Below, piece after piece: positions 1 through 64,000 of a stretch of 64,000 nucleotides of DNA. The notes beneath the pieces were generated by a model that did not search any database, was not told the DNA's origin, and was given only the letters and a program-made list of their open reading frames with translations. A program made the position numbers and the translations under genes. The DNA is taken from contig CBDFJR010000002.1 of NCBI GenBank assembly GCA_965248535.1, positions 960,001 to 1,024,000 of the forward strand, in the 5' to 3' direction. This stretch comes from Phormidesmis sp. (GTDB lineage Bacteria > Cyanobacteriota > Cyanobacteriia > Leptolyngbyales > Leptolyngbyaceae). How positions within the stretch are numbered: position 1 is the stretch's first letter; every line of letters starts with the position of its first letter.

Positions 1-2835
1 TCGTGGTCATCAAAATCGGGCGCAGTCTCGCCACCCCCGAATCGAGAACAGCATGATAGATCGATTTGCCTTCTTTTTGGTTGATCAGAGCATAATCTAC
101 GAGCAAGATAGAGTTTTTGGTGACCAGACCCAGCAGCAAAACCACGCCAATGATGGCGATCAGTCCGAGTTCTTTATGGGTGAGCAGCAGTCCGAGCATG
201 GCACCCCCGATCGAGAAGGGCAGCGCCACCATAATCGTCACAGGATGCAGAAAATCATTGAACAGCAGCACCAGCACGGCGTAGATAAACAGAACCGCCG
301 CTAGCAGTGCGCCCCCAAAGTTGCTAAACACCTGTCCGAGAATTTTTGCATTCCCAAAACTCTCTCGCGTCACCCCAGATGGCAGCGATTTTAAGATCGG
401 TAGCTGATTGATTTTTGCTAACGCGTCTCCGAGGGCTAGCCCTTTGAGGTTGGCTTCGACAGAATATTGCGCGATCGGTTGTAGCGATCAATCTGAGAGG
501 GGCCGCTCCCAAAACGAATATCTGCCACCGTTTGCAGCGGCACTAACGCCCCGCTTTTGTTTTGAATTTGCAGACTTTTAATCGTCTCAAGATTGTTGCG
601 TGATTTTGGGTCAAGCTGCACCCGGATCGGAATCTGACGATCGGGCAAATCAAACTTCGCCAAGTTAGCATCAAAGTCTCCCAGGGTGGCCAGGTTTGCC
701 GTCCGAGCGATCTGCTGAACGGTAATCCCCTGATCGGCAGCGCGTGCCGGGTCAGGCGTGATTAAAATTTCCGGCTTTACCAAACTAGCCCCAGAGGTGA
801 CTTCGACCAATCCCGTGATTTGGCGCATCTGCGTTTCTAGCTCGTTGGCCGCTTGAGTCAGCGCCGCCGGATTTTCACTCTTCAGCACGATCGACACTTC
901 TTTTGAGCCGCCGCCCGGCCCCCCTTTGACAAAGCTAATTCGAGACCCCGGCACTTGAGCAAACACCGGCCGAATCTGATCTTCAAACTCTTTGCGAGTC
1001 ATCTTTCGCTCTGACTTGGGCTTGAGTTTGGCATAGAGCGTAGACTTAGCCACGGCTTGACTGGTCTGCACTTCCTCAACAGCAGGATGCTTTAACAGCA
1101 GAGTGGTCAACTGCTGAGTGGCTTGATCGGTGTCTTCGATCGTGGAGCCAGGAGGCAGTTGCAGCGCGATCGTCGATAGACTCACATCGGCATTTGAGAA
1201 CAACCCTACCGGAATTTTAGGCACCAAACTTAAGCTGCTGATTAGAAACGCGATCGCCACTGCCAGCGTGATTAACCGATGTTTGATCGACCAAGTGAGC
1301 AACCGCCGATATTGAGCCGAGAGGCGATCCTCTTTAGGGGCTTTGGCGTGGTCTTTCATCAGATAAGCCGCCATCAACGGCGTGACCATTCGAGCAACCA
1401 GCAGCGAGAAAAGCACCGAGGCCGCCACCGTGATGCCAAAGGGACGAAAAAACTGTCCGGTGATGCCCGTCATGAAGGCAACGGGGCCAAACACGGCGAC
1501 GATCGTAAACGTGGTCGCCACCACCGCTAGCCCAATCTCATCAGAGGCATCGATCGCGGCTCGATAGGCTGATTTGCCCATCTGCATATGGCGTTCGATG
1601 TTTTCAATTTCGACGATCGCATCATCGACCAAAATTCCGACGACCAGGGCTAACCCCAGCAGCGTCAAGTCGTTCAGCGTGTAGTCCATCACTTTCATGA
1701 CGATAAACGTGGGAATCAGGGACAAAGGCAGCGCCACCGCCGTGATCAACGTCGCCCGCCAATCGCGCAAAAACAGCCAAATCGTCACTACCGCTAACCC
1801 TGCACCAAACAGAACGGCATCGACCGAGGCCGTAAACGATTCTCGAATATACTCTGCCTGCACATTGTTAATCAGCCTCAATTTAATGTCTTGAGGCAGC
1901 GTAGTTTGCAGCTTGTCGATAGCGGCCCGCACCGCTTCTTCAACAGAAACCAGCGTCGTACCCGAACTTCGCAAGACCGAAAAGACCACCGCAGGCTGAT
2001 TGTTTAACCGAGCGATTTTACGCGGGTCTCCCGTCCCATCGGTGACGACTCCTAGGCTAGAGAGTGGGGTATAGCCGCCTTGCGGAAGGGTGATTTGCAG
2101 ATCTCGGAGGGTTTGCACACTGGCGCTACTGCCCAAGGTGCGAATGCTTTGTTCACTGCCGCCCACGTTGCCCCGCCCGCCCGAAAGATTGGTGTTAAAC
2201 GTGCGGACTTGATCATTGACTTGGGTGGCGGTGATGCCTAGAGATTGCAGCCGATCGGGGTTTAAGTTCACCCGAATCTCGCGATCGACTCCGCCGACGC
2301 GCTCAATTTGCGCCACGCCGGACACGGCTAACACAGCCCGGCTAATGGTTTGATCCACCAAGTTGCTCAACTCGGTCACCGATCGCTGATCCGACGAAAC
2401 AGCATAGGTCGTGATCGGCCCGCCGCTGGCAAATTCAACCCGTTTGATCACAGGTTCGTTAATATCTTGCGGTAGGTTTTGCCGAATCTGAGAGATTGCA
2501 TTTCTCACATCATTGGTAGCGCGATCGGTGTTCGTTCCCAACACAAAATTGATCACCGTATTAGAAACACCATCGTTAACGGTTGAAGTAATGTCGTCAA
2601 TGTTGCCTAAACTAGCAACCGCATCCTCAACTTTCTTGGTGATCTGTGATTCTAACTCTGAAGGATCGGCTCCCGGCTGGGTGACCGTTACTATCACACT
2701 GGGAACATCTACATTAGGATTGTCATTAATTCCTAGAAACGGGAAAGCGATCAGTCCTGCTAACGTCAAAATGACAAACAAAACAATCGTAGGCACCGGA
2801 TTGCGAATCGACCAGGCAGAAATATTAAAAGACAT
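1..2835 (-). CDS. RND efflux permease (AcrB/AcrD/AcrF family); runs off the window edge; 1-bp frameshift near 462
   Basis: MSFNISAWSIRNPVPT start and GILVDDAIVEIENIERH motif. After a missing base in ATT-(T)CT-GTC the frame continues VEANLKGLALGDA...GLVTKNSILLVDYA...ARLRPILMTT to position 1. Confidence 0.93.
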
Positions 2836-2876
2836 AGCAAACCACAAAGGTCAAGAATCAAATCACAGAAGTTAAA

Positions 2877-4332
2877 TTATTTTGTAACGGTGACGCGATC
2901 GCCGTCTTTGACAAAGCCTGCACCCGCAATCACCACCCGATCGTCAGGGTTAATGCCGCTAGTGATCACGATTTGTCCATTATTGCGATCGCCCGTCTCA
3001 ACGGGTTTAGCACGAGCCATATCTTCACGGTCTAAGACATAGACGATTTTGCGTCCATCTGCCTCTGACACCACCGCTTTTTCGGCAACTACCACAGCCT
3101 GAACTTTTTGGGTCACGATGTCCGATCGTAAAAACATACCGGGTTTTAATAACCCACTTTCGGGTAGGTCAATTTTGACAATGGCTTGACGAGTCTGCTG
3201 ATTGATCACAGGCTCGACCTCGCGCACTCGACCCTGGACACTGATGCGTTTATCGGCATCAGACGTGATCTTGGCAGGTTCGCCCACTCTCACTTGGGCC
3301 AGCAGATTTTCGGGCACGTTCACCTGAAGCTGGAGTGAGCTATTTCGCACGATATAAAACAGGGGACTCGATCCCGTCAGTTCGCCCACTCTAGCAAGGG
3401 CTATTTTTTGGTCGTTGGGGTTACGCTTTGCCAAAATGCCACTCGCCGGGGCGCGCACGGTGGTCTGAGCAATCTTTGTCTCAAGCTGTTGAATGCGAGT
3501 CACGTTGGTGTCAATGCCCGCCTGAGCTTGAGTCACCCCTGCCTGAGCCTGATTGACCCCGGCTTGAGCTTTAACGACATCGGCTTGAGCGCTGCTGATA
3601 TTGGATTGTGCGACGTTGATCGCTTCTCGTGCAGTGGTGGCTGATGTGGTGCGCGACTCTAGATCTTGACTGCTGATTACGCCATCATTTCGCAGACCTT
3701 GATAGCGCTGCAAATTGCTTTCAGCCTCGGCTAACACGGCCCTTTGTTGTTTCAGCACGGCCTCTTTTTGCTGCACGATCGAGCGATCAGATGCCACCTG
3801 TGCCTGAGCCGAACTTAATTGCGCCTGAGCCGAACTTAAGCTGCGCCTGAGCCGAATTAAGCTGTGCCTTTGCTTCATTTAACTGATCGCGCAAGACAGA
3901 ACTGTCTAGAACCGCGATCGCTTGCCCGGCTTGCACGGTGTCGCCCTCATTCACCAAAATTTGTTGAATCTGCACCCCCGTTGCCTGGGGCGTGACCTGC
4001 ACCCAATCTTGAGCATCGACACTGCCAGTGGCGCTAAAGGTTTTGGGCACAAAGGCCAGCTTTGCCGCCTCGACGCTCACGCTCTGACCCGCCACTGGGG
4101 CGCTTTGTGGGTCTGCCGCCGGAGCCGCCGCAGGTTTGCCCGTCTGGGAGAGCAGCGTCATGCCACCTGCCGCGATCGCGATGCCAATGCCCACCCCGGC
4201 TAAGAGTCCTCGTGTTCCTGCCAAGGGCCCGCGAGCCGGAGGAGCGCCTATCTCTGAAGCGCCCTCAAAGTCAGCCCTGCGAGGTGGCTGCGGTTCAGGA
4301 GAATCAGATTCTGTCAGGGTATTTAATGCCAC
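2877..4332 (-). CDS. RND periplasmic adaptor (MFP/HlyD family); 1-bp frameshift near 3838
   Basis: ORFs 3787..4332 (TM segment, lipoyl half VNEGDTVQAGQAIAVLD) and 2877..3878 (VRAPASG, LKPGMF) join into one MFP directly upstream of the RND gene. Confidence 0.9.
3799..3867. repeat. About 3 tandem copies of a 21-bp unit encoding AQL(N/S)SAQ heptads
   Basis: tgcgcctgagccgaacttaa-like unit repeated three times; the frameshift lies inside it. Confidence 0.85.
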
Positions 4333-4641
4333 GATGCTTCCTCTACAAACCTTTTTAGGGCGGTCTAACGTAAAAAACTGAACCTAAAGTTGTTCTGTCA
4401 ATTAATCTCTCTCTCGATTATGACGTATGCGAAATGTTTCTACGCTAAGTAGCTATTCAGATTTCTCACCGCGAAATCCCACCGCGAAATTTCACAGTAA
4501 ACTAGTCATAATCGCTTTGCCATTCTCTCAATGATTCACCAAATTGCAGGAAGTCAATCTAAATTTGGCAAACCTATCTGCGATCGCCAGCAGAGCGGGA
4601 AGACTAGAGAGATTCCAATCGTCCAGCGGTGAGTGCCCCTC

Positions 4642-5472
4642 ATGTTTAATGCCACCGAACTTTTAATTGATGACTTTGTTGCCAAGCTCAAAGATGGCTA
4701 TCGACGCACCTATGGCGGCTGGAAGTCTGACTATGAAGACATCATTGGCTGGGTTGGGTCAATGGCCATGGAAAATATCGCCAACAGTGACGCGCTCTAT
4801 CACAACGTTGAGCATTCGATTTTGGTGACGCTGGTGGGTCAAGAAATTCTGCGGGGTCGTCACATTCGGCAGGGGGGCGTTTCGTGCGAAGACTGGCTGC
4901 ATTTTGTGATCTCGCTGGTCTGTCATGACATTGGCTATGTCAAAGGCGTGTGTCGTCGAGACGGCGACAGTTTGTATGCAACGGGCAGAGATGGGGCAAA
5001 GGTGGCGCTGCCTCAGGGTGCCTCAGATGCCGCGTTGACTCCTTATCATGTCGATCGGGCCAAACTATTTGTCGATGAGCGCTTTGGAGGGCACAAACTC
5101 ATTGATGCCGAGCTAGTCAAACGCAACATTGAGTTGACTCGTTTTCCGGTGCCGACGGCTGAAGATCACCAAGACACGATCAGCTATCCGGGGTTGATTC
5201 GCGCCTCGGATCTGATTGGTCAACTCAGCGACCCCCGCTATTTAAAGAAAATTAGCGCGCTCTATTATGAGTTTGAAGAAACCGGGGTGAACAAAGCCCT
5301 GGGCTATCGGCATCCTGGAGATCTTCGCAAAAATTACCCCAAGTTTTATTGGCACGGCGTTCATCCCTATATCAAAGATGCGCTGTATTATCTGTCTCTA
5401 ACTCAGCAGGGCAAACAGATTATTGCCAATCTCTATTCCAATGTCTTTGTCGTCGAGCATGAGCCTGACTGA
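4642..5472 (+). CDS. HD-domain metalloprotein (Npun_R2479-like family)
   Basis: YHNVEH, CHDIGY, YHVDR and ASDLIGQ HD-superfamily motifs; probable ATG at 4642. Confidence 0.8.
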   Translation: MFNATELLIDDFVAKLKDGYRRTYGGWKSDYEDIIGWVGSMAMENIANSDALYHNVEHSILVTLVGQEILRGRHIRQGGVSCEDWLHFVISLVCHDIGYVKGVCRRDGDSLYATGRDGAKVALPQGASDAALTPYHVDRAKLFVDERFGGHKLIDAELVKRNIELTRFPVPTAEDHQDTISYPGLIRASDLIGQLSDPRYLKKISALYYEFEETGVNKALGYRHPGDLRKNYPKFYWHGVHPYIKDALYYLSLTQQGKQIIANLYSNVFVVEHEPD

Positions 5473-5572
5473 AGCCCGCAAAGTCCCAGTGAACCATCAG
5501 AGCGATAGGATAGAAGCACTGACCGCCGCGATCGCGCTGGCGCAGTTCCTTCTAGCCCCTGAGTCTTAGCCG

Positions 5573-6712
5573 ATGGATCGTTTTTTTTCGCCAATTCAGC
5601 AATTTTTAATCACCTGGCTGCTGATTTTGGTTACGGGTTGGTTGAGTCTCAACGCGCTCACCTATTTTGGTGAACTTCTCAGCGTTTTGGTGACCGCCGG
5701 GTTGATTGCCTTTTTGCTCAATTACGCCGTTGAGCGATTGCACCCGATTTTGCCTCGCCCGATCGCGGCCGCTCTCGTTTATTTACTCGCGGGATTGGTG
5801 TTGGGGTTTGCAGCCGTGACGATCGCGCCGCCGATCCTATCCCAGGCCCAGCAGTTGACCGTTAATCTCCCTGGGCTGATTGAGTCGGGGCAACAGCAGC
5901 TAAATGATCTAGAGACTTGGAGCACGGCCCGGCACTTTGCGTTTGATCTCTCGTTTTTAGAACAGCAGCTTTCGGCCCAGGTGCAAGGACAGGCTAAAAC
6001 GATCGCATCCACAGGCATCGGGCTAGTCTTGGGCACGTTTAACTGGGTGCTAGACTTCATTTTGATTTTGGTGATCTCGTTCTATTTGCTGCTAGACGGG
6101 GGAAAAATCTGGACGGGCTTGACGAGCATTTTTTCGGCCCCTATTAAAGAGCGTTTGACTAATTCTCTGCGCGATAGTTTGCAGCGATTTGCATCGGGAC
6201 AGCTATTGCTGGGGCTGTTTATGGCGGCCACGCTATCGCTGACCTTTTGGTGGTTAAAAGTACCGTTCTTTTTGGTGTTTGCAGTGTTTATCGGCGTGAT
6301 GGAGGTGATTCCGTTTATCGGGGCGACCTTGGGCATCGCGGCCGTCTGCATTGTTATCGCCTTTATCGACTGGTGGTTAGCCCTACAAGCGTTGGGCGCA
6401 GCGATCGCGCTTCAGCAGGTCAAAGATAATTTCATCGCCCCTCGGATCATGGGCAACTTGACAGGGTTTAGTCCGGTGATTATTCTAACCTCGCTGTTGA
6501 TTGGTGCTAGAGTTGCAGGGCTGTTGGGCGTTATTTTAGCGATTCCGCTGACCAGCGTCACTCGCACGATCGTCGAGATTATCCTCGACCCGACCCTGCC
6601 GCCCCAGACGGGTTCTATCTTCTCGGAGACTATGGAAAATAGCATTCTAGAACCCATGCTCTCAGTCGAAGCTGATGACGATCGGCTGATCGCTGTGAGC
6701 AAAAAGCATTAG
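5573..6712 (+). CDS. AI-2E family transporter (UPF0118)
   Basis: Multi-TM protein with IPFIG, PRIMG and GLLGVILAIP motifs. Confidence 0.85.
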   Translation: MDRFFSPIQQFLITWLLILVTGWLSLNALTYFGELLSVLVTAGLIAFLLNYAVERLHPILPRPIAAALVYLLAGLVLGFAAVTIAPPILSQAQQLTVNLPGLIESGQQQLNDLETWSTARHFAFDLSFLEQQLSAQVQGQAKTIASTGIGLVLGTFNWVLDFILILVISFYLLLDGGKIWTGLTSIFSAPIKERLTNSLRDSLQRFASGQLLLGLFMAATLSLTFWWLKVPFFLVFAVFIGVMEVIPFIGATLGIAAVCIVIAFIDWWLALQALGAAIALQQVKDNFIAPRIMGNLTGFSPVIILTSLLIGARVAGLLGVILAIPLTSVTRTIVEIILDPTLPPQTGSIFSETMENSILEPMLSVEADDDRLIAVSKKH

Positions 6713-6741
6713 ATCACCCCTTCACCCTTGACGCTGCGCTT

Positions 6742-7878
6742 ATGGACTGGTGGAAACGACTGCAAAAAAACCCGCTTGCTAAGTTTGGCGCGCTGCTGCT
6801 GCTGGTGTTTTATCTATCCGCGATCGCAGCAGAATTCGTTGCCCCCTACGATCCCTATGCGTCTCAAGCAGATGGGGCACTCTTGCCCCCGACTCAGATC
6901 TATTGGAGCGACCAAAGCGGGAACTTTATTGGCCCTCATGTCTATCCGACGACTCAAGGTGCGGTCGATGTGCAGACGGGCGATCGGCAGCTAAAGGTCG
7001 ATCGGTCAAAGCCATCTCCGATTCGGCTGTTTGTGCAGGGAGATACTTATCGGTTTTTGCAGATTCGCCTGCCCTTGCCGACTCACGTTTCCCTGACTGA
7101 CCCAAAGTTTGAGGAGGTCGAGCTATTTCCCGGAATTTCTGGCAATCTCCACCTGTTTGGCACGGCTGGAAACGGCAAGTTTAACCTGCTAGGAACCGAT
7201 GAACAGGCGCGGGATCAGTTTAGTCGTCTGGTTTACGGTGGGCGGGTCAGCCTGAGTATTGGATTGGTCGGGATCGCGATCGCGTTCCCCTTAGGGATGC
7301 TAGTCGGTGGCATCTCTGGCTATGCGGGCGGTTGGCTAGATAGCGTGTTGATGCGCTTTGTCGAAGTCTTGATGACCATTCCTGAGATCTATCTGCTGGT
7401 GGCGCTAGCGGCAGTGTTGCCGCCTGGTTTGACCAGCGCTGAACGGTTTTTGCTGATTATTTTGATCACGTCGTTTATTCGCTGGGCGGGGTTGGCGCGG
7501 GTGATTCGGGGGCAGGTGCTGTCGATTAAAGAGCAAGAATTTGTTCAAGCGGCGAGAGCAATGGGCGGCAAGCCTCTCTACATCATTGTTCGACACGTTT
7601 TGCCCCAGACCGCGACTTACATTATTATTGCGGCAACGCTTTCGATCCCAAGTTTTATTGTGGCAGAGTCAGTGCTGAGTCTGATTGGGTTAGGCATTCA
7701 ACAGCCTGATCCGTCTTGGGGCAATATGCTGACGCTAGCGACTAATGCTTCTATTTTGGTGCTGCAACCTTGGCTGGTTTGGCCGCCTGCCCTGCTGATT
7801 ATTTTGACGGTTTTGGCGTTTAATCTATTGGGAGATGGGCTGCGAGATGCGCTCGATCCCCGAAGTTTGCAGCGCTAA
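6742..7878 (+). CDS. Oligopeptide/dipeptide ABC transporter permease (OppC/DppC-like)
   Basis: LLGTDEQARDQFSRL, EAA loop EFVQAARAMG, FNLLGDGLRDALDP. Confidence 0.92.
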   Translation: MDWWKRLQKNPLAKFGALLLLVFYLSAIAAEFVAPYDPYASQADGALLPPTQIYWSDQSGNFIGPHVYPTTQGAVDVQTGDRQLKVDRSKPSPIRLFVQGDTYRFLQIRLPLPTHVSLTDPKFEEVELFPGISGNLHLFGTAGNGKFNLLGTDEQARDQFSRLVYGGRVSLSIGLVGIAIAFPLGMLVGGISGYAGGWLDSVLMRFVEVLMTIPEIYLLVALAAVLPPGLTSAERFLLIILITSFIRWAGLARVIRGQVLSIKEQEFVQAARAMGGKPLYIIVRHVLPQTATYIIIAATLSIPSFIVAESVLSLIGLGIQQPDPSWGNMLTLATNASILVLQPWLVWPPALLIILTVLAFNLLGDGLRDALDPRSLQR

Positions 7879-7912
7879 AGCGAGAATTTTAGCTTTGTAA
7901 CGGAACCGTTTT

Positions 7913-8863
7913 ATGCGTGACCTCTACCCTGCGATCGCTCCCTATCAGTCGGGCGCGCTGCGGGTTTCTGACCTGCACACGATTTATTTTGAGCAATCGG
8001 GCAATCCCGACGGTAAGCCCGTAGTGTTTTTGCATGGCGGGCCCGGCGGCGGTAGTTTGCCCGTGTTTCGGCAATATTTTGACCCAGCAAAGTGGCGAAT
8101 TGTGATCTTCGATCAGCGAGGCTGTGGTCGCAGCACGCCTCATGCCGAACTGCGAGAGAACACCACCTGGGATCTGGTGAGGGATATTGAGGCCCTCCGA
8201 TCGCACCTGCAAATCTCTCAATGGGTCGTGTCTGGGGGCAGTTGGGGCAGCACCTTATCGCTGGTCTATAGTCAAACTCACCCCGATCGCTGTCTGGGTC
8301 TAATTTTGCGAGGCATTTTTTTGCTGCGTCAACAGGAAATTCTGTGGTTTTATCAAGAAGGTGCGAGTCGTCTCTTTCCTGATGCCTGGGAAGACTATCT
8401 CCAGCCGATTCCGGTCGAAGAACGCAGTGATTTACTGTCGGCGTTTTATCGTCGTCTAACCAGCGAGGATGCCCAAACTCGTCAGATCGCGGCCCGGGCC
8501 TGGTCAGTCTGGGAAGGCAGCACGAGTAAGCTGATTCCCGACCCAGAACTGCAAAGTCGATTTGCCAATGCTGGGTTTGCCGATGCCTTTGCGCGCATTG
8601 AGTGCCATTACTTCATCAATCGGGGCTTTTTTGAGCAAGACAATCAGCTTTTAGACCACTGCGATCGCATTCAATCTGTGCCGACGGTGATCGTGCAGGG
8701 TCGCTATGATGTCGTCTGCCCGATGTCTTCAGCGTGGGATCTGCACAAAGCCTTGCCCCATGCCGAGTTAATCGTAGTTCCCGATGCGGGACACTCCATG
8801 ATGGAGCCGGGCATTCGCAGCGCTTTGATCGAAACCAGCGATCGCTTCGCCCGTGATTTTTAG
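7913..8863 (+). CDS. pip: Proline iminopeptidase
   Basis: HGGPGGG, DQRGCGRS, GGSWG nucleophile elbow, GRYD and AGH catalytic motifs. Confidence 0.93.
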   Translation: MRDLYPAIAPYQSGALRVSDLHTIYFEQSGNPDGKPVVFLHGGPGGGSLPVFRQYFDPAKWRIVIFDQRGCGRSTPHAELRENTTWDLVRDIEALRSHLQISQWVVSGGSWGSTLSLVYSQTHPDRCLGLILRGIFLLRQQEILWFYQEGASRLFPDAWEDYLQPIPVEERSDLLSAFYRRLTSEDAQTRQIAARAWSVWEGSTSKLIPDPELQSRFANAGFADAFARIECHYFINRGFFEQDNQLLDHCDRIQSVPTVIVQGRYDVVCPMSSAWDLHKALPHAELIVVPDAGHSMMEPGIRSALIETSDRFARDF

Positions 8864-9022
8864 CCCAAAATCTGACCTTCTGACCCTCTTTTCTCCCGTC
8901 CCATAAGTATAAGTAGATTAAACAGGCGAGATTTATTACGAATCCCGTTCACCCCAGAGGTGGATTGTAGGTTTTAATTCATAAGTTTTCCCGTAGTATC
9001 AGAATTGGAACTGACTTACTAA

Positions 9023-9403
<381 letters not shown>

Positions 9404-9490
9404 ATCCTTTCTCCCCAGATAGAGAGCCTTGTTGATGTTCACAGGCGCTTTATCTGGGGCAACGTTTAACTGCCATTATTTTTCAGATTA

Positions 9491-10366
9491 ATGCTAGAGC
9501 CTGGAACGCTGTGGGCACGGGTGATCAAACAAACGCGGCACGCTCTAGACTGTGGGGCGTTGCGCCCAATTCCGACTAACTATGAAATTGTCGAGCAAGA
9601 CGGGGCGCATTTCTTAGTGCGAATCTTGGCAAACCTGACGCGCAAAGAGCGCGCTAACCAACAGCAAGCCCAAATAGCCGCCGTGACGGGCGAAGCGCTC
9701 AATCCTTTTTTGCCTTATGAAACAGATCTGTTTGTGGCTGATCTATCAGAGACTCATGTGTGTTTGCTAAATAAATTCAACGTGGTTGACTATCACTTGT
9801 TGATTATCACGCGATCGTTTGAAGAGCAAGAAAGTTTATTGACGCTGCAAGATTTTTTAGCCCTGTGGACGTGCTTAAAGGAATATGACGGATTAGCATT
9901 TTATAATGCTGGAAAGAATGCAGGCGCAAGTCAACGCCACAAACATTTGCAACTGATTCCATTGCCTTTGTTATCAGGAACTGAGATCGCCATTGACACT
10001 TGGTTAGCTTCAGCCGAGTTTGAGGGCGCGATCGCCACCATTCCACAGTGGCCCTTTGCCCATGGGCTGATGCGGTTAGAGTCTGGTGAGATGTTGCCGA
10101 GCCAAGCGGCCGAGGCGACGATCGCGGGTTATCACACGCTGCTAGAGCGGCTAAAGTTAAGCGCCGGATCTGCCTATAATCTGTTGGCGACGCGAGAATG
10201 GCTCTTGGTGGTGCCGCGATCGCAAGAAAGTTTTGAGTCGATATCCGTCAATTCTCTCGGCTTTGCAGGCAGTTTGTTTGTGCGTGATCAGGCGCAGATG
10301 CAGCATCTCAAAGATCAGCGACCGATGACAATTTTGACTCAGGTGGCCGTGCCCCGCGATCGCTAG
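9491..10366 (+). CDS. ATP adenylyltransferase / Ap4A phosphorylase II family
   Basis: NPFLPYE, LLNKFNV, GASQRHKHLQ (HxHxQ) and NSLGFAG motifs. Confidence 0.88.
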   Translation: MLEPGTLWARVIKQTRHALDCGALRPIPTNYEIVEQDGAHFLVRILANLTRKERANQQQAQIAAVTGEALNPFLPYETDLFVADLSETHVCLLNKFNVVDYHLLIITRSFEEQESLLTLQDFLALWTCLKEYDGLAFYNAGKNAGASQRHKHLQLIPLPLLSGTEIAIDTWLASAEFEGAIATIPQWPFAHGLMRLESGEMLPSQAAEATIAGYHTLLERLKLSAGSAYNLLATREWLLVVPRSQESFESISVNSLGFAGSLFVRDQAQMQHLKDQRPMTILTQVAVPRDR

Positions 10367-10532
10367 GCAAGGTGATGCCGCAAACACAGACGTGCATTCA
10401 CGAGAAAAATCTGAAGGATCAGGGCAAGCTATGACTGGACAGGCGCTAAATTAATCCCATCGGAACTTTCTTAAGTTCTGTGCATTCAGGTATTATGGCG
10501 CAAGCTTTCTGACTTTCCTCTATCCACTTTCT

Positions 10533-11225
10533 ATGATTAAAAACTTCAAGACTAGTTTGGTGGCGCTTGTGTCTTTGCTTGGGCTGTTGGGGTTGGTCAA
10601 TCAGGTCTCGATCGCCCAGATGAAGCCAGACAAACTGGGCGAATTAGACTGGTGGCGATCGAAGGTGAAAGCACAAGCGCAATCTAGTCAGAGTCAGCGA
10701 TTTCACGGCTGTCTGTTTGGAGATTCGATTTCGTCGGGGTTGGGCAACCCGCTCAACAAAAATATTGCCAATTTTGCGATGGGCGGCTTAAGCACCGTGT
10801 CGCTGTTAGAGCAGCTAAAAACCCTTAAAGCCTCAAACGTGCAGTGCCAAAATGTGATGATCGCGATCGGCACTAACGATGCCTGGTATGCGATTCGCAA
10901 TGATGAGTTTGTGAGCAATCTCGAACGCATTGTGGTGCTGACTCGATCGATGGGAGCTAGCCAAATTACGGTGGTTCCTGCGTTTTATTCGACGGTGGAG
11001 GCGAGTCATAACCCTAATGTGGCGGGCACTGTGGAACGGGTCGAAGAAATTAATGCGCTAATCCGGCAGGTGGCCGATGTTGAAAATGTCGGGCTGGTGA
11101 CGGATGAAATTGATCCGTTGTTTGCCGATCGGAGTTTGCGACAAGACCTGACCTTCGATGGGGTTCACCTCAATGAAAAGGGTCAAAAGCTTTATAAGAG
11201 AATCGTTTTAAATATTCTCAATTAG
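10533..11225 (+). CDS. Secreted SGNH/GDSL hydrolase
   Basis: Signal peptide; FGDSI, GTND and DGVH blocks. Confidence 0.85.
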   Translation: MIKNFKTSLVALVSLLGLLGLVNQVSIAQMKPDKLGELDWWRSKVKAQAQSSQSQRFHGCLFGDSISSGLGNPLNKNIANFAMGGLSTVSLLEQLKTLKASNVQCQNVMIAIGTNDAWYAIRNDEFVSNLERIVVLTRSMGASQITVVPAFYSTVEASHNPNVAGTVERVEEINALIRQVADVENVGLVTDEIDPLFADRSLRQDLTFDGVHLNEKGQKLYKRIVLNILN

Positions 11226-11280
11226 TACCGTGCCCAGACGTATCGCGGATTGGAGACGATCACGAATCCCTAAAATCCAC

Positions 11281-11790
11281 TCACGGATGGTCATAATAAT
11301 TTGGCTCACTTTGAGGCGAAGCCAGACTGACCGTTGTTGACGGGAAAACGGATGGCTGCGATCGCTGAGGCCCGCTAAAACCCAGCAAGCGATCGGCATC
11401 TCGCAGATAGGTGACAGCAGAGCGAAGATCAGGCTGTTTTTGCCAGTCAGCCCGCGTGACGCGAACGTAGAGAATCGGAGCGGTGAGTCCTTCGCGTTCT
11501 GCTAAAATTCTCATCTCGACAACCGTCGTTGATGGGCTAGAAAACCCCTGTTTGACGAGCCGCTCTGCGATCGATTTAGCTTGCTCAATCAGCCCGCTAA
11601 ACGACTGGTTAGCATCAGACATGAGAGTATAGTCTAGTTGCCTAGTTTCAGCACAAGCTGGAGCAACAAAACTCGACAAAAGCATTCCCACCAATAGCAG
11701 CTTGATACGCATTGCTGAAGACTTACTGAGATTTCTGTGGTCATTAGCTACCGTATCATTGGTGATTTGTTTCTCCGTGTTGTCTGGCAT
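11281..11790 (-). CDS. Hypothetical exported protein
   Basis: Signal-peptide-like MRIKLLLVGMLLSSFVAPACA; the true start is probably this internal Met. Confidence 0.6.
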   Translation of the reverse strand: MPDNTEKQITNDTVANDHRNLSKSSAMRIKLLLVGMLLSSFVAPACAETRQLDYTLMSDANQSFSGLIEQAKSIAERLVKQGFSSPSTTVVEMRILAEREGLTAPILYVRVTRADWQKQPDLRSAVTYLRDADRLLGFSGPQRSQPSVFPSTTVSLASPQSEPNYYDHP

Positions 11791-11841
11791 ACATAGATTG
11801 CTTTAGTCAAGATTAATCAGATCGCTCTCACACTAGTTGAA

Positions 11842-13026
11842 ATGAATCGAACTTTTTGGATTACGGCTCTCGTTGCGTTTATCAATGCTCTCAGCTTGAC
11901 GATTCTGATTCCCGTTCTTTATTTATATGGCAGACAGTTTGGTTTAAATGATTTTCAGACGAGTTTATTGTTTTCGATCTATGCGATCGCTCAATTTTTT
12001 GCCACGCCGATTATTGGCAAACTCTCCGATCGGTTTGGGCGCAAACCCCTACTAATCATCAGTCTCGCGGGAACGGTGATCGCCAATCTGATCGCTGGCA
12101 CGGCGACCACGGCCAGCGTTTTATTCATCGCCCGATTTTTAGACGGCATCACGGGGGGCAACGCATCGGTTGCTCAAGCGATCATCTCAGATGTGACGAC
12201 TCCGGCTAACCGGGCCAAAGGGTTTGGAATTTTTGGGGCAGCGTTTGGTCTAGGGTTTGTGTTGGGCCCGGCGACGAGTCTGTTTGCCCAACAGATTTCT
12301 CTCGGAGCGGCGTTTTTGGTGTCTAGCGCGATCGCGCTGATTGCCCTGCTGATCACCTTCTTTTTTCTACCCGAAACGCTGCCCCAGAGAGCGGCGCGAT
12401 CAACCAATATTTTTGATCTCGGTTTAGAAAATCTAATCAAAGGATTGACCATTCCTAGAGTCGGCATTCTGCTAATCATTAACTTTTTTATTGGCACAAC
12501 GTTTACGATCTTTACCTATGCCTTTCAGCCTTATTTTTTGCATGTGCTCAATCAAGATAATCGTGCTCTGACGATGATGTTTTTTCTATTTGGCGTACTG
12601 GGTGTAATCATGCAAACCTGGGGCGTTTCAGTGCTTAATCGCAGATTTAATCTAGTAAGCATTTTGCTGTTTGCGTTGTTTATCCGCAGCTTATCGTTTG
12701 TGTTAATGCCAATATGGGCAAATATTTCCTATTTTGTGATTGTGAGCGTTCTCTTTTCTCTTTTTAATTCGTTAGTTCAGCCGATGATTAACACCTTGAT
12801 CTCGTTGAATTCTAATCCTCAAGATCAGGGCACCGTGATGGGAATTAACTCATCCTATCTAGGCGTTTCAAATGCCTTTGGGCCGGTGATCGCAGGGCTG
12901 ATCGTCAATCAAAATCACCCGGAGACCTATCGTTATCCTCTATATCTAGCGGGAGTTTTGACCTCGATCGTGCTGGTGGTTGCGATCGTCACTCGCCGCC
13001 GCTATGCCCCGATCGTGACTGAATAA
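11842..13026 (+). CDS. MFS transporter (DHA1/TetA-like)
   Basis: Motif A GKLSDRFGRK, motif C GFVLGP, about 12 TM segments. Confidence 0.9.
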   Translation: MNRTFWITALVAFINALSLTILIPVLYLYGRQFGLNDFQTSLLFSIYAIAQFFATPIIGKLSDRFGRKPLLIISLAGTVIANLIAGTATTASVLFIARFLDGITGGNASVAQAIISDVTTPANRAKGFGIFGAAFGLGFVLGPATSLFAQQISLGAAFLVSSAIALIALLITFFFLPETLPQRAARSTNIFDLGLENLIKGLTIPRVGILLIINFFIGTTFTIFTYAFQPYFLHVLNQDNRALTMMFFLFGVLGVIMQTWGVSVLNRRFNLVSILLFALFIRSLSFVLMPIWANISYFVIVSVLFSLFNSLVQPMINTLISLNSNPQDQGTVMGINSSYLGVSNAFGPVIAGLIVNQNHPETYRYPLYLAGVLTSIVLVVAIVTRRRYAPIVTE

Positions 13027-13184
13027 TCTGATTACTGTGAACTTAAGTGAAGCTGAAACGAGAAGCTGAAACAAACGGTAACATTTGCTAGCCCCGATTG
13101 CCCCAGAATAATTTTCGCCCTCAGTTTTGCTTTACAATTTTGGCAACTCTTCCCAGTTTTTCAACCTCTACACCCGAAAGTCTT

Positions 13185-14774
13185 ATGAGCATTGGATATG
13201 TTGCCCTCGTTTTGCACGCCCACTTGCCCTTCGTTCGTCACCCCGAAAGTGATTATGTGCTAGAGGAAGAATGGCTTTATGAAGCTATTACAGAAACCTA
13301 TATCCCCCTGCTGCAAGTCTTTGAAGGTTTAATTCGCGATGGTGTAGACTTCAAACTCACCATGAGCATGACTCCGCCGCTGGTGTCGATGTTGCTCGAT
13401 CCACTGTTGCAAGACCGCTATGATGCCCACCTCGCGCAGCTTGAAGAACTCGCCGAGATGGAAATCGATCGCCACGCCCACAACGGGCACATGAAATATC
13501 TGGCAGAACACAATGCCAGAGAGTTCAACGCTGTGCGCGTTTTTTGGGAGAAACACGATCGCAACCTCGTCAAAGCGTTCAAACAATATCTCGACAGCGG
13601 CAACCTAGAGATCATCACCTGCGGCGCAACTCACGGCTATCTGCCGTTGATGAAAATGTATCCACAGGCGGTGTGGGCCCAGATTCAAGTAGCCTGTGAG
13701 CATTACGAAAAGACTTTCGATCGCCCCGCTAACGGCATTTGGTTGCCAGAATGCGCCTACTATGAGGGGGTCGATCGCATGTTGGCCGATGCCGGGCTGC
13801 GCTACTTTCTCACCGACGGCCACGGCATTCTCTACGCCCGGCCCCGGCCCCGGTTTGGCACCTACGCCCCGATCTTCACCGAAGCCGGAGTTGCCGCGTT
13901 TGGTCGTGATCATGAATCGTCTCAGCAGGTTTGGTCGTCAGAAGTCGGTTACCCCGGTGCTGCCGAATATCGAGAGTTTTATCGCGATTTAGGCTGGGAT
14001 GCCGAATATGACTACATCAAGCCCTACGTCATGCCCAACGGTCAGCGCAAAAATGTAGGCATCAAATATCACAAAATCACGGGCAAAGGGCTAGGGCTAT
14101 CTGACAAACAACTCTACGATCCCTATTGGGCTAAAGAAAAGACAGCCGAACACGCCGCCAACTTTGCCTACAACCGAGAGCGGCAAGTTGAGCACTTGCA
14201 CGACATTATGCAGCGCCCGCCGATCATTGTCTCGCCCTATGATGCCGAGCTATTTGGGCATTGGTGGTATGAAGGCCCGTGGTTTATCGACTATTTGTTC
14301 CGCAAGTCGTGGTTTGACCAAGGCACCTATGATATGACGCACCTAGCCGACTATCTCAAAGCCGAGCCGACGCAGCAGGTCTGCCGCCCATCTCAGTCGA
14401 GTTGGGGCTATAAGGGCTTTCATGAATATTGGCTCAACGAGACCAATGCCTGGATTTACCCTCACCTGCACAAAGCCGCCGAGCGAATGATCGAGCTTTC
14501 TAAAAAAGAACCAGAAGATGAATTAAGCTGGCGGGCGCTCAACCAAGCCGCGAGAGAAGTGCTGTTGGCACAATCATCTGACTGGGCATTTATTATGCGA
14601 ACTGGAACGATGGTGCCCTACGCGATTCGCCGGACACGATCGCACCTGATGCGCTTCAACAAACTCTATGAAGACATTAACCAAGGCAAAATCGATTCGG
14701 GCTGGATTGAAAAAGTCGAAGCGATCGACAACATCTTCCCTGACATCAACTATCGCGTCTACCGTCCGCTTTAA
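13185..14774 (+). CDS. Glycoside hydrolase family 57 (DUF1957, branching-enzyme type)
   Basis: HAHLP, GIWLPECAY, PYDAELFGHWWYEG and AQSSDW conserved regions; ATG at 13185. Confidence 0.92.
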   Translation: MSIGYVALVLHAHLPFVRHPESDYVLEEEWLYEAITETYIPLLQVFEGLIRDGVDFKLTMSMTPPLVSMLLDPLLQDRYDAHLAQLEELAEMEIDRHAHNGHMKYLAEHNAREFNAVRVFWEKHDRNLVKAFKQYLDSGNLEIITCGATHGYLPLMKMYPQAVWAQIQVACEHYEKTFDRPANGIWLPECAYYEGVDRMLADAGLRYFLTDGHGILYARPRPRFGTYAPIFTEAGVAAFGRDHESSQQVWSSEVGYPGAAEYREFYRDLGWDAEYDYIKPYVMPNGQRKNVGIKYHKITGKGLGLSDKQLYDPYWAKEKTAEHAANFAYNRERQVEHLHDIMQRPPIIVSPYDAELFGHWWYEGPWFIDYLFRKSWFDQGTYDMTHLADYLKAEPTQQVCRPSQSSWGYKGFHEYWLNETNAWIYPHLHKAAERMIELSKKEPEDELSWRALNQAAREVLLAQSSDWAFIMRTGTMVPYAIRRTRSHLMRFNKLYEDINQGKIDSGWIEKVEAIDNIFPDINYRVYRPL

Positions 14775-14805
14775 ACTAGAAACCTCAGACTAAGAATCGG
14801 TTAGC

Positions 14806-14866
14806 TAACGGTTAGTGATTAGAAAAAAGTATTCTGGATACAAAGACTACTAATCGCTAACCGTTA
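14806..14866. terminator. Inverted repeat between convergent genes; probable bidirectional terminator
   Basis: taacggttagtgattag...ctaatcgctaaccgtta. Confidence 0.55.
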
Positions 14867-14870
14867 ATTT

Positions 14871-15149
14871 TTATCGCGCTATGGTGTTTGCTAACGCAAA
14901 GGTCGCTAACACGCCCAAAACATGACCAAAACTCATCGAAGCTAAAAATCCTGCAACGCTAATGTCATTAAACAATAATTTTGAGAAAGGCAGCGGCATC
15001 TTAGCTCCCGTATGGGGATAGTTAATGGTGCGGCTAGCAATCAATAAAACCAGCAGGCAGGCCCCAATCATGATGGGAGTGCCTTCCCAGTGCCAAAGCA
15101 GAGTGCCAGGAATCCCGAATTGAGCCACAAAAAATAGAGAATTGATCAC
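14871..15149 (-). CDS. psaK: Photosystem I subunit PsaK (divergent copy)
   Basis: Two TM helices, FLASMSFGHVLG signature, GTG start after AAGGA. Confidence 0.78.
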   Translation of the reverse strand: MINSLFFVAQFGIPGTLLWHWEGTPIMIGACLLVLLIASRTINYPHTGAKMPLPFSKLLFNDISVAGFLASMSFGHVLGVLATFALANTIAR

Positions 15150-15301
15150 AACAAATGTCCTTTTTTGGATGTGGTGTTCTCTAAGATTGTTCCGCGATCG
15201 CTGAGATTTAGCCTCCTTCTAGTGTGAGACACTGACTCTAACTAGCGAAAGATTTTTGATGGTGAGCTTGGCGAGGGAACCCGATCGCCAAGCTGAACCA
15301 T

Positions 15302-16459
15302 TCATCTGGGATCGACGATCGAGATTTTAGGACTAGCGTCGCGTCGCTTTAACACCAGTGAACTGAGTAGCCCGATCGCTACAATCCCTATCGCCGCACC
15401 CGGCTCAGGAACTTTGATCGCTGTATAGGTGATTCCGATCGGGCGATTTAAGGCTTTAGTCTGTGACACATAAACTGCACTAGAGTTGCCAGCAGACGGC
15501 AGCGGCACCCCCGTTAAGCCGTCATAGCGCAGAATTGTACCTTGGTTAGTCTTCTGGTCAAACCCAACACTATAGAGCTTTCCACCTGGGTCAAAGGTCA
15601 GGTTGCCGATAAAGCTGGTGCTTGGAACCACCCCCGTGTAATTGGTGGAGAGTGTTTGTTTAATGGCTCCACTAGACCCGTCATAGCGGCGAATGTCATT
15701 GGCAAAATCACTCACAAACAAGTCACCTTGAGGGCCCGTAGCTAACCCCAAAAAGCTCACAAACCCAAAGCTGTCAGGTGAAGGAGTCGGCTGATCTACC
15801 AAAACTGACGACGCACCTGTGGCGAGGTCATAGCTTAAAACTTGACTAGCAAACCCACCGCTAAAATCTGCCTGAAATGAACCAGGTTTAGCAGCGTCAG
15901 AAATCGCCACACTGCCCTGGGTGGTCACTAGCAGCCGCCCATCTTGGGTAAATAACAGATCGTTGGGACCGTTAAGCTGCCCTGATTTGCGGGCAGAGGG
16001 TGGAATGTTTTTAGCAGAGGCAAACACATCGATAAAGGCACCTGTCTTGCCGTTATAGCGCAAAATCTGGTCGGTCAAAAAGCTGCTCACATAGAGGTTG
16101 CCATCGGGCCCAAAGGCGTTGCCATAGGGACGAATCAAGCCCTCGCTAGCAAACTTGTCGATAAAGCTGCCCGTTTTGCCGTCATAGCGCAAAATTTCGC
16201 CTGTTGAATTGCTGCCACTGCTGATATAGAGGTTGCCATCGGGGCCAAAGGTGAGATCATCGGGGTCGAGCAATCCGCCGACTTTAGGAGCAATAAAATC
16301 GCCTCTAAAGTTTCCAGCATCGTCATAGATCACCACATTGTTGCCTCTGGTGTTGCCCACCAAAAGGGCCGCATCAGCCTGGGCGATCGCTCCTACACTG
16401 ACTATCGAGCTAATGCCCAAGCCGATCGTCGATCTCAAAAGCGGTAGACTAAGGTTCAT
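15302..16459 (-). CDS. PEP-CTERM sorted beta-propeller (NHL-like repeats) surface protein
   Basis: Signal peptide; repeated FGPDGNLY...ILRYDGKTG; VPEP + TM + KRR tail. Confidence 0.88.
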   Translation of the reverse strand: MNLSLPLLRSTIGLGISSIVSVGAIAQADAALLVGNTRGNNVVIYDDAGNFRGDFIAPKVGGLLDPDDLTFGPDGNLYISSGSNSTGEILRYDGKTGSFIDKFASEGLIRPYGNAFGPDGNLYVSSFLTDQILRYNGKTGAFIDVFASAKNIPPSARKSGQLNGPNDLLFTQDGRLLVTTQGSVAISDAAKPGSFQADFSGGFASQVLSYDLATGASSVLVDQPTPSPDSFGFVSFLGLATGPQGDLFVSDFANDIRRYDGSSGAIKQTLSTNYTGVVPSTSFIGNLTFDPGGKLYSVGFDQKTNQGTILRYDGLTGVPLPSAGNSSAVYVSQTKALNRPIGITYTAIKVPEPGAAIGIVAIGLLSSLVLKRRDASPKISIVDPR

Positions 16460-16623
16460 AAAATCTTGACTAGTAGATGATCTGGAGATTCCTATTCTTA
16501 AGAAATTCTGAGGTGAGAAGTGTCTTCTCAGCTACAAAACATACTTAGATTCTCTGATTTTTAACAGTATTTTTACTTAAATTTTTGATAAAAGGAAAGT
16601 TCGTTTTGTGAAGATTAAATAAA

Positions 16624-17496
16624 GTGTACGATACAACTCGGTCTCTTCGCTCAGAGTTGACCCTCTGCGATCGCGCCTTTAGTTGGGGTCAACAAACCTA
16701 TTTGATGGGTGTTCTCAACGTCACCCCTGACAGCTTTAGCGATGGCGGACAGTTTGACACCCTAGACGCTGCCCTAGCTCAGGCTCACAAAATGGTCGCT
16801 GACGGAGCCGACTTTTTAGACATTGGGGGACAATCGACCCGACCCAATGCCGAACCTGTGACGCTTGTTGAAGAACTCGATCGGGTGATCCCTGTCGTTG
16901 AAACGTTGCGGCAGCGGTCAGAATTCTCCCAGGTGCCGATCTCAGTAGACACGACGCGATCGCAGGTGGCAACGGCCGCGATCGCCGCAGGGGCAGATCT
17001 GATCAACGATATCTCTGGCGCAACCTTTGATGCAGAAATGCTCTCGATCGTGGCCAAGCTCAAGGTGCCCATTATCTTAATGCACACTCGCGGCACTCCT
17101 AAAACCATGCAAACCCTCACTGAATATGGAGATCTGATCAGTGAACTTGTCGAATTTTTAGCAGCGCGGATTGACGCGGCGATCGCGGCAGGCATCGATC
17201 GCCGCCAAATCATCATTGATCCCGGCATCGGCTTTGCCAAAAAAACCGCGCAGAATTTAGAAATCCTGCGCCAGCTTCCTGCTTTTCAAGAGTTGGGGTG
17301 TCCGATTTTGGTTGGGGTGTCTCGCAAACGGTTTATCGGTCAGATTCTCAATCAGCCAGACCCGCAAGCTAGAGTCTGGGGCACGGCGGCAGCCTGCGTA
17401 AGCGCGATCGCCCAAGGCGCTGACATTTTACGAGTTCACGATGTAGCCGAAATGCACGACGTTTGCCGCGTTGCAGATGCCCTTTGGAGACCCTAA
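16624..17496 (+). CDS. folP: Dihydropteroate synthase
   Basis: MGVLNVTPDSFSDGG, DPGIGFAK, SRKRF and RVHDV motifs. Confidence 0.96.
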   Translation: MYDTTRSLRSELTLCDRAFSWGQQTYLMGVLNVTPDSFSDGGQFDTLDAALAQAHKMVADGADFLDIGGQSTRPNAEPVTLVEELDRVIPVVETLRQRSEFSQVPISVDTTRSQVATAAIAAGADLINDISGATFDAEMLSIVAKLKVPIILMHTRGTPKTMQTLTEYGDLISELVEFLAARIDAAIAAGIDRRQIIIDPGIGFAKKTAQNLEILRQLPAFQELGCPILVGVSRKRFIGQILNQPDPQARVWGTAAACVSAIAQGADILRVHDVAEMHDVCRVADALWRP

Positions 17497-17500
17497 CCTA

Positions 17501-18316
17501 TCAATTTGTGCTGTTGCCTCCCGCAGAATTGCTCGACCCCGAATCAAATTCGTGGGGTCTAATCAAATCTGTGATCGCCTCATTCAAGGCTTTAGGATCC
17601 ATAAAGACGATTTTAGAATTATCACTCTTGCCAATTTCTAGACTGGCATTGACATAATCTCTGGCAACTAAATAACGCAAGACTTCCTGGGCGTTGGGTT
17701 GAGCCTGCAACGCTCGTGCCAGTTCTTCGATTGATTTCACCGTGGCTTCGGTTCTCGAAAGGGCAGCGTTTTTCTCACTCTTAGCAATCTGCTCTTGCTC
17801 TAGAGACGCTCTCAAAGCAGTAGACAGCGTGACAGCCTGCACCTCCACTCGAATCACCTCAATGCCCCATTCACGAGCCGCCTTATCTAGAGGCCTGCGA
17901 AGCTCAGAGTTAATTCTATCGGTCGATGAAATAGCTTCGGTCAGTGAGAGCCGACCGATTTCACCCCGCAGATTGGTGATCACGAGTTGCTTGAGGGCTT
18001 CCTCTAGATCTTCAACCGCATAGTAGGCTTTTTGAAGTTCTAAAATTCGCCAAAAAATAATGGCATCAATCTCGATCGGAACGTTGTCTTTAGTCAGCAC
18101 CTGCTGAGGGTCAATATCTAAAAGCTGTTCTCGAATCGTCTCGACTAAAACGGTGTCCATAAACGGGATCACAAAGTTGAGTCCCGGCTTTAAGGTGCGT
18201 TTGTATTGCCCTAATCGCTGCACCAAAGCTTCGTCACCCTGGTCAATGATTCTGACAGAACCAATCATGTATCCAAGAATAATCAGTGTGAATGCACCAA
18301 GTAGGGACTCAATCAT
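17501..18316 (-). CDS. SPFH/band-7 (stomatin-like) protein
   Basis: N-terminal TM, LKPGLNFVIP, TKDNV, WGIEVIRVEV. Confidence 0.9.
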   Translation of the reverse strand: MIESLLGAFTLIILGYMIGSVRIIDQGDEALVQRLGQYKRTLKPGLNFVIPFMDTVLVETIREQLLDIDPQQVLTKDNVPIEIDAIIFWRILELQKAYYAVEDLEEALKQLVITNLRGEIGRLSLTEAISSTDRINSELRRPLDKAAREWGIEVIRVEVQAVTLSTALRASLEQEQIAKSEKNAALSRTEATVKSIEELARALQAQPNAQEVLRYLVARDYVNASLEIGKSDNSKIVFMDPKALNEAITDLIRPHEFDSGSSNSAGGNSTN

Positions 18317-18523
18317 ATGCGCGCTCCCGTTGAGCTTAATTAGAGACTAAAAAGAAAAGTGGAAGAATTTTGAGTGATCTTATTGAAAACAAGGACTCAT
18401 TTCGTCGCGATCGGGCAAAACCAGAGGTGATTTCTCTAACCGTACAACGCTATAACGTGCATTCTACAGACATTTTCGCGATTCAAAACTCTAAAATCAA
18501 AACTCTCACAGGTTTGTCATGAT

Positions 18524-20230
18524 TCACCGTTTGCTATCTTGCCAAGCGTTCCCAATTCCTTTGACAATGCCGCGACCGATCAGCCCTAATCCTCGCCCAA
18601 TCACATCGGTGAGCAGATAGATCAGCCCACTGCCGACCCAAGCGATCGTGGCTTTTAATCGGGGTGAAATGGCATCTCGCGTTTCTAAAGCCAGCGTCAC
18701 GGCTAACCGCACCCCTGCCAATTGCTCAAGCTCAGGGCGACGGGGGGCATAGATCACAACCTGTCTAATGCCGGGCGAAGTCAACACAAACAGCCGATGT
18801 TGACTCTCAAAGATGGCGGTTGGCTCAGACACATAGCGATCAACGCGATATCTCCACGATAGATCATTGCGAAAGCGCTCAATGTCGCGAGTCGAGAGCA
18901 GGCGACGATCGTAAAAGCTTTGCTTGATGGCTTCTAAATCTGAAAACCGATTTAGCAATGGCTGCACGACCGCGTTGGCTAGCTGAATGGCAAGATTTTC
19001 CAACAGATCGGCGGCCCGATCGATCGCGTCTGGCGACCCGATCAAAGAGTCGGCATTGTCGATCGTCAGCGCTGACTCAAACAGCAGATGAGCATATAAA
19101 TCGACGACTAGAGGAATCTTATTCAGAATCTCTGCCTGAACGGTTTCTTCGTCTTGCAGCAGGGCCGTCACGACCTCTATATCCTGGTTTTTGACCCGCA
19201 GGGTGTAATATCGGCCAAAAAAGTCGATCGTCACAGCCTGCCACAAATCGCGCACGATCGCCGCCTGTTTTTCGGCAAGCTGATCGGGCTGAATCTGAGA
19301 AAACCGCAACTCGTCTAGACTCGCCTCAATCTGCCGCAAAATGATGTAGAACAATTCTCGCTTGCGCTCTGTCCGAAAAATATCGATTTCGAGCGGCGAA
19401 CTCGTCAAGTTTTCTAAACTCGATTGCAGTTTGGCAGAAATGGCATCAAACAGCGTTGATTGAAGCTCTCTAGCCGTTAAATCTGAAGTCCGATCAGGCA
19501 CAAGTTGAGAACTAGCCGGAAGCTGAGGCAAGGATTCTCTGACGGGAGATAGCGTTCTTGCTGACTCTGCCGTTGAGCTAGAAAGAACTCGCTTCACCAA
19601 CCATCGGGCAGCTTTAAGCTCTCTGCGCTGTCCGGTCAGGATGGCTTTGTCGAGCAACGATAGCCCAGGCAACTCAAGTTGAGCATTGAGATCGGTGAGT
19701 GCCGCTTCAATTTGCTGAAGGCTAGACGATCGTAGGGCTGCACGCACCCGGCTCAACAGACGCAACTGCTCAGATCGAGGAGCGATCGTCAAACGTTTCA
19801 CCTGGTCTGCATTCCAATAACGTTGACCCGTCGCCACCTGTCGAATCGCGTTCACCAACTCAGCGATCGAGCTTCCCCTAGGGCAATAGCCTTCAACACC
19901 GATTTGCAGGGCTTCTATCAGGAGAGAATCTGGCAGCGACCCGATCAGCAAAATGGGCAAGTCAGGCTGCTGAGTCTTGAGTTGTCGCAATAGCTCTAGA
20001 TCCACGGGCGATCGCGCCGCCAGTCCGCTGGTTTCTAACCCGACCAAAATCAGATCGAGCGGTGGGCTATCTGCCAGAGATCTCAAGGCTGCTGCGCCTG
20101 TTTCTGCCTCGATCGCCACTTGCAGATCAGACCATCGACTCAGCCCAGTCAACAGCCCCAGTCTCACAATGGGGTCTGCCTCAATCAACATCAGGTGTAA
20201 CCAGCGACTTGTCGGACGATCGAGCGACAC
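18524..20230 (-). CDS. DUF3685/Ycf55-like protein with an atypical N-terminal receiver domain
   Basis: REC-like N-terminus; C-terminal LSTRDIERFRNDLSW and LETRDAISPRL motifs. Confidence 0.8.
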   Translation of the reverse strand: MSLDRPTSRWLHLMLIEADPIVRLGLLTGLSRWSDLQVAIEAETGAAALRSLADSPPLDLILVGLETSGLAARSPVDLELLRQLKTQQPDLPILLIGSLPDSLLIEALQIGVEGYCPRGSSIAELVNAIRQVATGQRYWNADQVKRLTIAPRSEQLRLLSRVRAALRSSSLQQIEAALTDLNAQLELPGLSLLDKAILTGQRRELKAARWLVKRVLSSSTAESARTLSPVRESLPQLPASSQLVPDRTSDLTARELQSTLFDAISAKLQSSLENLTSSPLEIDIFRTERKRELFYIILRQIEASLDELRFSQIQPDQLAEKQAAIVRDLWQAVTIDFFGRYYTLRVKNQDIEVVTALLQDEETVQAEILNKIPLVVDLYAHLLFESALTIDNADSLIGSPDAIDRAADLLENLAIQLANAVVQPLLNRFSDLEAIKQSFYDRRLLSTRDIERFRNDLSWRYRVDRYVSEPTAIFESQHRLFVLTSPGIRQVVIYAPRRPELEQLAGVRLAVTLALETRDAISPRLKATIAWVGSGLIYLLTDVIGRGLGLIGRGIVKGIGNAWQDSKR

Positions 20231-20272
20231 AGATCCACTCTCCTATTCCCTAGCTCCATAGTCCCACACTCG

Positions 20273-22300
20273 TCACTGAGGCGGACTTGGCTCTGAAGAG
20301 TCTGCGGGCGACTCTGATGCAGACGGCTCTGGAGACGATTCTGGGGCAGGGTCACGCCGACTGGCTGCTTCTTGCTCTCGTGCTCTCAAGATTGTGGCCC
20401 GCTCAACTGACCAGCGCGAAATGGCACCTTGAGCCTCTCGATAAAGCCCGCGTCTGGGTGAAATCTGAGCCGCTAGGTCGATCGCCCGCGTCAAATAGCC
20501 GCCACTAGCCAAGCTAGCCGCTTGATTGAGAATCGGCCGATCTTCAGCAATTTGAATCTGATAGACCCATTCTCCCACCAGAGATTGAGCCTCTCTATAG
20601 AGCGCCCGACCCGACTGCACTCTTGCAGCGACTTGAATCGCCTGCCCCAATTTGCCAGAGGTTGCCACTGCTTTAGCTTCGTCTAAGATCGGCTTGTCTT
20701 CGATGGTTTGGATCTGCACCGTCCAGTCCACAATGCTCGACTGCGCTTCTTGAGACAGCGCCCGCTGCGGCTTGACCAAACTCGCTAACGCCACCGCCGA
20801 TCGTAGAGGATCGAGCTTGCCCGTCTTGGCCAACTGTTGAGCCTGCCGCAGCACCGGGCGGTCTTCCATCCACTCGACTTCTTTTTGCCACTGAGCCAGC
20901 AGCGTTTGGGCATGAAGGCGACGCGGATGCTTGGGCGGAATCTGTTGGGCCTGGGCGATCGCCAGTTGCAGCGTGGAAATCTGCTGCACGTTGGATAGAG
21001 TGCTAGCAACATTTAGCTGCACGAGACCCTGGGCTTGCAGGTCTAATCGGGGCAAGAGGGCTTTAGCCTGGGCATAGAAAGGACTCTGAGCATTAATCTG
21101 CCGCAATAGCTGAATCGCCAGCCACAAAGGGGCAAGGCGCTCTAAAGCAGGCTGTCGATAGTCAGTGTCGGCATCGACTTCTTTAGCTCGAATTAACCGA
21201 ATCAGGTCTTGATGATCTGAAGTGAGGTTGACACTAGCGGGAATCGAACTGACTAGCGCGCTGGCTCCGGCTAGATCTTGTTTTCCTAAACGCACGACTG
21301 CTAGCCCAAAGACGGCATTGCGCCACTGCAACACGTCGGCTTTGGCTTGATCCCACACAAAGGTTTTGCGATTGATGGGGTCGGTGATGGCGATCGCCCG
21401 TCCCCACTGGTCAGGTGAGGTCGATTTGACAAAGTTTCGCGCATCTTTCAAATATTGCCACGCCACTTTTTCGTCGGTGGTGCGCTGCCGAATCTCACCT
21501 AGCCGATCTTGCCAGGAGGGATCGTTGATTAGACTCAGGGTAGCAATATGCTCAGAGGCAAGATCCCAGTTCTGCTTTTTGAGCGCGCTGAGAATCTTGT
21601 CATAGAGAATTTGCCCTTTGTTAAATTCTTCTCGCCAGCGTTTAACGGCGGTTTGAGCTTCTTTATAAACAGCACTTGATGCCGGAATTTGATTGGCTAA
21701 CGCGATGCCGCCTTTGAGATCTTTTTGAGCGACTCGATCGCGGGCCAACATTAACAAGGTGTTTGACCACTCTTGCATGAGAGCTTGGGCCTGACCATAG
21801 AGCGGGTGCTCTGAAGTCCAGTCTTTGACCAGTTTGATCGCGTCTAAAATTTGCTCTGGCTTTCCCGACCCTGCACTTTGTTGAGCACAAAACAGCCGCT
21901 CAGACTCAGCCGACCAGTTAGAAATCTGCTTACAGTCAACGGCTGGGGGAACTTTTGAGAGCCAGATAAACGCTGCGATCGCAGTTCCGCCCGCCGCCGC
22001 GAGAATTCCTAACCAGATTAGCTGCCACCTCAACGCTCTGGCGATCGGGCTTAAGGTTCGCAAGGTGCCTTGTGCGCCCAATGAGATTGTGCGGGCAGCG
22101 CCTTTCTGAAGCCTGGCAAATCGCGCAGCGGCTGGGCGCTGTTTGGGGTGAGTGGGAGGAGTGATGTCTTCGCGAATCACGTCTAAATCGGCTTCTAGCT
22201 GGTCATTCTGCGGTTTAGAAGGCAATGCACGGTCTGCTTCTTCAAATTTAGGTTTTTGAAAGACCTGAAGCCAGGAAGGAGTCGGGGGTTTTCTAGCCAT
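20273..22300 (-). CDS. Cyanobacterial single-TM protein with helical repeats
   Basis: TM near aa 95-115 and a Cys pair; three C-terminal repeats of ED(R/K)P(V/I)L..A..A..G.L. Confidence 0.7.
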   Translation of the reverse strand: MARKPPTPSWLQVFQKPKFEEADRALPSKPQNDQLEADLDVIREDITPPTHPKQRPAAARFARLQKGAARTISLGAQGTLRTLSPIARALRWQLIWLGILAAAGGTAIAAFIWLSKVPPAVDCKQISNWSAESERLFCAQQSAGSGKPEQILDAIKLVKDWTSEHPLYGQAQALMQEWSNTLLMLARDRVAQKDLKGGIALANQIPASSAVYKEAQTAVKRWREEFNKGQILYDKILSALKKQNWDLASEHIATLSLINDPSWQDRLGEIRQRTTDEKVAWQYLKDARNFVKSTSPDQWGRAIAITDPINRKTFVWDQAKADVLQWRNAVFGLAVVRLGKQDLAGASALVSSIPASVNLTSDHQDLIRLIRAKEVDADTDYRQPALERLAPLWLAIQLLRQINAQSPFYAQAKALLPRLDLQAQGLVQLNVASTLSNVQQISTLQLAIAQAQQIPPKHPRRLHAQTLLAQWQKEVEWMEDRPVLRQAQQLAKTGKLDPLRSAVALASLVKPQRALSQEAQSSIVDWTVQIQTIEDKPILDEAKAVATSGKLGQAIQVAARVQSGRALYREAQSLVGEWVYQIQIAEDRPILNQAASLASGGYLTRAIDLAAQISPRRGLYREAQGAISRWSVERATILRAREQEAASRRDPAPESSPEPSASESPADSSEPSPPQ

Positions 22301-22688
22301 GAATTACAGCGATCGCACAGGTCGGGTTCGGCTATTCTACAGTCGGTTTGGGCAGTTGATTGAGCCGATTTTGAACCAGTCCAACCCCAACTTGCCTGAG
22401 CTATTTAAATATCCCCAGCAGGCAGAGCGGCTAGATTTCGGGAAGCAATCGCACGCGATTAAGAAATGGAAAATCAACCACTTTAAAAACCTTGCTGTCG
22501 GAGACACGCTGAACCTTGAAAATCTATGCGGTTCTACTGCATTTTTCTAGACTCCCCCTCGCAGTAAGATTCAGAGGAGCTAGACAAACAGCATTTTGAG
22601 GCCTATCTGCTTCAAACTTAAACAGGACTTGCGGCGCTCAGTGCTGAAGACGGGTTTCCCGTCGCAGGCAACTGAGTAATAGAAGCGC

Positions 22689-22827
22689 AAATAGGGTAGG
22701 GCATACCCGAATTAACGCTTGGGGAGAATCCCACCTCTGGTCTAGATGACGCAAGGACTCTAGGTTAAGTGGTTTCATTGAACCAAGAATCCCACGGCTT
22801 TAGCTTTGCGGAGCCGTGGGAGTGTCA
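22689..22827 (+). mobile_element. Orphan right end of an IS200/IS605-family (tnpB) element
   Basis: Reads NRVGHTRINAWGE (TnpB C-terminal tail-like), then GAACCAAGAATCCC, the hairpin CCCACGGCT...AGCCGTGGG and terminal AGTGTCA. Confidence 0.7.
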
Positions 22828-23023
22828 TCCCCGCATTAATGAAGTGGCTAACCGAAGATTTAACGTACAAGTCTTTGGCGATGAGGCGATAGTCTTGGGC
22901 GGCCGATCCTTGGGGGCGTGCCCCCAAACCCCCTGCAAACGAAATCTTGGCTAAGGAGTTCGATATGACTCTTCAGAGTTAGTTTGGCGGACTACTAGGA
23001 GCAAGGCATGGCATTGCTTTATC

Positions 23024-23144
23024 TAAGTAGGTAGGCTGGATTAAACGTAGGATGGTCTAGAGCAGCATAACCCATACTGGTCAAGGATTTTGCGCTTTGT
23101 GAAGAGCCTACGGCGTTTTACAAATAGTTACGCCCTCCTACTTA
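23024..23144. mobile_element. MITE (121 bp) with terminal inverted repeats
   Basis: TAAGTAGGTAGGC ... GCCCTCCTACTTA ends; no ORF inside. Confidence 0.65.
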
Positions 23145-23199
23145 TGGGAGGCTGCCAGTTGCCGCTCTGATTTAGTTCACGATCGCTAAGTTCATCGTT

Positions 23200-23646
23200 C
23201 TAGGGGGTTTGCTCAGTGCGATAGCCGTAGAAATCAATGTGATATTCGGTGATGCGAACTCCGGTCTGGGCCTCCACCTGACGAATCAGATCTTCGGGCA
23301 AGTCAATGTGAATATCTAAAATTTGCTTGGTGTCGATGCAGTTGACATGGCTATGAGCGTCGCTGACGTTGCCATAAAGACGACCGTCTGAGCGCTCAAT
23401 GCACTCGATAATGCCTTGCTCAGACAGGGCTTCGAGATTTTGGTAGACCGACGTGTGACCAATATCTTTGCCCTGACGGTTGAGCCGATCGTAGATCTCG
23501 CGAGCCGATAGGTGCTCTTGCTCGTGCCAAAGTAGCTCCAAGATAAAACGACGCTGACGACTCAGGCGCATTCCTAAATTCTGACAGCGCTCGATCGCAT
23601 CGTCTAGCGATCGAATCGGTTTTGAGATGGGTGCTTCGCTTTGCAT
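23200..23646 (-). CDS. furC: Fur-family regulator, FurC/PerR type
   Basis: GMRLSRQRRFILELL, HLSAREIY, GHTSVYQNL and HSHVNC resemble Anabaena FurC (PerR). Confidence 0.85.
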   Translation of the reverse strand: MQSEAPISKPIRSLDDAIERCQNLGMRLSRQRRFILELLWHEQEHLSAREIYDRLNRQGKDIGHTSVYQNLEALSEQGIIECIERSDGRLYGNVSDAHSHVNCIDTKQILDIHIDLPEDLIRQVEAQTGVRITEYHIDFYGYRTEQTP

Positions 23647-23887
23647 ACTAAAGTTAGAGGGGTAGGCTATCAGTTGCGTAATCTGCGGTCAAGAATTCAG
23701 AGTTAAACCCGATGAATAGGAGTGATTCTTAATTTATGACTCTGAAAAATCGATTCTTTACGTCCTTTCGGTAGATTACAGCTTGACACCTACCTGCTTT
23801 AGTTCTATCACACGCTAAAGCAAACTCGCTACAACTTTATCTTAGTCTCAGTTCTAAAGTCTTTAGTTTTTCGGTCATCTCAAGCTA

Positions 23888-24217
23888 ATGGCAGTTTATC
23901 AAGTCAGACTGGTTAACCTCGATTTAGGACTCGATCGCACGATCGCCGTCCCTGATGATGAATACATTTTAGATATTGCTGAAACGATGGGCATTAGGTT
24001 GCCGTCGGGGTGCAAACAGGGAGACTGCTCGGTCTGTATTGCCAAACTTGTTGAGGGCGACGTTGACCAAAGTGAGCAAGAATTTTTGCGCGATGGTGAA
24101 GTGGCGGCAGGCTATCGGGTGACGTGTGTGGCCTATCCCCGATCGGACTGCACTCTGTTGACTCATCAAGAGCAGACCCTCTATCAATCATCGCTTTATC
24201 ACAAACCCGAAGGCTGA
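23888..24217 (+). CDS. Minor [2Fe-2S] ferredoxin
   Basis: CKQGDCSVC...TCVAYPRSD. Confidence 0.9.
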   Translation: MAVYQVRLVNLDLGLDRTIAVPDDEYILDIAETMGIRLPSGCKQGDCSVCIAKLVEGDVDQSEQEFLRDGEVAAGYRVTCVAYPRSDCTLLTHQEQTLYQSSLYHKPEG

Positions 24218-24651
24218 TGATTTAAATCAAGTCCTTGCTGAATCCAGATCAAACACTCTGACTCACTTTTAAAGATTTTGGGAGCTGCGATGTTTGTCAA
24301 CTCGCTCGGAGGGTAGTGATCATAAAAAATCTTTCTGCCTTGACGCAGGACGATGATCAGATTATTTCGGTAGGTGTAGCGGCATCGGAAATAATCAGTG
24401 TCATTCTCAATTTCTGAGTGGTGCGTCAGGTGAGTTTGGGCAATTTTGATCACGTTCTCAATTTGACTTGAAAACTCATCAGGCGGATTGGTTGCCTTGT
24501 GAAAACGTCCCCGATGTCCTGACTCTGACAGCAGCGTGTAGGAATAAATGTCTTCTCCAGCGATCGACCCGACACTAAACGGAATAATCAGATATCCCTG
24601 GTAAGTGACGGAGTTTTCGTAAAGCAGTCTTGCCATCGTTTTTTGCCGCAA
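24199..24651 (-). CDS. Hypothetical protein
   Basis: Two internal YxxxLIIxx-type repeats; DHYPP motif. Confidence 0.65.
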   Translation of the reverse strand: MRQKTMARLLYENSVTYQGYLIIPFSVGSIAGEDIYSYTLLSESGHRGRFHKATNPPDEFSSQIENVIKIAQTHLTHHSEIENDTDYFRCRYTYRNNLIIVLRQGRKIFYDHYPPSELTNIAAPKIFKSESECLIWIQQGLDLNHQPSGL

Positions 24652-24743
24652 ACCCTAAATAACAATTTATTTCTGTGGTCATTCAGGGTTGAAAAAGTTT
24701 CTTGGAGCGTGGGTTGAATAATATTGGTTATTCGCAGAGATTA

Positions 24744-24764
24744 GGGCACGGCATTGCCGTGCCC
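24744..24764. repeat. REP-like palindrome
   Basis: GGGCACGGCA-T-TGCCGTGCCC; a degenerate half-copy follows near 24778. Confidence 0.65.
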
Positions 24765-24832
24765 GTACGATCAGCTTGGGCAGGGCATTGCCATAACGTG
24801 GAGTCTGTTGGGTTTGGTTTGAGAGACGGCTC

Positions 24833-26005
24833 TTAGTGATGATGTCCGTGATCGTGGCTGTGCCCGTGGCCGTCGTGGCTGTGATGATCGTGATGGTGGG
24901 CTTGAGAAGCGGCCAGCGTCGGGTTTACCGCCATGGCTTGCTCTGACAGCAGCGCTTCGATTTGAGGATGGGCCCAATCGGCCACCATCTGCAAAAAGTC
25001 AGGATCGTCATTGGCACAAGCCATTTGCACATAGGTTACATCAGGACGCTTTTTGCGTAACCCATGAATGATGTGATCGACATCTAGCAGCGTTTCGTGA
25101 TTTTCGGTGGCAAAGCCGATCGGCATAAACACCAAGGCGGTGGCTCCCAAATCGATCAGGTTTCTTGCGGCTAAGTCTGCGTTTGGCTGCGTCCAGTCGA
25201 TCAGCGGCGTTTGGTGATTGAGCCAGCCGACTGAGATCAGAGGATATTTGTAAAGTAGACGTTCGCGCACCCGATCGTAGAGTTTTTGACTCTCGTCGAT
25301 GCCAGATGTAAAGCCCTTTGCCTTGTGGGGGCACCCGTGATTCATCAGCACGATGCCAATTTGGGAGGGCAAGTGGGCCACTGCCAACTCAGATTTGATC
25401 TTGGCTTCGACCAGGTTTGCCATCAAATCGATATATTCTGGCTCAGAATAAAACGAAGGAATGTAGCGAGTTCCTTTTAGCCAGTGTTCTTGACCGGGGT
25501 CTGCCAAAGCTGAGAGCGCCTTGTTGACTTGCTCAACGGCGATGCCGCTCGTGAAGATAGAATCGACGACCAAAAGCGGGTAGATCAGAATCTTGTCAAA
25601 CCCTTCTGCTTTGACTTCTTCTAAAACTTGATCGGGCAAGAAAGGCTTGCAGAAGTTGAAAGCCTTAAAGACTTTGACGCGATCGCCCCAGCGATTTTGC
25701 AACGCCTTTTCAACCCCGGCGCGCTGCTGCTCAAAAATGGCATTGTGAGGCGAGATGAAGTGATCGTGTTGATGACTCCACTCGTGCAGGTCAAACACCG
25801 CTAGAAGCTTTGCTAAAGGGGGATAGACCCAGGTTGGAACGGGGGCAAACTTGGCGGTTAAGAGATTTAACGCCTGCTCGTTATAGTTGGCAAAATCTTC
25901 ATAGCTCTCGACTTCGCCATAGCCCATGAGCAAAACGGCAACGCGATCGCCCGAAGTCGAGGCTTCTAATCCAGACTGATAAATTTTTTCGGGGGTAGCA
26001 ACCAC
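24833..26005 (-). CDS. Ferrochelatase-family (class II chelatase) protein with His-rich C-terminal tail and no CAB domain
   Basis: VAVLLMGYG, MNHGCP and PIGFATENHETLLDVD motifs; tail HHHDHHSHDGHGHSHDHGHHH. Confidence 0.85.
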   Translation of the reverse strand: MVATPEKIYQSGLEASTSGDRVAVLLMGYGEVESYEDFANYNEQALNLLTAKFAPVPTWVYPPLAKLLAVFDLHEWSHQHDHFISPHNAIFEQQRAGVEKALQNRWGDRVKVFKAFNFCKPFLPDQVLEEVKAEGFDKILIYPLLVVDSIFTSGIAVEQVNKALSALADPGQEHWLKGTRYIPSFYSEPEYIDLMANLVEAKIKSELAVAHLPSQIGIVLMNHGCPHKAKGFTSGIDESQKLYDRVRERLLYKYPLISVGWLNHQTPLIDWTQPNADLAARNLIDLGATALVFMPIGFATENHETLLDVDHIIHGLRKKRPDVTYVQMACANDDPDFLQMVADWAHPQIEALLSEQAMAVNPTLAASQAHHHDHHSHDGHGHSHDHGHHH

Positions 26006-26159
26006 TTTTTGTCTCTCAAATTAACGTGGACAGGTGTAGGTGCACCAAGAATAAGGGTGTGGCACAACTCTCACGCTACTTAGGCTAACATCCCCTACTG
26101 GGGGATAACTGCACCAAAGGTTATGACATCGTTAAAATCAGTTTAGAGAGCGTGGAGAA

Positions 26160-26711
26160 TTGGCTGTGAAACTTGTGATCTGTCCCGGAATCCATCGATC
26201 GCACCTCACTCAAAGCTTTGTGGCGGCCCTGCATCTCCAGCCAGAGACCTTGATTTTTCCGACTGATGAGGCTCCTGCTTATTCTCCGCATCACCTGTTA
26301 GAGTTTTTGTCCTCAACTGAGGCGACGACTCCCCTAACATTCATTGCCTTTAGCGCCGGGGTTGTGGCTGCGATCGGGGCGGCTCGTCTCTGGCAAAAAC
26401 AAGGAGGCACCGTTTGCGCCCTGATTGCCCTCGATGGGTGGGGCGTTCCGTTAGGGGGAGATTTTGCGATTCATCGGGTCAGTCACGATCGCTTTACGGC
26501 CCAGAGTTCGGCTTGGCTGGGGGGAGGTGACGCAGACAGTTTTTATGCTGACCCTGCTGTGGATCATTTGACCCTGTGGCGATCGCCCCAAACCGTTCGA
26601 GGCTATCGAGTCGTCGCTCGTCAACCATCAGGCACACCCTCCACCACGGCCGCCAGTTTTATAACTGCGCTATTGCAGCACTACGATCCTTCTCTGTCAA
26701 CGAGACACTAG
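26160..26711 (+). CDS. Alpha/beta-hydrolase-like protein
   Basis: CPGIH, AFSAG elbow, IALDGWG, DHLTLW. Confidence 0.65.
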   Translation: MAVKLVICPGIHRSHLTQSFVAALHLQPETLIFPTDEAPAYSPHHLLEFLSSTEATTPLTFIAFSAGVVAAIGAARLWQKQGGTVCALIALDGWGVPLGGDFAIHRVSHDRFTAQSSAWLGGGDADSFYADPAVDHLTLWRSPQTVRGYRVVARQPSGTPSTTAASFITALLQHYDPSLSTRH

Positions 26712-26886
26712 AGGTGAATCCTAATTTGTCTTTGCGGCTTCATGGTTGCTTAAAACAATCCTGGTCGCCCTCTCGTCGAGGTGTATTTCAGATAAAGTTG
26801 TGATGGATCGGGTCTAAAGGCTGCATAATGCCTAGACCTGACCCACAGAGAGGGTTTTCACCTGATTTCTAAAATCTCTCCACTCT

Positions 26887-28185
26887 ATGCTTCCTACTCG
26901 TTCTCAGCCCTCTCGTAATGGCTTTTTAGCGCTGCTTCACAATCGCCCCTTTATGATGCTGTGGAGTGGGCAAGTTTTGTCCCAACTGGCTGATAAAGTT
27001 TTTTTTGTGCTGCTGATTGCGCTTTTGAGTGACTATGGTTCTTCGCCTGAAACTGAGAACTCCATGCGATCGGCAGTGATGATTGCAGCGACGCTACCCG
27101 CGATTTTTTTTGGCTCGGCGGCGGGCATTTTTGTCGATCGCTATGACAAAAAAACCATTCTGAGCGGCTGCAACATCTGGCGCGGTGTGATGTTGCTGCT
27201 GTTGCCACTGCCGTTTTTGCCCAAGGCCTTTATGATCTTGGTGGCGATCGCGTTTTTAGAATCCGTCTTGACTCAGTTTTTTGCCCCCGCAGAGCAAGCC
27301 ACCATTCCCCTTTTGGTGAAACCAGAGAATCTGCTAACGGCCAATGCGCTGTTTACCACGACGATGATGGGGTCATTGATTGTGGGGTTTGCGATCGGTG
27401 ACCCCCTGCTTAAACTGGCGAGTGGATTTAACTCAGAGTGGGGACGAGAACTTCTAGTCGGAGGCTTGTATCTGCTAGCGGGAATCGTGCTGTATTTGAT
27501 GCCCATCCAAGAAAAAAAATATCAGAGTGACGCGATCGCTCCGGTGCATCCGTGGAGCGACTTTAAAGAAGGGCTGTCTTATCTGCGTCAAGACTGCTTG
27601 GTGAGATATGCCATGCTGCAACTCATGATTCTCTACTCTGTTTTAGCTGCATTGACGGTGTTGGCGATCAACCTGACGCAAAAAATCGGGCTAGAAAAAA
27701 CTCAGTTTGGCTTGCTGCTGGCGGCAGCGGGTGTAGGCATGGTGTTTGGTGCAGGAGCGTTGGGTCATTGGGGCGATCGCTTTCGGCAAAAACCCTTGCC
27801 TCTGGTCGGCTTTGTTTGCATGGCGTTTGTGCTCACCATGTTTTCGTTTACCTCCGATCGGGGGTTGAGCTTGGCGTTGTCGGGCTTTTTTGGGTTAGGA
27901 GCCTCTTTGGTGGCCGTTCCGATGCAGACTTTAATTCAGCAAAGAACGCCAGAGGCCATGCGAGGAAAGGTGTTTGGCTTTCAAAATAACATTGTCAATA
28001 TTGCCCTCAGCCTGCCCCTAGCCATTACTGGGCCGCTCATTGATGCGATTAATAACCTGGTCGCCCGCAATCCTCAGTCTGAATTGGGATTGAGATCGGT
28101 GCTGATTGGCATGAGTGTGGTGGTGACGATCGTCGGCATCTGGGCCTGGCGCAGCACTCGACGGGGTTTGCAAAACGCGGTTTGA
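26887..28185 (+). CDS. MFS transporter (H+ antiporter-3/macrolide-efflux-like)
   Basis: LWSGQVLSQLAD, GIFVDRYDKK, QFFAPAE, MRGKVFG. Confidence 0.88.
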   Translation: MLPTRSQPSRNGFLALLHNRPFMMLWSGQVLSQLADKVFFVLLIALLSDYGSSPETENSMRSAVMIAATLPAIFFGSAAGIFVDRYDKKTILSGCNIWRGVMLLLLPLPFLPKAFMILVAIAFLESVLTQFFAPAEQATIPLLVKPENLLTANALFTTTMMGSLIVGFAIGDPLLKLASGFNSEWGRELLVGGLYLLAGIVLYLMPIQEKKYQSDAIAPVHPWSDFKEGLSYLRQDCLVRYAMLQLMILYSVLAALTVLAINLTQKIGLEKTQFGLLLAAAGVGMVFGAGALGHWGDRFRQKPLPLVGFVCMAFVLTMFSFTSDRGLSLALSGFFGLGASLVAVPMQTLIQQRTPEAMRGKVFGFQNNIVNIALSLPLAITGPLIDAINNLVARNPQSELGLRSVLIGMSVVVTIVGIWAWRSTRRGLQNAV

Positions 28186-28203
28186 TCGATAGTTTTGATC
28201 GCG

Positions 28204-28653
28204 TCAGCCTGAATGGGGAGCAAACGGCTGAACCGGAACCGTTGTTTGCGATCGGGTTAGCTGCACCGACGGCGGCGCAAACATAAAAATATCTTTCCAG
28301 ATGCGGCTTTGATGACCGTCGATCGCATAGACAGCCCCCGCTAAGAAATCGACGGCTCGCTGGGCTTCTCTCGGCGATCGCATCTTAGCGCATTTGAGAA
28401 TTAAAACTTTTTGGGCCAGCAGCGCGTCTACAGCTTGAGGAATTTCCTCAAACGATCGGGGTTCTAGCACCACGCATTCTTGAGAACCCGTCATGATCGG
28501 AAGAGGCACCTGCGGGTCAAGCGATCGAGGTAGCTCGGCAGGTTGCCCAGCTTGATGAACGGGAGTCTCCGCAAAATCAAGAGCCTCCTCAGTCTCAAAA
28601 CTCTCATGTCCCCAGAAGCTAAACACCTCAGAAAACCGTCTGAGAAGACGCAT
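28204..28653 (-). CDS. sepF: SepF-family protein (probable second paralogue)
   Basis: EPRSFEE...AQRAVDFLAGAVYAIDG...IFMFAP; N-terminal amphipathic helix. Confidence 0.75.
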   Translation of the reverse strand: MRLLRRFSEVFSFWGHESFETEEALDFAETPVHQAGQPAELPRSLDPQVPLPIMTGSQECVVLEPRSFEEIPQAVDALLAQKVLILKCAKMRSPREAQRAVDFLAGAVYAIDGHQSRIWKDIFMFAPPSVQLTRSQTTVPVQPFAPHSG

Positions 28654-29044
28654 AATTCACCACTGGTCGCAGGTTTTAGTACTTTTGTTCTTAGTATAGT
28701 CTGCTGAGAGCAGTTCTACCAGACCGTCAAACGCTGAAGGACAGACCGTGAAAGACTTCTATAGATGAACAGTTATAGATGGACAGTAGGCACTGACAAA
28801 ATTGTCACATTTTTTTGAGAGGATTTCTGCTCAATCTGAGAAAATCCGGCAATCTCAATCTGCCCCTTAACCCTTGGCGGCGATCGCGGCCCGTTTTGAG
28901 CAGACCCGAACCGTGGTCAACCCTTGCAAATTGCCTTGAAAACATCGAAAGCCTGAAATTTCTTTGTCACACGAATTAATCATAATAGTCAATGTGAGGG
29001 TTGCGGGATTAACGCTCCATCATTCTTTCTTTGGTAATTTTGAC

Positions 29045-30160
29045 ATGGCTTCTAATCCTCTTCTCAAAAAGTCGATCGCGTCTCTAGCTCTCGTCTCAGT
29101 GGGCGCGGTGTCTGCACTAATCGGAACCCAGCTAAACCCAACCAACGCGGTGCAGACTCAGCCCTTGGTTGCTCAGATGCCAGGCCCAGCAGGCAACGCG
29201 GCTAACGAAAACTTTATTTCGGCGGCGGTCGATAAAACAGGTGCTGCTGTCGTGAGAATTGATTCTTCGCGGACTCGATCGTCGGGGTCAGGGCAAAAGG
29301 TGGCCCGGGGCACTGGGTCGGGCTTTGTCGTCAAAGCTGATGGGTTAGTGATGACCAATGCTCATGTGGTGGATGGAGCCGATCAGGTCATCGTCAAGCT
29401 TAAAGATGGGCGAGAATTCACCGGGCAGGTGGTCGGAGAAGATCAACTGACTGATGTGGCGGTGGTGAAAATTCAGGCCAGCAATCTGCCGATCGTAGCG
29501 ATCGGCAACTCTGACCAACTGCGACCGGGTGAGTGGGCGATCGCGATTGGCAATCCGCTAGGGTTAGACAACACTGTCACAGCCGGAATTATTAGCGGCA
29601 CCGGCCGATCGAGCAGCGAAATTGGATCGCCCGATCGTCGCACTAACTATATTCAAACCGATGCGGCCATTAATCCTGGCAATTCGGGTGGGCCGCTCTT
29701 AAATCAAAGTGGGCAGGTGATTGGCATCAACACGGCAATTATCGGCGGTGCTCAAGGGTTAGGGTTTGCGATTCCGATCAATAAGGCGCAGCAGATCGCT
29801 AACCAACTGATTGCCAAAGGCTCGGTTGATCATCCCTATTTGGGCGTTGAGATGACCGATCTTTCTGCTGCCACGCGAGACCTGATCAATCAAAATCAAG
29901 ACTTGGGCATCAAGGTGCAAACCGATCGGGGGGCGCTGATTACTAACATCGTTCGCAACTCTCCGGCGGCTCAGGCAGGGCTGCAAAAAGGCGATGTGAT
30001 TCAGGCGATTAATGGTCGAGCGATCGCTTCAGCCAATGAGGTGCAGCAAGCCGTAGAGAACAGCACGATCGGCCGTAGCCTCTCTCTTGAAGTCAATCGC
30101 AGTGGTCGCACGGTGACGCTTTCGATCCGTCCGGGAGAGTTTCCGGTAAATGCGGGTTAA
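29045..30160 (+). CDS. HtrA/Deg serine protease (HhoA/HhoB type)
   Basis: TNAHVV, DVAV and GNSGGPL triad motifs; one PDZ domain. Confidence 0.93.
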   Translation: MASNPLLKKSIASLALVSVGAVSALIGTQLNPTNAVQTQPLVAQMPGPAGNAANENFISAAVDKTGAAVVRIDSSRTRSSGSGQKVARGTGSGFVVKADGLVMTNAHVVDGADQVIVKLKDGREFTGQVVGEDQLTDVAVVKIQASNLPIVAIGNSDQLRPGEWAIAIGNPLGLDNTVTAGIISGTGRSSSEIGSPDRRTNYIQTDAAINPGNSGGPLLNQSGQVIGINTAIIGGAQGLGFAIPINKAQQIANQLIAKGSVDHPYLGVEMTDLSAATRDLINQNQDLGIKVQTDRGALITNIVRNSPAAQAGLQKGDVIQAINGRAIASANEVQQAVENSTIGRSLSLEVNRSGRTVTLSIRPGEFPVNAG

Positions 30161-30746
30161 CCGATGATGGGCCCGGTGCCTGCTCTTAGGGAGATTCTGA
30201 TTTTGTAATCCTTCGCGATCGCGCCCATCAATTCCTCTGCTCGTCAAACTTTGCGGCAGAGGATTTTTTTGGGCCAATCCTTCTGGTTTGCCGATCCCAA
30301 GGGCGATCGCCCGTCTAGAACTCTTGAGCTTAAACCCTAGAACTGAAGTTCCCAATTCTAGAGAATTTCCGTTGAAAATAACCCTAAAAAACCTCTGTAA
30401 GCTTGACCTAATCTTTACGAGTAGGCTTTTATACTTATGTCTTTTGGCACCTGATAACCTCCGTGTGACAAAACACTCACTGACCGAGTTAGAACACTCT
30501 AAACTTCAGTGCTGATCTTGAGGAATGAACTTAATCCGGACGATTGTTGTAATGTTTTCATGAAGATTATAAGTTAGCTCTGTATTTATCTCTACGCACA
30601 GGCAACAATCCCAACAACAACTCTTTTGTAATCTGCAATAAGAGTGAGATCGGCTGAGTTGTCCCTCTCAGTCGTTAACGAGTTCAAGTTCCTGTTGATT
30701 AAGTTCTCTAGTTCGATTCAATACTCAGATCTATTGGTGACCACCC

Positions 30747-32090
30747 GTGAAGCTTTCTAGCAAGACATCTGACAAACTATACAGCCCCCTAAAGACTGCG
30801 GCAGATTCTAAACCTCATCAGTTCCCGTCACGATCGCTCGTTTCAAATCTATTTTTGATCCTCCTCAGCGCCGGATTAGTGATTTGGTCTCTGAGATTTC
30901 TCAAGACTCGGCTCACCTCAGTGGTCAGCGTTGATGCCGTGGTCAACGCCCCCGTCATGGATATCAAAGCACCCGGCGAAGGCGTGATCACCGCCGTTGA
31001 CATCAGCACAGGTGAAAAAATCGCTCAAGGACAGCCGCTGTTGACTCTAAAACCTACGCGAGTTAACGCGCCGTCGTCACAAGCGTCAGTTAACCAGATC
31101 GGGCAGCAGCGATCGCAGCTAAAACAAGCCCAAGAACGATTGGCTTCTCAGTTAGCTCTATTAGACACACTGGTCGAAGATGAGCACAACCAAGGGCGAC
31201 TCGAAGTTTCCCAGGCGCAGCAGTCGGTTGATCAATTTGCCTCTGAGCTAAAAGGTGCCGACGCTCAATATCGGTTAGCAAAGCTCAACTATCAGCGCAC
31301 CCAGAAACTTAAATCAGAAGGCGCGATCGCTCAAGCCAGTCTAGATGCGGCTGAAATCGATCTCGAAAAGCGCCGCAGTGAGGTCAATAGTTTAGAAGCC
31401 CGCCTCAGTGGGATGCAGGTGAACAAAGAAGCCGTCGAGCGCGGACTGTCTTTGTCTAAAACTCGCAGCAACTATGACCCCCGCATTCGTCGCCAAGAAC
31501 TCGAACTGCAAATTAGCGATCAGCGCCAGATCATTCAGACCTTAGAGCGATCGGTTAAAGAGAGTGAGTCATCGCTGGCTCAAACCCAAAAAGACGCGAG
31601 TGGCCCGCAGCAGACGGTGATCAGCGCCCCGACTTCGGGCGTGCTCTGGCAACTGTCTGTCTCACCAGGGCGAGTGGTGCAACCGGGCGAGTTTATGGGC
31701 AAAATCGTAGACTGCGATCGCCGCTGGGTTGATGCCGTGGTTGAAGAGTCGGCCATGCGAACCCTCAAAATTGGTGACTCTGCCACTGTTGAACTCTATG
31801 CCAATCAAGATGCGGTCAGCTTTCAGGGCAAAATCAGCCTGATCCGATCGGGCTTAGGGCGGGTGTCATCGCCGGGTGAAGACATCACCGGAGCCGTCGA
31901 TCTCAATTTGCCGCGTCACACCCAAGTGCGAATTGCTTTGGATACGATCGACAAAGAAAAATCTGCCACAGATGCCGCTCAGAAAAATTTCTGCTATGTC
32001 GGCTATACGGGCAAAGTAGCGCTTCAGGTTCAGCAAAATCCGCTTCAGTCAAACCCGCTGGTGTCGTTTGCTAATCTGCTTCGACTTTAG
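30747..32090 (+). CDS. HlyD-family periplasmic adaptor
   Basis: N-terminal TM, IKAPGEG and ISAPTSG lipoyl halves flanking a long coiled coil. Confidence 0.85.
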   Translation: MKLSSKTSDKLYSPLKTAADSKPHQFPSRSLVSNLFLILLSAGLVIWSLRFLKTRLTSVVSVDAVVNAPVMDIKAPGEGVITAVDISTGEKIAQGQPLLTLKPTRVNAPSSQASVNQIGQQRSQLKQAQERLASQLALLDTLVEDEHNQGRLEVSQAQQSVDQFASELKGADAQYRLAKLNYQRTQKLKSEGAIAQASLDAAEIDLEKRRSEVNSLEARLSGMQVNKEAVERGLSLSKTRSNYDPRIRRQELELQISDQRQIIQTLERSVKESESSLAQTQKDASGPQQTVISAPTSGVLWQLSVSPGRVVQPGEFMGKIVDCDRRWVDAVVEESAMRTLKIGDSATVELYANQDAVSFQGKISLIRSGLGRVSSPGEDITGAVDLNLPRHTQVRIALDTIDKEKSATDAAQKNFCYVGYTGKVALQVQQNPLQSNPLVSFANLLRL

Positions 32091-32282
32091 ACCCGAGTTC
32101 ATCGCCATCTGTTGAGAATTGTGGGTTAAATCCGATCGGTGACTAGTTTCGGCAGTGCAGCCCAGACGGAGATTCTGATGTTGTTTAATCCACAATTTAA
32201 GCGGTTTGCCCGATCGGTTGACCGATCGAGCGGCTCGTCTTGCACTCTTAAGAAATTTTTCTAGCTTCAGCCCTTTAAACCA

Positions 32283-34526
32283 TTGAGCGCTACCCCTATG
32301 CGTTTACAGCCTTCTGCTCCTGAGTCGATCGCAGAGAAAGCTCTGCCCAAAATTCGCACCCAAACGCTCGTTAACTCCTGGGTTTGGGGAGTTTTTGTGT
32401 TTAGTTTGCTGTTTTGTTTGGGATCTATTTTCTTTACTAGCTGGACTAGCACCGGGCCGACGTTTTTCCCAGATCATCTGGTGAATCCGGTTAAGCAGGG
32501 TGTGTTGCCCTATTTTTTGCAGTTTTCGCCCGACCAGTGGGATGTATTTTCCCCGATCGTTGCCGTGTGTGGACTGTGTGCGCTGCTGCGTTTCATTCCT
32601 TCTAATAATCAAACGCGATTGGTGTTCAAATTATTGGTGCTGGTGTTGTCAGTGCGATATTTTGTCTGGCGCACCTTCGCTACGCTGAACTTTTCTCACT
32701 GGACGAGCACCCTATTTAGCGTGGTTCTATACAGTGTTGAAGCGATCTCTTTTATCTCGTGTTGCCTATATCTAGTGCAAACGATTTGGTCTAGCGACAA
32801 GCGGCGCACTGCTGAGGCAAATCGCTATGAGCACGATGTGATATCGGGTGACTATGCGCCGTCGGTGGATGTGTTCATCCCAACTTATAACGAGCCAGAC
32901 TATATTGTACGGCGCACGGTGATTGGGTGTCAGGCGATGGATTACCCCCATAAGACGATCTATCTTTTAGATGACACTCGTCGCCCTGCAATGCGATCGC
33001 TAGCCGCAGAGTTGGGATGTGAATACATTACTCGCCCCACTAACGAGCACGCTAAAGCCGGAAATCTCAATCATGCGCTGATGCAGACCAGCGGTGAATT
33101 GATCACCGTGATGGATGCTGATTTTGTGCCGTTTAAGAACTTTTTGAATCGCACGATCGGGTTTTTTCAACGCTCGAAGATTGCTCTAGTGCAAACGCCA
33201 CAAAGTTTTTATAACCCTGACTATCACGCCCGAAACCTAGGGCTAGAGCACTTTTTACCCAACGATTTAGAAAACTTTTATGGCACACTGCAACCCCATC
33301 GCGATGTTGCCAATAGTGTGATTTGCTGCGGCAGTTCTTATGTGGTGCGCCGCGAAGCCATTGAAGCGATCGGAGGCTATTACACTCGCTGCTGTGTCGA
33401 AGATTTTCAAACGTCTTTGGTCATGTTGACGAGAGGGTTTCGGATTGTCTATCTCAATGAAACCCTGAGCATGGGCGAGTCTACCCGCACCTTTGCAGAC
33501 TTTATCGATCAGCGTTTGCGGTGGCTCCAGGGCAACTTGCAGGTCTATTACTGCACCGACGAAGTGCCGATGTGGACAAAGCTGACTCTGATTCAGCAAA
33601 GCTATTTGATTTCGCAGATGATTCACTGCTTTCAATCGGTGCTGCGAGTCGTCTTTTTGCTCACGCCATTAATTAGCGTTTACTTGGGAATTTCTCCTTA
33701 CGTTGCCAGTTTTTCAGAAATCTGTTACTACTTTTTACCGTTTTGGATTTTACACGTTTCAGTTTATGGTTGGGCAACCCATTATCGCATCTCTTATTTC
33801 TGGAACGAATTCTATGAAACGGTGTTCTGCTTTGCTGGGTTAAAACGATTGGGATTAGTGTTGTTTAACCCATTTGTCAAAGCTAGCCAGGTGACTCGCA
33901 AAGGGGTAAAAGCCAGTGCCAAAAACTATAATCTTGGAGCGATCGCTCCCTTTCTAGTTCTATTAGCGCTAACGCTGCTGATTATTGTCTGTCAGGTCTT
34001 TGGCTACTATCAAGGGCTGTGGGTCAGAATCAATTCCAATTCAGCGGTGCTGATCTTTTGGCTGGTCTACAACGCAGTCTTGATGGCGGTCGCTGTTTTT
34101 TCGGCGATCGACCAACCCGTGCGCCGCACCACCGATCGCTTTCCTCTCCATACAGGCTGCACGGTGAAAGTGGGCGATCGGGTCTATTCGGGCTACACCC
34201 GCAATCTATCAGATGGCGGTGCTCAGGTGACTTTAATGACCGATGGGTTTAGCGCCACTGAGACGATCGCCGAGATCACCTTTATCGAACACGATTTCTC
34301 AGTGCGGGCAGAGATCTTGCGCGTCGAGACCAACCCTCACGAGTCTCAGATCTCAGTGCAGTTTGAGAATGTGACGATCGCGCAGTCTCGGCATTTTGTG
34401 CAGATGCTCTATGCGCGCATGATGTGGTGGAAGCAGCGCAAACAGCCCGGCGCAACCGACTCTATTTTGGCGATGCTGACGGTGATGTTGCAAGCTCGCC
34501 CTGTGCTCAATCGCTACAGTAAATAA
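32283..34526 (+). CDS. Cellulose-synthase-like GT2 (BcsA/CesA) with C-terminal PilZ domain
   Basis: IPTYNE, LLDD, HAKAGNLN, DAD, QTPQ, VED, QRLRW; PilZ motifs RRTTDR and NLSDGG. Confidence 0.9.
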   Translation: MSATPMRLQPSAPESIAEKALPKIRTQTLVNSWVWGVFVFSLLFCLGSIFFTSWTSTGPTFFPDHLVNPVKQGVLPYFLQFSPDQWDVFSPIVAVCGLCALLRFIPSNNQTRLVFKLLVLVLSVRYFVWRTFATLNFSHWTSTLFSVVLYSVEAISFISCCLYLVQTIWSSDKRRTAEANRYEHDVISGDYAPSVDVFIPTYNEPDYIVRRTVIGCQAMDYPHKTIYLLDDTRRPAMRSLAAELGCEYITRPTNEHAKAGNLNHALMQTSGELITVMDADFVPFKNFLNRTIGFFQRSKIALVQTPQSFYNPDYHARNLGLEHFLPNDLENFYGTLQPHRDVANSVICCGSSYVVRREAIEAIGGYYTRCCVEDFQTSLVMLTRGFRIVYLNETLSMGESTRTFADFIDQRLRWLQGNLQVYYCTDEVPMWTKLTLIQQSYLISQMIHCFQSVLRVVFLLTPLISVYLGISPYVASFSEICYYFLPFWILHVSVYGWATHYRISYFWNEFYETVFCFAGLKRLGLVLFNPFVKASQVTRKGVKASAKNYNLGAIAPFLVLLALTLLIIVCQVFGYYQGLWVRINSNSAVLIFWLVYNAVLMAVAVFSAIDQPVRRTTDRFPLHTGCTVKVGDRVYSGYTRNLSDGGAQVTLMTDGFSATETIAEITFIEHDFSVRAEILRVETNPHESQISVQFENVTIAQSRHFVQMLYARMMWWKQRKQPGATDSILAMLTVMLQARPVLNRYSK

Positions 34527-35009
34527 GCAGAAACCGGAGTTCTGACGAGATGGGCGATCGCGCTTATTCCCAGCAGAACCCCGGTTTCTAGCTTTCATGT
34601 CATCAAGTGCGAACGACGGCGATGCTGAAACTGAGTCAATTGGTGTTAATATTTCCAAGTCTTGGAATCAGTTGTTGACTAACCTCAACTCACCCAGAAA
34701 ATGCGCCTTTGCCAAAGGGTCGGCCCGTTCTGGAACTATCCACCGTTTAACCTTGTCACCCATTGCTGAGACTCCAACCCTGTCAATTTGGGATTGTGAA
34801 CTAAATCATGTTGTTGAAGTCAGAGGAGTAAAGCCAGCAAACTGAGGAGTTTAGTCTATCAGTCTGTCAACGCCAAATTGCTAAACTGAGGGTTTATAGA
34901 AAGGTGACGATAACGCCCTGATAGACCGCAGCCCCGTCTTTTATCCTTGACGGATTTCTCTCTCATCTTTGTCTGCGTTTTGATGTTGTTTTTAATGCTA
35001 GGAGCAATC

Positions 35010-35783
35010 ATGAAATCATTGATTCGTTGGAGTGCTACGGTTGGTTTAGTCGGAACGACGATCGTCGGCTCTCTAGTGGGAGCGGGTCTGCGGGCGCTAG
35101 CGTTGACCCCAGAGCAGATTGTGCAAAAGCTTCGCCCCGTGCCGATGTTTACGATCGCTAATGCTCAAGGTGCGCCTTTAGTCGCTTCGCCGCCCAATGG
35201 ACAAAAAGGCAGCCCCGTTGCCGGAGTATTTGTCAGCCAGAAAGATGCTCAGGCATTTTTAGAGACCCTGAAGAGCAAAAACCCCAATCTCGCTAAAGAA
35301 GTGAAAGTGGTGCCTGTGTCGCTGGCAGAGGTTTATCAACTGGTTCAGTCCAATCAGGGCAAACCCGATCAGCTAGATTTTGCCTATGTGCCAACCAAGC
35401 AGCAGCTAGATTCAGCCGTAGCGGTCTTAAAAGTGGGCGATCAAAAAATCACTCAGTTTAATGGCACACCGTTGTTTGTAGCGCGGGCTGGCAAAGAAAA
35501 AGGCTTTCTGACGATTCAGCAGGGCGATAAGTCGGTGATTCCGATGTTCTTTAACAAAGAAGAACTGCAAAGTTTGCTCGATCGTTTCAAACAACAGCAG
35601 CCCAATCTAGCCTCTAGCATTGATATCCAAGTCTTTGCCTTAGAAGGCGTGGTCGAGGCGATGAAAAAGCAAAACGACCCGCAACTCGATAAAATTGTGT
35701 TGATTCCGCCGAGAGAATCGATCGAATTTGTGCGATCGCTGACCCCGGCTCAAAACAAGCCAGTCGCGCAACCCAAAAAATAG
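35010..35783 (+). CDS. tic22: Tic22-family periplasmic chaperone
   Basis: KLRPVPMFTI, VVPVSLAEVY, FNGTPLF, IPMFF; ATG at 35010 after GGAG. Confidence 0.88.
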   Translation: MKSLIRWSATVGLVGTTIVGSLVGAGLRALALTPEQIVQKLRPVPMFTIANAQGAPLVASPPNGQKGSPVAGVFVSQKDAQAFLETLKSKNPNLAKEVKVVPVSLAEVYQLVQSNQGKPDQLDFAYVPTKQQLDSAVAVLKVGDQKITQFNGTPLFVARAGKEKGFLTIQQGDKSVIPMFFNKEELQSLLDRFKQQQPNLASSIDIQVFALEGVVEAMKKQNDPQLDKIVLIPPRESIEFVRSLTPAQNKPVAQPKK

Positions 35784-35833
35784 AAAATCCGTGGGTCATT
35801 TGTGCGGGTGATTTGCAATCCAACAACAAACCG

Positions 35834-36748
35834 ATGACCTGTGACATTTCTGGATTAGAGCTATGGCAGTGGCGACAAGAAGCGCAAACTTCGGCGATCG
35901 CTGCTGCCATTTTGCCGTCTGAGGTCGATTGGCTGCTGCAAGAATTGACAGACCTCGATCGCCTATCGCTGCGGCTAGAATCGTTTAAGCATCAGTCTAG
36001 AATCAACTTAAAGATTCCCGTTTCAGACTTAAAGCAACGCTGGCGACAACGGCTCGAACAACGGGTTCCGATTCAATATTTAGCCGGGTCAACTCACTGG
36101 AGAAATTTTACCTTAACGGTTTCTCCAGCCGTGTTGATTCCGCGTCCTGAAACAGAAGAGTTAATTGATTTAGCAATAGCAGCAACAACAGCAAACCCAA
36201 TCTTAAAAACCGGATCTTGGGCAGATTTAGGAACGGGCAGTGGCGCGATCGCCATTGCTCTAGCCGATGCGTTGCCCCACGCGATCGTTCATGCCGTCGA
36301 TCGGAGCCGTGAGGCCCTAGCGATCGCCCACCAAAATGCTCAAAACCTTGGGTTTAGCGATCGCATTCAGTTTCATCAAGGCAACTGGCTAAAACCGTTA
36401 GACTTTCTCAAAGGCCACCTGAGCGGGCTGGTGTCAAATCCACCTTATATTCCCAGTCAGATGGTGCTAGAGCTTCAGCCCGAAGTCACCCACCACGAGC
36501 CGCATCTGGCCCTTGACGGCGGATCTGACGGGCTAGACTGCCTTCGTCGCCTAATCACCACGGCCCCTGACTATCTGCGATCGGGCGGCGTTTGGATGGT
36601 CGAAATCATGGCAGGTCAGGCCGATGCCGTGACTCAATTACTCACCGATCGCGGTAGCTATGATCAGATTCAAATTCACCGAGATTTAGCTGGGGTTGAG
36701 AGATTTGTAACCGCGATCGTCACTTCACCTTCTCAGCACCGTGACTAA
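35834..36748 (+). CDS. prmC: Release factor glutamine methyltransferase
   Basis: LIPRPETE, DLGTGSG and NPPY motifs. Confidence 0.93.
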   Translation: MTCDISGLELWQWRQEAQTSAIAAAILPSEVDWLLQELTDLDRLSLRLESFKHQSRINLKIPVSDLKQRWRQRLEQRVPIQYLAGSTHWRNFTLTVSPAVLIPRPETEELIDLAIAATTANPILKTGSWADLGTGSGAIAIALADALPHAIVHAVDRSREALAIAHQNAQNLGFSDRIQFHQGNWLKPLDFLKGHLSGLVSNPPYIPSQMVLELQPEVTHHEPHLALDGGSDGLDCLRRLITTAPDYLRSGGVWMVEIMAGQADAVTQLLTDRGSYDQIQIHRDLAGVERFVTAIVTSPSQHRD

Positions 36749-36922
36749 GCGTAGAGCACCGCCGAACTCACTGCTTTTGTAACGAGTCTTGTCAAGAAGT
36801 GTGTCTGACCTTAAAAGTTCAGCACCCTCAAAAGATAATGAACTGTGGTAGAAAAGGACGACTGAGGGCTAGAGACACTGACGGCGCTGGCTTTCTGAGA
36901 CAGCTATAAAAATTGCTTAATT

Positions 36923-36940
36923 TTTGTAAAGTTTTGTGAT
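36923..36940 (-). promoter_or_regulatory. Possible HLR1 (RpaB) site upstream of ocp
   Basis: Minus strand ATCACAAA-AC-TTTACAAA against the consensus (G/T)TTACA(T/A)(T/A)-N2 direct repeat; one half-site is degenerate. Confidence 0.35.
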
Positions 36941-37026
36941 ACTTTTATAACCGGGAGTGAACCTGCACCATCAGCATGTCTTGTTCTACCCTTGCTCAGT
37001 TGAAAATTTAACGAGGTGGTTTTTCC

Positions 37027-37986
37027 ATGGCAATTACTATCGACTCCGCTCGTGGTATATTTCCCGGCACTCTGTCGGCTGATGCAGTTCCAGCTTTGAC
37101 TGCACGATTTAATCAACTCAGCGCTGAAGACCAGTTGGCGTGGACGTGGTTTGCGTTCTTAGAAATGGGCAAAACAGTTACGGTTGCCGCCCCCGGTGCC
37201 GCCAGTATGCAATTTGCAGAAGGCACCCTAAACGAGATCAAAACCATGACGTTTGAGGAACAAACTCAAGTCATGTGTGACCTGGCAAACCATGCCGACA
37301 CACCTATCTGTCGCACCTATGCCACTTGGTCACCCAACATTAAGCTAGGGTTTTGGGATCAGCTAGGAAAATGGATGGAGCAAGGCATCGTTGCGCCCAT
37401 TCCAGCAGGCTACAAGCTCTCAGCCAACGCCAACGCTGTGCTAGAAACCCTCAAAAATCTCGATCAAGGGCAACAGATCACCGTGTTGCGGAACTCTGTC
37501 GTAGACATGGGGTTTGATGCAGGCAAACTGGGCGGCTACACCCGCATTTCTGAGCCTGTGGTGGTGCCCAAAGAAGCGTCTCAGCGCACCAAGGTCAGCA
37601 TTGAAGGTCTCGACAACCCAACCGTGTTGAGCTATATGAACAACCTCAATGCCAACGACTTTGATGAACTGATCAAACTGTTTTTGGCCGATGGTGCATT
37701 GCAGCCTCCCTTCCAGAGACCGATCGTGGGCAAAGAGGCGATCATGCGGTTCTTCCGTGAAGAATGCCAAAACCTCAAGCTCATCCCAGAGCGGGGCGTG
37801 TCTGAACCCGCAGACGATGGCTACACTCAGGTGAAAGTCACAGGCAAAGTGCAGACTCCCTGGTTCGGCGCGGCCGTGGGCATGAACATGGCTTGGCGGT
37901 TTTTGATCAACCCTGAAGGCAAGATTTTCTTTGTGGCGATCGACCTGTTAGCCTCTCCTAAAGAGCTTCTAAACCTGGTTCGTTAA
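37027..37986 (+). CDS. ocp: Orange carotenoid protein (probably OCP1)
   Basis: TIDSARGIFP start; full NTD plus NTF2-like CTD with KVQTPWFG and MAWRF; frp is adjacent. Confidence 0.96.
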   Translation: MAITIDSARGIFPGTLSADAVPALTARFNQLSAEDQLAWTWFAFLEMGKTVTVAAPGAASMQFAEGTLNEIKTMTFEEQTQVMCDLANHADTPICRTYATWSPNIKLGFWDQLGKWMEQGIVAPIPAGYKLSANANAVLETLKNLDQGQQITVLRNSVVDMGFDAGKLGGYTRISEPVVVPKEASQRTKVSIEGLDNPTVLSYMNNLNANDFDELIKLFLADGALQPPFQRPIVGKEAIMRFFREECQNLKLIPERGVSEPADDGYTQVKVTGKVQTPWFGAAVGMNMAWRFLINPEGKIFFVAIDLLASPKELLNLVR

Positions 37987-38014
37987 TCACGCCTTTGCAG
38001 CGATCGAGCATCGT

Positions 38015-38051
38015 GGGATTGAGCGTTCTCTTAACCCAGAGCGCTCATCCC
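38015..38051 (+). terminator. Stem-loop between ocp and frp
   Basis: GGGAT-TGAGCGTTCT...AGAGCGCTCA-TCCC. Confidence 0.5.
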
Positions 38052-38109
38052 TCTTAAGCCAACCACCAATCCCACCTAACTAACTACCGCAAACACCTTA
38101 GATTGAGTC

Positions 38110-38436
38110 ATGCAAGTGAGCGAAGCTGAATGGACTGACCCAGAGAAAGAAATAGCTCGAATGGCTTTTGATAAAGCTCACGAACGAGAAGTTGAAGCGT
38201 TGCTCAAACACGTTCGAGAAGAGGCTAGCACGATCGTAGACTTGGGCAATCTCTGGCAGTTACACGATTTTTTAAGTGCCAAACGCTATGAAATTGAAGG
38301 CAAATATGACTACCAATATCCCGCCCTGCTGTTTGTCTTTGCTGGATTAGTCAAAGAAGGCTGGATACATCTCAATGAACTGGAAGGGCTGAACAAAGAC
38401 AAGCTCTCCAAAGTCGCTGCGCTTGCCAGGATGTAG
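38110..38436 (+). CDS. frp: Fluorescence recovery protein
   Basis: LWQLHDFLSAKRYEIEGKYD motif; immediately downstream of ocp. Confidence 0.93.
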   Translation: MQVSEAEWTDPEKEIARMAFDKAHEREVEALLKHVREEASTIVDLGNLWQLHDFLSAKRYEIEGKYDYQYPALLFVFAGLVKEGWIHLNELEGLNKDKLSKVAALARM

Positions 38437-39018
38437 TCTAGAGCGATCGCTAGGTAATGGGTGCAACGCCCTGCCTTTACACAGAGTCTAGGTTTAGTGA
38501 ATCCGATATTCTTAGGAATGTGGATTAAATAACTTGTAAAAGTCCTTTGACTGGTCATCGGCGAGACGTTTGCCCTTGTATCTTAAGAGAGTGGCGGACT
38601 TTGAAACTGGAGTCTTGGCTCAAAGTCCCCCTCCCTTTAGCGCAGCGACGTTGATGGCGATGGTGCAGAATTCTGCAAGCTGCCTTTCACATGACGAGAG
38701 ATACAATCACTGTCGCAATGTAGATCACGATCGTTGAGAGCGATTCTTGTGTGCTAATTTCCAAATTAAAGTATGGTAAAACTCGCTCTTTTAGCAGATG
38801 GTTAGGCAATTAGAGATTCATTCTAAGGATGATGGCAGTTCCATTATTTAGTGCTCTCAGCGATCGCGTTACTCATTGATAATGCATTGATTTTATATAT
38901 CAAACTCTATCTCTAGACAGATGCAAGTTCTGTTTAGAAGTTTTGATTCTAAAATACCTGTAGTATTGTAAGTTCCGCGCAGATGCTATCACATCCTGTA
39001 ATTTTATCGCTATAAAAA

Positions 39019-41232
39019 GTGAGCACTAAAGCAAATTCTAAACCTGCTGCCCACCCGCTAATCTTAAACCTCACCACAGGCGGCACCATGGGGCTTTTGA
39101 CCGTGATCACGAGCGTCTCATTTGCCTCGGTGATCTTCTCTGGAGACTTTCTCAGCGCCTTGCCCTTTGGCACCGGGTTGCTGCTGTTTAGTGCCACAGT
39201 GGTCAGCGCGATCGTGACGGCCTTCAGCGCTTACCCTGCGATGGTGGGCACCGTTTCAGAGCCGAGCATTCCTGTGTTGAGTTTGATTGCTCGTCAGATT
39301 ATTGAGCAGATGCCCAACGCTTCGGTTGAAGAAAAGTTATCAACTCTAACCGCCACGATCGTACTCAATGCAGTCGTGGGCGGGATTATTTTTACCCTGC
39401 TGGGTCGGTTTAAACTCGGCGGATTTATTCGCTATATTCCTTACCCGATCGTGGGCGGTTTTTTGGCCGGAACGGGCGTACTTTTAGTGCAGGGAGCGCT
39501 GCATTCTATTGATGGGCTAGACTTTCATCACCTGGATCTTTCAAGTTTGGTGCAGCCTAACATTTTGCTGCAATGGGTGCCCGCTCTGATTTTCGCTGTG
39601 GTGATGTTTGTCGTGCCCCAACTGATTGAGCACTTTCTGGTGATTCCGGGGATTTTGGTCGGGGCGGTGATTCTGTTTTATGTCGCTCTGGCGCTTACAG
39701 ATACCTCAATCGCGCAGGCCACCGATCGCAGCCTGTTGCTAGGAGCGCTTCCCCCGGGCGGCATTTATCACTTTGCTACCCTGTCGTCTCTAACTCAGGC
39801 TAATTGGAGCGTCTTCTTGCAGCAGGTGCCCAGTCTAGCCGCGCTCTGGCTGGTGGAGTCGATCGCGCTGTTGCTTAACGCTAGTGGCATCGAGCTAGCG
39901 GCTTCTCGTGATTTAGATCTCAACCACGAGCTAAAAGTGGCCGGGGCAGCCTCGATCGCTTCCGGTTTGGGGGGCGGCATTGGCGGGTTTGCCAGTTCTG
40001 GAGAAAACACGCTGGCTCATCATTTGGGGGGAACTCGGCGCATTGTCGGCTGGACAATTACGGGAATCTGTTTAGCGATGCTGCTAGGAGGCGCAGCGCT
40101 GCTTTCGTTCTTTCCCAAATTCATTTTGGTGGGCATTCCGCTGCTGCTGGCGCTAGAGTTTTTTTATGAATGGCTTTATCAAGCCTGGTTTAAGTTTTCA
40201 CGATCGGACTATGCGATTATCGTGCTGATTGTGGTGGTCACAGGCAGTGTCGGCTATCTGCCAGGCATCGGAGTCGGACTGATGGCGGCGATCGTGCTAT
40301 TTGTCGTCAACTATAGTCAGCTATCGGTTTCAAAGCGAGTCGGCTCAGGGGCATTTCAGCACAGCAACGTGATGCGAAACTCTGAAGAACTAGACGTTTT
40401 AGATGCTGAAGGCGAACAGATTTACATTCTAGAACTGCAAGGGCTGATCTTCTTTGGCACGGCTAATAAATTGCTGACTCAGATTCGCGATCGCCTCGAT
40501 CATCCCACGGCGATCTCTGTTCGGTTTGTGATTTTAGACTTTCGGCTGGTGAGCGGGCTAGATGCCTCGGCTGTGCTCAGTTTTGCCAAGCTTAAGCAAG
40601 TCGCCACATCCAAAGGGGTGCATTTGTTGTTTACTGATTTGTCTCTTGAAGCCGCACAGCGACTCAAGCAAGGCGACTGTCTTGAAGCCGATGACCCGTT
40701 TTGTCACACGTTTGCAGATCTCGATCGGGGGCTAGAGTGGTGTGAACAACAGATTCTAACTGCCAGCAATTTGAGTGAGCTAGAAGCCCGATCGCTGTCT
40801 GAACATCTCAAGTCAGATTTCTCAGATCCGATTCAAGTCGATCACTTGATGGATCGGCTAGAGGCGCGGCTCTTTGCAGAAGGAGACTATTTATTTCATC
40901 AGGATGACCCGTTTGATGGCTTATATTTTATTGGGTCGGGTCAAGTGAGCGTGGTGCTCGACTTTGGCGACGGGCAAACCAAACGCATTCGCACTTACAC
41001 CGTGGGCAACACGATCGGAGAAATGGGTCTCTATCGCAAGAGGCTGCGAATGGCTTCGGTTGTGGCTGACAAGCCCAGCACGGTCTACTTTCTATCCACT
41101 GAGGCGTTTGAGAAAATCGAAGCCGATGACCCGCTTTTAGCGTCTAATATTCATCGATTTGTGGTCAATCTGCTGGCCGAACGCCTCCAACACCGTGAGC
41201 AAGAATTGAAGCATTTGTTGCAGTCATCTTAA
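39019..41232 (+). CDS. SulP/SLC26 anion transporter with STAS and cNMP-binding domains
   Basis: IPYPIVGGFLAG, LQGLIFFGTA, LDASA and C-terminal GEMGLY...R.ASV. Confidence 0.9.
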   Translation: MSTKANSKPAAHPLILNLTTGGTMGLLTVITSVSFASVIFSGDFLSALPFGTGLLLFSATVVSAIVTAFSAYPAMVGTVSEPSIPVLSLIARQIIEQMPNASVEEKLSTLTATIVLNAVVGGIIFTLLGRFKLGGFIRYIPYPIVGGFLAGTGVLLVQGALHSIDGLDFHHLDLSSLVQPNILLQWVPALIFAVVMFVVPQLIEHFLVIPGILVGAVILFYVALALTDTSIAQATDRSLLLGALPPGGIYHFATLSSLTQANWSVFLQQVPSLAALWLVESIALLLNASGIELAASRDLDLNHELKVAGAASIASGLGGGIGGFASSGENTLAHHLGGTRRIVGWTITGICLAMLLGGAALLSFFPKFILVGIPLLLALEFFYEWLYQAWFKFSRSDYAIIVLIVVVTGSVGYLPGIGVGLMAAIVLFVVNYSQLSVSKRVGSGAFQHSNVMRNSEELDVLDAEGEQIYILELQGLIFFGTANKLLTQIRDRLDHPTAISVRFVILDFRLVSGLDASAVLSFAKLKQVATSKGVHLLFTDLSLEAAQRLKQGDCLEADDPFCHTFADLDRGLEWCEQQILTASNLSELEARSLSEHLKSDFSDPIQVDHLMDRLEARLFAEGDYLFHQDDPFDGLYFIGSGQVSVVLDFGDGQTKRIRTYTVGNTIGEMGLYRKRLRMASVVADKPSTVYFLSTEAFEKIEADDPLLASNIHRFVVNLLAERLQHREQELKHLLQSS

Positions 41233-41296
41233 AGGATGTTTGAAAGGTGTTTTTTCGATGCTACAGTTCTCTGATCCCCTCTAGGGTGGCAAATGG

Positions 41297-42907
41297 TTAG
41301 TGGACAGAGGGGGCACTTCCGGCCCGGCCTTTGCCCAAAAATAACAGCAGCGGCAATGAACATAAGAACGCAATGCCTACAATCCGAAAAATATCTGCGA
41401 ATGACAAGATCGACGCTTGCAGATTGACGGTTTGGTCTAGTAAAGCGATCGCTTGTTGATGCGCCGTCACCGGATCGCTGCCTTGACGTTGCAACGTGCC
41501 CGTGAGTTGATCAAGCCGCTCATTGGTTGCCGGGTCATAAGAACTGAGATCAGAATGCAGCACAAAGCGATGAAAGGCTTCTCGTCGATCTAACAACGTG
41601 GTTAAAATCGCAATGCCAATGCTGCCGCCTAGTTGTCGAGTCAGATTATAAAAGCCAGAGCCAGCCGAAATTAAATGCTTAGGAAGTGAACCAAGAGTTG
41701 CTAAACTTAACGGCAAAAACATCAGCACTGTGAATGCACCGCGACCCAATAGGGGAAGGAATAAATCATGAGTTCCGGTCTGGGGGCTGATGTTGGCGAG
41801 TTGAAACATAACGCCTGCGGTTCCGGCGGCCCCGATCGCGATCAAAAATCGAGCGTCGATCTTGCCAGAGACTTTTCCTAGAAAAATCATCACGATCGCC
41901 GATGCTAACGCTCCTGGTGCCAAAACTTCTCCGGTCTGCGTGGCTGTGAAATGCAGCACGCTTTGAGCAAAAATTGGCACGGCAAACAGTGCGCCATAGA
42001 GACCCATTCCTACGATCGCCGAATATACACTACCTGCTGCCAACGATCGGTTTTGCAACACCCGCAAATTGACCGCAGGGTGGTCAATGCTGAGTTCTCG
42101 CCAGATGAATAGGCCTAAGCCGACGACGCTGGCGATCGCCAACGCCACAATTTCACCTGACTGAAACCAGTCGTTTTTCTCCCCTTCTTCGAGAAAGGTT
42201 TGCAGGCTGCCGACTGCGATGACTAAAAGGCCGATGCCCCACCAGTCAACGGCTTCATGACGTTGATCTTGCAAACGGTCTTTGGGCAAGAAGATCAAAG
42301 CCATCACGACGGCCAAAATCCCGAAGGGCAAGTTGACAAAGAAGATCCAGCGCCAGCCCAACCCATCGGTGAGATAGCCGCCGAGAGTCGGCCCGATCGC
42401 GGGCCCGGCAATCACACCCACGCCAAACACTGCTTGCGCGAGTCCTTGCTCGGATGGGGGAAACGTCTCAAAGAGAATTGCCTGAGCTTTTGCCAACAAT
42501 CCGCCGCCAAATATCCCTTGAGCAATGCGGGCCATCACCAGCATGGGCAAATTGATCGACAAACCACACAGCACCGAGGCAGCCGTAAACCCAATTAATG
42601 AAAAGACGAAGTAGTTTTTGCGCCCAAAATAGTCGCCCAACCAGGCTGAAAGTGGAATTAAAATAACGTTAGCGATGCCGTAGCCTGTGACAATCCACCC
42701 CACTTCGCTAACGGTTGCGCCTAAGCTGGCTTGAATATCGGTCAGCGCCACATTGACAATGCTAGTGTCAATGACTTCAAGAATGGCACCGAGGGAAGCC
42801 GTGAAAGCGATCGCCCACTTGAGATATCCTTGAACATAACCAGTTGATGAATCGGGTTGAGAAACGCTCAGTCTTTTGTCACTAGAAGTCATAAACCTAC
42901 CAGTCAA
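41297..42907 (-). CDS. DHA2 (EmrB/QacA) MFS efflux permease
   Basis: IDTSIVNVAL, GPAIGPTLGG, WRWIFFVNLP, RQLGGSIG. Confidence 0.92.
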   Translation of the reverse strand: MTGRFMTSSDKRLSVSQPDSSTGYVQGYLKWAIAFTASLGAILEVIDTSIVNVALTDIQASLGATVSEVGWIVTGYGIANVILIPLSAWLGDYFGRKNYFVFSLIGFTAASVLCGLSINLPMLVMARIAQGIFGGGLLAKAQAILFETFPPSEQGLAQAVFGVGVIAGPAIGPTLGGYLTDGLGWRWIFFVNLPFGILAVVMALIFLPKDRLQDQRHEAVDWWGIGLLVIAVGSLQTFLEEGEKNDWFQSGEIVALAIASVVGLGLFIWRELSIDHPAVNLRVLQNRSLAAGSVYSAIVGMGLYGALFAVPIFAQSVLHFTATQTGEVLAPGALASAIVMIFLGKVSGKIDARFLIAIGAAGTAGVMFQLANISPQTGTHDLFLPLLGRGAFTVLMFLPLSLATLGSLPKHLISAGSGFYNLTRQLGGSIGIAILTTLLDRREAFHRFVLHSDLSSYDPATNERLDQLTGTLQRQGSDPVTAHQQAIALLDQTVNLQASILSFADIFRIVGIAFLCSLPLLLFLGKGRAGSAPSVH

Positions 42908-42990
42908 TCAATCTATTAACAATCTTAAGAACGGATATTAGATGCTGCCTCTATCGCAGTGGTCAACGTGCAGACACACCCGATAGAGAC

Positions 42991-45900
42991 TCAGCCGGAA
43001 TGGTTGGCTTTCTGACCTAAGAAAGCATATCGCCGCTTTGATTTTGGCTGACCGAGCTTTTCTCGCCACGCTTCCATGTAGATGTAGAAGACAGGAGTGA
43101 GATAAAGGGTCAAGATTTGCGAGAACAATAGACCCCCAACGATCGCGACCCCCAACGGCCGCCGCGCTTCTGATCCTGACCCGGTTCCTAGCGCGATCGG
43201 GAGGGTGCCAATCAGCGCCGCCAAAGTAGTCATCATAATCGGACGGAATCGCACCAGACAGGCTTCGTAAATGGCATCAAGCGGACGTTTGCCCTCAGTG
43301 CGCTGTTGCTCGATCGCAAAGTCTACCAGCATAATGCCGTTCTTTTTAACAATGCCGACTAGCAAAATAATGCCAATAAAGGAGTAGAGATTTAACTCGA
43401 CTTGAAAAATCAGCAGGGTCAATAATGCGCCAAATCCGGCCGAAGGCAGCCCTGAAAGAATCGTTAGGGGATGAATAAAATCTTCATAAAGAATGCCCAG
43501 AATCAGATAAATCACCACGATCGAGACCAGCAGCAGCCAGCCTAAATCATTAAACGACTGGTTAAACACCTGCGCCGAACCCTGAAAATTGGTCGTAACC
43601 GTAGCCGGGAGCAACTCACGCGCCGCTTGCTGAATCGCTGTGGTGGCTTGACTGAGCGAGACTCCGGGGGCCGTCTCAAAGGAGATCGTCGCGGATGGAA
43701 GTTGAGCGAGGTGAGTGACGGTGAGCGGCCCAACGGTTTGAGTAATGGTCGCGATCGCGCTCAACGGAATCGTTTGTCCGCCACTCGATTTGATATACAG
43801 CATCGACAGAGCGCTGGGATCACGCTGAAATTCTGGCTTCAGTTCCATGATTACGTAGAACTGATTGTTCGGCGTGTAGATTGTGGATACCTGCCCCGAA
43901 CCATAGGCTGCACTCAGGGTTTGTTCCACTTTTGCGGCGGTGATGCCCAGAGCGGCGGCTTTGTCGTGATTGACTTGCACCTGCACTTGCGGCGTGCTGA
44001 GTTGCAGATCGCTATCGACATTTCGCAACCCCGGCAAGGCTTTGACTTTATCTAACAGTTGCGGGGTGTATTGCCGGAGATCCTGCAAATTTAAACTCTG
44101 CAAGGTGAATTGATAGGTTGAATTGGTTTGTTGACCCCCGATCGGAATCGCCGGAGGAGCGCGCACAAACGCCTGAATGCCCGTCACGCGCCTCAGTTTG
44201 GGAGCAAGAGATTGCACCACTTGATCGGCACTGAGTGGGCGCTGCGATCGCGGCTTTAACCGAATCGTAATCCGTCCATTGTTCACCGAGGCATTGGGGC
44301 CGCTAGCTCCTACGGTGGAGTTAATCGCTTCGATGTTGGGGTCTTGACGAATAATATCGGCGATCGCCTGCTGGTGTTGCAGCATTTGATCAAAAGAGAT
44401 ATCTTGAGCAGCTTTGGTGTTGGCCATCAGTTGCCCCGTGTCTTCAGTCGGGACAAAGCCCTTGGGAACTAGCGTGAAAAGATAGACTGTGGAAACTAAA
44501 ATCAATCCCGATGCGATCAGGGTGACGAAACGGTATTTCAAAACAGGTTTAAGCGTCCATTCATAGCCGCGCAGCAGCCGATTGAATGCCCCTTCAGAAA
44601 TCCGGTAAAAGCGGCTGCGCTGGTGTGGATGAGATGTTTTAAGGAATCGGCTGCACAACATCGGAGTCAAGCTTAGAGAGACGAAGCCTGAAACCAAAAT
44701 TGCAACACTAATGGTCACGGCAAACTCATGAAATAATCGTCCGATTAATCCACTCATAAACATGATCGGGATAAACACCGCCACCAGCGAGAGCGTCATC
44801 GATAGAATCGTAAAACTGACCTCGCGGGAACCATTGAGAGCCGCTTCGAGACCAGATTCTCCCATTTCTTGGTGACGGACAATGTTTTCTAACACCACGA
44901 TCGCATCATCGACCACAAACCCAACAGAGAGCGTTAACGCCATCAGAGACAAATTATCCAGCGAGTAACCTAAGAGATACATCGCTGCGAATGTGCCAAT
45001 GATCGCTACAGGTAACGCTAAACTCGGAATAATTGTCGCCGTTAGATCACGCAAAAATAGAAAAATAACTAATACAACCAGACAAATCGACAACAGCAGC
45101 GTGAACTTGACATCATTTACTGAAGACCGAATCGATTCGGAGCGATCGTATAAAATTCCCATCTCGATCGATTGGGGAATCTGAGCGCGCAGACTGGGCA
45201 TCAGGGCTTTGATGGCATCGACAATCTCAACCGTGTTGGCATCGGGCTGAGGCTGAACTGCTAACACGATCGCAGGTTGATTAGTAATCGTTTCGTCGCT
45301 ATAGCGATTGGAGACTTTGTTATTTTGCACATCGTCAATCACCTGTCCTAGATCTTGCAGCCGCACGGCCGCCCCATTTTTATAGGACACGATCAGCGAT
45401 CGAAACCCATCGGCATCGGCGAGTTGTCCGTTTGCCTGAAGAATGTAGTTTTTGTTAGCCCCTGACAGGCTCCCCGTCGGCAAGGTGACGCTGCCTTGCT
45501 GAATCGCAGTTCTAATCTGATCGAGTCCAATTCCACGGCTTGCTAATTCTCGTGGGTCAAGCTGGACTCGCACTGCATATTGCTTTTGCCCAAAAACCTG
45601 CACCTGAGCCACGCCATTGAGGGCAGAAATGGGCTGCGCGATCGTGATCTCGGCGGCTTCGTCAACATCCGCGATCGAGAGCGTTTTTGAATAGAGATAG
45701 AGAAAGAGAATCGGCGCGGCAGACGGGTTAGCTTTTCGGTAGGTGGGCGGTCTGGGCATTCCAGCGGGCAGTTGTCCGGCGGCGGCTGAGATGGCTGATT
45801 GCACGTCTTTGGCGGCATCATCGACCCGACGGCTAAAATCGAACTGGAGAGAAATGCTAGTGCTGCCTGTTGAGCTGGTGGAGTTAAAGGAATTGAGTCC

Positions 45901-46125
45901 TGCAATTTCGGTAAATTGTCGTTCTAGGGGAGCCGCCACTGACGATGCCATTGTTTCGGGCGTGGCACCAGGGAGACTCGCAGAGACGTTAATTGAGGGA
46001 TATTCGACGTGGGGCAGAGCGCTGATTGGCAGCAGCCCATAGCTCATCAGACCGAAGATCACGATCCCCACCATGACTAATGTGGTCATGACCGGACGAC
46101 GAATAAAAAGTTCTGAAAGGTTCAT
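42991..46125 (-). CDS. RND permease (MdtB/MdtC-like), copy 2
   Basis: MNLSELFIRRPV, GFVVDDAIVVLENI, GIVKKNGI, RFRPIMMTT. Confidence 0.94.
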   Translation of the reverse strand: MNLSELFIRRPVMTTLVMVGIVIFGLMSYGLLPISALPHVEYPSINVSASLPGATPETMASSVAAPLERQFTEIAGLNSFNSTSSTGSTSISLQFDFSRRVDDAAKDVQSAISAAAGQLPAGMPRPPTYRKANPSAAPILFLYLYSKTLSIADVDEAAEITIAQPISALNGVAQVQVFGQKQYAVRVQLDPRELASRGIGLDQIRTAIQQGSVTLPTGSLSGANKNYILQANGQLADADGFRSLIVSYKNGAAVRLQDLGQVIDDVQNNKVSNRYSDETITNQPAIVLAVQPQPDANTVEIVDAIKALMPSLRAQIPQSIEMGILYDRSESIRSSVNDVKFTLLLSICLVVLVIFLFLRDLTATIIPSLALPVAIIGTFAAMYLLGYSLDNLSLMALTLSVGFVVDDAIVVLENIVRHQEMGESGLEAALNGSREVSFTILSMTLSLVAVFIPIMFMSGLIGRLFHEFAVTISVAILVSGFVSLSLTPMLCSRFLKTSHPHQRSRFYRISEGAFNRLLRGYEWTLKPVLKYRFVTLIASGLILVSTVYLFTLVPKGFVPTEDTGQLMANTKAAQDISFDQMLQHQQAIADIIRQDPNIEAINSTVGASGPNASVNNGRITIRLKPRSQRPLSADQVVQSLAPKLRRVTGIQAFVRAPPAIPIGGQQTNSTYQFTLQSLNLQDLRQYTPQLLDKVKALPGLRNVDSDLQLSTPQVQVQVNHDKAAALGITAAKVEQTLSAAYGSGQVSTIYTPNNQFYVIMELKPEFQRDPSALSMLYIKSSGGQTIPLSAIATITQTVGPLTVTHLAQLPSATISFETAPGVSLSQATTAIQQAARELLPATVTTNFQGSAQVFNQSFNDLGWLLLVSIVVIYLILGILYEDFIHPLTILSGLPSAGFGALLTLLIFQVELNLYSFIGIILLVGIVKKNGIMLVDFAIEQQRTEGKRPLDAIYEACLVRFRPIMMTTLAALIGTLPIALGTGSGSEARRPLGVAIVGGLLFSQILTLYLTPVFYIYMEAWREKLGQPKSKRRYAFLGQKANHSG

Positions 46126-46172
46126 GAAGCTTGTTCTCCCAGAAATGCAGTGTAGATGCAATTCTCATCAAC

Positions 46173-46604
46173 TTATAAAATTGTTTGTTGTCTTTTTGGA
46201 CGTATATCGAACGCCAAACTAGCCCGGTAAAAGCACACATCAAACTCAGCAAAAAAATTCATATGTCCGAGAATTAAAGGCGCTTTCTGCGATGCTGTCC
46301 AAGCGAACGCCAATAGAACAGGCGAAAATCCAGCCACGATCGCTGACACCACCAAGCCTCGTGCTTCTAGAGAAGCTAAGTTTCCACCTAACTGGACTGG
46401 CACAGTTTGCTCTTCCCAAACAGCCCCCAGTTGTAGACCCATATCACGAGGCAAAACATTGACACTGGCTCCCGTATCTAGCAAGGCTATTGTCTCTAGG
46501 AATTGATTCCTATAAGTCAGCACTACGGGTAGATAGGGCAGGGTGCTGGAAAGACCGAGATTGCTAATTTTCTCAGTGAAAGGAAATCTTTGAGCGTCAA
46601 GCAT
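46173..46604 (-). CDS. Retropepsin-like (clan AA) aspartic protease
   Basis: ALLDTGA catalytic motif, LILG motif, single domain of 143 aa. Confidence 0.8.
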   Translation of the reverse strand: MLDAQRFPFTEKISNLGLSSTLPYLPVVLTYRNQFLETIALLDTGASVNVLPRDMGLQLGAVWEEQTVPVQLGGNLASLEARGLVVSAIVAGFSPVLLAFAWTASQKAPLILGHMNFFAEFDVCFYRASLAFDIRPKRQQTIL

Positions 46605-46857
46605 CTCTCTCTTCCCTGGTTACCTCTAGTAAGTCTGACAAGGTTTGGGCGGCTCCATGCGACTCATAAGGAGACCAGACAACTGCTTCCGTTGAGGCTA
46701 GTTGCTGAAGCAATAATTCTTCTGACTGTCCATCCTGAGTGGCAGTTAAATTGCAGCCTTCTTCCTTAGCTACTGCTAGCAGCAAAAAATGGATCAGGCG
46801 TAATTTATCTTGGTGTGGGAGTTGACTAACGACAGGCAACAGTTCATTAAGAGGCAT
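46597..46857 (-). CDS. Small acidic hypothetical protein, antitoxin-like partner of the protease
   Basis: 86 aa; overlaps the protease start by 8 nt; own RBS (AGGAG). Confidence 0.6.
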   Translation of the reverse strand: MPLNELLPVVSQLPHQDKLRLIHFLLLAVAKEEGCNLTATQDGQSEELLLQQLASTEAVVWSPYESHGAAQTLSDLLEVTREERDA

Positions 46858-46919
46858 ATCGAGACTCCTAAAAGGATTGAATCTAAGGTCAGCTTAACTT
46901 GGCAGATGGCATGAAATTC

Positions 46920-49900
46920 TCATCGACCTCCCATAAACGAGAAAACCTGACGAAATTTGACCTGGGTTATTTTTTTTCGCCACGCTTCCATGTAGATGTA
47001 GAACACAGGCGTGAGATAAAGCGTCAAGATCTGCGAGAAGACTAGCCCGCCCACTACGGCGATTCCCAACGGGCGACGAGATTCAGAACCTGCGCCAAAA
47101 CCGAGCGCGATCGGGAGGGTGCCCATCAGCGCCGCCATCGTGGTCATCATAATCGGACGAAATCGCACCAGACAGGCTTGATAAATGGCTTCCGAGGGTT
47201 TTTGGGCTTGCTCACGCTGGGCGGCGATCGCAAAGTCCACCATCATAATGCCGTTCTTTTTAACAATGCCGACTAACAGCATAATGCCAATGAATGAGTA
47301 AACGTTAAGCTCAACGTGAAAGATAATCAGGGTTAATAACGCTCCAAACCCTGCGGACGGCAAACCCGAAAGAATCGTGATCGGATGAATAAAATCTTCG
47401 TAGAGAATGCCGAGAATCAAGTAGATGACTAGAATCGCAATTAACAGCAAAAGCAACAGGCTGGGTAACGAACTTTGAAAAACCTGACTCGCTCCTTTAA
47501 AGCTGGTGCTAATGCTATCAGGAATGGTGGAATGAACGATCTCATCAATTTTGCTATTTGCTGCGCCGAGAGACACGCCAGGGGCGAGGTTAAACGAAAT
47601 CGTGGCGGCATTCATGCGACCCACATGATTCACCATTAGGGGTGCGGTTCCCGGCGAAATCGTCGCAAAAGTGCTGAGAGGAATCGCTTGTCCACTGCTA
47701 GAACTGTTGACGTTGCTATTACTCGCCGTGTCTCCAGTAGCATTGCTAACATTACTTCCCGTCGTGGTGATATAGAGCTTCATCAAAGCATTGGGATCTT
47801 GCTGATATTGAGGTTCCAGTTCTAAAATCACCTGATATTCATTGCTTGCAGCATAAATTGTTGAGACCTGATAGGCTCCGTAGGCATTTCTCAACGTGCT
47901 TTCGATCTGCTGGGCGGTGATTCCTAGGGCTGAAGCTTTGTCGCGATCGATATCCAGTTTGACCTGAGCCGTCATCTGAAGATCGCTATTGACATCCTGA
48001 AGTTCTGGCAGGGCTTTGAGTTTGTCAACCAGTTGCGGAACATATTGCTGCAAGGGCTGGACATCGGAATTTTGCAGCGAGAGTTGATAGAGTCCCGTGG
48101 TTTGCTGAGTGCCGATCGGGAGGGCCGGAGGATTTTGCAAAAAGACCTGAATGCCGGGAATGGTAGCGAGTCGCGATCGTAGACTTTGAATAATCTCATC
48201 CGCCTTCATCGAACGCTGATCTCGCGGCTTCAACCGAATAAATAAACTTCCAGAATTCCCGGCTACGGCGGCTCCGCTGCCACTGGCACTCGCACTCGCC
48301 CCGATCGTGGAGTTGACCGCATCCACATTGGGATCTTGACGAATCAAATCCGCAACGTCTTGCTGGTGACGCACTAGCTCATCAAACGAGGCATCCTGTG
48401 CAGCTTGAGTGATGCCCGTGATCTGCCCCGTATCTTGGCTGGGAATGAAACCCTTGGGCACCACCGCCAACAGCCCAACCGTAGCGATCAGCAGCGCCGC
48501 TGAAAAAATCATCATAGTGCGGTGATATTTTAAGGCTTTTTTGAGACTCCAATCATAGAGAGCAAGCACCCGATCGAAGGCCGCTTCAGAAGCCCGATAG
48601 AGCCGACTCTGGCGCGAGTGATCGACCGGACGCAGGAACCGACTGCACAGCATCGGAGTCAGACTGAGGGAGACAAACCCTGAGACGAGAATCGAGACCG
48701 CGATCGTCACGGCAAATTCATGAAACAATCGCCCCAGCAGTTCACTCATAAACAACATGGGAATGAACACGGCGACTAACGAAAGCGTCATCGATAAAAT
48801 GGTGAAACCAATCTCTCGTGAGCCATTCAGTGCTGCTTCAAGCGGACGTTCGCCCATTTCTAAGTGACGAACGATATTTTCGAGCATCACGATCGCGTCA
48901 TCGACCACAAATCCGACTGAGAGTGTTAACGCCATCAGAGACAGATTATCTAGCGAATAGTTCAACTGGTGCATTACCGCAAATGTGCCAATTAACGACA
49001 CAGGCAGAGCTAAACTAGGAATCACGGTCGCTGATAGATTTCTCAAAAATAAGAAAATGACCAGGACTACTAGCGCGATCGTCAAAATTAACGTGAACCG
49101 AACATCGTCTACCGATTCTCGAATCGACTGAGACGCATCATAAAGAACGCCGATCTCAACCGATGCCGGAATCTGTTCCCTCAGCTTTGGCAACAGTTTC
49201 TGAATCGTGTCAACGACCTGTACTGTATTGGTTCCAGGCTGACGTTGAATCGTTAAAATAATCGCTCGATCGTTGTTATACCAGCTTGCAACCTGATCGT
49301 TTTCTACGCTGTCAATCACTCGACCGAGTTGTTCAAGATAAATGGGTGCGCCATCTTTATAAGCAACGATGAGTTTTCGATAGGCAGCCGCATCTTGAAG
49401 TTGCCCGTTTGTTTGGACAGTATAGTTTTTGTTGGTTCCAGACAGGCTTCCCGTTGGCAGATTCACATTCCCCTGCTGAATTGCCGTTTGCACCTGATCA
49501 ATCCCCAGTTTTCGAGCCGCTAACGCTTGAGGGTTGAGTTGAATTCGAGCCGCATATTTTTGCGACCCATAGACGCTCACTTGGGCTACACCGCTAATTG
49601 TCGAGAGCTTTTGCGCTAAAAATGTCTCAGCATAATTGTCTACCTCCGACAGCGGCAGCGTTGGCGAATCGAGATAAAGATAGAGAATGGGCTGATCAGC
49701 AGGATTAACCTTGCTGTAGGTGGGCGGATTGGGCAAATCGTTGGGAATCTGCCCCGACGCTGACGAAATCGCCGCTTCCACGTCTTGGGCGGCATCATCA
49801 ATACTGCGGCTGAGATCAAATTGCAGCGTCAGTTGAGCTTTGCCAAAGGTGCTAGTTGAGTTGAGCGAGTCAAGTCCGGCAATGCTTGAAAACTGCTTTT

Positions 49901-50102
49901 CTAACGGGCGAGACACCGATGCCGCCATCGTTTCGGGGCTGGCTCCCGGTCGCGCCGCCGTCACCTGAATTGTCGGATAATCCACGCTGGGCAGGTCACT
50001 GATCGGCAGCGATCGGTAGCTCATCAACCCAAAAATAATGATCCCCGCCATCACCAAGGTCGTCATGATCGGACGGCGAATAAATAACTCCGAGAGATTC
50101 AT
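46920..50102 (-). CDS. RND permease (MdtB/MdtC-like), copy 1
   Basis: MNLSELFIRRPI, GFVVDDAIVMLENI, RFRPIMMTT; ATGA overlap with the MFP gene. Confidence 0.94.
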   Translation of the reverse strand: MNLSELFIRRPIMTTLVMAGIIIFGLMSYRSLPISDLPSVDYPTIQVTAARPGASPETMAASVSRPLEKQFSSIAGLDSLNSTSTFGKAQLTLQFDLSRSIDDAAQDVEAAISSASGQIPNDLPNPPTYSKVNPADQPILYLYLDSPTLPLSEVDNYAETFLAQKLSTISGVAQVSVYGSQKYAARIQLNPQALAARKLGIDQVQTAIQQGNVNLPTGSLSGTNKNYTVQTNGQLQDAAAYRKLIVAYKDGAPIYLEQLGRVIDSVENDQVASWYNNDRAIILTIQRQPGTNTVQVVDTIQKLLPKLREQIPASVEIGVLYDASQSIRESVDDVRFTLILTIALVVLVIFLFLRNLSATVIPSLALPVSLIGTFAVMHQLNYSLDNLSLMALTLSVGFVVDDAIVMLENIVRHLEMGERPLEAALNGSREIGFTILSMTLSLVAVFIPMLFMSELLGRLFHEFAVTIAVSILVSGFVSLSLTPMLCSRFLRPVDHSRQSRLYRASEAAFDRVLALYDWSLKKALKYHRTMMIFSAALLIATVGLLAVVPKGFIPSQDTGQITGITQAAQDASFDELVRHQQDVADLIRQDPNVDAVNSTIGASASASGSGAAVAGNSGSLFIRLKPRDQRSMKADEIIQSLRSRLATIPGIQVFLQNPPALPIGTQQTTGLYQLSLQNSDVQPLQQYVPQLVDKLKALPELQDVNSDLQMTAQVKLDIDRDKASALGITAQQIESTLRNAYGAYQVSTIYAASNEYQVILELEPQYQQDPNALMKLYITTTGSNVSNATGDTASNSNVNSSSSGQAIPLSTFATISPGTAPLMVNHVGRMNAATISFNLAPGVSLGAANSKIDEIVHSTIPDSISTSFKGASQVFQSSLPSLLLLLLIAILVIYLILGILYEDFIHPITILSGLPSAGFGALLTLIIFHVELNVYSFIGIMLLVGIVKKNGIMMVDFAIAAQREQAQKPSEAIYQACLVRFRPIMMTTMAALMGTLPIALGFGAGSESRRPLGIAVVGGLVFSQILTLYLTPVFYIYMEAWRKKITQVKFRQVFSFMGGR

Positions 50103-51706
50103 GAATCGCCTCCTGCGGGCTTCAAGGGCTGACTTCCCCCCGATCGATTCCGTCTAGTTTTCTGAGTTCCTGTTGGGTTCGCATTTCCGTTATTAACAGT
50201 ATTTTGATTGCCGTCACTCGAACCGGGAGCACGATTTCCATTCATTGCCGGAGCCGTATTTCCGTTGACGTTGGGATTACTGTTACCCGCAGCGTTGCCA
50301 TTATTTCCACCCTGAGAGTCTGGTTTGGCGCGAATCTTGCTGCCAGTGACGAGATTTGCCTGACCATCGGTGACCACTTGATCGCCAGGTTGCAGTCCTT
50401 TTTGCACCACGTTTAACCCCCCGATCGAGTTGCTCACCGTCACCGGAACATTTTCAACCGTCGAGTCAGACTTAACAACAAACACAAACTGTCCGTTTGG
50501 CCCATTTTGCACCGCTTGAGCAGGCACCACGATCGCGTTTGGTTCTTGAGTCAACGTCAGCGTCGTGTTCACAAACTGACCCGGAAACAAATTCCCTTGA
50601 GCATTATCAAAGTCACCAATTAACTGAATCGTTCCCGTTGTGTTATCCACTGTATTGTTCACAAACGACAGCGTTCCCTGAGTTGGCGTATTGCTCCCCG
50701 CAAACGTCACTGAAACCTTGAGTTTGCCGTTTTCGGTATGTTTCTGAATCTCTGGCAAATTCGACTCTGGAACCGAGAAAGACACCTGAATCGGACGAAT
50801 CTGAGCGATCGTCACGAGCGGATTGGTGCTATTTGCCTGCACCACGTTGCCCTCGGTTACCAAGACGTTGCCAGCCCGACCGTCGATCGGGGCATAAATT
50901 TTAGTGTAAGACGACTGCACCTGGCTGCTCTGCAACGCTCCACCGTTGGCGCTAACCACAGCCTGAGCCGTCTCGATCGCCGCTTGATCGCCTTTCACCA
51001 CCTCTTGAGCATTGGCAATCGCCTCTCGATCAGACTGAAGCGTGGACTCAAAAACCTGGCTATTGGTCGCATATTGCTGCGCTTGATCTTGACTGATCGC
51101 CCCTTGCTTATACAAATTGTTGTAGCGATCGCTCTGGGCCTGAGCAAACTTAGCCTGAGCTTGATCTTTAACTAGGGTCGCCTCCGCCTGTCTCACCAGC
51201 CCCAAATCTCTTGCTAACGCGGCTCTCGCCTGCTGCACTTGGGACTGAGACACCGCCACCGTTCCCTGAGCTTGTTGAATCGAGGCGGTTTGAGTGCGAT
51301 CGTCGATCGTGAACAACAGATCACCTTTGCGGATATCTTGGCCCTTTTTGAAATAGACACCCGTGATCCGTCCGCCAACTTGCGGTGTGATAGAAACCGT
51401 CGATCCGGCTTGCACCGTCCCGATCGTTTGCAACTGTACCGGAACCGTTTTTTGAATCACCGTAGCCACTGTCACGGGCGTGATTTGCTCTCTGCTGTTC
51501 CTTCCGGACTGATCAGCAGGTTTAGCCGCAAACGATCTGATTCCAAAAAATCCCGCCGTCGCCAGCACTAACAGCCCGGCGATCGCCAGACCCAGCCGCT
51601 TTTTTGGGAGAGGTTGAGCGATCTGGGATACCTCCGTCTCCGTCAAATTTTGATCAGATTCATGAGCAATCTCATCCAGCGTTTCTTTAGGGATTTGTTG
51701 AGTCAT
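50099..51706 (-). CDS. RND periplasmic adaptor (MdtA-like) with Asn/Gly-rich tail
   Basis: TM anchor, IYAPIDGRAG, VDNTTGTI, LFPGQF. Confidence 0.92.
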   Translation of the reverse strand: MTQQIPKETLDEIAHESDQNLTETEVSQIAQPLPKKRLGLAIAGLLVLATAGFFGIRSFAAKPADQSGRNSREQITPVTVATVIQKTVPVQLQTIGTVQAGSTVSITPQVGGRITGVYFKKGQDIRKGDLLFTIDDRTQTASIQQAQGTVAVSQSQVQQARAALARDLGLVRQAEATLVKDQAQAKFAQAQSDRYNNLYKQGAISQDQAQQYATNSQVFESTLQSDREAIANAQEVVKGDQAAIETAQAVVSANGGALQSSQVQSSYTKIYAPIDGRAGNVLVTEGNVVQANSTNPLVTIAQIRPIQVSFSVPESNLPEIQKHTENGKLKVSVTFAGSNTPTQGTLSFVNNTVDNTTGTIQLIGDFDNAQGNLFPGQFVNTTLTLTQEPNAIVVPAQAVQNGPNGQFVFVVKSDSTVENVPVTVSNSIGGLNVVQKGLQPGDQVVTDGQANLVTGSKIRAKPDSQGGNNGNAAGNSNPNVNGNTAPAMNGNRAPGSSDGNQNTVNNGNANPTGTQKTRRNRSGGSQPLKPAGGDS

Positions 51707-51757
51707 GGGATTCTTTAGAAGTCTCAAGTTCAAACAGCAGTCTATTAGTCTAAGAGA

Positions 51758-51943
51758 CTAGCGTGTAGTCTGACCTAATGGGGTCGAGTCAAGCCTCACT
51801 CTGAGGGATAAGGTTCCCCCCGCGTCGGAAAGGTAGCCCGGCTGAAGGTCTGCGGCTCTTGAATTCACAGGAACGATGAACGCGATCGTGCCGACCAAAG
51901 CGAGTAAAACCAAGACGGGGAGAGGTTTGACATTGCACGGCAT
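51758..51943 (-). CDS. Small putative secreted peptide at the head of the efflux operon
   Basis: 61 aa from the ATG at 51943 with a GAAGGG RBS; signal-peptide-like N-terminus. Confidence 0.4.
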   Translation of the reverse strand: MPCNVKPLPVLVLLALVGTIAFIVPVNSRAADLQPGYLSDAGGTLSLRVRLDSTPLGQTTR

Positions 51944-52027
51944 AAAATTCCCTTCATCTATATTCACAAGTCAATCATACGAAGTCTGCTTCCGTCAGCA
52001 CATCCCATCAGAGTCCTGACCCGACCT

Positions 52028-52054
52028 GTCAAATAGTACTCAACTATTTATGAC
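52028..52054. promoter_or_regulatory. Imperfect inverted repeat in the divergent promoter; candidate operator
   Basis: GTC-AAATAGT-actca-ACTATTT-aTGAC. Confidence 0.35.
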
Positions 52055-52281
52055 TTTTTTCCTATTCAAAAGAGATTCACTCGGTCAAAATGCCTCTGTT
52101 AATTCCAGCGATAGATTCGCTATAACTCAACAATCCCTCAATAAACGATGGATAGATCTCTTTATTGCCTTGAACCTGAGCGCTCAAGAATGCCGATATG
52201 TTGTTAGATGGCTTGATCCCTTCTAGAATCAAAACACCGCGATCACTGTCGTCGCTTCAACTCCTAGCGGGGAACAATTCT

Positions 52282-53484
52282 ATGGCTCGTCTGCCCTATC
52301 AGTCGTTTCGATTGTTGCTCAACTTAGAGTGGTTGCTGCTGGCCACAGCAGTTTTTATGGAAGTGTTGCTGCCCTTTCGACCATCTTGGGCGGTGTTGGG
52401 GCGAGTCGGAGCGATCGCTATTTTCGCTTTAATGGGGCTGCGGCTCCCGATCGGAAAGCCTCGCATCCAACTACCTTACACCGCTTTAGAATTCGGATTG
52501 ATCCTCCTGCCCGCCATTCCAGACGGAATCTTCAATCGCTCTGTCTTTCTGCTGTGTTTAGTTCTAGTCATGCGGAGTTGCCTAATTTTTCAACAATTGG
52601 GGCAATTGATTGTTCTAGGATTATCACTCTTGACCTATGCAACCCTATTGTTAGCCAGACCCCTTGTGGTTGCAAAGATACCAACAATGATCCCAGACTG
52701 GCGATGGACTAATATTTTGTTGTCTAGTCTGACACTCATATTCGCCCTATTGTTGATCAATGCTCTGTTGTCTGAGTGCCAAAGCCGAGAGCAGTTAGAA
52801 ATTGCTCACCAAGAGCTAGAAACCACTCATGCTCAGTTGCGTCAATATGCTCTGCGAATCGAAGATCAAGCCACCCTGCAAGAACGTAATTGGATCGCCC
52901 GCGAAATCCACGATGGGTTGGGGCATACTCTCGCCGCCCAGACTATTCAGATCAACAATGCCCTACTGTTTTGGAAATCGGAAGAAGAGACGGCGCTAAT
53001 GTCTTTAAAACAAGCCAAGCAACTCGGAGCCGATGCCTTGCTCGAAGTCCGAAAATCTGTGTCTGTCTTGAGATCAAATCCCCTCAAAGGGCAGTCTCTC
53101 GAAGCTGCCATTCACAAGCTTCTCAGCGATTTTCAACGCACTACTGGCATGGTAGTTTCGAGCCACCTCCCCCGATCGCAGTCGTTGACCACAGAAATCA
53201 ACACCACACTCTACCGCATTGTTCAAGAATCCCTCACCAATATCTCTAAACACGCTCACGCGAAAGCGGTCACCGTTGAAATACAGCAACAGCCTGGCAT
53301 GATTCATCTGACGATCGTAGACAATGGCAATGGCTTCAACCCGACTCAAAACACCACAGGGTTTGGGCTGCAAGGAATGCAAGAACGGGCCGCCGCCGTA
53401 GGAGGCAAGTTCCATATCGAGACTCAGCCTGGCGCAGGTTGTCGCATTTCGATATCTCTCCCTCTACCGCAGCAATTACTATGA
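52282..53484 (+). CDS. Membrane sensor histidine kinase (HisKA_3, NarX/DesK type)
   Basis: ERNWIAREIHDGLGH, QESLTNISKHA, DNGNGF, GFGLQGM. Confidence 0.93.
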   Translation: MARLPYQSFRLLLNLEWLLLATAVFMEVLLPFRPSWAVLGRVGAIAIFALMGLRLPIGKPRIQLPYTALEFGLILLPAIPDGIFNRSVFLLCLVLVMRSCLIFQQLGQLIVLGLSLLTYATLLLARPLVVAKIPTMIPDWRWTNILLSSLTLIFALLLINALLSECQSREQLEIAHQELETTHAQLRQYALRIEDQATLQERNWIAREIHDGLGHTLAAQTIQINNALLFWKSEEETALMSLKQAKQLGADALLEVRKSVSVLRSNPLKGQSLEAAIHKLLSDFQRTTGMVVSSHLPRSQSLTTEINTTLYRIVQESLTNISKHAHAKAVTVEIQQQPGMIHLTIVDNGNGFNPTQNTTGFGLQGMQERAAAVGGKFHIETQPGAGCRISISLPLPQQLL

Positions 53485-54125
53485 TTCGGATTTTGTTAGT
53501 CGATGATCAGCATATCATTCGTCAAGGACTCAAGAGTATGCTTGAGTCAAATGCTGATATGCAGGTAATTGGAGAAGCCGAAAATGGGCAGCGCGCCCTC
53601 GACCAGATTCCACTCCTCCAGCCTGATCTGGTCTTAATGGATATCCGAATGCCCGTCATGGATGGCGTAGCGGCCACAGCAGCGATCGCCCAACACTACC
53701 CCGACACAAAAGTGCTTGTCTTGACCACCTTTGACGATGATGAATACGTTTCCCAGGCGATGCGATTGGGAGCAAAAGGCTACTTGCTCAAAGACACCGA
53801 ACCGGAGGAACTAACGCTAGCTATTCGGTCTGTCTATAGAGGACACACTCAATTCGGCCCCGGACTGTTTGAAAAAACGCTATCACCTGCCCCCATTTCA
53901 CTGCCTCCCCTAGAACCGCCACCCGAACTCGCACAACTCACCCATCGCGAATTGGAAGTCTTAAGGTTAATCGCCTCTGGGGCCAACAATCGAGAGATCG
54001 CCCACTCACTTTTCTTGTCAGAAAATACCGTCAAGAACTACGTCACCAACATCCTCAGTCGGCTGAATCTGCGCGATCGCACCCAAGCTGCTTTGTTTGC
54101 TCACTCACTATTTAATCAACCCTAG
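53481..54125 (+). CDS. NarL/LuxR-family response regulator
   Basis: LLVDD, MDIRMP, LTHRELEVL...TVKNYV HTH; ATGA coupling to the kinase. Confidence 0.94.
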   Translation: MIRILLVDDQHIIRQGLKSMLESNADMQVIGEAENGQRALDQIPLLQPDLVLMDIRMPVMDGVAATAAIAQHYPDTKVLVLTTFDDDEYVSQAMRLGAKGYLLKDTEPEELTLAIRSVYRGHTQFGPGLFEKTLSPAPISLPPLEPPPELAQLTHRELEVLRLIASGANNREIAHSLFLSENTVKNYVTNILSRLNLRDRTQAALFAHSLFNQP

Positions 54126-54241
54126 CGTTAGCGTTCATTCTAAAAGACAGTCTGCGTCTCATACGCAATCAATTTGTAAATGATATCACTCCAACTCCAT
54201 CCGGACGATCGCCCGCGGCCGCCGTCGAGGAAAAAACCATC

Positions 54242-54285
54242 AAAAAAAGAAGAAGGGCAAGACCGATAAAAGTCTTGCCCTTCTT
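54242..54285 (-). terminator. Rho-independent terminator downstream of the tRNA-Glu fragment
   Basis: Perfect 14-bp stem AAGAAGGGCAAGAC/GTCTTGCCCTTCTT; T7 tract on the minus strand. Confidence 0.85.
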
Positions 54286-54298
54286 ACATTTTGCTGCA

Positions 54299-54320
54299 TA
54301 CCCCCAGGAGAATTCGAATC
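54299..54320 (-). other. att site: displaced 3' end of tRNA-Glu (22 bp)
   Basis: Minus strand GATTCGAATTCTCCTGGGGGTA = T-loop, T-stem and acceptor 3' strand with the A53-U61 pair typical of cyanobacterial tRNA-Glu; no 5' half of the tRNA is adjacent. Confidence 0.8.
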
Positions 54321-54350
54321 ACAAATTTTGTAAACAGAGATAAAACCAGT

Positions 54351-54521
54351 CTAATGCTGTGGGGACTCTGCCCACTGTTTAGCCTTCCGTTGCCGGATCT
54401 CTGTCGCGACTTCTTCCATAGCCAGTGCCATCTCTAAGCCATCGGTCTCTAACTGCCCGATCATCAACCGCAGAAACCTTTTGTTACTCTCTACCAGAGC
54501 GATATTGAGATTAGTCGTCAT
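54351..54521 (-). CDS. 56-aa hypothetical protein
   Basis: ATG at 54521 overlaps the upstream gene's end; shares an IGQL...ATE.R pattern with the 47-aa ORF. Confidence 0.5.
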   Translation of the reverse strand: MTTNLNIALVESNKRFLRLMIGQLETDGLEMALAMEEVATEIRQRKAKQWAESPQH

Positions 54522-54837
54522 TCGCACCACTCGATCCATGCTTCTTTTCATAGCCGAGAATGCTCGAAACGCTTTCGTCTGTCTTTGCCAGCAAGACATT
54601 GAAGACAGCCGTTAAGGTTTTCATGTCAGCCATTAGTTCGTCAACTTCCTCTGACAACATCTTGATCGACTCCTTCATCTGCTCCTGGTTGCGCCTGAGA
54701 TGGTTAAAGTCTCGCTCTGCGGCATAAGCCTTTTTTTGAGAGTTGGCGTACCACTTCACCATACCGAACGCCGCAGACCCGGCACCCGCTAGAAAGGTAC
54801 TGAGGCTGATCAGGCTTTGCACATCAGGCTGATCCAT
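54511..54837 (-). CDS. Small membrane-anchored coiled-coil protein (holin-like candidate)
   Basis: AGGAG RBS; hydrophobic LISLSTFLAGAGSAAFGMVKW followed by heptads (YAAERDFNHLRRNQEQMKESIKMLSEEVDEL). Confidence 0.55.
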   Translation of the reverse strand: MDQPDVQSLISLSTFLAGAGSAAFGMVKWYANSQKKAYAAERDFNHLRRNQEQMKESIKMLSEEVDELMADMKTLTAVFNVLLAKTDESVSSILGYEKKHGSSGANDD

Positions 54838-54967
54838 TTTGGCTCCTTGCCTCTGTTGCGATCGCTTCAAACACATCTGCCAGCGCACCCAAATCATTGA
54901 GTTGCCCGATCAAAATCTGAAAAGCGATCAACGAAATCTTTTGCTTCAATTCACGAGTAATTTTCAT
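54824..54967 (-). CDS. 47-aa hypothetical protein (absent from the ORF track)
   Basis: MKITRELKQKISLIAFQILIGQLNDLGALADVFEAIATEARSQNGSA fills the gap between flanking genes. Confidence 0.5.
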   Translation of the reverse strand: MKITRELKQKISLIAFQILIGQLNDLGALADVFEAIATEARSQNGSA

Positions 54968-54974
54968 CTTTTAC

Positions 54975-55559
54975 CTAGCTAATAATTGCCCGATCGTGCA
55001 CCCGTCTCCAGTTGGTTCCGTCGCTGAAAGCCAACGTGCCCCCACCCGATTCATCCGACACATAAATAGTTGCCCCGGCTCTGCCCGACGGCGCGGGAAC
55101 GGTAGCCACCGTGCAAGAGCCAAACTGAACGAAACCAGCAACCGCCACATTTCCCGCACCGGGGCTAGGGAGAGACGTAAACGTCAGCGCGGGTGTCTCC
55201 CCATCAACCCGCAATCCTCCAAAAACCTGAACCTTTGCCGTATTGCCATCAATGGCAAAATTCATCTTCCCAGTAACCTCATTCGTGATGCAAAAACTAT
55301 TCCCGTTGCCCAGTAAATAGCTGTCGCTAAAGAAACTCCAGGCCCATGTAGACCCGTGAAAAAACCCAATCCCAGGGCTACCGGGGTGACTGATCACAGC
55401 GCGGGCATAGTATTGGTTACTGCCCGTGAACCGAACCGGGAAGGTTGACGAACTTGGATCACTCACCTCCAGATTTGTGAATTTCCCCGTGTTTGGAGTC
55501 GTTGCCCCGATCGCGCCGGGGCTACCCCAATTTGGCTCAGAGGAATGACGAACGGGCAT
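54975..55559 (-). CDS. Short phage fibre/spike-like protein
   Basis: PGAIGATTPNTGKFTNL and a C-terminal GATIYVSDESGGGTLAFSDGTNWRRV, motifs I recognise from phage fibre proteins. Confidence 0.6.
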   Translation of the reverse strand: MPVRHSSEPNWGSPGAIGATTPNTGKFTNLEVSDPSSSTFPVRFTGSNQYYARAVISHPGSPGIGFFHGSTWAWSFFSDSYLLGNGNSFCITNEVTGKMNFAIDGNTAKVQVFGGLRVDGETPALTFTSLPSPGAGNVAVAGFVQFGSCTVATVPAPSGRAGATIYVSDESGGGTLAFSDGTNWRRVHDRAIIS

Positions 55560-55870
55560 CAGGTCAACTCCGTGATCAGCGCGTTCCCGTTGGCAGTTGC
55601 CCAGATGCCACTAATCACCCCCGTGTAGTTAAAGGGTGTCTCGTAGCAGTCACTCGGATCGAGCCGGGCTGTGAACGCTGATGAAGATGCCGTGGCCGCT
55701 AGCGCTAGATAGAGAGGCGATGTGCTCTGATTGGTGATGATCACCCCCTTTCTGGCAGCGTTAGCAGCAAGAAGCACGGTTGAGGCAGCCACAGAAGCAA
55801 CGGTGCTTAACGTGCCTGTAGCGCTCGTAGTTTGGATCGCGCCGCCCATTGACGTGTGAAATAGTGGCAT
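55559..55870 (-). CDS. Small beta-rich putative virion protein, paralogue B
   Basis: ANAARKGVIITNQSTSPLYL...LDPSDCYETPF...ISGIW. Confidence 0.6.
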   Translation of the reverse strand: MPLFHTSMGGAIQTTSATGTLSTVASVAASTVLLAANAARKGVIITNQSTSPLYLALAATASSSAFTARLDPSDCYETPFNYTGVISGIWATANGNALITELT

Positions 55871-55896
55871 GGCTAGTTCTGTCCTTAGATAAGTAA

Positions 55897-56220
55897 TTAG
55901 CTCTCGATAAAACTGCGAATTGAGGCCTGTCCTTCGTCTGACTCCCAGAGTCCCCACACTTCCGTTGTCGAACTAAACGGGAATTCGTAATAGCCACCCG
56001 GCCCAATTTCAACCAGACAGTCATCAATGGCGACCCGCGCATCTACATCTAGAAAGAGCGCAACCGGGCTGTCATTGCGGATAGTCAACCCAATTCGATT
56101 GGCATCACCCGAAATGAGTTGCACTCGTGAGGCTTTCGCCTTCACTAACTCTTTGCGGATCGTGACCACCTTTCTGGTAACAGTCGAACTAGTTGAAGAA
56201 ACTCCATCAAATAACGGCAT
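55897..56220 (-). CDS. Small beta-rich putative virion protein, paralogue A
   Basis: DANRIGLTIRNDSPVALFL...IGPGGYYEFPF...VWGLW. Confidence 0.6.
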   Translation of the reverse strand: MPLFDGVSSTSSTVTRKVVTIRKELVKAKASRVQLISGDANRIGLTIRNDSPVALFLDVDARVAIDDCLVEIGPGGYYEFPFSSTTEVWGLWESDEGQASIRSFIES

Positions 56221-56228
56221 TGTGGGAC

Positions 56229-56699
56229 TCAGGTTAAGTGGTCAATTTTGCTCTCAATCCGGCTGAGATCTGCTTGGAGGGAATCGATCAGCACTTCCGT
56301 ACTATCGACATCTGGCCCGATGTACTGATAGACAGTTAGCGTGATTTCTTGATGCCAGTAGGGCACCTCAAACCGCAGTTTGTAGTTGCTTGCCACTTGT
56401 GGCAGCATGACCAGTCGAGGGGCATTAAGCGGAATAGGAACCCGGTCAAGTTCAGCAAATCCAAAATCTGTGGCCCCGGTGTCGATCACGGGCCGGAGCC
56501 AGCCGCCCAAATACCAAGTTGACTTAGCCGTTTGGCTTGTGCAGCCAGCGACTAAAATCCGATGCTCACTCTGGACAGGTAGCGTTATGGGTGCCAGTGG
56601 TTCGTAGGTTGTCGGGCCCAAGAACCGAACCCGAAAGTATTGCCGATAGAAGAGAATCCAGTTACTAGCGTTTGCTAGCTGCAAGACGGGATGACTCAT
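56229..56699 (-). CDS. Hypothetical protein (beta-rich, C-terminal coiled coil)
   Basis: 156 aa; ATGA overlap with the upstream gene; ends LQADLSRIESKIDHL. Confidence 0.7.
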   Translation of the reverse strand: MSHPVLQLANASNWILFYRQYFRVRFLGPTTYEPLAPITLPVQSEHRILVAGCTSQTAKSTWYLGGWLRPVIDTGATDFGFAELDRVPIPLNAPRLVMLPQVASNYKLRFEVPYWHQEITLTVYQYIGPDVDSTEVLIDSLQADLSRIESKIDHLT

Positions 56700-56953
56700 T
56701 GCAGCCCGACCGGAAACCCTTGACAGATAATCAGTTCAATCGTCTCCTCAACTCCCTCAACGTAAGCAAGTGGATCAATCGAGTGAGATTCAAGCAGATC
56801 CAAAACTACGTCTGGATGCTCTTTTCCGTCCAGACACGCGGCGATCGCTCTCTGTCGATCAACGTAGCGGATCATCTCTGCTCGTCGATCGGCTTCAGAG
56901 AAATCTGGATTGATAATTTCAAACGTGGTCAAGGGAAGGAGTTGATCGATCAC
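56696..56953 (-). CDS. Small acidic hypothetical protein
   Basis: 85 aa; coupled to the downstream gene. Confidence 0.6.
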   Translation of the reverse strand: MIDQLLPLTTFEIINPDFSEADRRAEMIRYVDRQRAIAACLDGKEHPDVVLDLLESHSIDPLAYVEGVEETIELIICQGFPVGLQ

Positions 56954-57037
56954 AATGGCTTGCTTCTATTAGAGGTTAAAGAATCTCTCAACCGCAGACC
57001 ACAAAAGCTCTACGGTTGAGCAGCGCGAAGCACAAAC

Positions 57038-57559
57038 CTAGATCCGTTCAGGCGAGAGGTAAGCTCGGACGGTGGAACCCGTCGGAACGAGCAAGCCGCG
57101 AATCGTGTCGTAAACGCCCAGCTCGGTGTCACCCGCCGCCGCCTTACCAAACGGAATCGATCGGCTCGTGCCGCCATAGCTGAGATATTTCTGCTTGGTG
57201 ATGTGCGATTCTTTGACCACGCCGTTGTCTTGCCGTCCGGTGACAATGACCACACGAGCGGGTCGAAAGCCGCGAACCCGCAGAGCAGCCCCACCAGATG
57301 GCAAGGTTGCGAGAGCGTGGCTACCAAAGGAGCCTTCGTGTGCAACCCAAGCGGTTTGACTCGCACTCACCTGGAATAGATCGGATGTGGCCGCAGGGGC
57401 CCCAAACGGTTTGACAAAAAGGATTTGAGACTTATCTCGTTTCTTCCCGGTGCCAATTCCCGGTTGGCGGTTCGTCTTGCCCTCAATAAAGGCAACGTAG
57501 TTCGTGAGTGCCTGCTGGTAGCGGGCTGCCCCCGCGATTCGTGAATAGTGTCTGCCCAT
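57038..57559 (-). CDS. Basic hypothetical protein (putative structural or DNA-binding)
   Basis: 173 aa, rich in Gly/Arg/Lys; ATG start. Confidence 0.7.
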   Translation of the reverse strand: MGRHYSRIAGAARYQQALTNYVAFIEGKTNRQPGIGTGKKRDKSQILFVKPFGAPAATSDLFQVSASQTAWVAHEGSFGSHALATLPSGGAALRVRGFRPARVVIVTGRQDNGVVKESHITKQKYLSYGGTSRSIPFGKAAAGDTELGVYDTIRGLLVPTGSTVRAYLSPERI

Positions 57560-57667
57560 GCGATGATTCTCAAAATTAAGATTGCTGCTGCATCATTTCT
57601 AGCAACGGTTTTAGAGTGTTTTGGATGGCTACGGAAGTATACTTGCGCTTTTGTTTTGAACCTTATG

Positions 57668-58477
57668 CTAAAAGGTCACTAGTGGCTTACCCAGTCCGTA
57701 GTGACCCACCAGCAAAATGGGCTTTGCTATTCCATTGATGTGCAGCTCGGCTTTACGGAATTGGACTTGAGTTGTGGGCCGCTGTCGGGGTTTCCTGCGA
57801 ACCTTGCCATAAACTTCCTGCGAGCCGGGACTCGTGGGAAATGGTTTGCGCGCTGTGTGAATCGTCAGAAGCTGTTCGTTAAAGGCGTGCCCTCGAATTT
57901 GTAGAACCTTCTCGATCACCTGCACGGCTTGACCCTCGTTCAGAACGAGCAAGCGGAAATCATAGCCGTGCTCTTTGTCGAGATAGGTCACCTTGACGGT
58001 GCCTCTCTCCCACTTGAAACCGTGGGCGGCTCCAAATAATTCTTTTATTTTGAGTGCGAGTGATTGAGCTTTACCAGGGGTCATCGTTGTTGAGGTTTCA
58101 TTGATCAATCGGAACCCGATCGATGAGTGAATAGGGGCGTATCCTTCCGCCTCTAGTTGGGGTTGATAAACCTCCTGAAAAATCAGGTGAACTTGAGGAC
58201 GAAATTTAACTTCACCCTGGTAGTCTGCAACGGGCAACGCATAGACCGGAGTTGGTAACTTACCCTCAAATACGAAGTAGAACAACATCAACCGTAATAA
58301 GGTCATATCTACGGTGTCGTCTGTGTCCATCAAACAGGCCACTTTCATCCCACTTAAGGGATTTGCTAAGTCGTCGGACGGAACATCTAAAAACGTTTGT
58401 ACTACGTTGCGATTGTGGGCACCCGTCAGCATCTCGTGGAGGTGTTGCCACGGTGAAAAATCATCAGGTAATGGCAT
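57668..58477 (-). CDS. Hypothetical protein, 269 aa
   Basis: TAATG coupling to the 867-aa gene; basic C-terminal patch RRKPRQRP. Confidence 0.75.
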   Translation of the reverse strand: MPLPDDFSPWQHLHEMLTGAHNRNVVQTFLDVPSDDLANPLSGMKVACLMDTDDTVDMTLLRLMLFYFVFEGKLPTPVYALPVADYQGEVKFRPQVHLIFQEVYQPQLEAEGYAPIHSSIGFRLINETSTTMTPGKAQSLALKIKELFGAAHGFKWERGTVKVTYLDKEHGYDFRLLVLNEGQAVQVIEKVLQIRGHAFNEQLLTIHTARKPFPTSPGSQEVYGKVRRKPRQRPTTQVQFRKAELHINGIAKPILLVGHYGLGKPLVTF

Positions 58478-61080
58478 TACAAGTTCCTTATGTGTTCTTC
58501 GCTGGGAGTAGGTGAGGAACTGTGGGCTTTTGCGTCTGCTTCTGCCTTTGCAGTTGCCTTGTGTTCCGGTGGCTTGTTGGGGTTAGTGGCTTCAGCAAGG
58601 TCTTTACTAAGTTCTGCTGATTGCTTTGTTATTTCATCTACAGCCTGTCTACCGTTCAATATCGATTGGGCAACAAAATCGATATTGTTAACAATGTTGA
58701 GGGCATTGTTGATGTTAGTAAAAAACTTGTTGTGAAAGTTCGGATTTGGGTTAAACCATTCCATCGCACGCTGACCAATCACACCATATTTTTTAAGCGC
58801 GTTTCCGATTTTAGCGTTCCAACTTCCAATGATTTCGAGCGAACTTAAAATAGACCATCCGATATTCTGAACCGAATAAATAATGTTGGCACCTGCTTGA
58901 TAAATTCGATTCAGTGCCTTCCATTCTTTCTTCATTCCTTCCAGCGATTCCGTTCCCAATATCGACTTAAGTAAATCGTCGATTTGTTTATCGATAATTT
59001 TGTTGAGTTGAACCGGATCACCATCCTTGTCTTTAATGCCAATCACACTCAATCCATCGGCCACCATTTGCAGCGTTACAACTTTGAGGCTGTCGCATAA
59101 GAAATAGGCGTTTTGTACTGTGACAATGAACGTCATCACATTCAACAATCGATCCAAGTGGAACCACTCGCTGAACTTGCCCAAAAACCCAGAAATGCCG
59201 CCGGGAACTTGATTACCTAACTTGGTATTGATGGTGTTCAACAGAGCTAGATCTGCCACGTTTAACCCAGCGTCAGCAACTTTGCCCAACTTGTCGAGAA
59301 TCGATTGCTGTCCGTCCTCCAAACCAGCCATACAACCGTTCTGGCATTTAGGTTTAGTGCCGATCGGGGGTTTGGGTGGCTCCTTACTCTTAGTGATGTC
59401 ATCTGCGGTCTGTGGGTCGATCGTGCCCTTGGGCCCGGTCGGTCTGGTGAAGATCAGTGGCGGAATAAGTGCTAGCGGCGCTAGCGGCGCAAGAGAGTCT
59501 TTATATTCTTCTAGGGGATCTGTTTTAGGTTTTGTCTTGGGAGGCGTGGGGTTGAGCGGGTGAAGGCGAACCGGGTCGCCACCGATTTGCTTGTCAGGAG
59601 ATAGCGGACTACCCGAAATCGTTGCAGTGACATCTGCCTTTCTTGCGGGGAAGATGCCCCGATCGTTCAACCGTTGCTCAGGAGTTTGAGGCGTTGTTGG
59701 CTGAAAGGAAGGAGGCGTGGGGCTAAGGTCTGGGATGGTTGGCAGTTTCGGCGTTTCGGTCGGGTTGAACGCGGGAAAAATTGGTGCGGTTGGATTTGCG
59801 TCTCGCTCCTTCTTTTCTTCCTTCAACGGGTCGAAGGGGGGTGGATCTAGAAATGGAGTGGGAGCGATCGTGGGGGACGGTTGATGAGGTGGCAAGAAGT
59901 CATCCGGGCCAAACAACCTCATGGGGGGAGGCAGATCAACGCCTGGTGGCAACTCAGGATCGGAGGGATTGGGAGGGGTTCGCCCTGGCGCTGGCCCAAT
60001 AATTTCAAGTGTCCACGGCTCAATTAACGCGGCACCATGCGAGACCTCCAGAGGTGTAATCGACTTGAAAAAACTCCAGCGAATTGAATAGGTATCGGTT
60101 CCCTCTCTTAAAAAAACCTGATTGAGAGAGTTGTCTCTCCTTGGGCCTTGCGTGATGTCGTATCCCAGAACTTGCAAGGTCAAATACGTCCTGTTGTTCG
60201 GGGAATAAAATTTGATTAGAGTCTCGACTGGAAACCAGGCTTTTGATTCAGCGTTTGGTTTGCCGTCTGAGGGGTTGTCTTGATGATCAGGCTCGAACCG
60301 CTTAAACGGATTCAACCAATCAGGGATACCCATATCTCTGGTCTGCTTCTCAGCTTTCCGCATGGCATCCCCATATCCGGCCTTTTCAGCGGCCCATTTC
60401 CCGAAGTCGAGAGCTTTCTGGGCTAGGGTCGGGTTGAGGGCTTGATGCTCAGGGGAATACTCGCCACCGTGACCAATTTTATTCAGCGTATCGGCATATC
60501 TAGAAATACCATTAGCCCAGTTCGGGGGAAAACCAGCAGTCTTTAAGAGTTCCTCTAGGTTTTTTCTACCCTGCTCGTGAAACTGATTAATTTGATCGCC
60601 CACAATCGGATTGAGCAATCCCGGCCCTAGCGCACGCGGATCAAGAACTCCCTTCAAATTTCTCGCAATGCGAGAAGAGAGCGGCCCGGCGATCGGGGGC
60701 GCAGATATTGGGTTACGGTTGCCCAACTGAGTAGCCGGGCCATCTCCCACTAGGCGGTTAATGCCCCGCTCGAAAAAGTTCGGACTGCGGGGTGCTAAGG
60801 GATTGGCACCGCCGCCGCCCGGTGAGATTTTCTGACCCGGTATTAGAGAGCGATCGATGTTGGGGTTGTTTTGAAGCGGTCGAGCGGTGTTGAAGCCCTG
60901 GTTGAGTCGAAACTCACGCAAAACCCCGTTGTCATTGACGGCTTTAGGTGCGACGAGTGGCGGTGGCGGTGGATATTTGGGCTTAAAGTAGCCGTTGCCT
61001 TCGTTTGCAGCAGGTTTGTAGAGAGTCCTCTCAAGCTGCGCCCGGGCCGATAAAATTTCGAGATCTTTGGGGGATACCAT
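58477..61080 (-). CDS. Large Pro-rich hypothetical protein, 867 aa
   Basis: Long ORF coupled at both ends; Pro-rich linker of about 200 aa, CQNGC, then a hydrophobic/helical C-terminal region. Confidence 0.8.
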   Translation of the reverse strand: MVSPKDLEILSARAQLERTLYKPAANEGNGYFKPKYPPPPPLVAPKAVNDNGVLREFRLNQGFNTARPLQNNPNIDRSLIPGQKISPGGGGANPLAPRSPNFFERGINRLVGDGPATQLGNRNPISAPPIAGPLSSRIARNLKGVLDPRALGPGLLNPIVGDQINQFHEQGRKNLEELLKTAGFPPNWANGISRYADTLNKIGHGGEYSPEHQALNPTLAQKALDFGKWAAEKAGYGDAMRKAEKQTRDMGIPDWLNPFKRFEPDHQDNPSDGKPNAESKAWFPVETLIKFYSPNNRTYLTLQVLGYDITQGPRRDNSLNQVFLREGTDTYSIRWSFFKSITPLEVSHGAALIEPWTLEIIGPAPGRTPPNPSDPELPPGVDLPPPMRLFGPDDFLPPHQPSPTIAPTPFLDPPPFDPLKEEKKERDANPTAPIFPAFNPTETPKLPTIPDLSPTPPSFQPTTPQTPEQRLNDRGIFPARKADVTATISGSPLSPDKQIGGDPVRLHPLNPTPPKTKPKTDPLEEYKDSLAPLAPLALIPPLIFTRPTGPKGTIDPQTADDITKSKEPPKPPIGTKPKCQNGCMAGLEDGQQSILDKLGKVADAGLNVADLALLNTINTKLGNQVPGGISGFLGKFSEWFHLDRLLNVMTFIVTVQNAYFLCDSLKVVTLQMVADGLSVIGIKDKDGDPVQLNKIIDKQIDDLLKSILGTESLEGMKKEWKALNRIYQAGANIIYSVQNIGWSILSSLEIIGSWNAKIGNALKKYGVIGQRAMEWFNPNPNFHNKFFTNINNALNIVNNIDFVAQSILNGRQAVDEITKQSAELSKDLAEATNPNKPPEHKATAKAEADAKAHSSSPTPSEEHIRNL

Positions 61081-61385
61081 TAGTTCTCTTTGAAGGCGGT
61101 TGGGATAGCGACGTTAGAGAATTCTTTTGCAAACATCCAGAGCTTCTTGGTGCGATCGCTGATGAAGTTAGGGTCAACGGCAAATGAGGAGCGAATCAGC
61201 AGACGGTTGGAATTGTCGGCGGCGCTAAAAATTCCGGTTTGCATCACAAACTGGGCTAGGTTTTCAGCCTCTAACACAGCCAGAGAGGGATTGATGCGAT
61301 CAAGGGTCAGTCCGCTCCAGGCGTGAAGCTGCTCAAGCGTGACGATCGAGTTGGGGATATCCGTAGCTAGGTTAATGACAGTCAT
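61080..61385 (-). CDS. Hypothetical protein, 101 aa; first gene of the structural operon
   Basis: TAATG overlap with the 867-aa gene. Confidence 0.7.
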   Translation of the reverse strand: MTVINLATDIPNSIVTLEQLHAWSGLTLDRINPSLAVLEAENLAQFVMQTGIFSAADNSNRLLIRSSFAVDPNFISDRTKKLWMFAKEFSNVAIPTAFKEN

Positions 61386-61596
61386 AGGAAGAGGTAGTAA
61401 ATGTGACCTCTACAGCGTTCCCATACCGAGACTCATCTGTATTACCTGAGTCCGCGTACTACATCCAGTGGACTAAAAACGGACTAAAAAGGGCTTGTAG
61501 CACGAAACTACAAACCCTGAAAGTGTGATTCTCCCGTGACAGTCGATCACCGGAAAGCTGATTCTCTCGTTGGACTTCTGCGGCAACTGCAACGGT

Positions 61597-61845
61597 TCAA
61601 GAGGGATTTCCAGCGAATCTATAAAATCTCTGTCTCATTCCGCCACGCTTATGTAAACGCACCTCATCCCAGTAAGCGACAACAAATCCCTTTCTCTCTA
61701 GTCTCCACATCGTCGTGGTGAAAATTTCATAGCCTAGCTGCTTTTGCAGCATTGGAGCCGTCATCGGGCAATCAAGCAAGGCAAGTAAAATTTGTCTGTC
61801 ACGGTCTTTAGTGGCGACCAGGTTAAACCACAGGGATTTGAACAT
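61597..61845 (-). CDS. Winged-helix (PadR-like) DNA-binding protein
   Basis: ILLALLDCPMTAPMLQKQL...TMWRLERKGFV...RQRFYRF; AAGGA RBS. Confidence 0.6.
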   Translation of the reverse strand: MFKSLWFNLVATKDRDRQILLALLDCPMTAPMLQKQLGYEIFTTTMWRLERKGFVVAYWDEVRLHKRGGMRQRFYRFAGNPS

Positions 61846-61858
61846 TTCCGTTCCTTGA

Positions 61859-62182
61859 TCAACGCCGATCGCGAATAATATCCCATTTGATCTTGTCCCA
61901 AATCCACGCATCTGACTGGTGAGGGTAGCCCGCTCTCAGGTTGTCATAGAGTCGATAAGCCGTCTCTTTGTTGTGAGTCAAAGCGATGATCTCGATCGGC
62001 ACTGGGATGATGCCAAAGTCGAGTTCGCGGGTTCGAGGTTTTGGCGCACGTCGCTTGCGTTGTCTAGGCTGAGGGTTTCGTGCGCCTCTATCGTAAGCCT
62101 CGTTGATCAGGAAGAACATCAAGAAAATCGAGCCGATCACCGATAAGATGATCGCCAACGCTGTCGGCGGATCTAGTTTCAT
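61859..62182 (-). CDS. Single-TM hypothetical protein
   Basis: N-terminal TM, basic linker, C-terminal WIWDKIKWDIIRDRR. Confidence 0.65.
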   Translation of the reverse strand: MKLDPPTALAIILSVIGSIFLMFFLINEAYDRGARNPQPRQRKRRAPKPRTRELDFGIIPVPIEIIALTHNKETAYRLYDNLRAGYPHQSDAWIWDKIKWDIIRDRR

Positions 62183-62219
62183 GGGAAGAATAGCGCGTAG
62201 GTTAGGACAAACCGGATTC

Positions 62220-62249
62220 AGTCCCTCTCAGAGCTAACTGAGGGGGACT
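62220..62249. terminator. Stem-loop downstream of the replication gene
   Basis: AGTCCCTCTCAG-agctaa-CTGAGGGGGACT. Confidence 0.55.
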
Positions 62250-62298
62250 TTGCTATTTATCCCAACGGGGCGAGCACCCTCCCCAGACGATCGCCGTT

Positions 62299-64000
62299 TC
62301 AACTCTGCAAGTCGGCTTTGTGATAAATCTGTACGTCATTTATCGCAAACACGCTATTTCGACCCGTCACCTGGTTTCGCACTCGAATGCGATCGCCCTT
62401 GATCTCCAGCACCCTGCTAGGTTGACGCAACTCATCAAAGAAGACTTCCCCTACAAATTTGATAGGAATTGAGCTTGCATCTTTCTTACTTCCCGGTAAT
62501 TCCTTGGATGGTGGCTTGTCACTTCCGGCACGAAACCATGTAGCTGAGGTGTTAGCGATGATGATGTCACCAGGCGCAATCGAATGATCGCCATTGTCAA
62601 TTGGAGGGGGGGCGATCATTAGGCGATCATTAGGTCGATCATTAGGTTTTTCCTTATTTAATGCGGGGGTGAGGGGGTTAATGATCGGTCGATCGCCATT
62701 TTCGGGGTTTCTCAACAGTGAAATTTTTTCATTTTGGCGATCGCTCGGATCACTCACCCCTTCAGATGGCGGTATAGCGTTGTTTTTCGAGTGATCGATC
62801 GAGTGATCGCCGAGCGATCGCGGGTCAATCTGGCGATCACTCGATCGCTTGGTTCCGACGTAGTAAAGCATCGTGCTGCCCTGTCCTTTTGGGCACCTCG
62901 ATATCAAACCTTTGTTCCACATCTCCTTAACGACTTTCCTGATCGTGTTCTTGTGATTTGGAGGTGATGGGCTAGCTCTTCCACTTCGTAGGGCAAGCCA
63001 TAATGCTCATCCTCGTTTAGCCAAAGTTCGATCCGCTTTTCGGTGTGGGCTGTCTCTTCTTGTCCCTCATCTCCCTCCTTCCCTAGATACGCAAAGGTAA
63101 ACGCCTCTTCATCAAACTGGAACTTATAGCGCCCTGGTGGTCGGCCCATTCGAGTTTTCTGAACTCTCAGCACTCGTTCCCCGCTACTTTCATCAGCGAC
63201 GGTTAAACCCCACACCTCAGAGGCTGAGTTGTAGAGGGCTTTGGTGCCGCGTGACTCCCCTTCTGAGTTGGAGTGGTGAATCACGGCAAAGGTGCAGCCG
63301 TAGCGATCGCCCAAGTCATTCAGCTTGAGCATGAAGCGGGCATACTCGGTATCGTTCTCACTGATCAGCGTGTTTCGGTTAACGGAGGTCACCGAGTCGA
63401 TCATGCAGAACCTAACCGGATCACCTGCTTCTTTGTAGGACTTAAGGTAAGCCTCAAGCCGAGCCATGTTTTCAATTTGCCAGCCGGGAACGACGCGGAC
63501 GGGGTGATCATTGGTGAGTTGGCGGATCTGCATTCTCTCGCTGGTCACGACGACGGGTTCGTCAGACTGCATGACTAAGACTCGACCCTGAGCCACGGGG
63601 TAGCCGTTCCAGGGTTGCCCTTTGGCGATGCACTCAATCAGTTCGTAGAGCATCAATGATTTGCCCGCGCCGCCCATCGCGTGAAGTAAGAGCACGATGC
63701 CTTGCGGAATCCAGCCACTGACGACCCAATCTTTGACGGACTGGCAGAGTTTCCCTAGATCTTCAACGCCATAGTCAATAAACGGAGTCTGGTTGATGAG
63801 TGCTTTGTAGTAGCAGTTCATCATGGAGTTTTTGGAGATTTTGAAGCGCTTGGAAAGTTTTTCGAGCTTGAAGTCCCTCACACCTTCATCAAGAAGAGAT
63901 TCTACTTTCTTGATCTGCTCAACCATTTTGCTAAATTCGACCTCCTCAAGGTCAATGCCATGGGGCGCTAGGAGGTCTTGAGCAATTTGATCGACGAGTT
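62299..64000 (-). CDS. Replication protein: AAA_25/RecA-like helicase domain plus wHTH; 5' end outside the window; 1-bp frameshift near 62951
   Basis: Walker A AMGGAGKS, Walker B CMIDS, IHH and RGTKAL motifs. The frame is open to 64000; restoring one base gives LQITKNTIRKVVKEMWNKGLI and joins ORF 62299..62922. Confidence 0.78.
62586..62846. repeat. GATC cluster and 3 tandem CGATCATTAGG copies; putative replication origin
   Basis: 14 GATC sites counted by eye in about 260 bp; tandem repeat at 62613-62646. Confidence 0.55.

Follow-up and report, generated by a model that had tools for sequence, protein, structure and literature searches.

Does a compact operon in which no hallmark gene of a known phage class is recognised encode the particle of a virus? 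The question is raised by a locus in a 64,000-nt stretch of the genome of the filamentous cyanobacterium Phormidesmis sp. (contig CBDFJR010000002.1, positions 960,001 to 1,024,000), the whole of which was analysed and is here called the window. The initial annotation had proposed an undescribed temperate virus or satellite of cyanobacteria.

The operon lies in a complete integrated island

The operon consists of 12 co-oriented genes on the minus strand (window 61385-54351) and forms the distal half of an island of 14,066 bp. The island is complete, with direct repeats of 117 nt at both ends and tRNA-Glu as its site. The final 22 nt of the repeat duplicate the 3' end of tRNA-Glu(UUC), and the right copy overlaps that tRNA. 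ARAGORN detected no tRNA in the 64-kb window; the intact tRNA-Glu is located 4.4 kb past the window end and is adjoined by the Phage_integrase ORF of the island, which encodes a tyrosine integrase. A tyrosine recombinase at the tRNA gene and repeats that copy the tRNA 3' end identify a tRNA-gene integrative element, and the same arrangement was found in five relatives. The tyrosine integrase and the att repeats together demonstrate integration; no excision joint of the island was seen in the run contigs. Flanking features are as follows.

54204..54320, no strand assigned: left att copy, 117-nt direct repeat, 97% identity, spacing 14,066
54250-54285, bidirectional: terminator hairpin inside the left att copy, 14-15 pairs
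61490..61518, minus strand: terminator-like hairpin within the 211-nt gap that precedes the operon, 12 pairs and a T run; consensus match only
61597..62182, minus strand: two small genes between helicase and operon, 104 aa and 107 aa; partial homologues in relatives, no family match
62299..64000, minus strand: replication helicase in two parts, a 421-aa AAA_25 part that extends beyond the window as far as genome position 1024170, and a C-terminal part of 207 aa

Besides the operon, the island contains the integrase, an HTH switch region and the AAA_25 helicase, and the HTH regulator adjoins the divergently oriented helicase block. The 107-aa product encoded upstream of the operon has one N-terminal transmembrane segment. 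The 4.4 kb of the island outside the window comprise regulators, small membrane proteins and the integrase, and contain no head, tail or Zot genes. The earlier description of a complete module, bounded by an att site and a replication module, was thus borne out.

The helicase (AAA_25 at 82 bits; also PHROG primase/helicase families) is a single 632-aa protein in the relatives L015 and L021 and is divided into 421 + 207 aa here, and because of this split the present copy may be defective. A decaying, immobile remnant, whatever the nature of the family, would also be consistent with the divergence of the two att copies, which differ at 3% of positions, and with one more base in a short A run (L002 8954) in part of the contigs of two runs, which by frame arithmetic joins both helicase parts in one frame. 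However, the integrase, the two att copies and the whole set of 12 operon ORFs remain intact, and the helicase is split in a homopolymer, so that the split could be an assembly error, both forms being present in the runs. We consider it doubtful, though well conceivable, that this copy is a remnant.

Gene order and proteins of the operon

The operon genes, from first to last, are listed below.

61080..61385, minus strand: 101-aa protein, first gene and most conserved of the operon, 80-88% identity to closest relatives
58477..61080, minus strand: 867-aa fibre-like protein with N-terminal region, conserved middle domain, proline-rich spacer and conserved helical C-terminal domain
57668..58477, minus strand: 269-aa protein with a three-helix bundle at the N-terminus and an alpha/beta domain at the C-terminus; core family marker of the element
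57038..57559, minus strand: 173-aa basic protein (pI 10.4), N-terminal helix, basic loop and alpha+beta domain
56696..56953, minus strand: 85-aa acidic protein (pI 4.2), present in 19 related loci
56229..56699, minus strand: 156-aa beta-rich protein with a coiled coil at its end; 19 related loci by iterated HMM
55897..56220, minus strand: 107-aa knob-domain protein, N-terminus MPLF, paralogue of the 103-aa protein
55559..55870, minus strand: 103-aa knob-domain protein, N-terminus MPLF; longest ORF 132 aa, 103 from an internal ATG
54975..55559, minus strand: 194-aa fibre-like protein, 59% identity to a 203-aa protein of the second element E2
54824..54967, minus strand: 47-aa ORF without homologue in the related loci compared; may not be a gene
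54511..54897, minus strand: holin-like protein, 128-aa ORF, probably 108 aa from 54837
54351..54599, minus strand: small helical protein, last gene, 82-aa ORF, probably 56 aa from the ATG at 54521

The ORF sizes given in the initial annotation agree with the ORF list, whereas its count of about 11 genes has to be corrected to 12. The stop/start overlaps of 1-4 nt that it described are present, the coordinates giving 1 nt for 101/867, 867/269 and 103/194 and 4 nt for 85/156. Terminator-like hairpins on both sides of the operon were counted in favour of a single transcription unit. The operon is not a chance run of ORFs, because its gene order is kept in 13 loci of other, related genomes.

The 101-aa protein has a profile match to a 98-aa protein of E2, which is located in the same genome (E 5.8e-13), and no match in PDB, Pfam or PHROG. 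The 867-aa protein contains 12% Pro over its whole length, and the 53 relatives of its C-terminal domain are each cyanobacterial or unnamed. Among ten tested relatives of this protein, the central region of five scores above the Pfam cut-off for collagen triple-helix repeats; an alanine zipper passes its own cut-off in three. Positional homologues of the 173-aa protein (176-189 aa) occur at 14 loci, and we regard this basic protein as a candidate DNA-associated structural protein.

The claim that two paralogues lie near the operon end was correct, as the 107- and 103-aa proteins share 29% identity (E 3e-10). In E2, the knob domain of the 107-aa protein is part of a 232-aa protein, where an N-terminal domain and a coiled coil precede it, while the counterpart of the 156-aa protein is fused to a knob domain, resulting in a 226-aa protein. 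In relatives, proteins of 203-435 aa end in this domain, and some of these proteins have lectin domains. This occurrence in fused and split form was counted as spike-like domain shuffling, and we propose that the 156-aa protein may act as a spike stalk or anchor. The 194-aa protein has no Pfam match; its C-terminal half weakly resembles an annotated tail fibre of Burkholderia phage AH2 (33% identity, E 1e-3). The 128-aa ORF, present in 9 related loci, has one hydrophobic segment (residues 29-47) ahead of a coiled coil, and it weakly matches the PHROG holin phrog_1296 (E 4.7e-4). Homologues of the last ORF, 51-55 aa in length, occur in L015, L021 and E2, and no family match was obtained for it in Pfam, PHROGs or NCBIfam.

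Searches for capsid, packaging and lysis genes

None of the 12 operon proteins passed the curated Pfam cut-off and none was matched in NCBIfam. PHROGs returned one match below E 1e-3, the above-mentioned holin, and two at E about 0.05, in line with the reported lack of recognised hallmark genes. Throughout the element, no ORF matched a capsid profile (Pfam, PHROG), and there was no profile match to the terminase large subunit or portal, for which no further ORF is large enough since only the fibre-like 867-aa protein and the AAA_25 helicase exceed 300 aa. Likewise, no ORF matched a packaging ATPase of the FtsK/HerA (A32-like) type, and the only P-loop protein found is the replicative-type helicase. 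The marks of Inoviridae and other filamentous phages, a Zot/pI-type assembly ATPase and a hydrophobic major coat protein of ~50 aa, were not detected: there was no Zot match, and 11 of the 12 operon proteins have no strongly hydrophobic segment, the exception being the 128-aa protein. No endolysin was found in the element with Pfam, PHROGs or NCBIfam.

Two of the 12 operon proteins, those of 269 and 173 aa, were folded with AlphaFold2. The 269-aa model (pLDDT 87, pTM 0.62) had a best VIA-align Z of 5.6 and no convincing match to a solved fold, and Foldseek yielded nothing at E 1e-3 or better. A likeness of residues 91-262 to 2H phosphoesterases (Z 5.2, 5.0 and 4.3) is not accompanied by an invariant histidine in the family, and the model gave nothing resembling a distal tail protein. 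For the 173-aa model (pLDDT 84, pTM 0.68), the best VIA-align Z values were 4.1 and 3.4 and the best BFVD match had an E of 0.15. Neither model matched a jelly-roll, an HK97-like or another solved fold. Both are alpha/beta and not the vertical jelly-roll, double or paired single, of Varidnaviria-type non-tailed phages (Corticoviridae, Tectiviridae, Autolykiviridae, Matsushitaviridae), and the fusion patterns of the beta-rich 156-, 107- and 103-aa proteins suggest that these are spike parts. The suggestion that the 269-, 173- and 156-aa proteins are recognisable capsid proteins was consequently not upheld. The ESM Atlas clusters closest to the 156-aa protein and to the 173-aa protein represent viral hypothetical proteins, a weak lead with scores of 0.78-0.87 that are under the level that counts. 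No relative of the 269-, 156-, 867- or 103-aa proteins was detected in 50,697 phage records, and none of the 269- or 101-aa families in IMG/VR.

Relatives and spread

Syntenic clusters, for which the initial annotation had suggested a search, occur at tRNA genes of other cyanobacteria. Five complete relatives of 13.8-16.3 kb are located at tRNA-Glu or tRNA-Met, and att-type repeats were found in five of nine relative regions examined. The replication module is swapped among relatives (632-aa AAA_25, about 800-aa AAA_25+DnaB_C or 1110-aa DUF3854-D5_N). Half of every element is taken up by the operon, the sole constant part apart from integration and replication. At the variable distal position, relatives encode F5_F8_type_C (31.9 bits), Peptidase_S74 (29.6 bits) or, below threshold, Laminin_G_3. 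These domains, together with the weak tail-fibre match of the 194-aa protein, give the distal genes at this position the look of host-recognition genes. The 269-aa family was found in 42 of 401 sampled cyanobacterial genomes (28 of 156 genera; at most four matches per genome) and in 692 clusters, all unnamed, of a representative library of 1.84 billion proteins. Two ParB-bearing plasmids of one Nostocales strain also carry homologous genes: the smaller one (15.6 kb, ParA/ParB) has the 867-269 gene pair, and the larger one (37 kb) has most of the module together with a restriction-modification system and a transposon. The family is large, undescribed and so far found only in cyanobacteria.

A candidate temperate virus-like element

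Our preferred reading, held tentatively and at somewhat less than an even chance, takes the operon for the late, virion-type module of a temperate virus-like element, 14.07 kb in length, which is integrated at tRNA-Glu and belongs to an undescribed cyanobacterial family. The late operon would be made in the cytoplasm, because 11 of its 12 proteins are without a strongly hydrophobic segment, and would give rise to a particle-associated adsorption apparatus. In this apparatus, the 867-aa protein would serve as a long fibre whose shaft is proline-rich or collagen-like, and the 156-aa protein a stalk bearing exchangeable knob/lectin heads with the common MPLF N-terminus (107, 103 and 194 aa); the strongly conserved 101-aa protein would also be included. 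The 269-aa and the basic 173-aa proteins, with folds not seen before, would be the best candidates for a shell enclosing or coating the DNA. Since the element has no packaging ATPase, DNA might be taken up by co-assembly, without a terminase-type motor. Release may occur via the coiled-coil membrane protein at the operon end.

Counted in favour of a virion module were the att-bounded element, the size and sites of its relatives, synteny, fibre and spike traits, the holin hint and the spread of the family. Counted against it were the absence of a capsid fold in the two folded proteins, of a packaging ATPase, portal and endolysin, and of relatives in phage records and IMG/VR. The 37-kb plasmid also argues against such a module, as it would not fit into a particle made for 14-16 kb. 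The split helicase, by which this copy may be defective, was counted on the same side.

Small temperate non-tailed phages of the Corticoviridae (PM2-like), the Vibrio NO16 group and the Matsushitaviridae (IN93/P23-77) are reported to be 10-17 kb long, to encode a tyrosine integrase and a compact late operon with spike and lysis genes, and to be often cryptic proviruses in aquatic bacteria (PMC9966536, PMC11630473, PMC5894146). The island resembles such non-tailed phages in size, tyrosine integrase and a compact late operon with spike and lysis-type genes. In these three groups, the major capsid protein is a jelly-roll and the packaging ATPase is of the FtsK/HerA type; in contrast, the ORFs of the island match neither by profile, and the two folded candidates are alpha/beta. 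The family shares several traits with the fibre/spike modules of tailed phages: shafts are collagen-like, heads are discoidin and ConA-like lectins, a Peptidase_S74 chaperone domain is present, alternative receptor-binding proteins have a short N-terminal motif in common, and there is the weak tail-fibre match to phage AH2. However, these genes occur without a tape-measure, tube, baseplate, portal or head gene. With the Rudiviridae, archaeal rod-shaped dsDNA viruses, the likeness is one of logic only. These viruses lack a packaging ATPase, coat their DNA with a small major protein and form terminal fibres from a single very large protein, and to our knowledge such rod-shaped viruses are known only from archaea. 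There is no sequence or fold similarity, and the 173-aa model is not a four-helix bundle.

A bolder version, which we consider rather unlikely, is a new lineage of bacterial dsDNA viruses with no known capsid fold and no packaging motor, widespread in filamentous cyanobacteria as a provirus or plasmid-like episome and invisible to hallmark-based finders. Its particle might, for example, be a nucleoprotein or helical assembly of the 173-, 269- and/or 101-aa proteins with long collagen-like fibres at the tip.

Alternative explanations

A serious rival of the virus-like family, although on the whole improbable, is a helper-dependent satellite with its own integration, replication and host-recognition fibres that borrows capsid, packaging and perhaps tail from an unidentified cyanophage. 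The 14,066-bp island has the core of phage satellites (P4-like, PICI, cfPICI, PLE), an integrase plus a primase/helicase within about 10-18 kb, in the form of a Phage_integrase ORF and an AAA_25 helicase. With relatives of 13-16 kb and an integrase plus primase-helicase core, it resembles P4-like elements and PICIs (11-18 kb, integrase, AAA_25/D5-type primase or helicase, tRNA or fixed att site), with which it shares the lack of a capsid and terminase large subunit; portal and packaging ATPase are absent as well, and for the most part the operon looks like fibre and spike genes, not shell genes. On the other hand, no known satellite marker (small terminase, capsid-size or interference genes) was matched in Pfam, PHROGs, NCBIfam or PADLOC. 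Known satellites carry a few helper-manipulating genes, and we know of none with a set of fibre, spike or lectin genes; the island's seven kb of conserved structural-type genes far exceed the load of the satellites known to us. Moreover, a search of the 99.8%-complete genome with four Pfam hallmark families (PF05065, PF03237, PF03354 and PF04860) revealed no resident tailed prophage, although a lytic helper would escape such a search.

Clearly the least probable is a mobile element of non-virion type, a plasmid-like replicon able to integrate, whose operon is cargo or a contact/adhesion device, e.g. fibrous surface structures, and forms no DNA-containing particle: the two plasmids, the collagen-like and lectin domains also borne by cell-surface proteins in general and the lack of a capsid fold in the 269- and 173-aa models would fit, but the fibre proteins have no Sec-type hydrophobic N-terminus (hydrophobicity profile, by eye), a constant operon forming half of every element is more in keeping with transmission than with cargo, the operon ends with a holin-like gene in its last part, and PADLOC matched no defence system among 18 proteins tested.

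Significance

Virus discovery in genomes and metagenomes rests on a handful of hallmark genes. The island family, in about one in ten sampled cyanobacterial genomes, represents a concrete candidate for a class of viruses or satellites that hallmark methods do not see, and two of its core proteins (269 and 173 aa) have confidently predicted folds without solved counterpart. As a satellite, the element would be the first described with its own host-recognition apparatus. If particles exist, they would add a bacterial virion architecture and a new agent of gene flow and mortality among cyanobacteria that form mats and crusts, such as Phormidesmis, Nostoc, Limnothrix, Moorena and Microcystis.

Boundaries and gene content of the element

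The element is complete and carries ordinary integration and replication parts. It is bounded by a 117-nt direct repeat (97% identity), one copy of which lies at window 54204-54320 and the second 14,066 bp further on, where it takes in the final 22 nt of tRNA-Glu(UUC) and overlaps a 285-aa Phage_integrase ORF at its 3' end. Host genes follow outside the repeats, encoding a histidine kinase and a LuxR-type regulator on the left side and an acyltransferase, a radical-SAM protein and PsbA (psbA) on the right. The initial annotation had named head, tail or Zot genes just beyond the window as grounds for rejecting its reading; the next 10 kb contain no such gene. The window corresponds to G000:C2:960001-1024000, and the stretch beyond it is contained in L002, a sequence that continues past the window end.

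Genes between the repeats, from the operon towards the integrase end

Window 61385-54351, minus strand: operon of 12 genes
Between operon and helicase: two small genes (104 and 107 aa)
Next toward the integrase end: AAA_25 helicase (82 bits)
After the helicase: 70-aa gene
After the 70-aa gene, divergent: HTH_31 regulator (42 bits)
L002 11546-13300 (beyond the window end), plus strand: four genes (102, 162, 90 and 273 aa), three of the four with hydrophobic segments
After the four plus-strand genes, last inside the repeats: integrase

None of the four plus-strand genes matched a known family. The block is kept in the loci of three relatives (L015, L019 and L020) but is missing from the others; its role could be superinfection exclusion, or it could provide a membrane component for the life cycle. 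Directly before the integrase gene there is an exact tandem pair of 19 nt (L002 13361-13414), and a 207-aa ORF contains three 14-nt repeats (L002 8611-8647); these could represent recombinase arm sites or an origin. To the left of the element, upstream of the two-component pair, two ORFs of ~1,060 aa and one of 544 aa occupy the minus strand at window 42991-51733; their sizes and sequences resemble those of an RND-type efflux pump and its membrane-fusion protein.

In relatives the helicase is a single 632-aa ORF, whereas here it is divided into overlapping ORFs of 421 and 207 aa (window 62904-62922). Part of the contigs from two public runs are one base longer within a short stretch of A (L002 8954, window 62953), and by frame arithmetic one more base at this position joins the two frames. 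Either this copy or the assembly at that base may be at fault. We rate a defective copy as possible but rather doubtful, separately from the question of what the element is.

The operon belongs to a cyanobacteria-wide family

The ORF listing bore out the initial description of the operon as a co-oriented run, with 12 ORFs of the sizes given at that time (101, 867, 269, 173, 85, 156, 107, 103, 194, 47, 108 and 56 aa); in their longest forms, the 103-, 108- and 56-aa proteins comprise 132, 128 and 82 aa, respectively. The overlaps of 1-4 nt noted there are present at four junctions (101/867, 867/269, 85/156 and 103/194); no intergenic gap exceeds 108 nt, the next widest being 84 nt. Two of the proteins, of 107 and 103 aa, are paralogues with 29% identity (E 3e-10) and have the N-terminal start MPLF in common. 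GC content does not distinguish the region from its surroundings.

The operon is a member of a large, unnamed, cyanobacteria-wide family. Within the same order, 12 of the 90 genomes, this one among them, encode relatives of the 269-aa protein, at 30-51% identity. Across 13 fetched loci, BLASTP detected the 867 and 269 genes in all, the 156 gene in 12 and the 101 gene in 11, and gene order was constant. With iterated profiles, the number of loci rose to 14 for the 173 family and to 19 for each of the families 85 and 156. Syntenic clusters at tRNAs of other cyanobacteria, which the initial annotation had suggested looking for, do occur: att-type repeats flank five relatives, which lie at tRNA-Glu (14,958, 15,820 and 13,841 bp) or tRNA-Met (16,277 and 15,646 bp), and the remaining four of the nine regions examined had no such pair. 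The replication module is swapped among relatives, being a 632-aa AAA_25 protein, a protein of ~800 aa with AAA_25, DnaB_C and MarR, or a 1110-aa DUF3854-D5_N-DUF5906 protein.

When 1.84 billion proteins were searched with the 269 profile (45 members), 692 representatives, each standing for a cluster at 50% identity, met a threshold of E 1e-3, and 378 of these a threshold of E 1e-30. Named members in the 10 clusters looked up came from Limnothrix and Moorena only, all annotated as "hypothetical protein"; further carriers with a name are Nostoc, Almyronema, Anabaena, Microcystis, Calothrix and Phormidesmis priestleyi ULC007, the last of which has two elements. Among 401 genomes (156 genera) sampled evenly from the phylum, 42 genomes (28 genera) had matches at E 1e-10 or better, with up to four per genome. 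One sampled genome, G392, has two matches with equal scores on one chromosome (G392:C1:1070443-1071252 and 6170870-6171679), which suggests a recently duplicated or twice-integrated element. Six distant relatives (367-520 aa) have the C-domain of the 269 family attached to different N-terminal parts; one of these contains sub-threshold collagen-like repeats, directly preceded by a masked stretch in the same ORF. A full-text literature search, too partial for absence from print to be claimed, found no published description of the family.

Comparison with known families and folds

None of the 12 operon proteins scored above the curated cut-offs of Pfam, where the sub-threshold rows were coiled-coil noise, and none matched NCBIfam; PADLOC gave no match for 18 proteins. 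The single PHROGs match below E 1e-3 was that of the 128-aa protein to holin phrog_1296 (E 4.7e-4), with two more matches at E about 0.05. The holin match, which concerns the holin-like protein of the initial annotation, is weak. By tblastn against 50,697 phage records, nothing was found for the 269-, 156-, 867- and 103-aa proteins. The C-terminal half of the 194-aa protein showed 33% identity (E 1e-3) to the annotated tail fibre of Burkholderia phage AH2. IMG/VR contained no relative detectable with the 269 single sequence or with the 269 or 101 alignments. In line with the initial annotation, which recognised no terminase, portal, HK97 capsid or endolysin, no shell, motor or endolysin was found in the element. 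In the whole family, just one protein hints at a cell-wall enzyme, a 144-aa protein in the module of a distant relative (L054 6190-6624) with a sub-threshold match to Tlde1 (L,D-transpeptidase-like; E 2e-4).

The 269-aa protein was modelled from 45 sequences (pLDDT 87, pTM 0.62) with an N-terminal three-helix bundle and a C-terminal alpha/beta domain, and the 173-aa protein from 25 sequences (pLDDT 84, pTM 0.68) with a helix at residues 4-26, a basic disordered loop and an alpha+beta domain. Neither model has a jelly-roll or an HK97 fold; in the initial annotation both proteins, along with that of 156 aa, were candidates for unrecognised capsid proteins. Foldseek searches of PDB and BFVD with the 269-aa model returned nothing at E 1e-3 or better, and the top BFVD match of the 173-aa model had E 0.15. 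The top VIA-align Z scores against representatives (5.6 for the 269-aa model; 4.1, followed by 3.4, for the 173-aa model) are both under the level that the tool calls common for unrelated chains, and a second VIA-align look at the 269-aa model gave just 50-residue sub-domain matches. Sequence-profile searches of PDB, in which alignments of the 269, 173 and 101 families were used, had no match below E 0.5; ESM Atlas contained no model of either the 269- or the 173-aa protein, and all feature matches were below 0.9. As modelled, both are confident predictions with no solved counterpart.

Three 2H-phosphoesterase proteins aligned to residues 91-262 of the 269-aa model (Z 5.2, 5.0 and 4.3). As evidence of homology this likeness was rejected, as the Z scores are under the noise guide of the tool and the family has no invariant histidine, for which reason the protein is not read as an enzyme. 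A split double jelly-roll capsid formed by the 107- and 103-aa paralogues was also dropped, since the same domain is C-terminal in stalk-and-lectin proteins.

A putative fibre apparatus and a second island

The same genome has a second island at tRNA-Met, termed E2 (13,383 bp between repeats; L039 2991-16485, equivalent to G000:C2:1426990-1440484, outside the window). In common with the element, E2 encodes a 101-like protein (profile E 5.8e-13), an 867-like protein of 831 aa (E 1e-6) and the fibre (59% identity); it also has a 56-like protein, a membrane-plus-coiled-coil protein and the same integrase type, and is without 269 and 173. Six 21-bp iteron-like repeats (L039 5197-5358) and a very basic 154-aa protein are present as well. 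E2 is a distant cousin of the tRNA-Glu element.

E2 has the knob domain known from the 107- and 103-aa proteins in two fusions, one in which it comes after an N-terminal domain plus coiled coil (232 aa) and one in which a 156-like part precedes it (226 aa). Elsewhere among the relatives, proteins of 203-435 aa have it after an N-terminal domain, and some of them end in F5_F8_type_C (31.9 bits) or, sub-threshold, Laminin_G_3. A Peptidase_S74 chaperone domain (29.6 bits) occurs in one relative, in a protein that begins with MPLF. For the C-terminal domain of the 867-aa protein, 53 relatives were found; among 10 tested, collagen triple-helix repeats were above cut-off in five, at the position of the proline-rich spacer found here, and an alanine zipper in three. 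Taken together, these parts suggest an apparatus composed of fibre, stalk, knobs and lectins, the heads being exchangeable. Such a set is typical of virion host recognition. The proteins contain no strongly hydrophobic segments, so they are probably assembled in the cytoplasm.

Nature of the element

We tentatively favour an autonomous virus-like element. Counted against a virus are the lack of shell, motor and endolysin, the absence of IMG/VR relatives and the split helicase of this copy, as well as the occurrence of module parts on two circular plasmids of Nostocales HT-58-2. One of these (15.6 kb) carries ParA/ParB, an integrase and the 867-269 pair; the other (37 kb) carries ParB, a restriction-modification system, a transposon and homologues of 867, 269, 173, 85 and 156. 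Also counted against a virus is that contigs of the two public runs, which cover the element in several variants but are blind to rare forms, contained neither a joint between the att copies nor an empty site. Similarly, the spacer matches considered in the initial annotation did not materialize: as analyzed with a custom script, no spacer from four CRISPR arrays of this genome matched family loci. A long repeat array at G000:C5:1512676-1519297, in which 22-mers recur up to 69 times, had no spacer matching family loci. One scan of metagenome contigs yielded 12 family loci, an earlier scan being empty; no terminal overlap suggesting a circle occurred in the 12, which has little weight as several are parts of contigs.

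A helper-dependent satellite, in which the shell would be provided by another virus, is a less probable alternative; according to four Pfam hallmark families, this genome has no tailed prophage, which lowers this reading a little. A mobile element that forms no particles is unlikely; the plasmid-borne module parts speak for it. Our preferred reading of the operon is a module of virion type for adsorption and release, the shell and packaging parts of which would either have new folds or be supplied by a helper.
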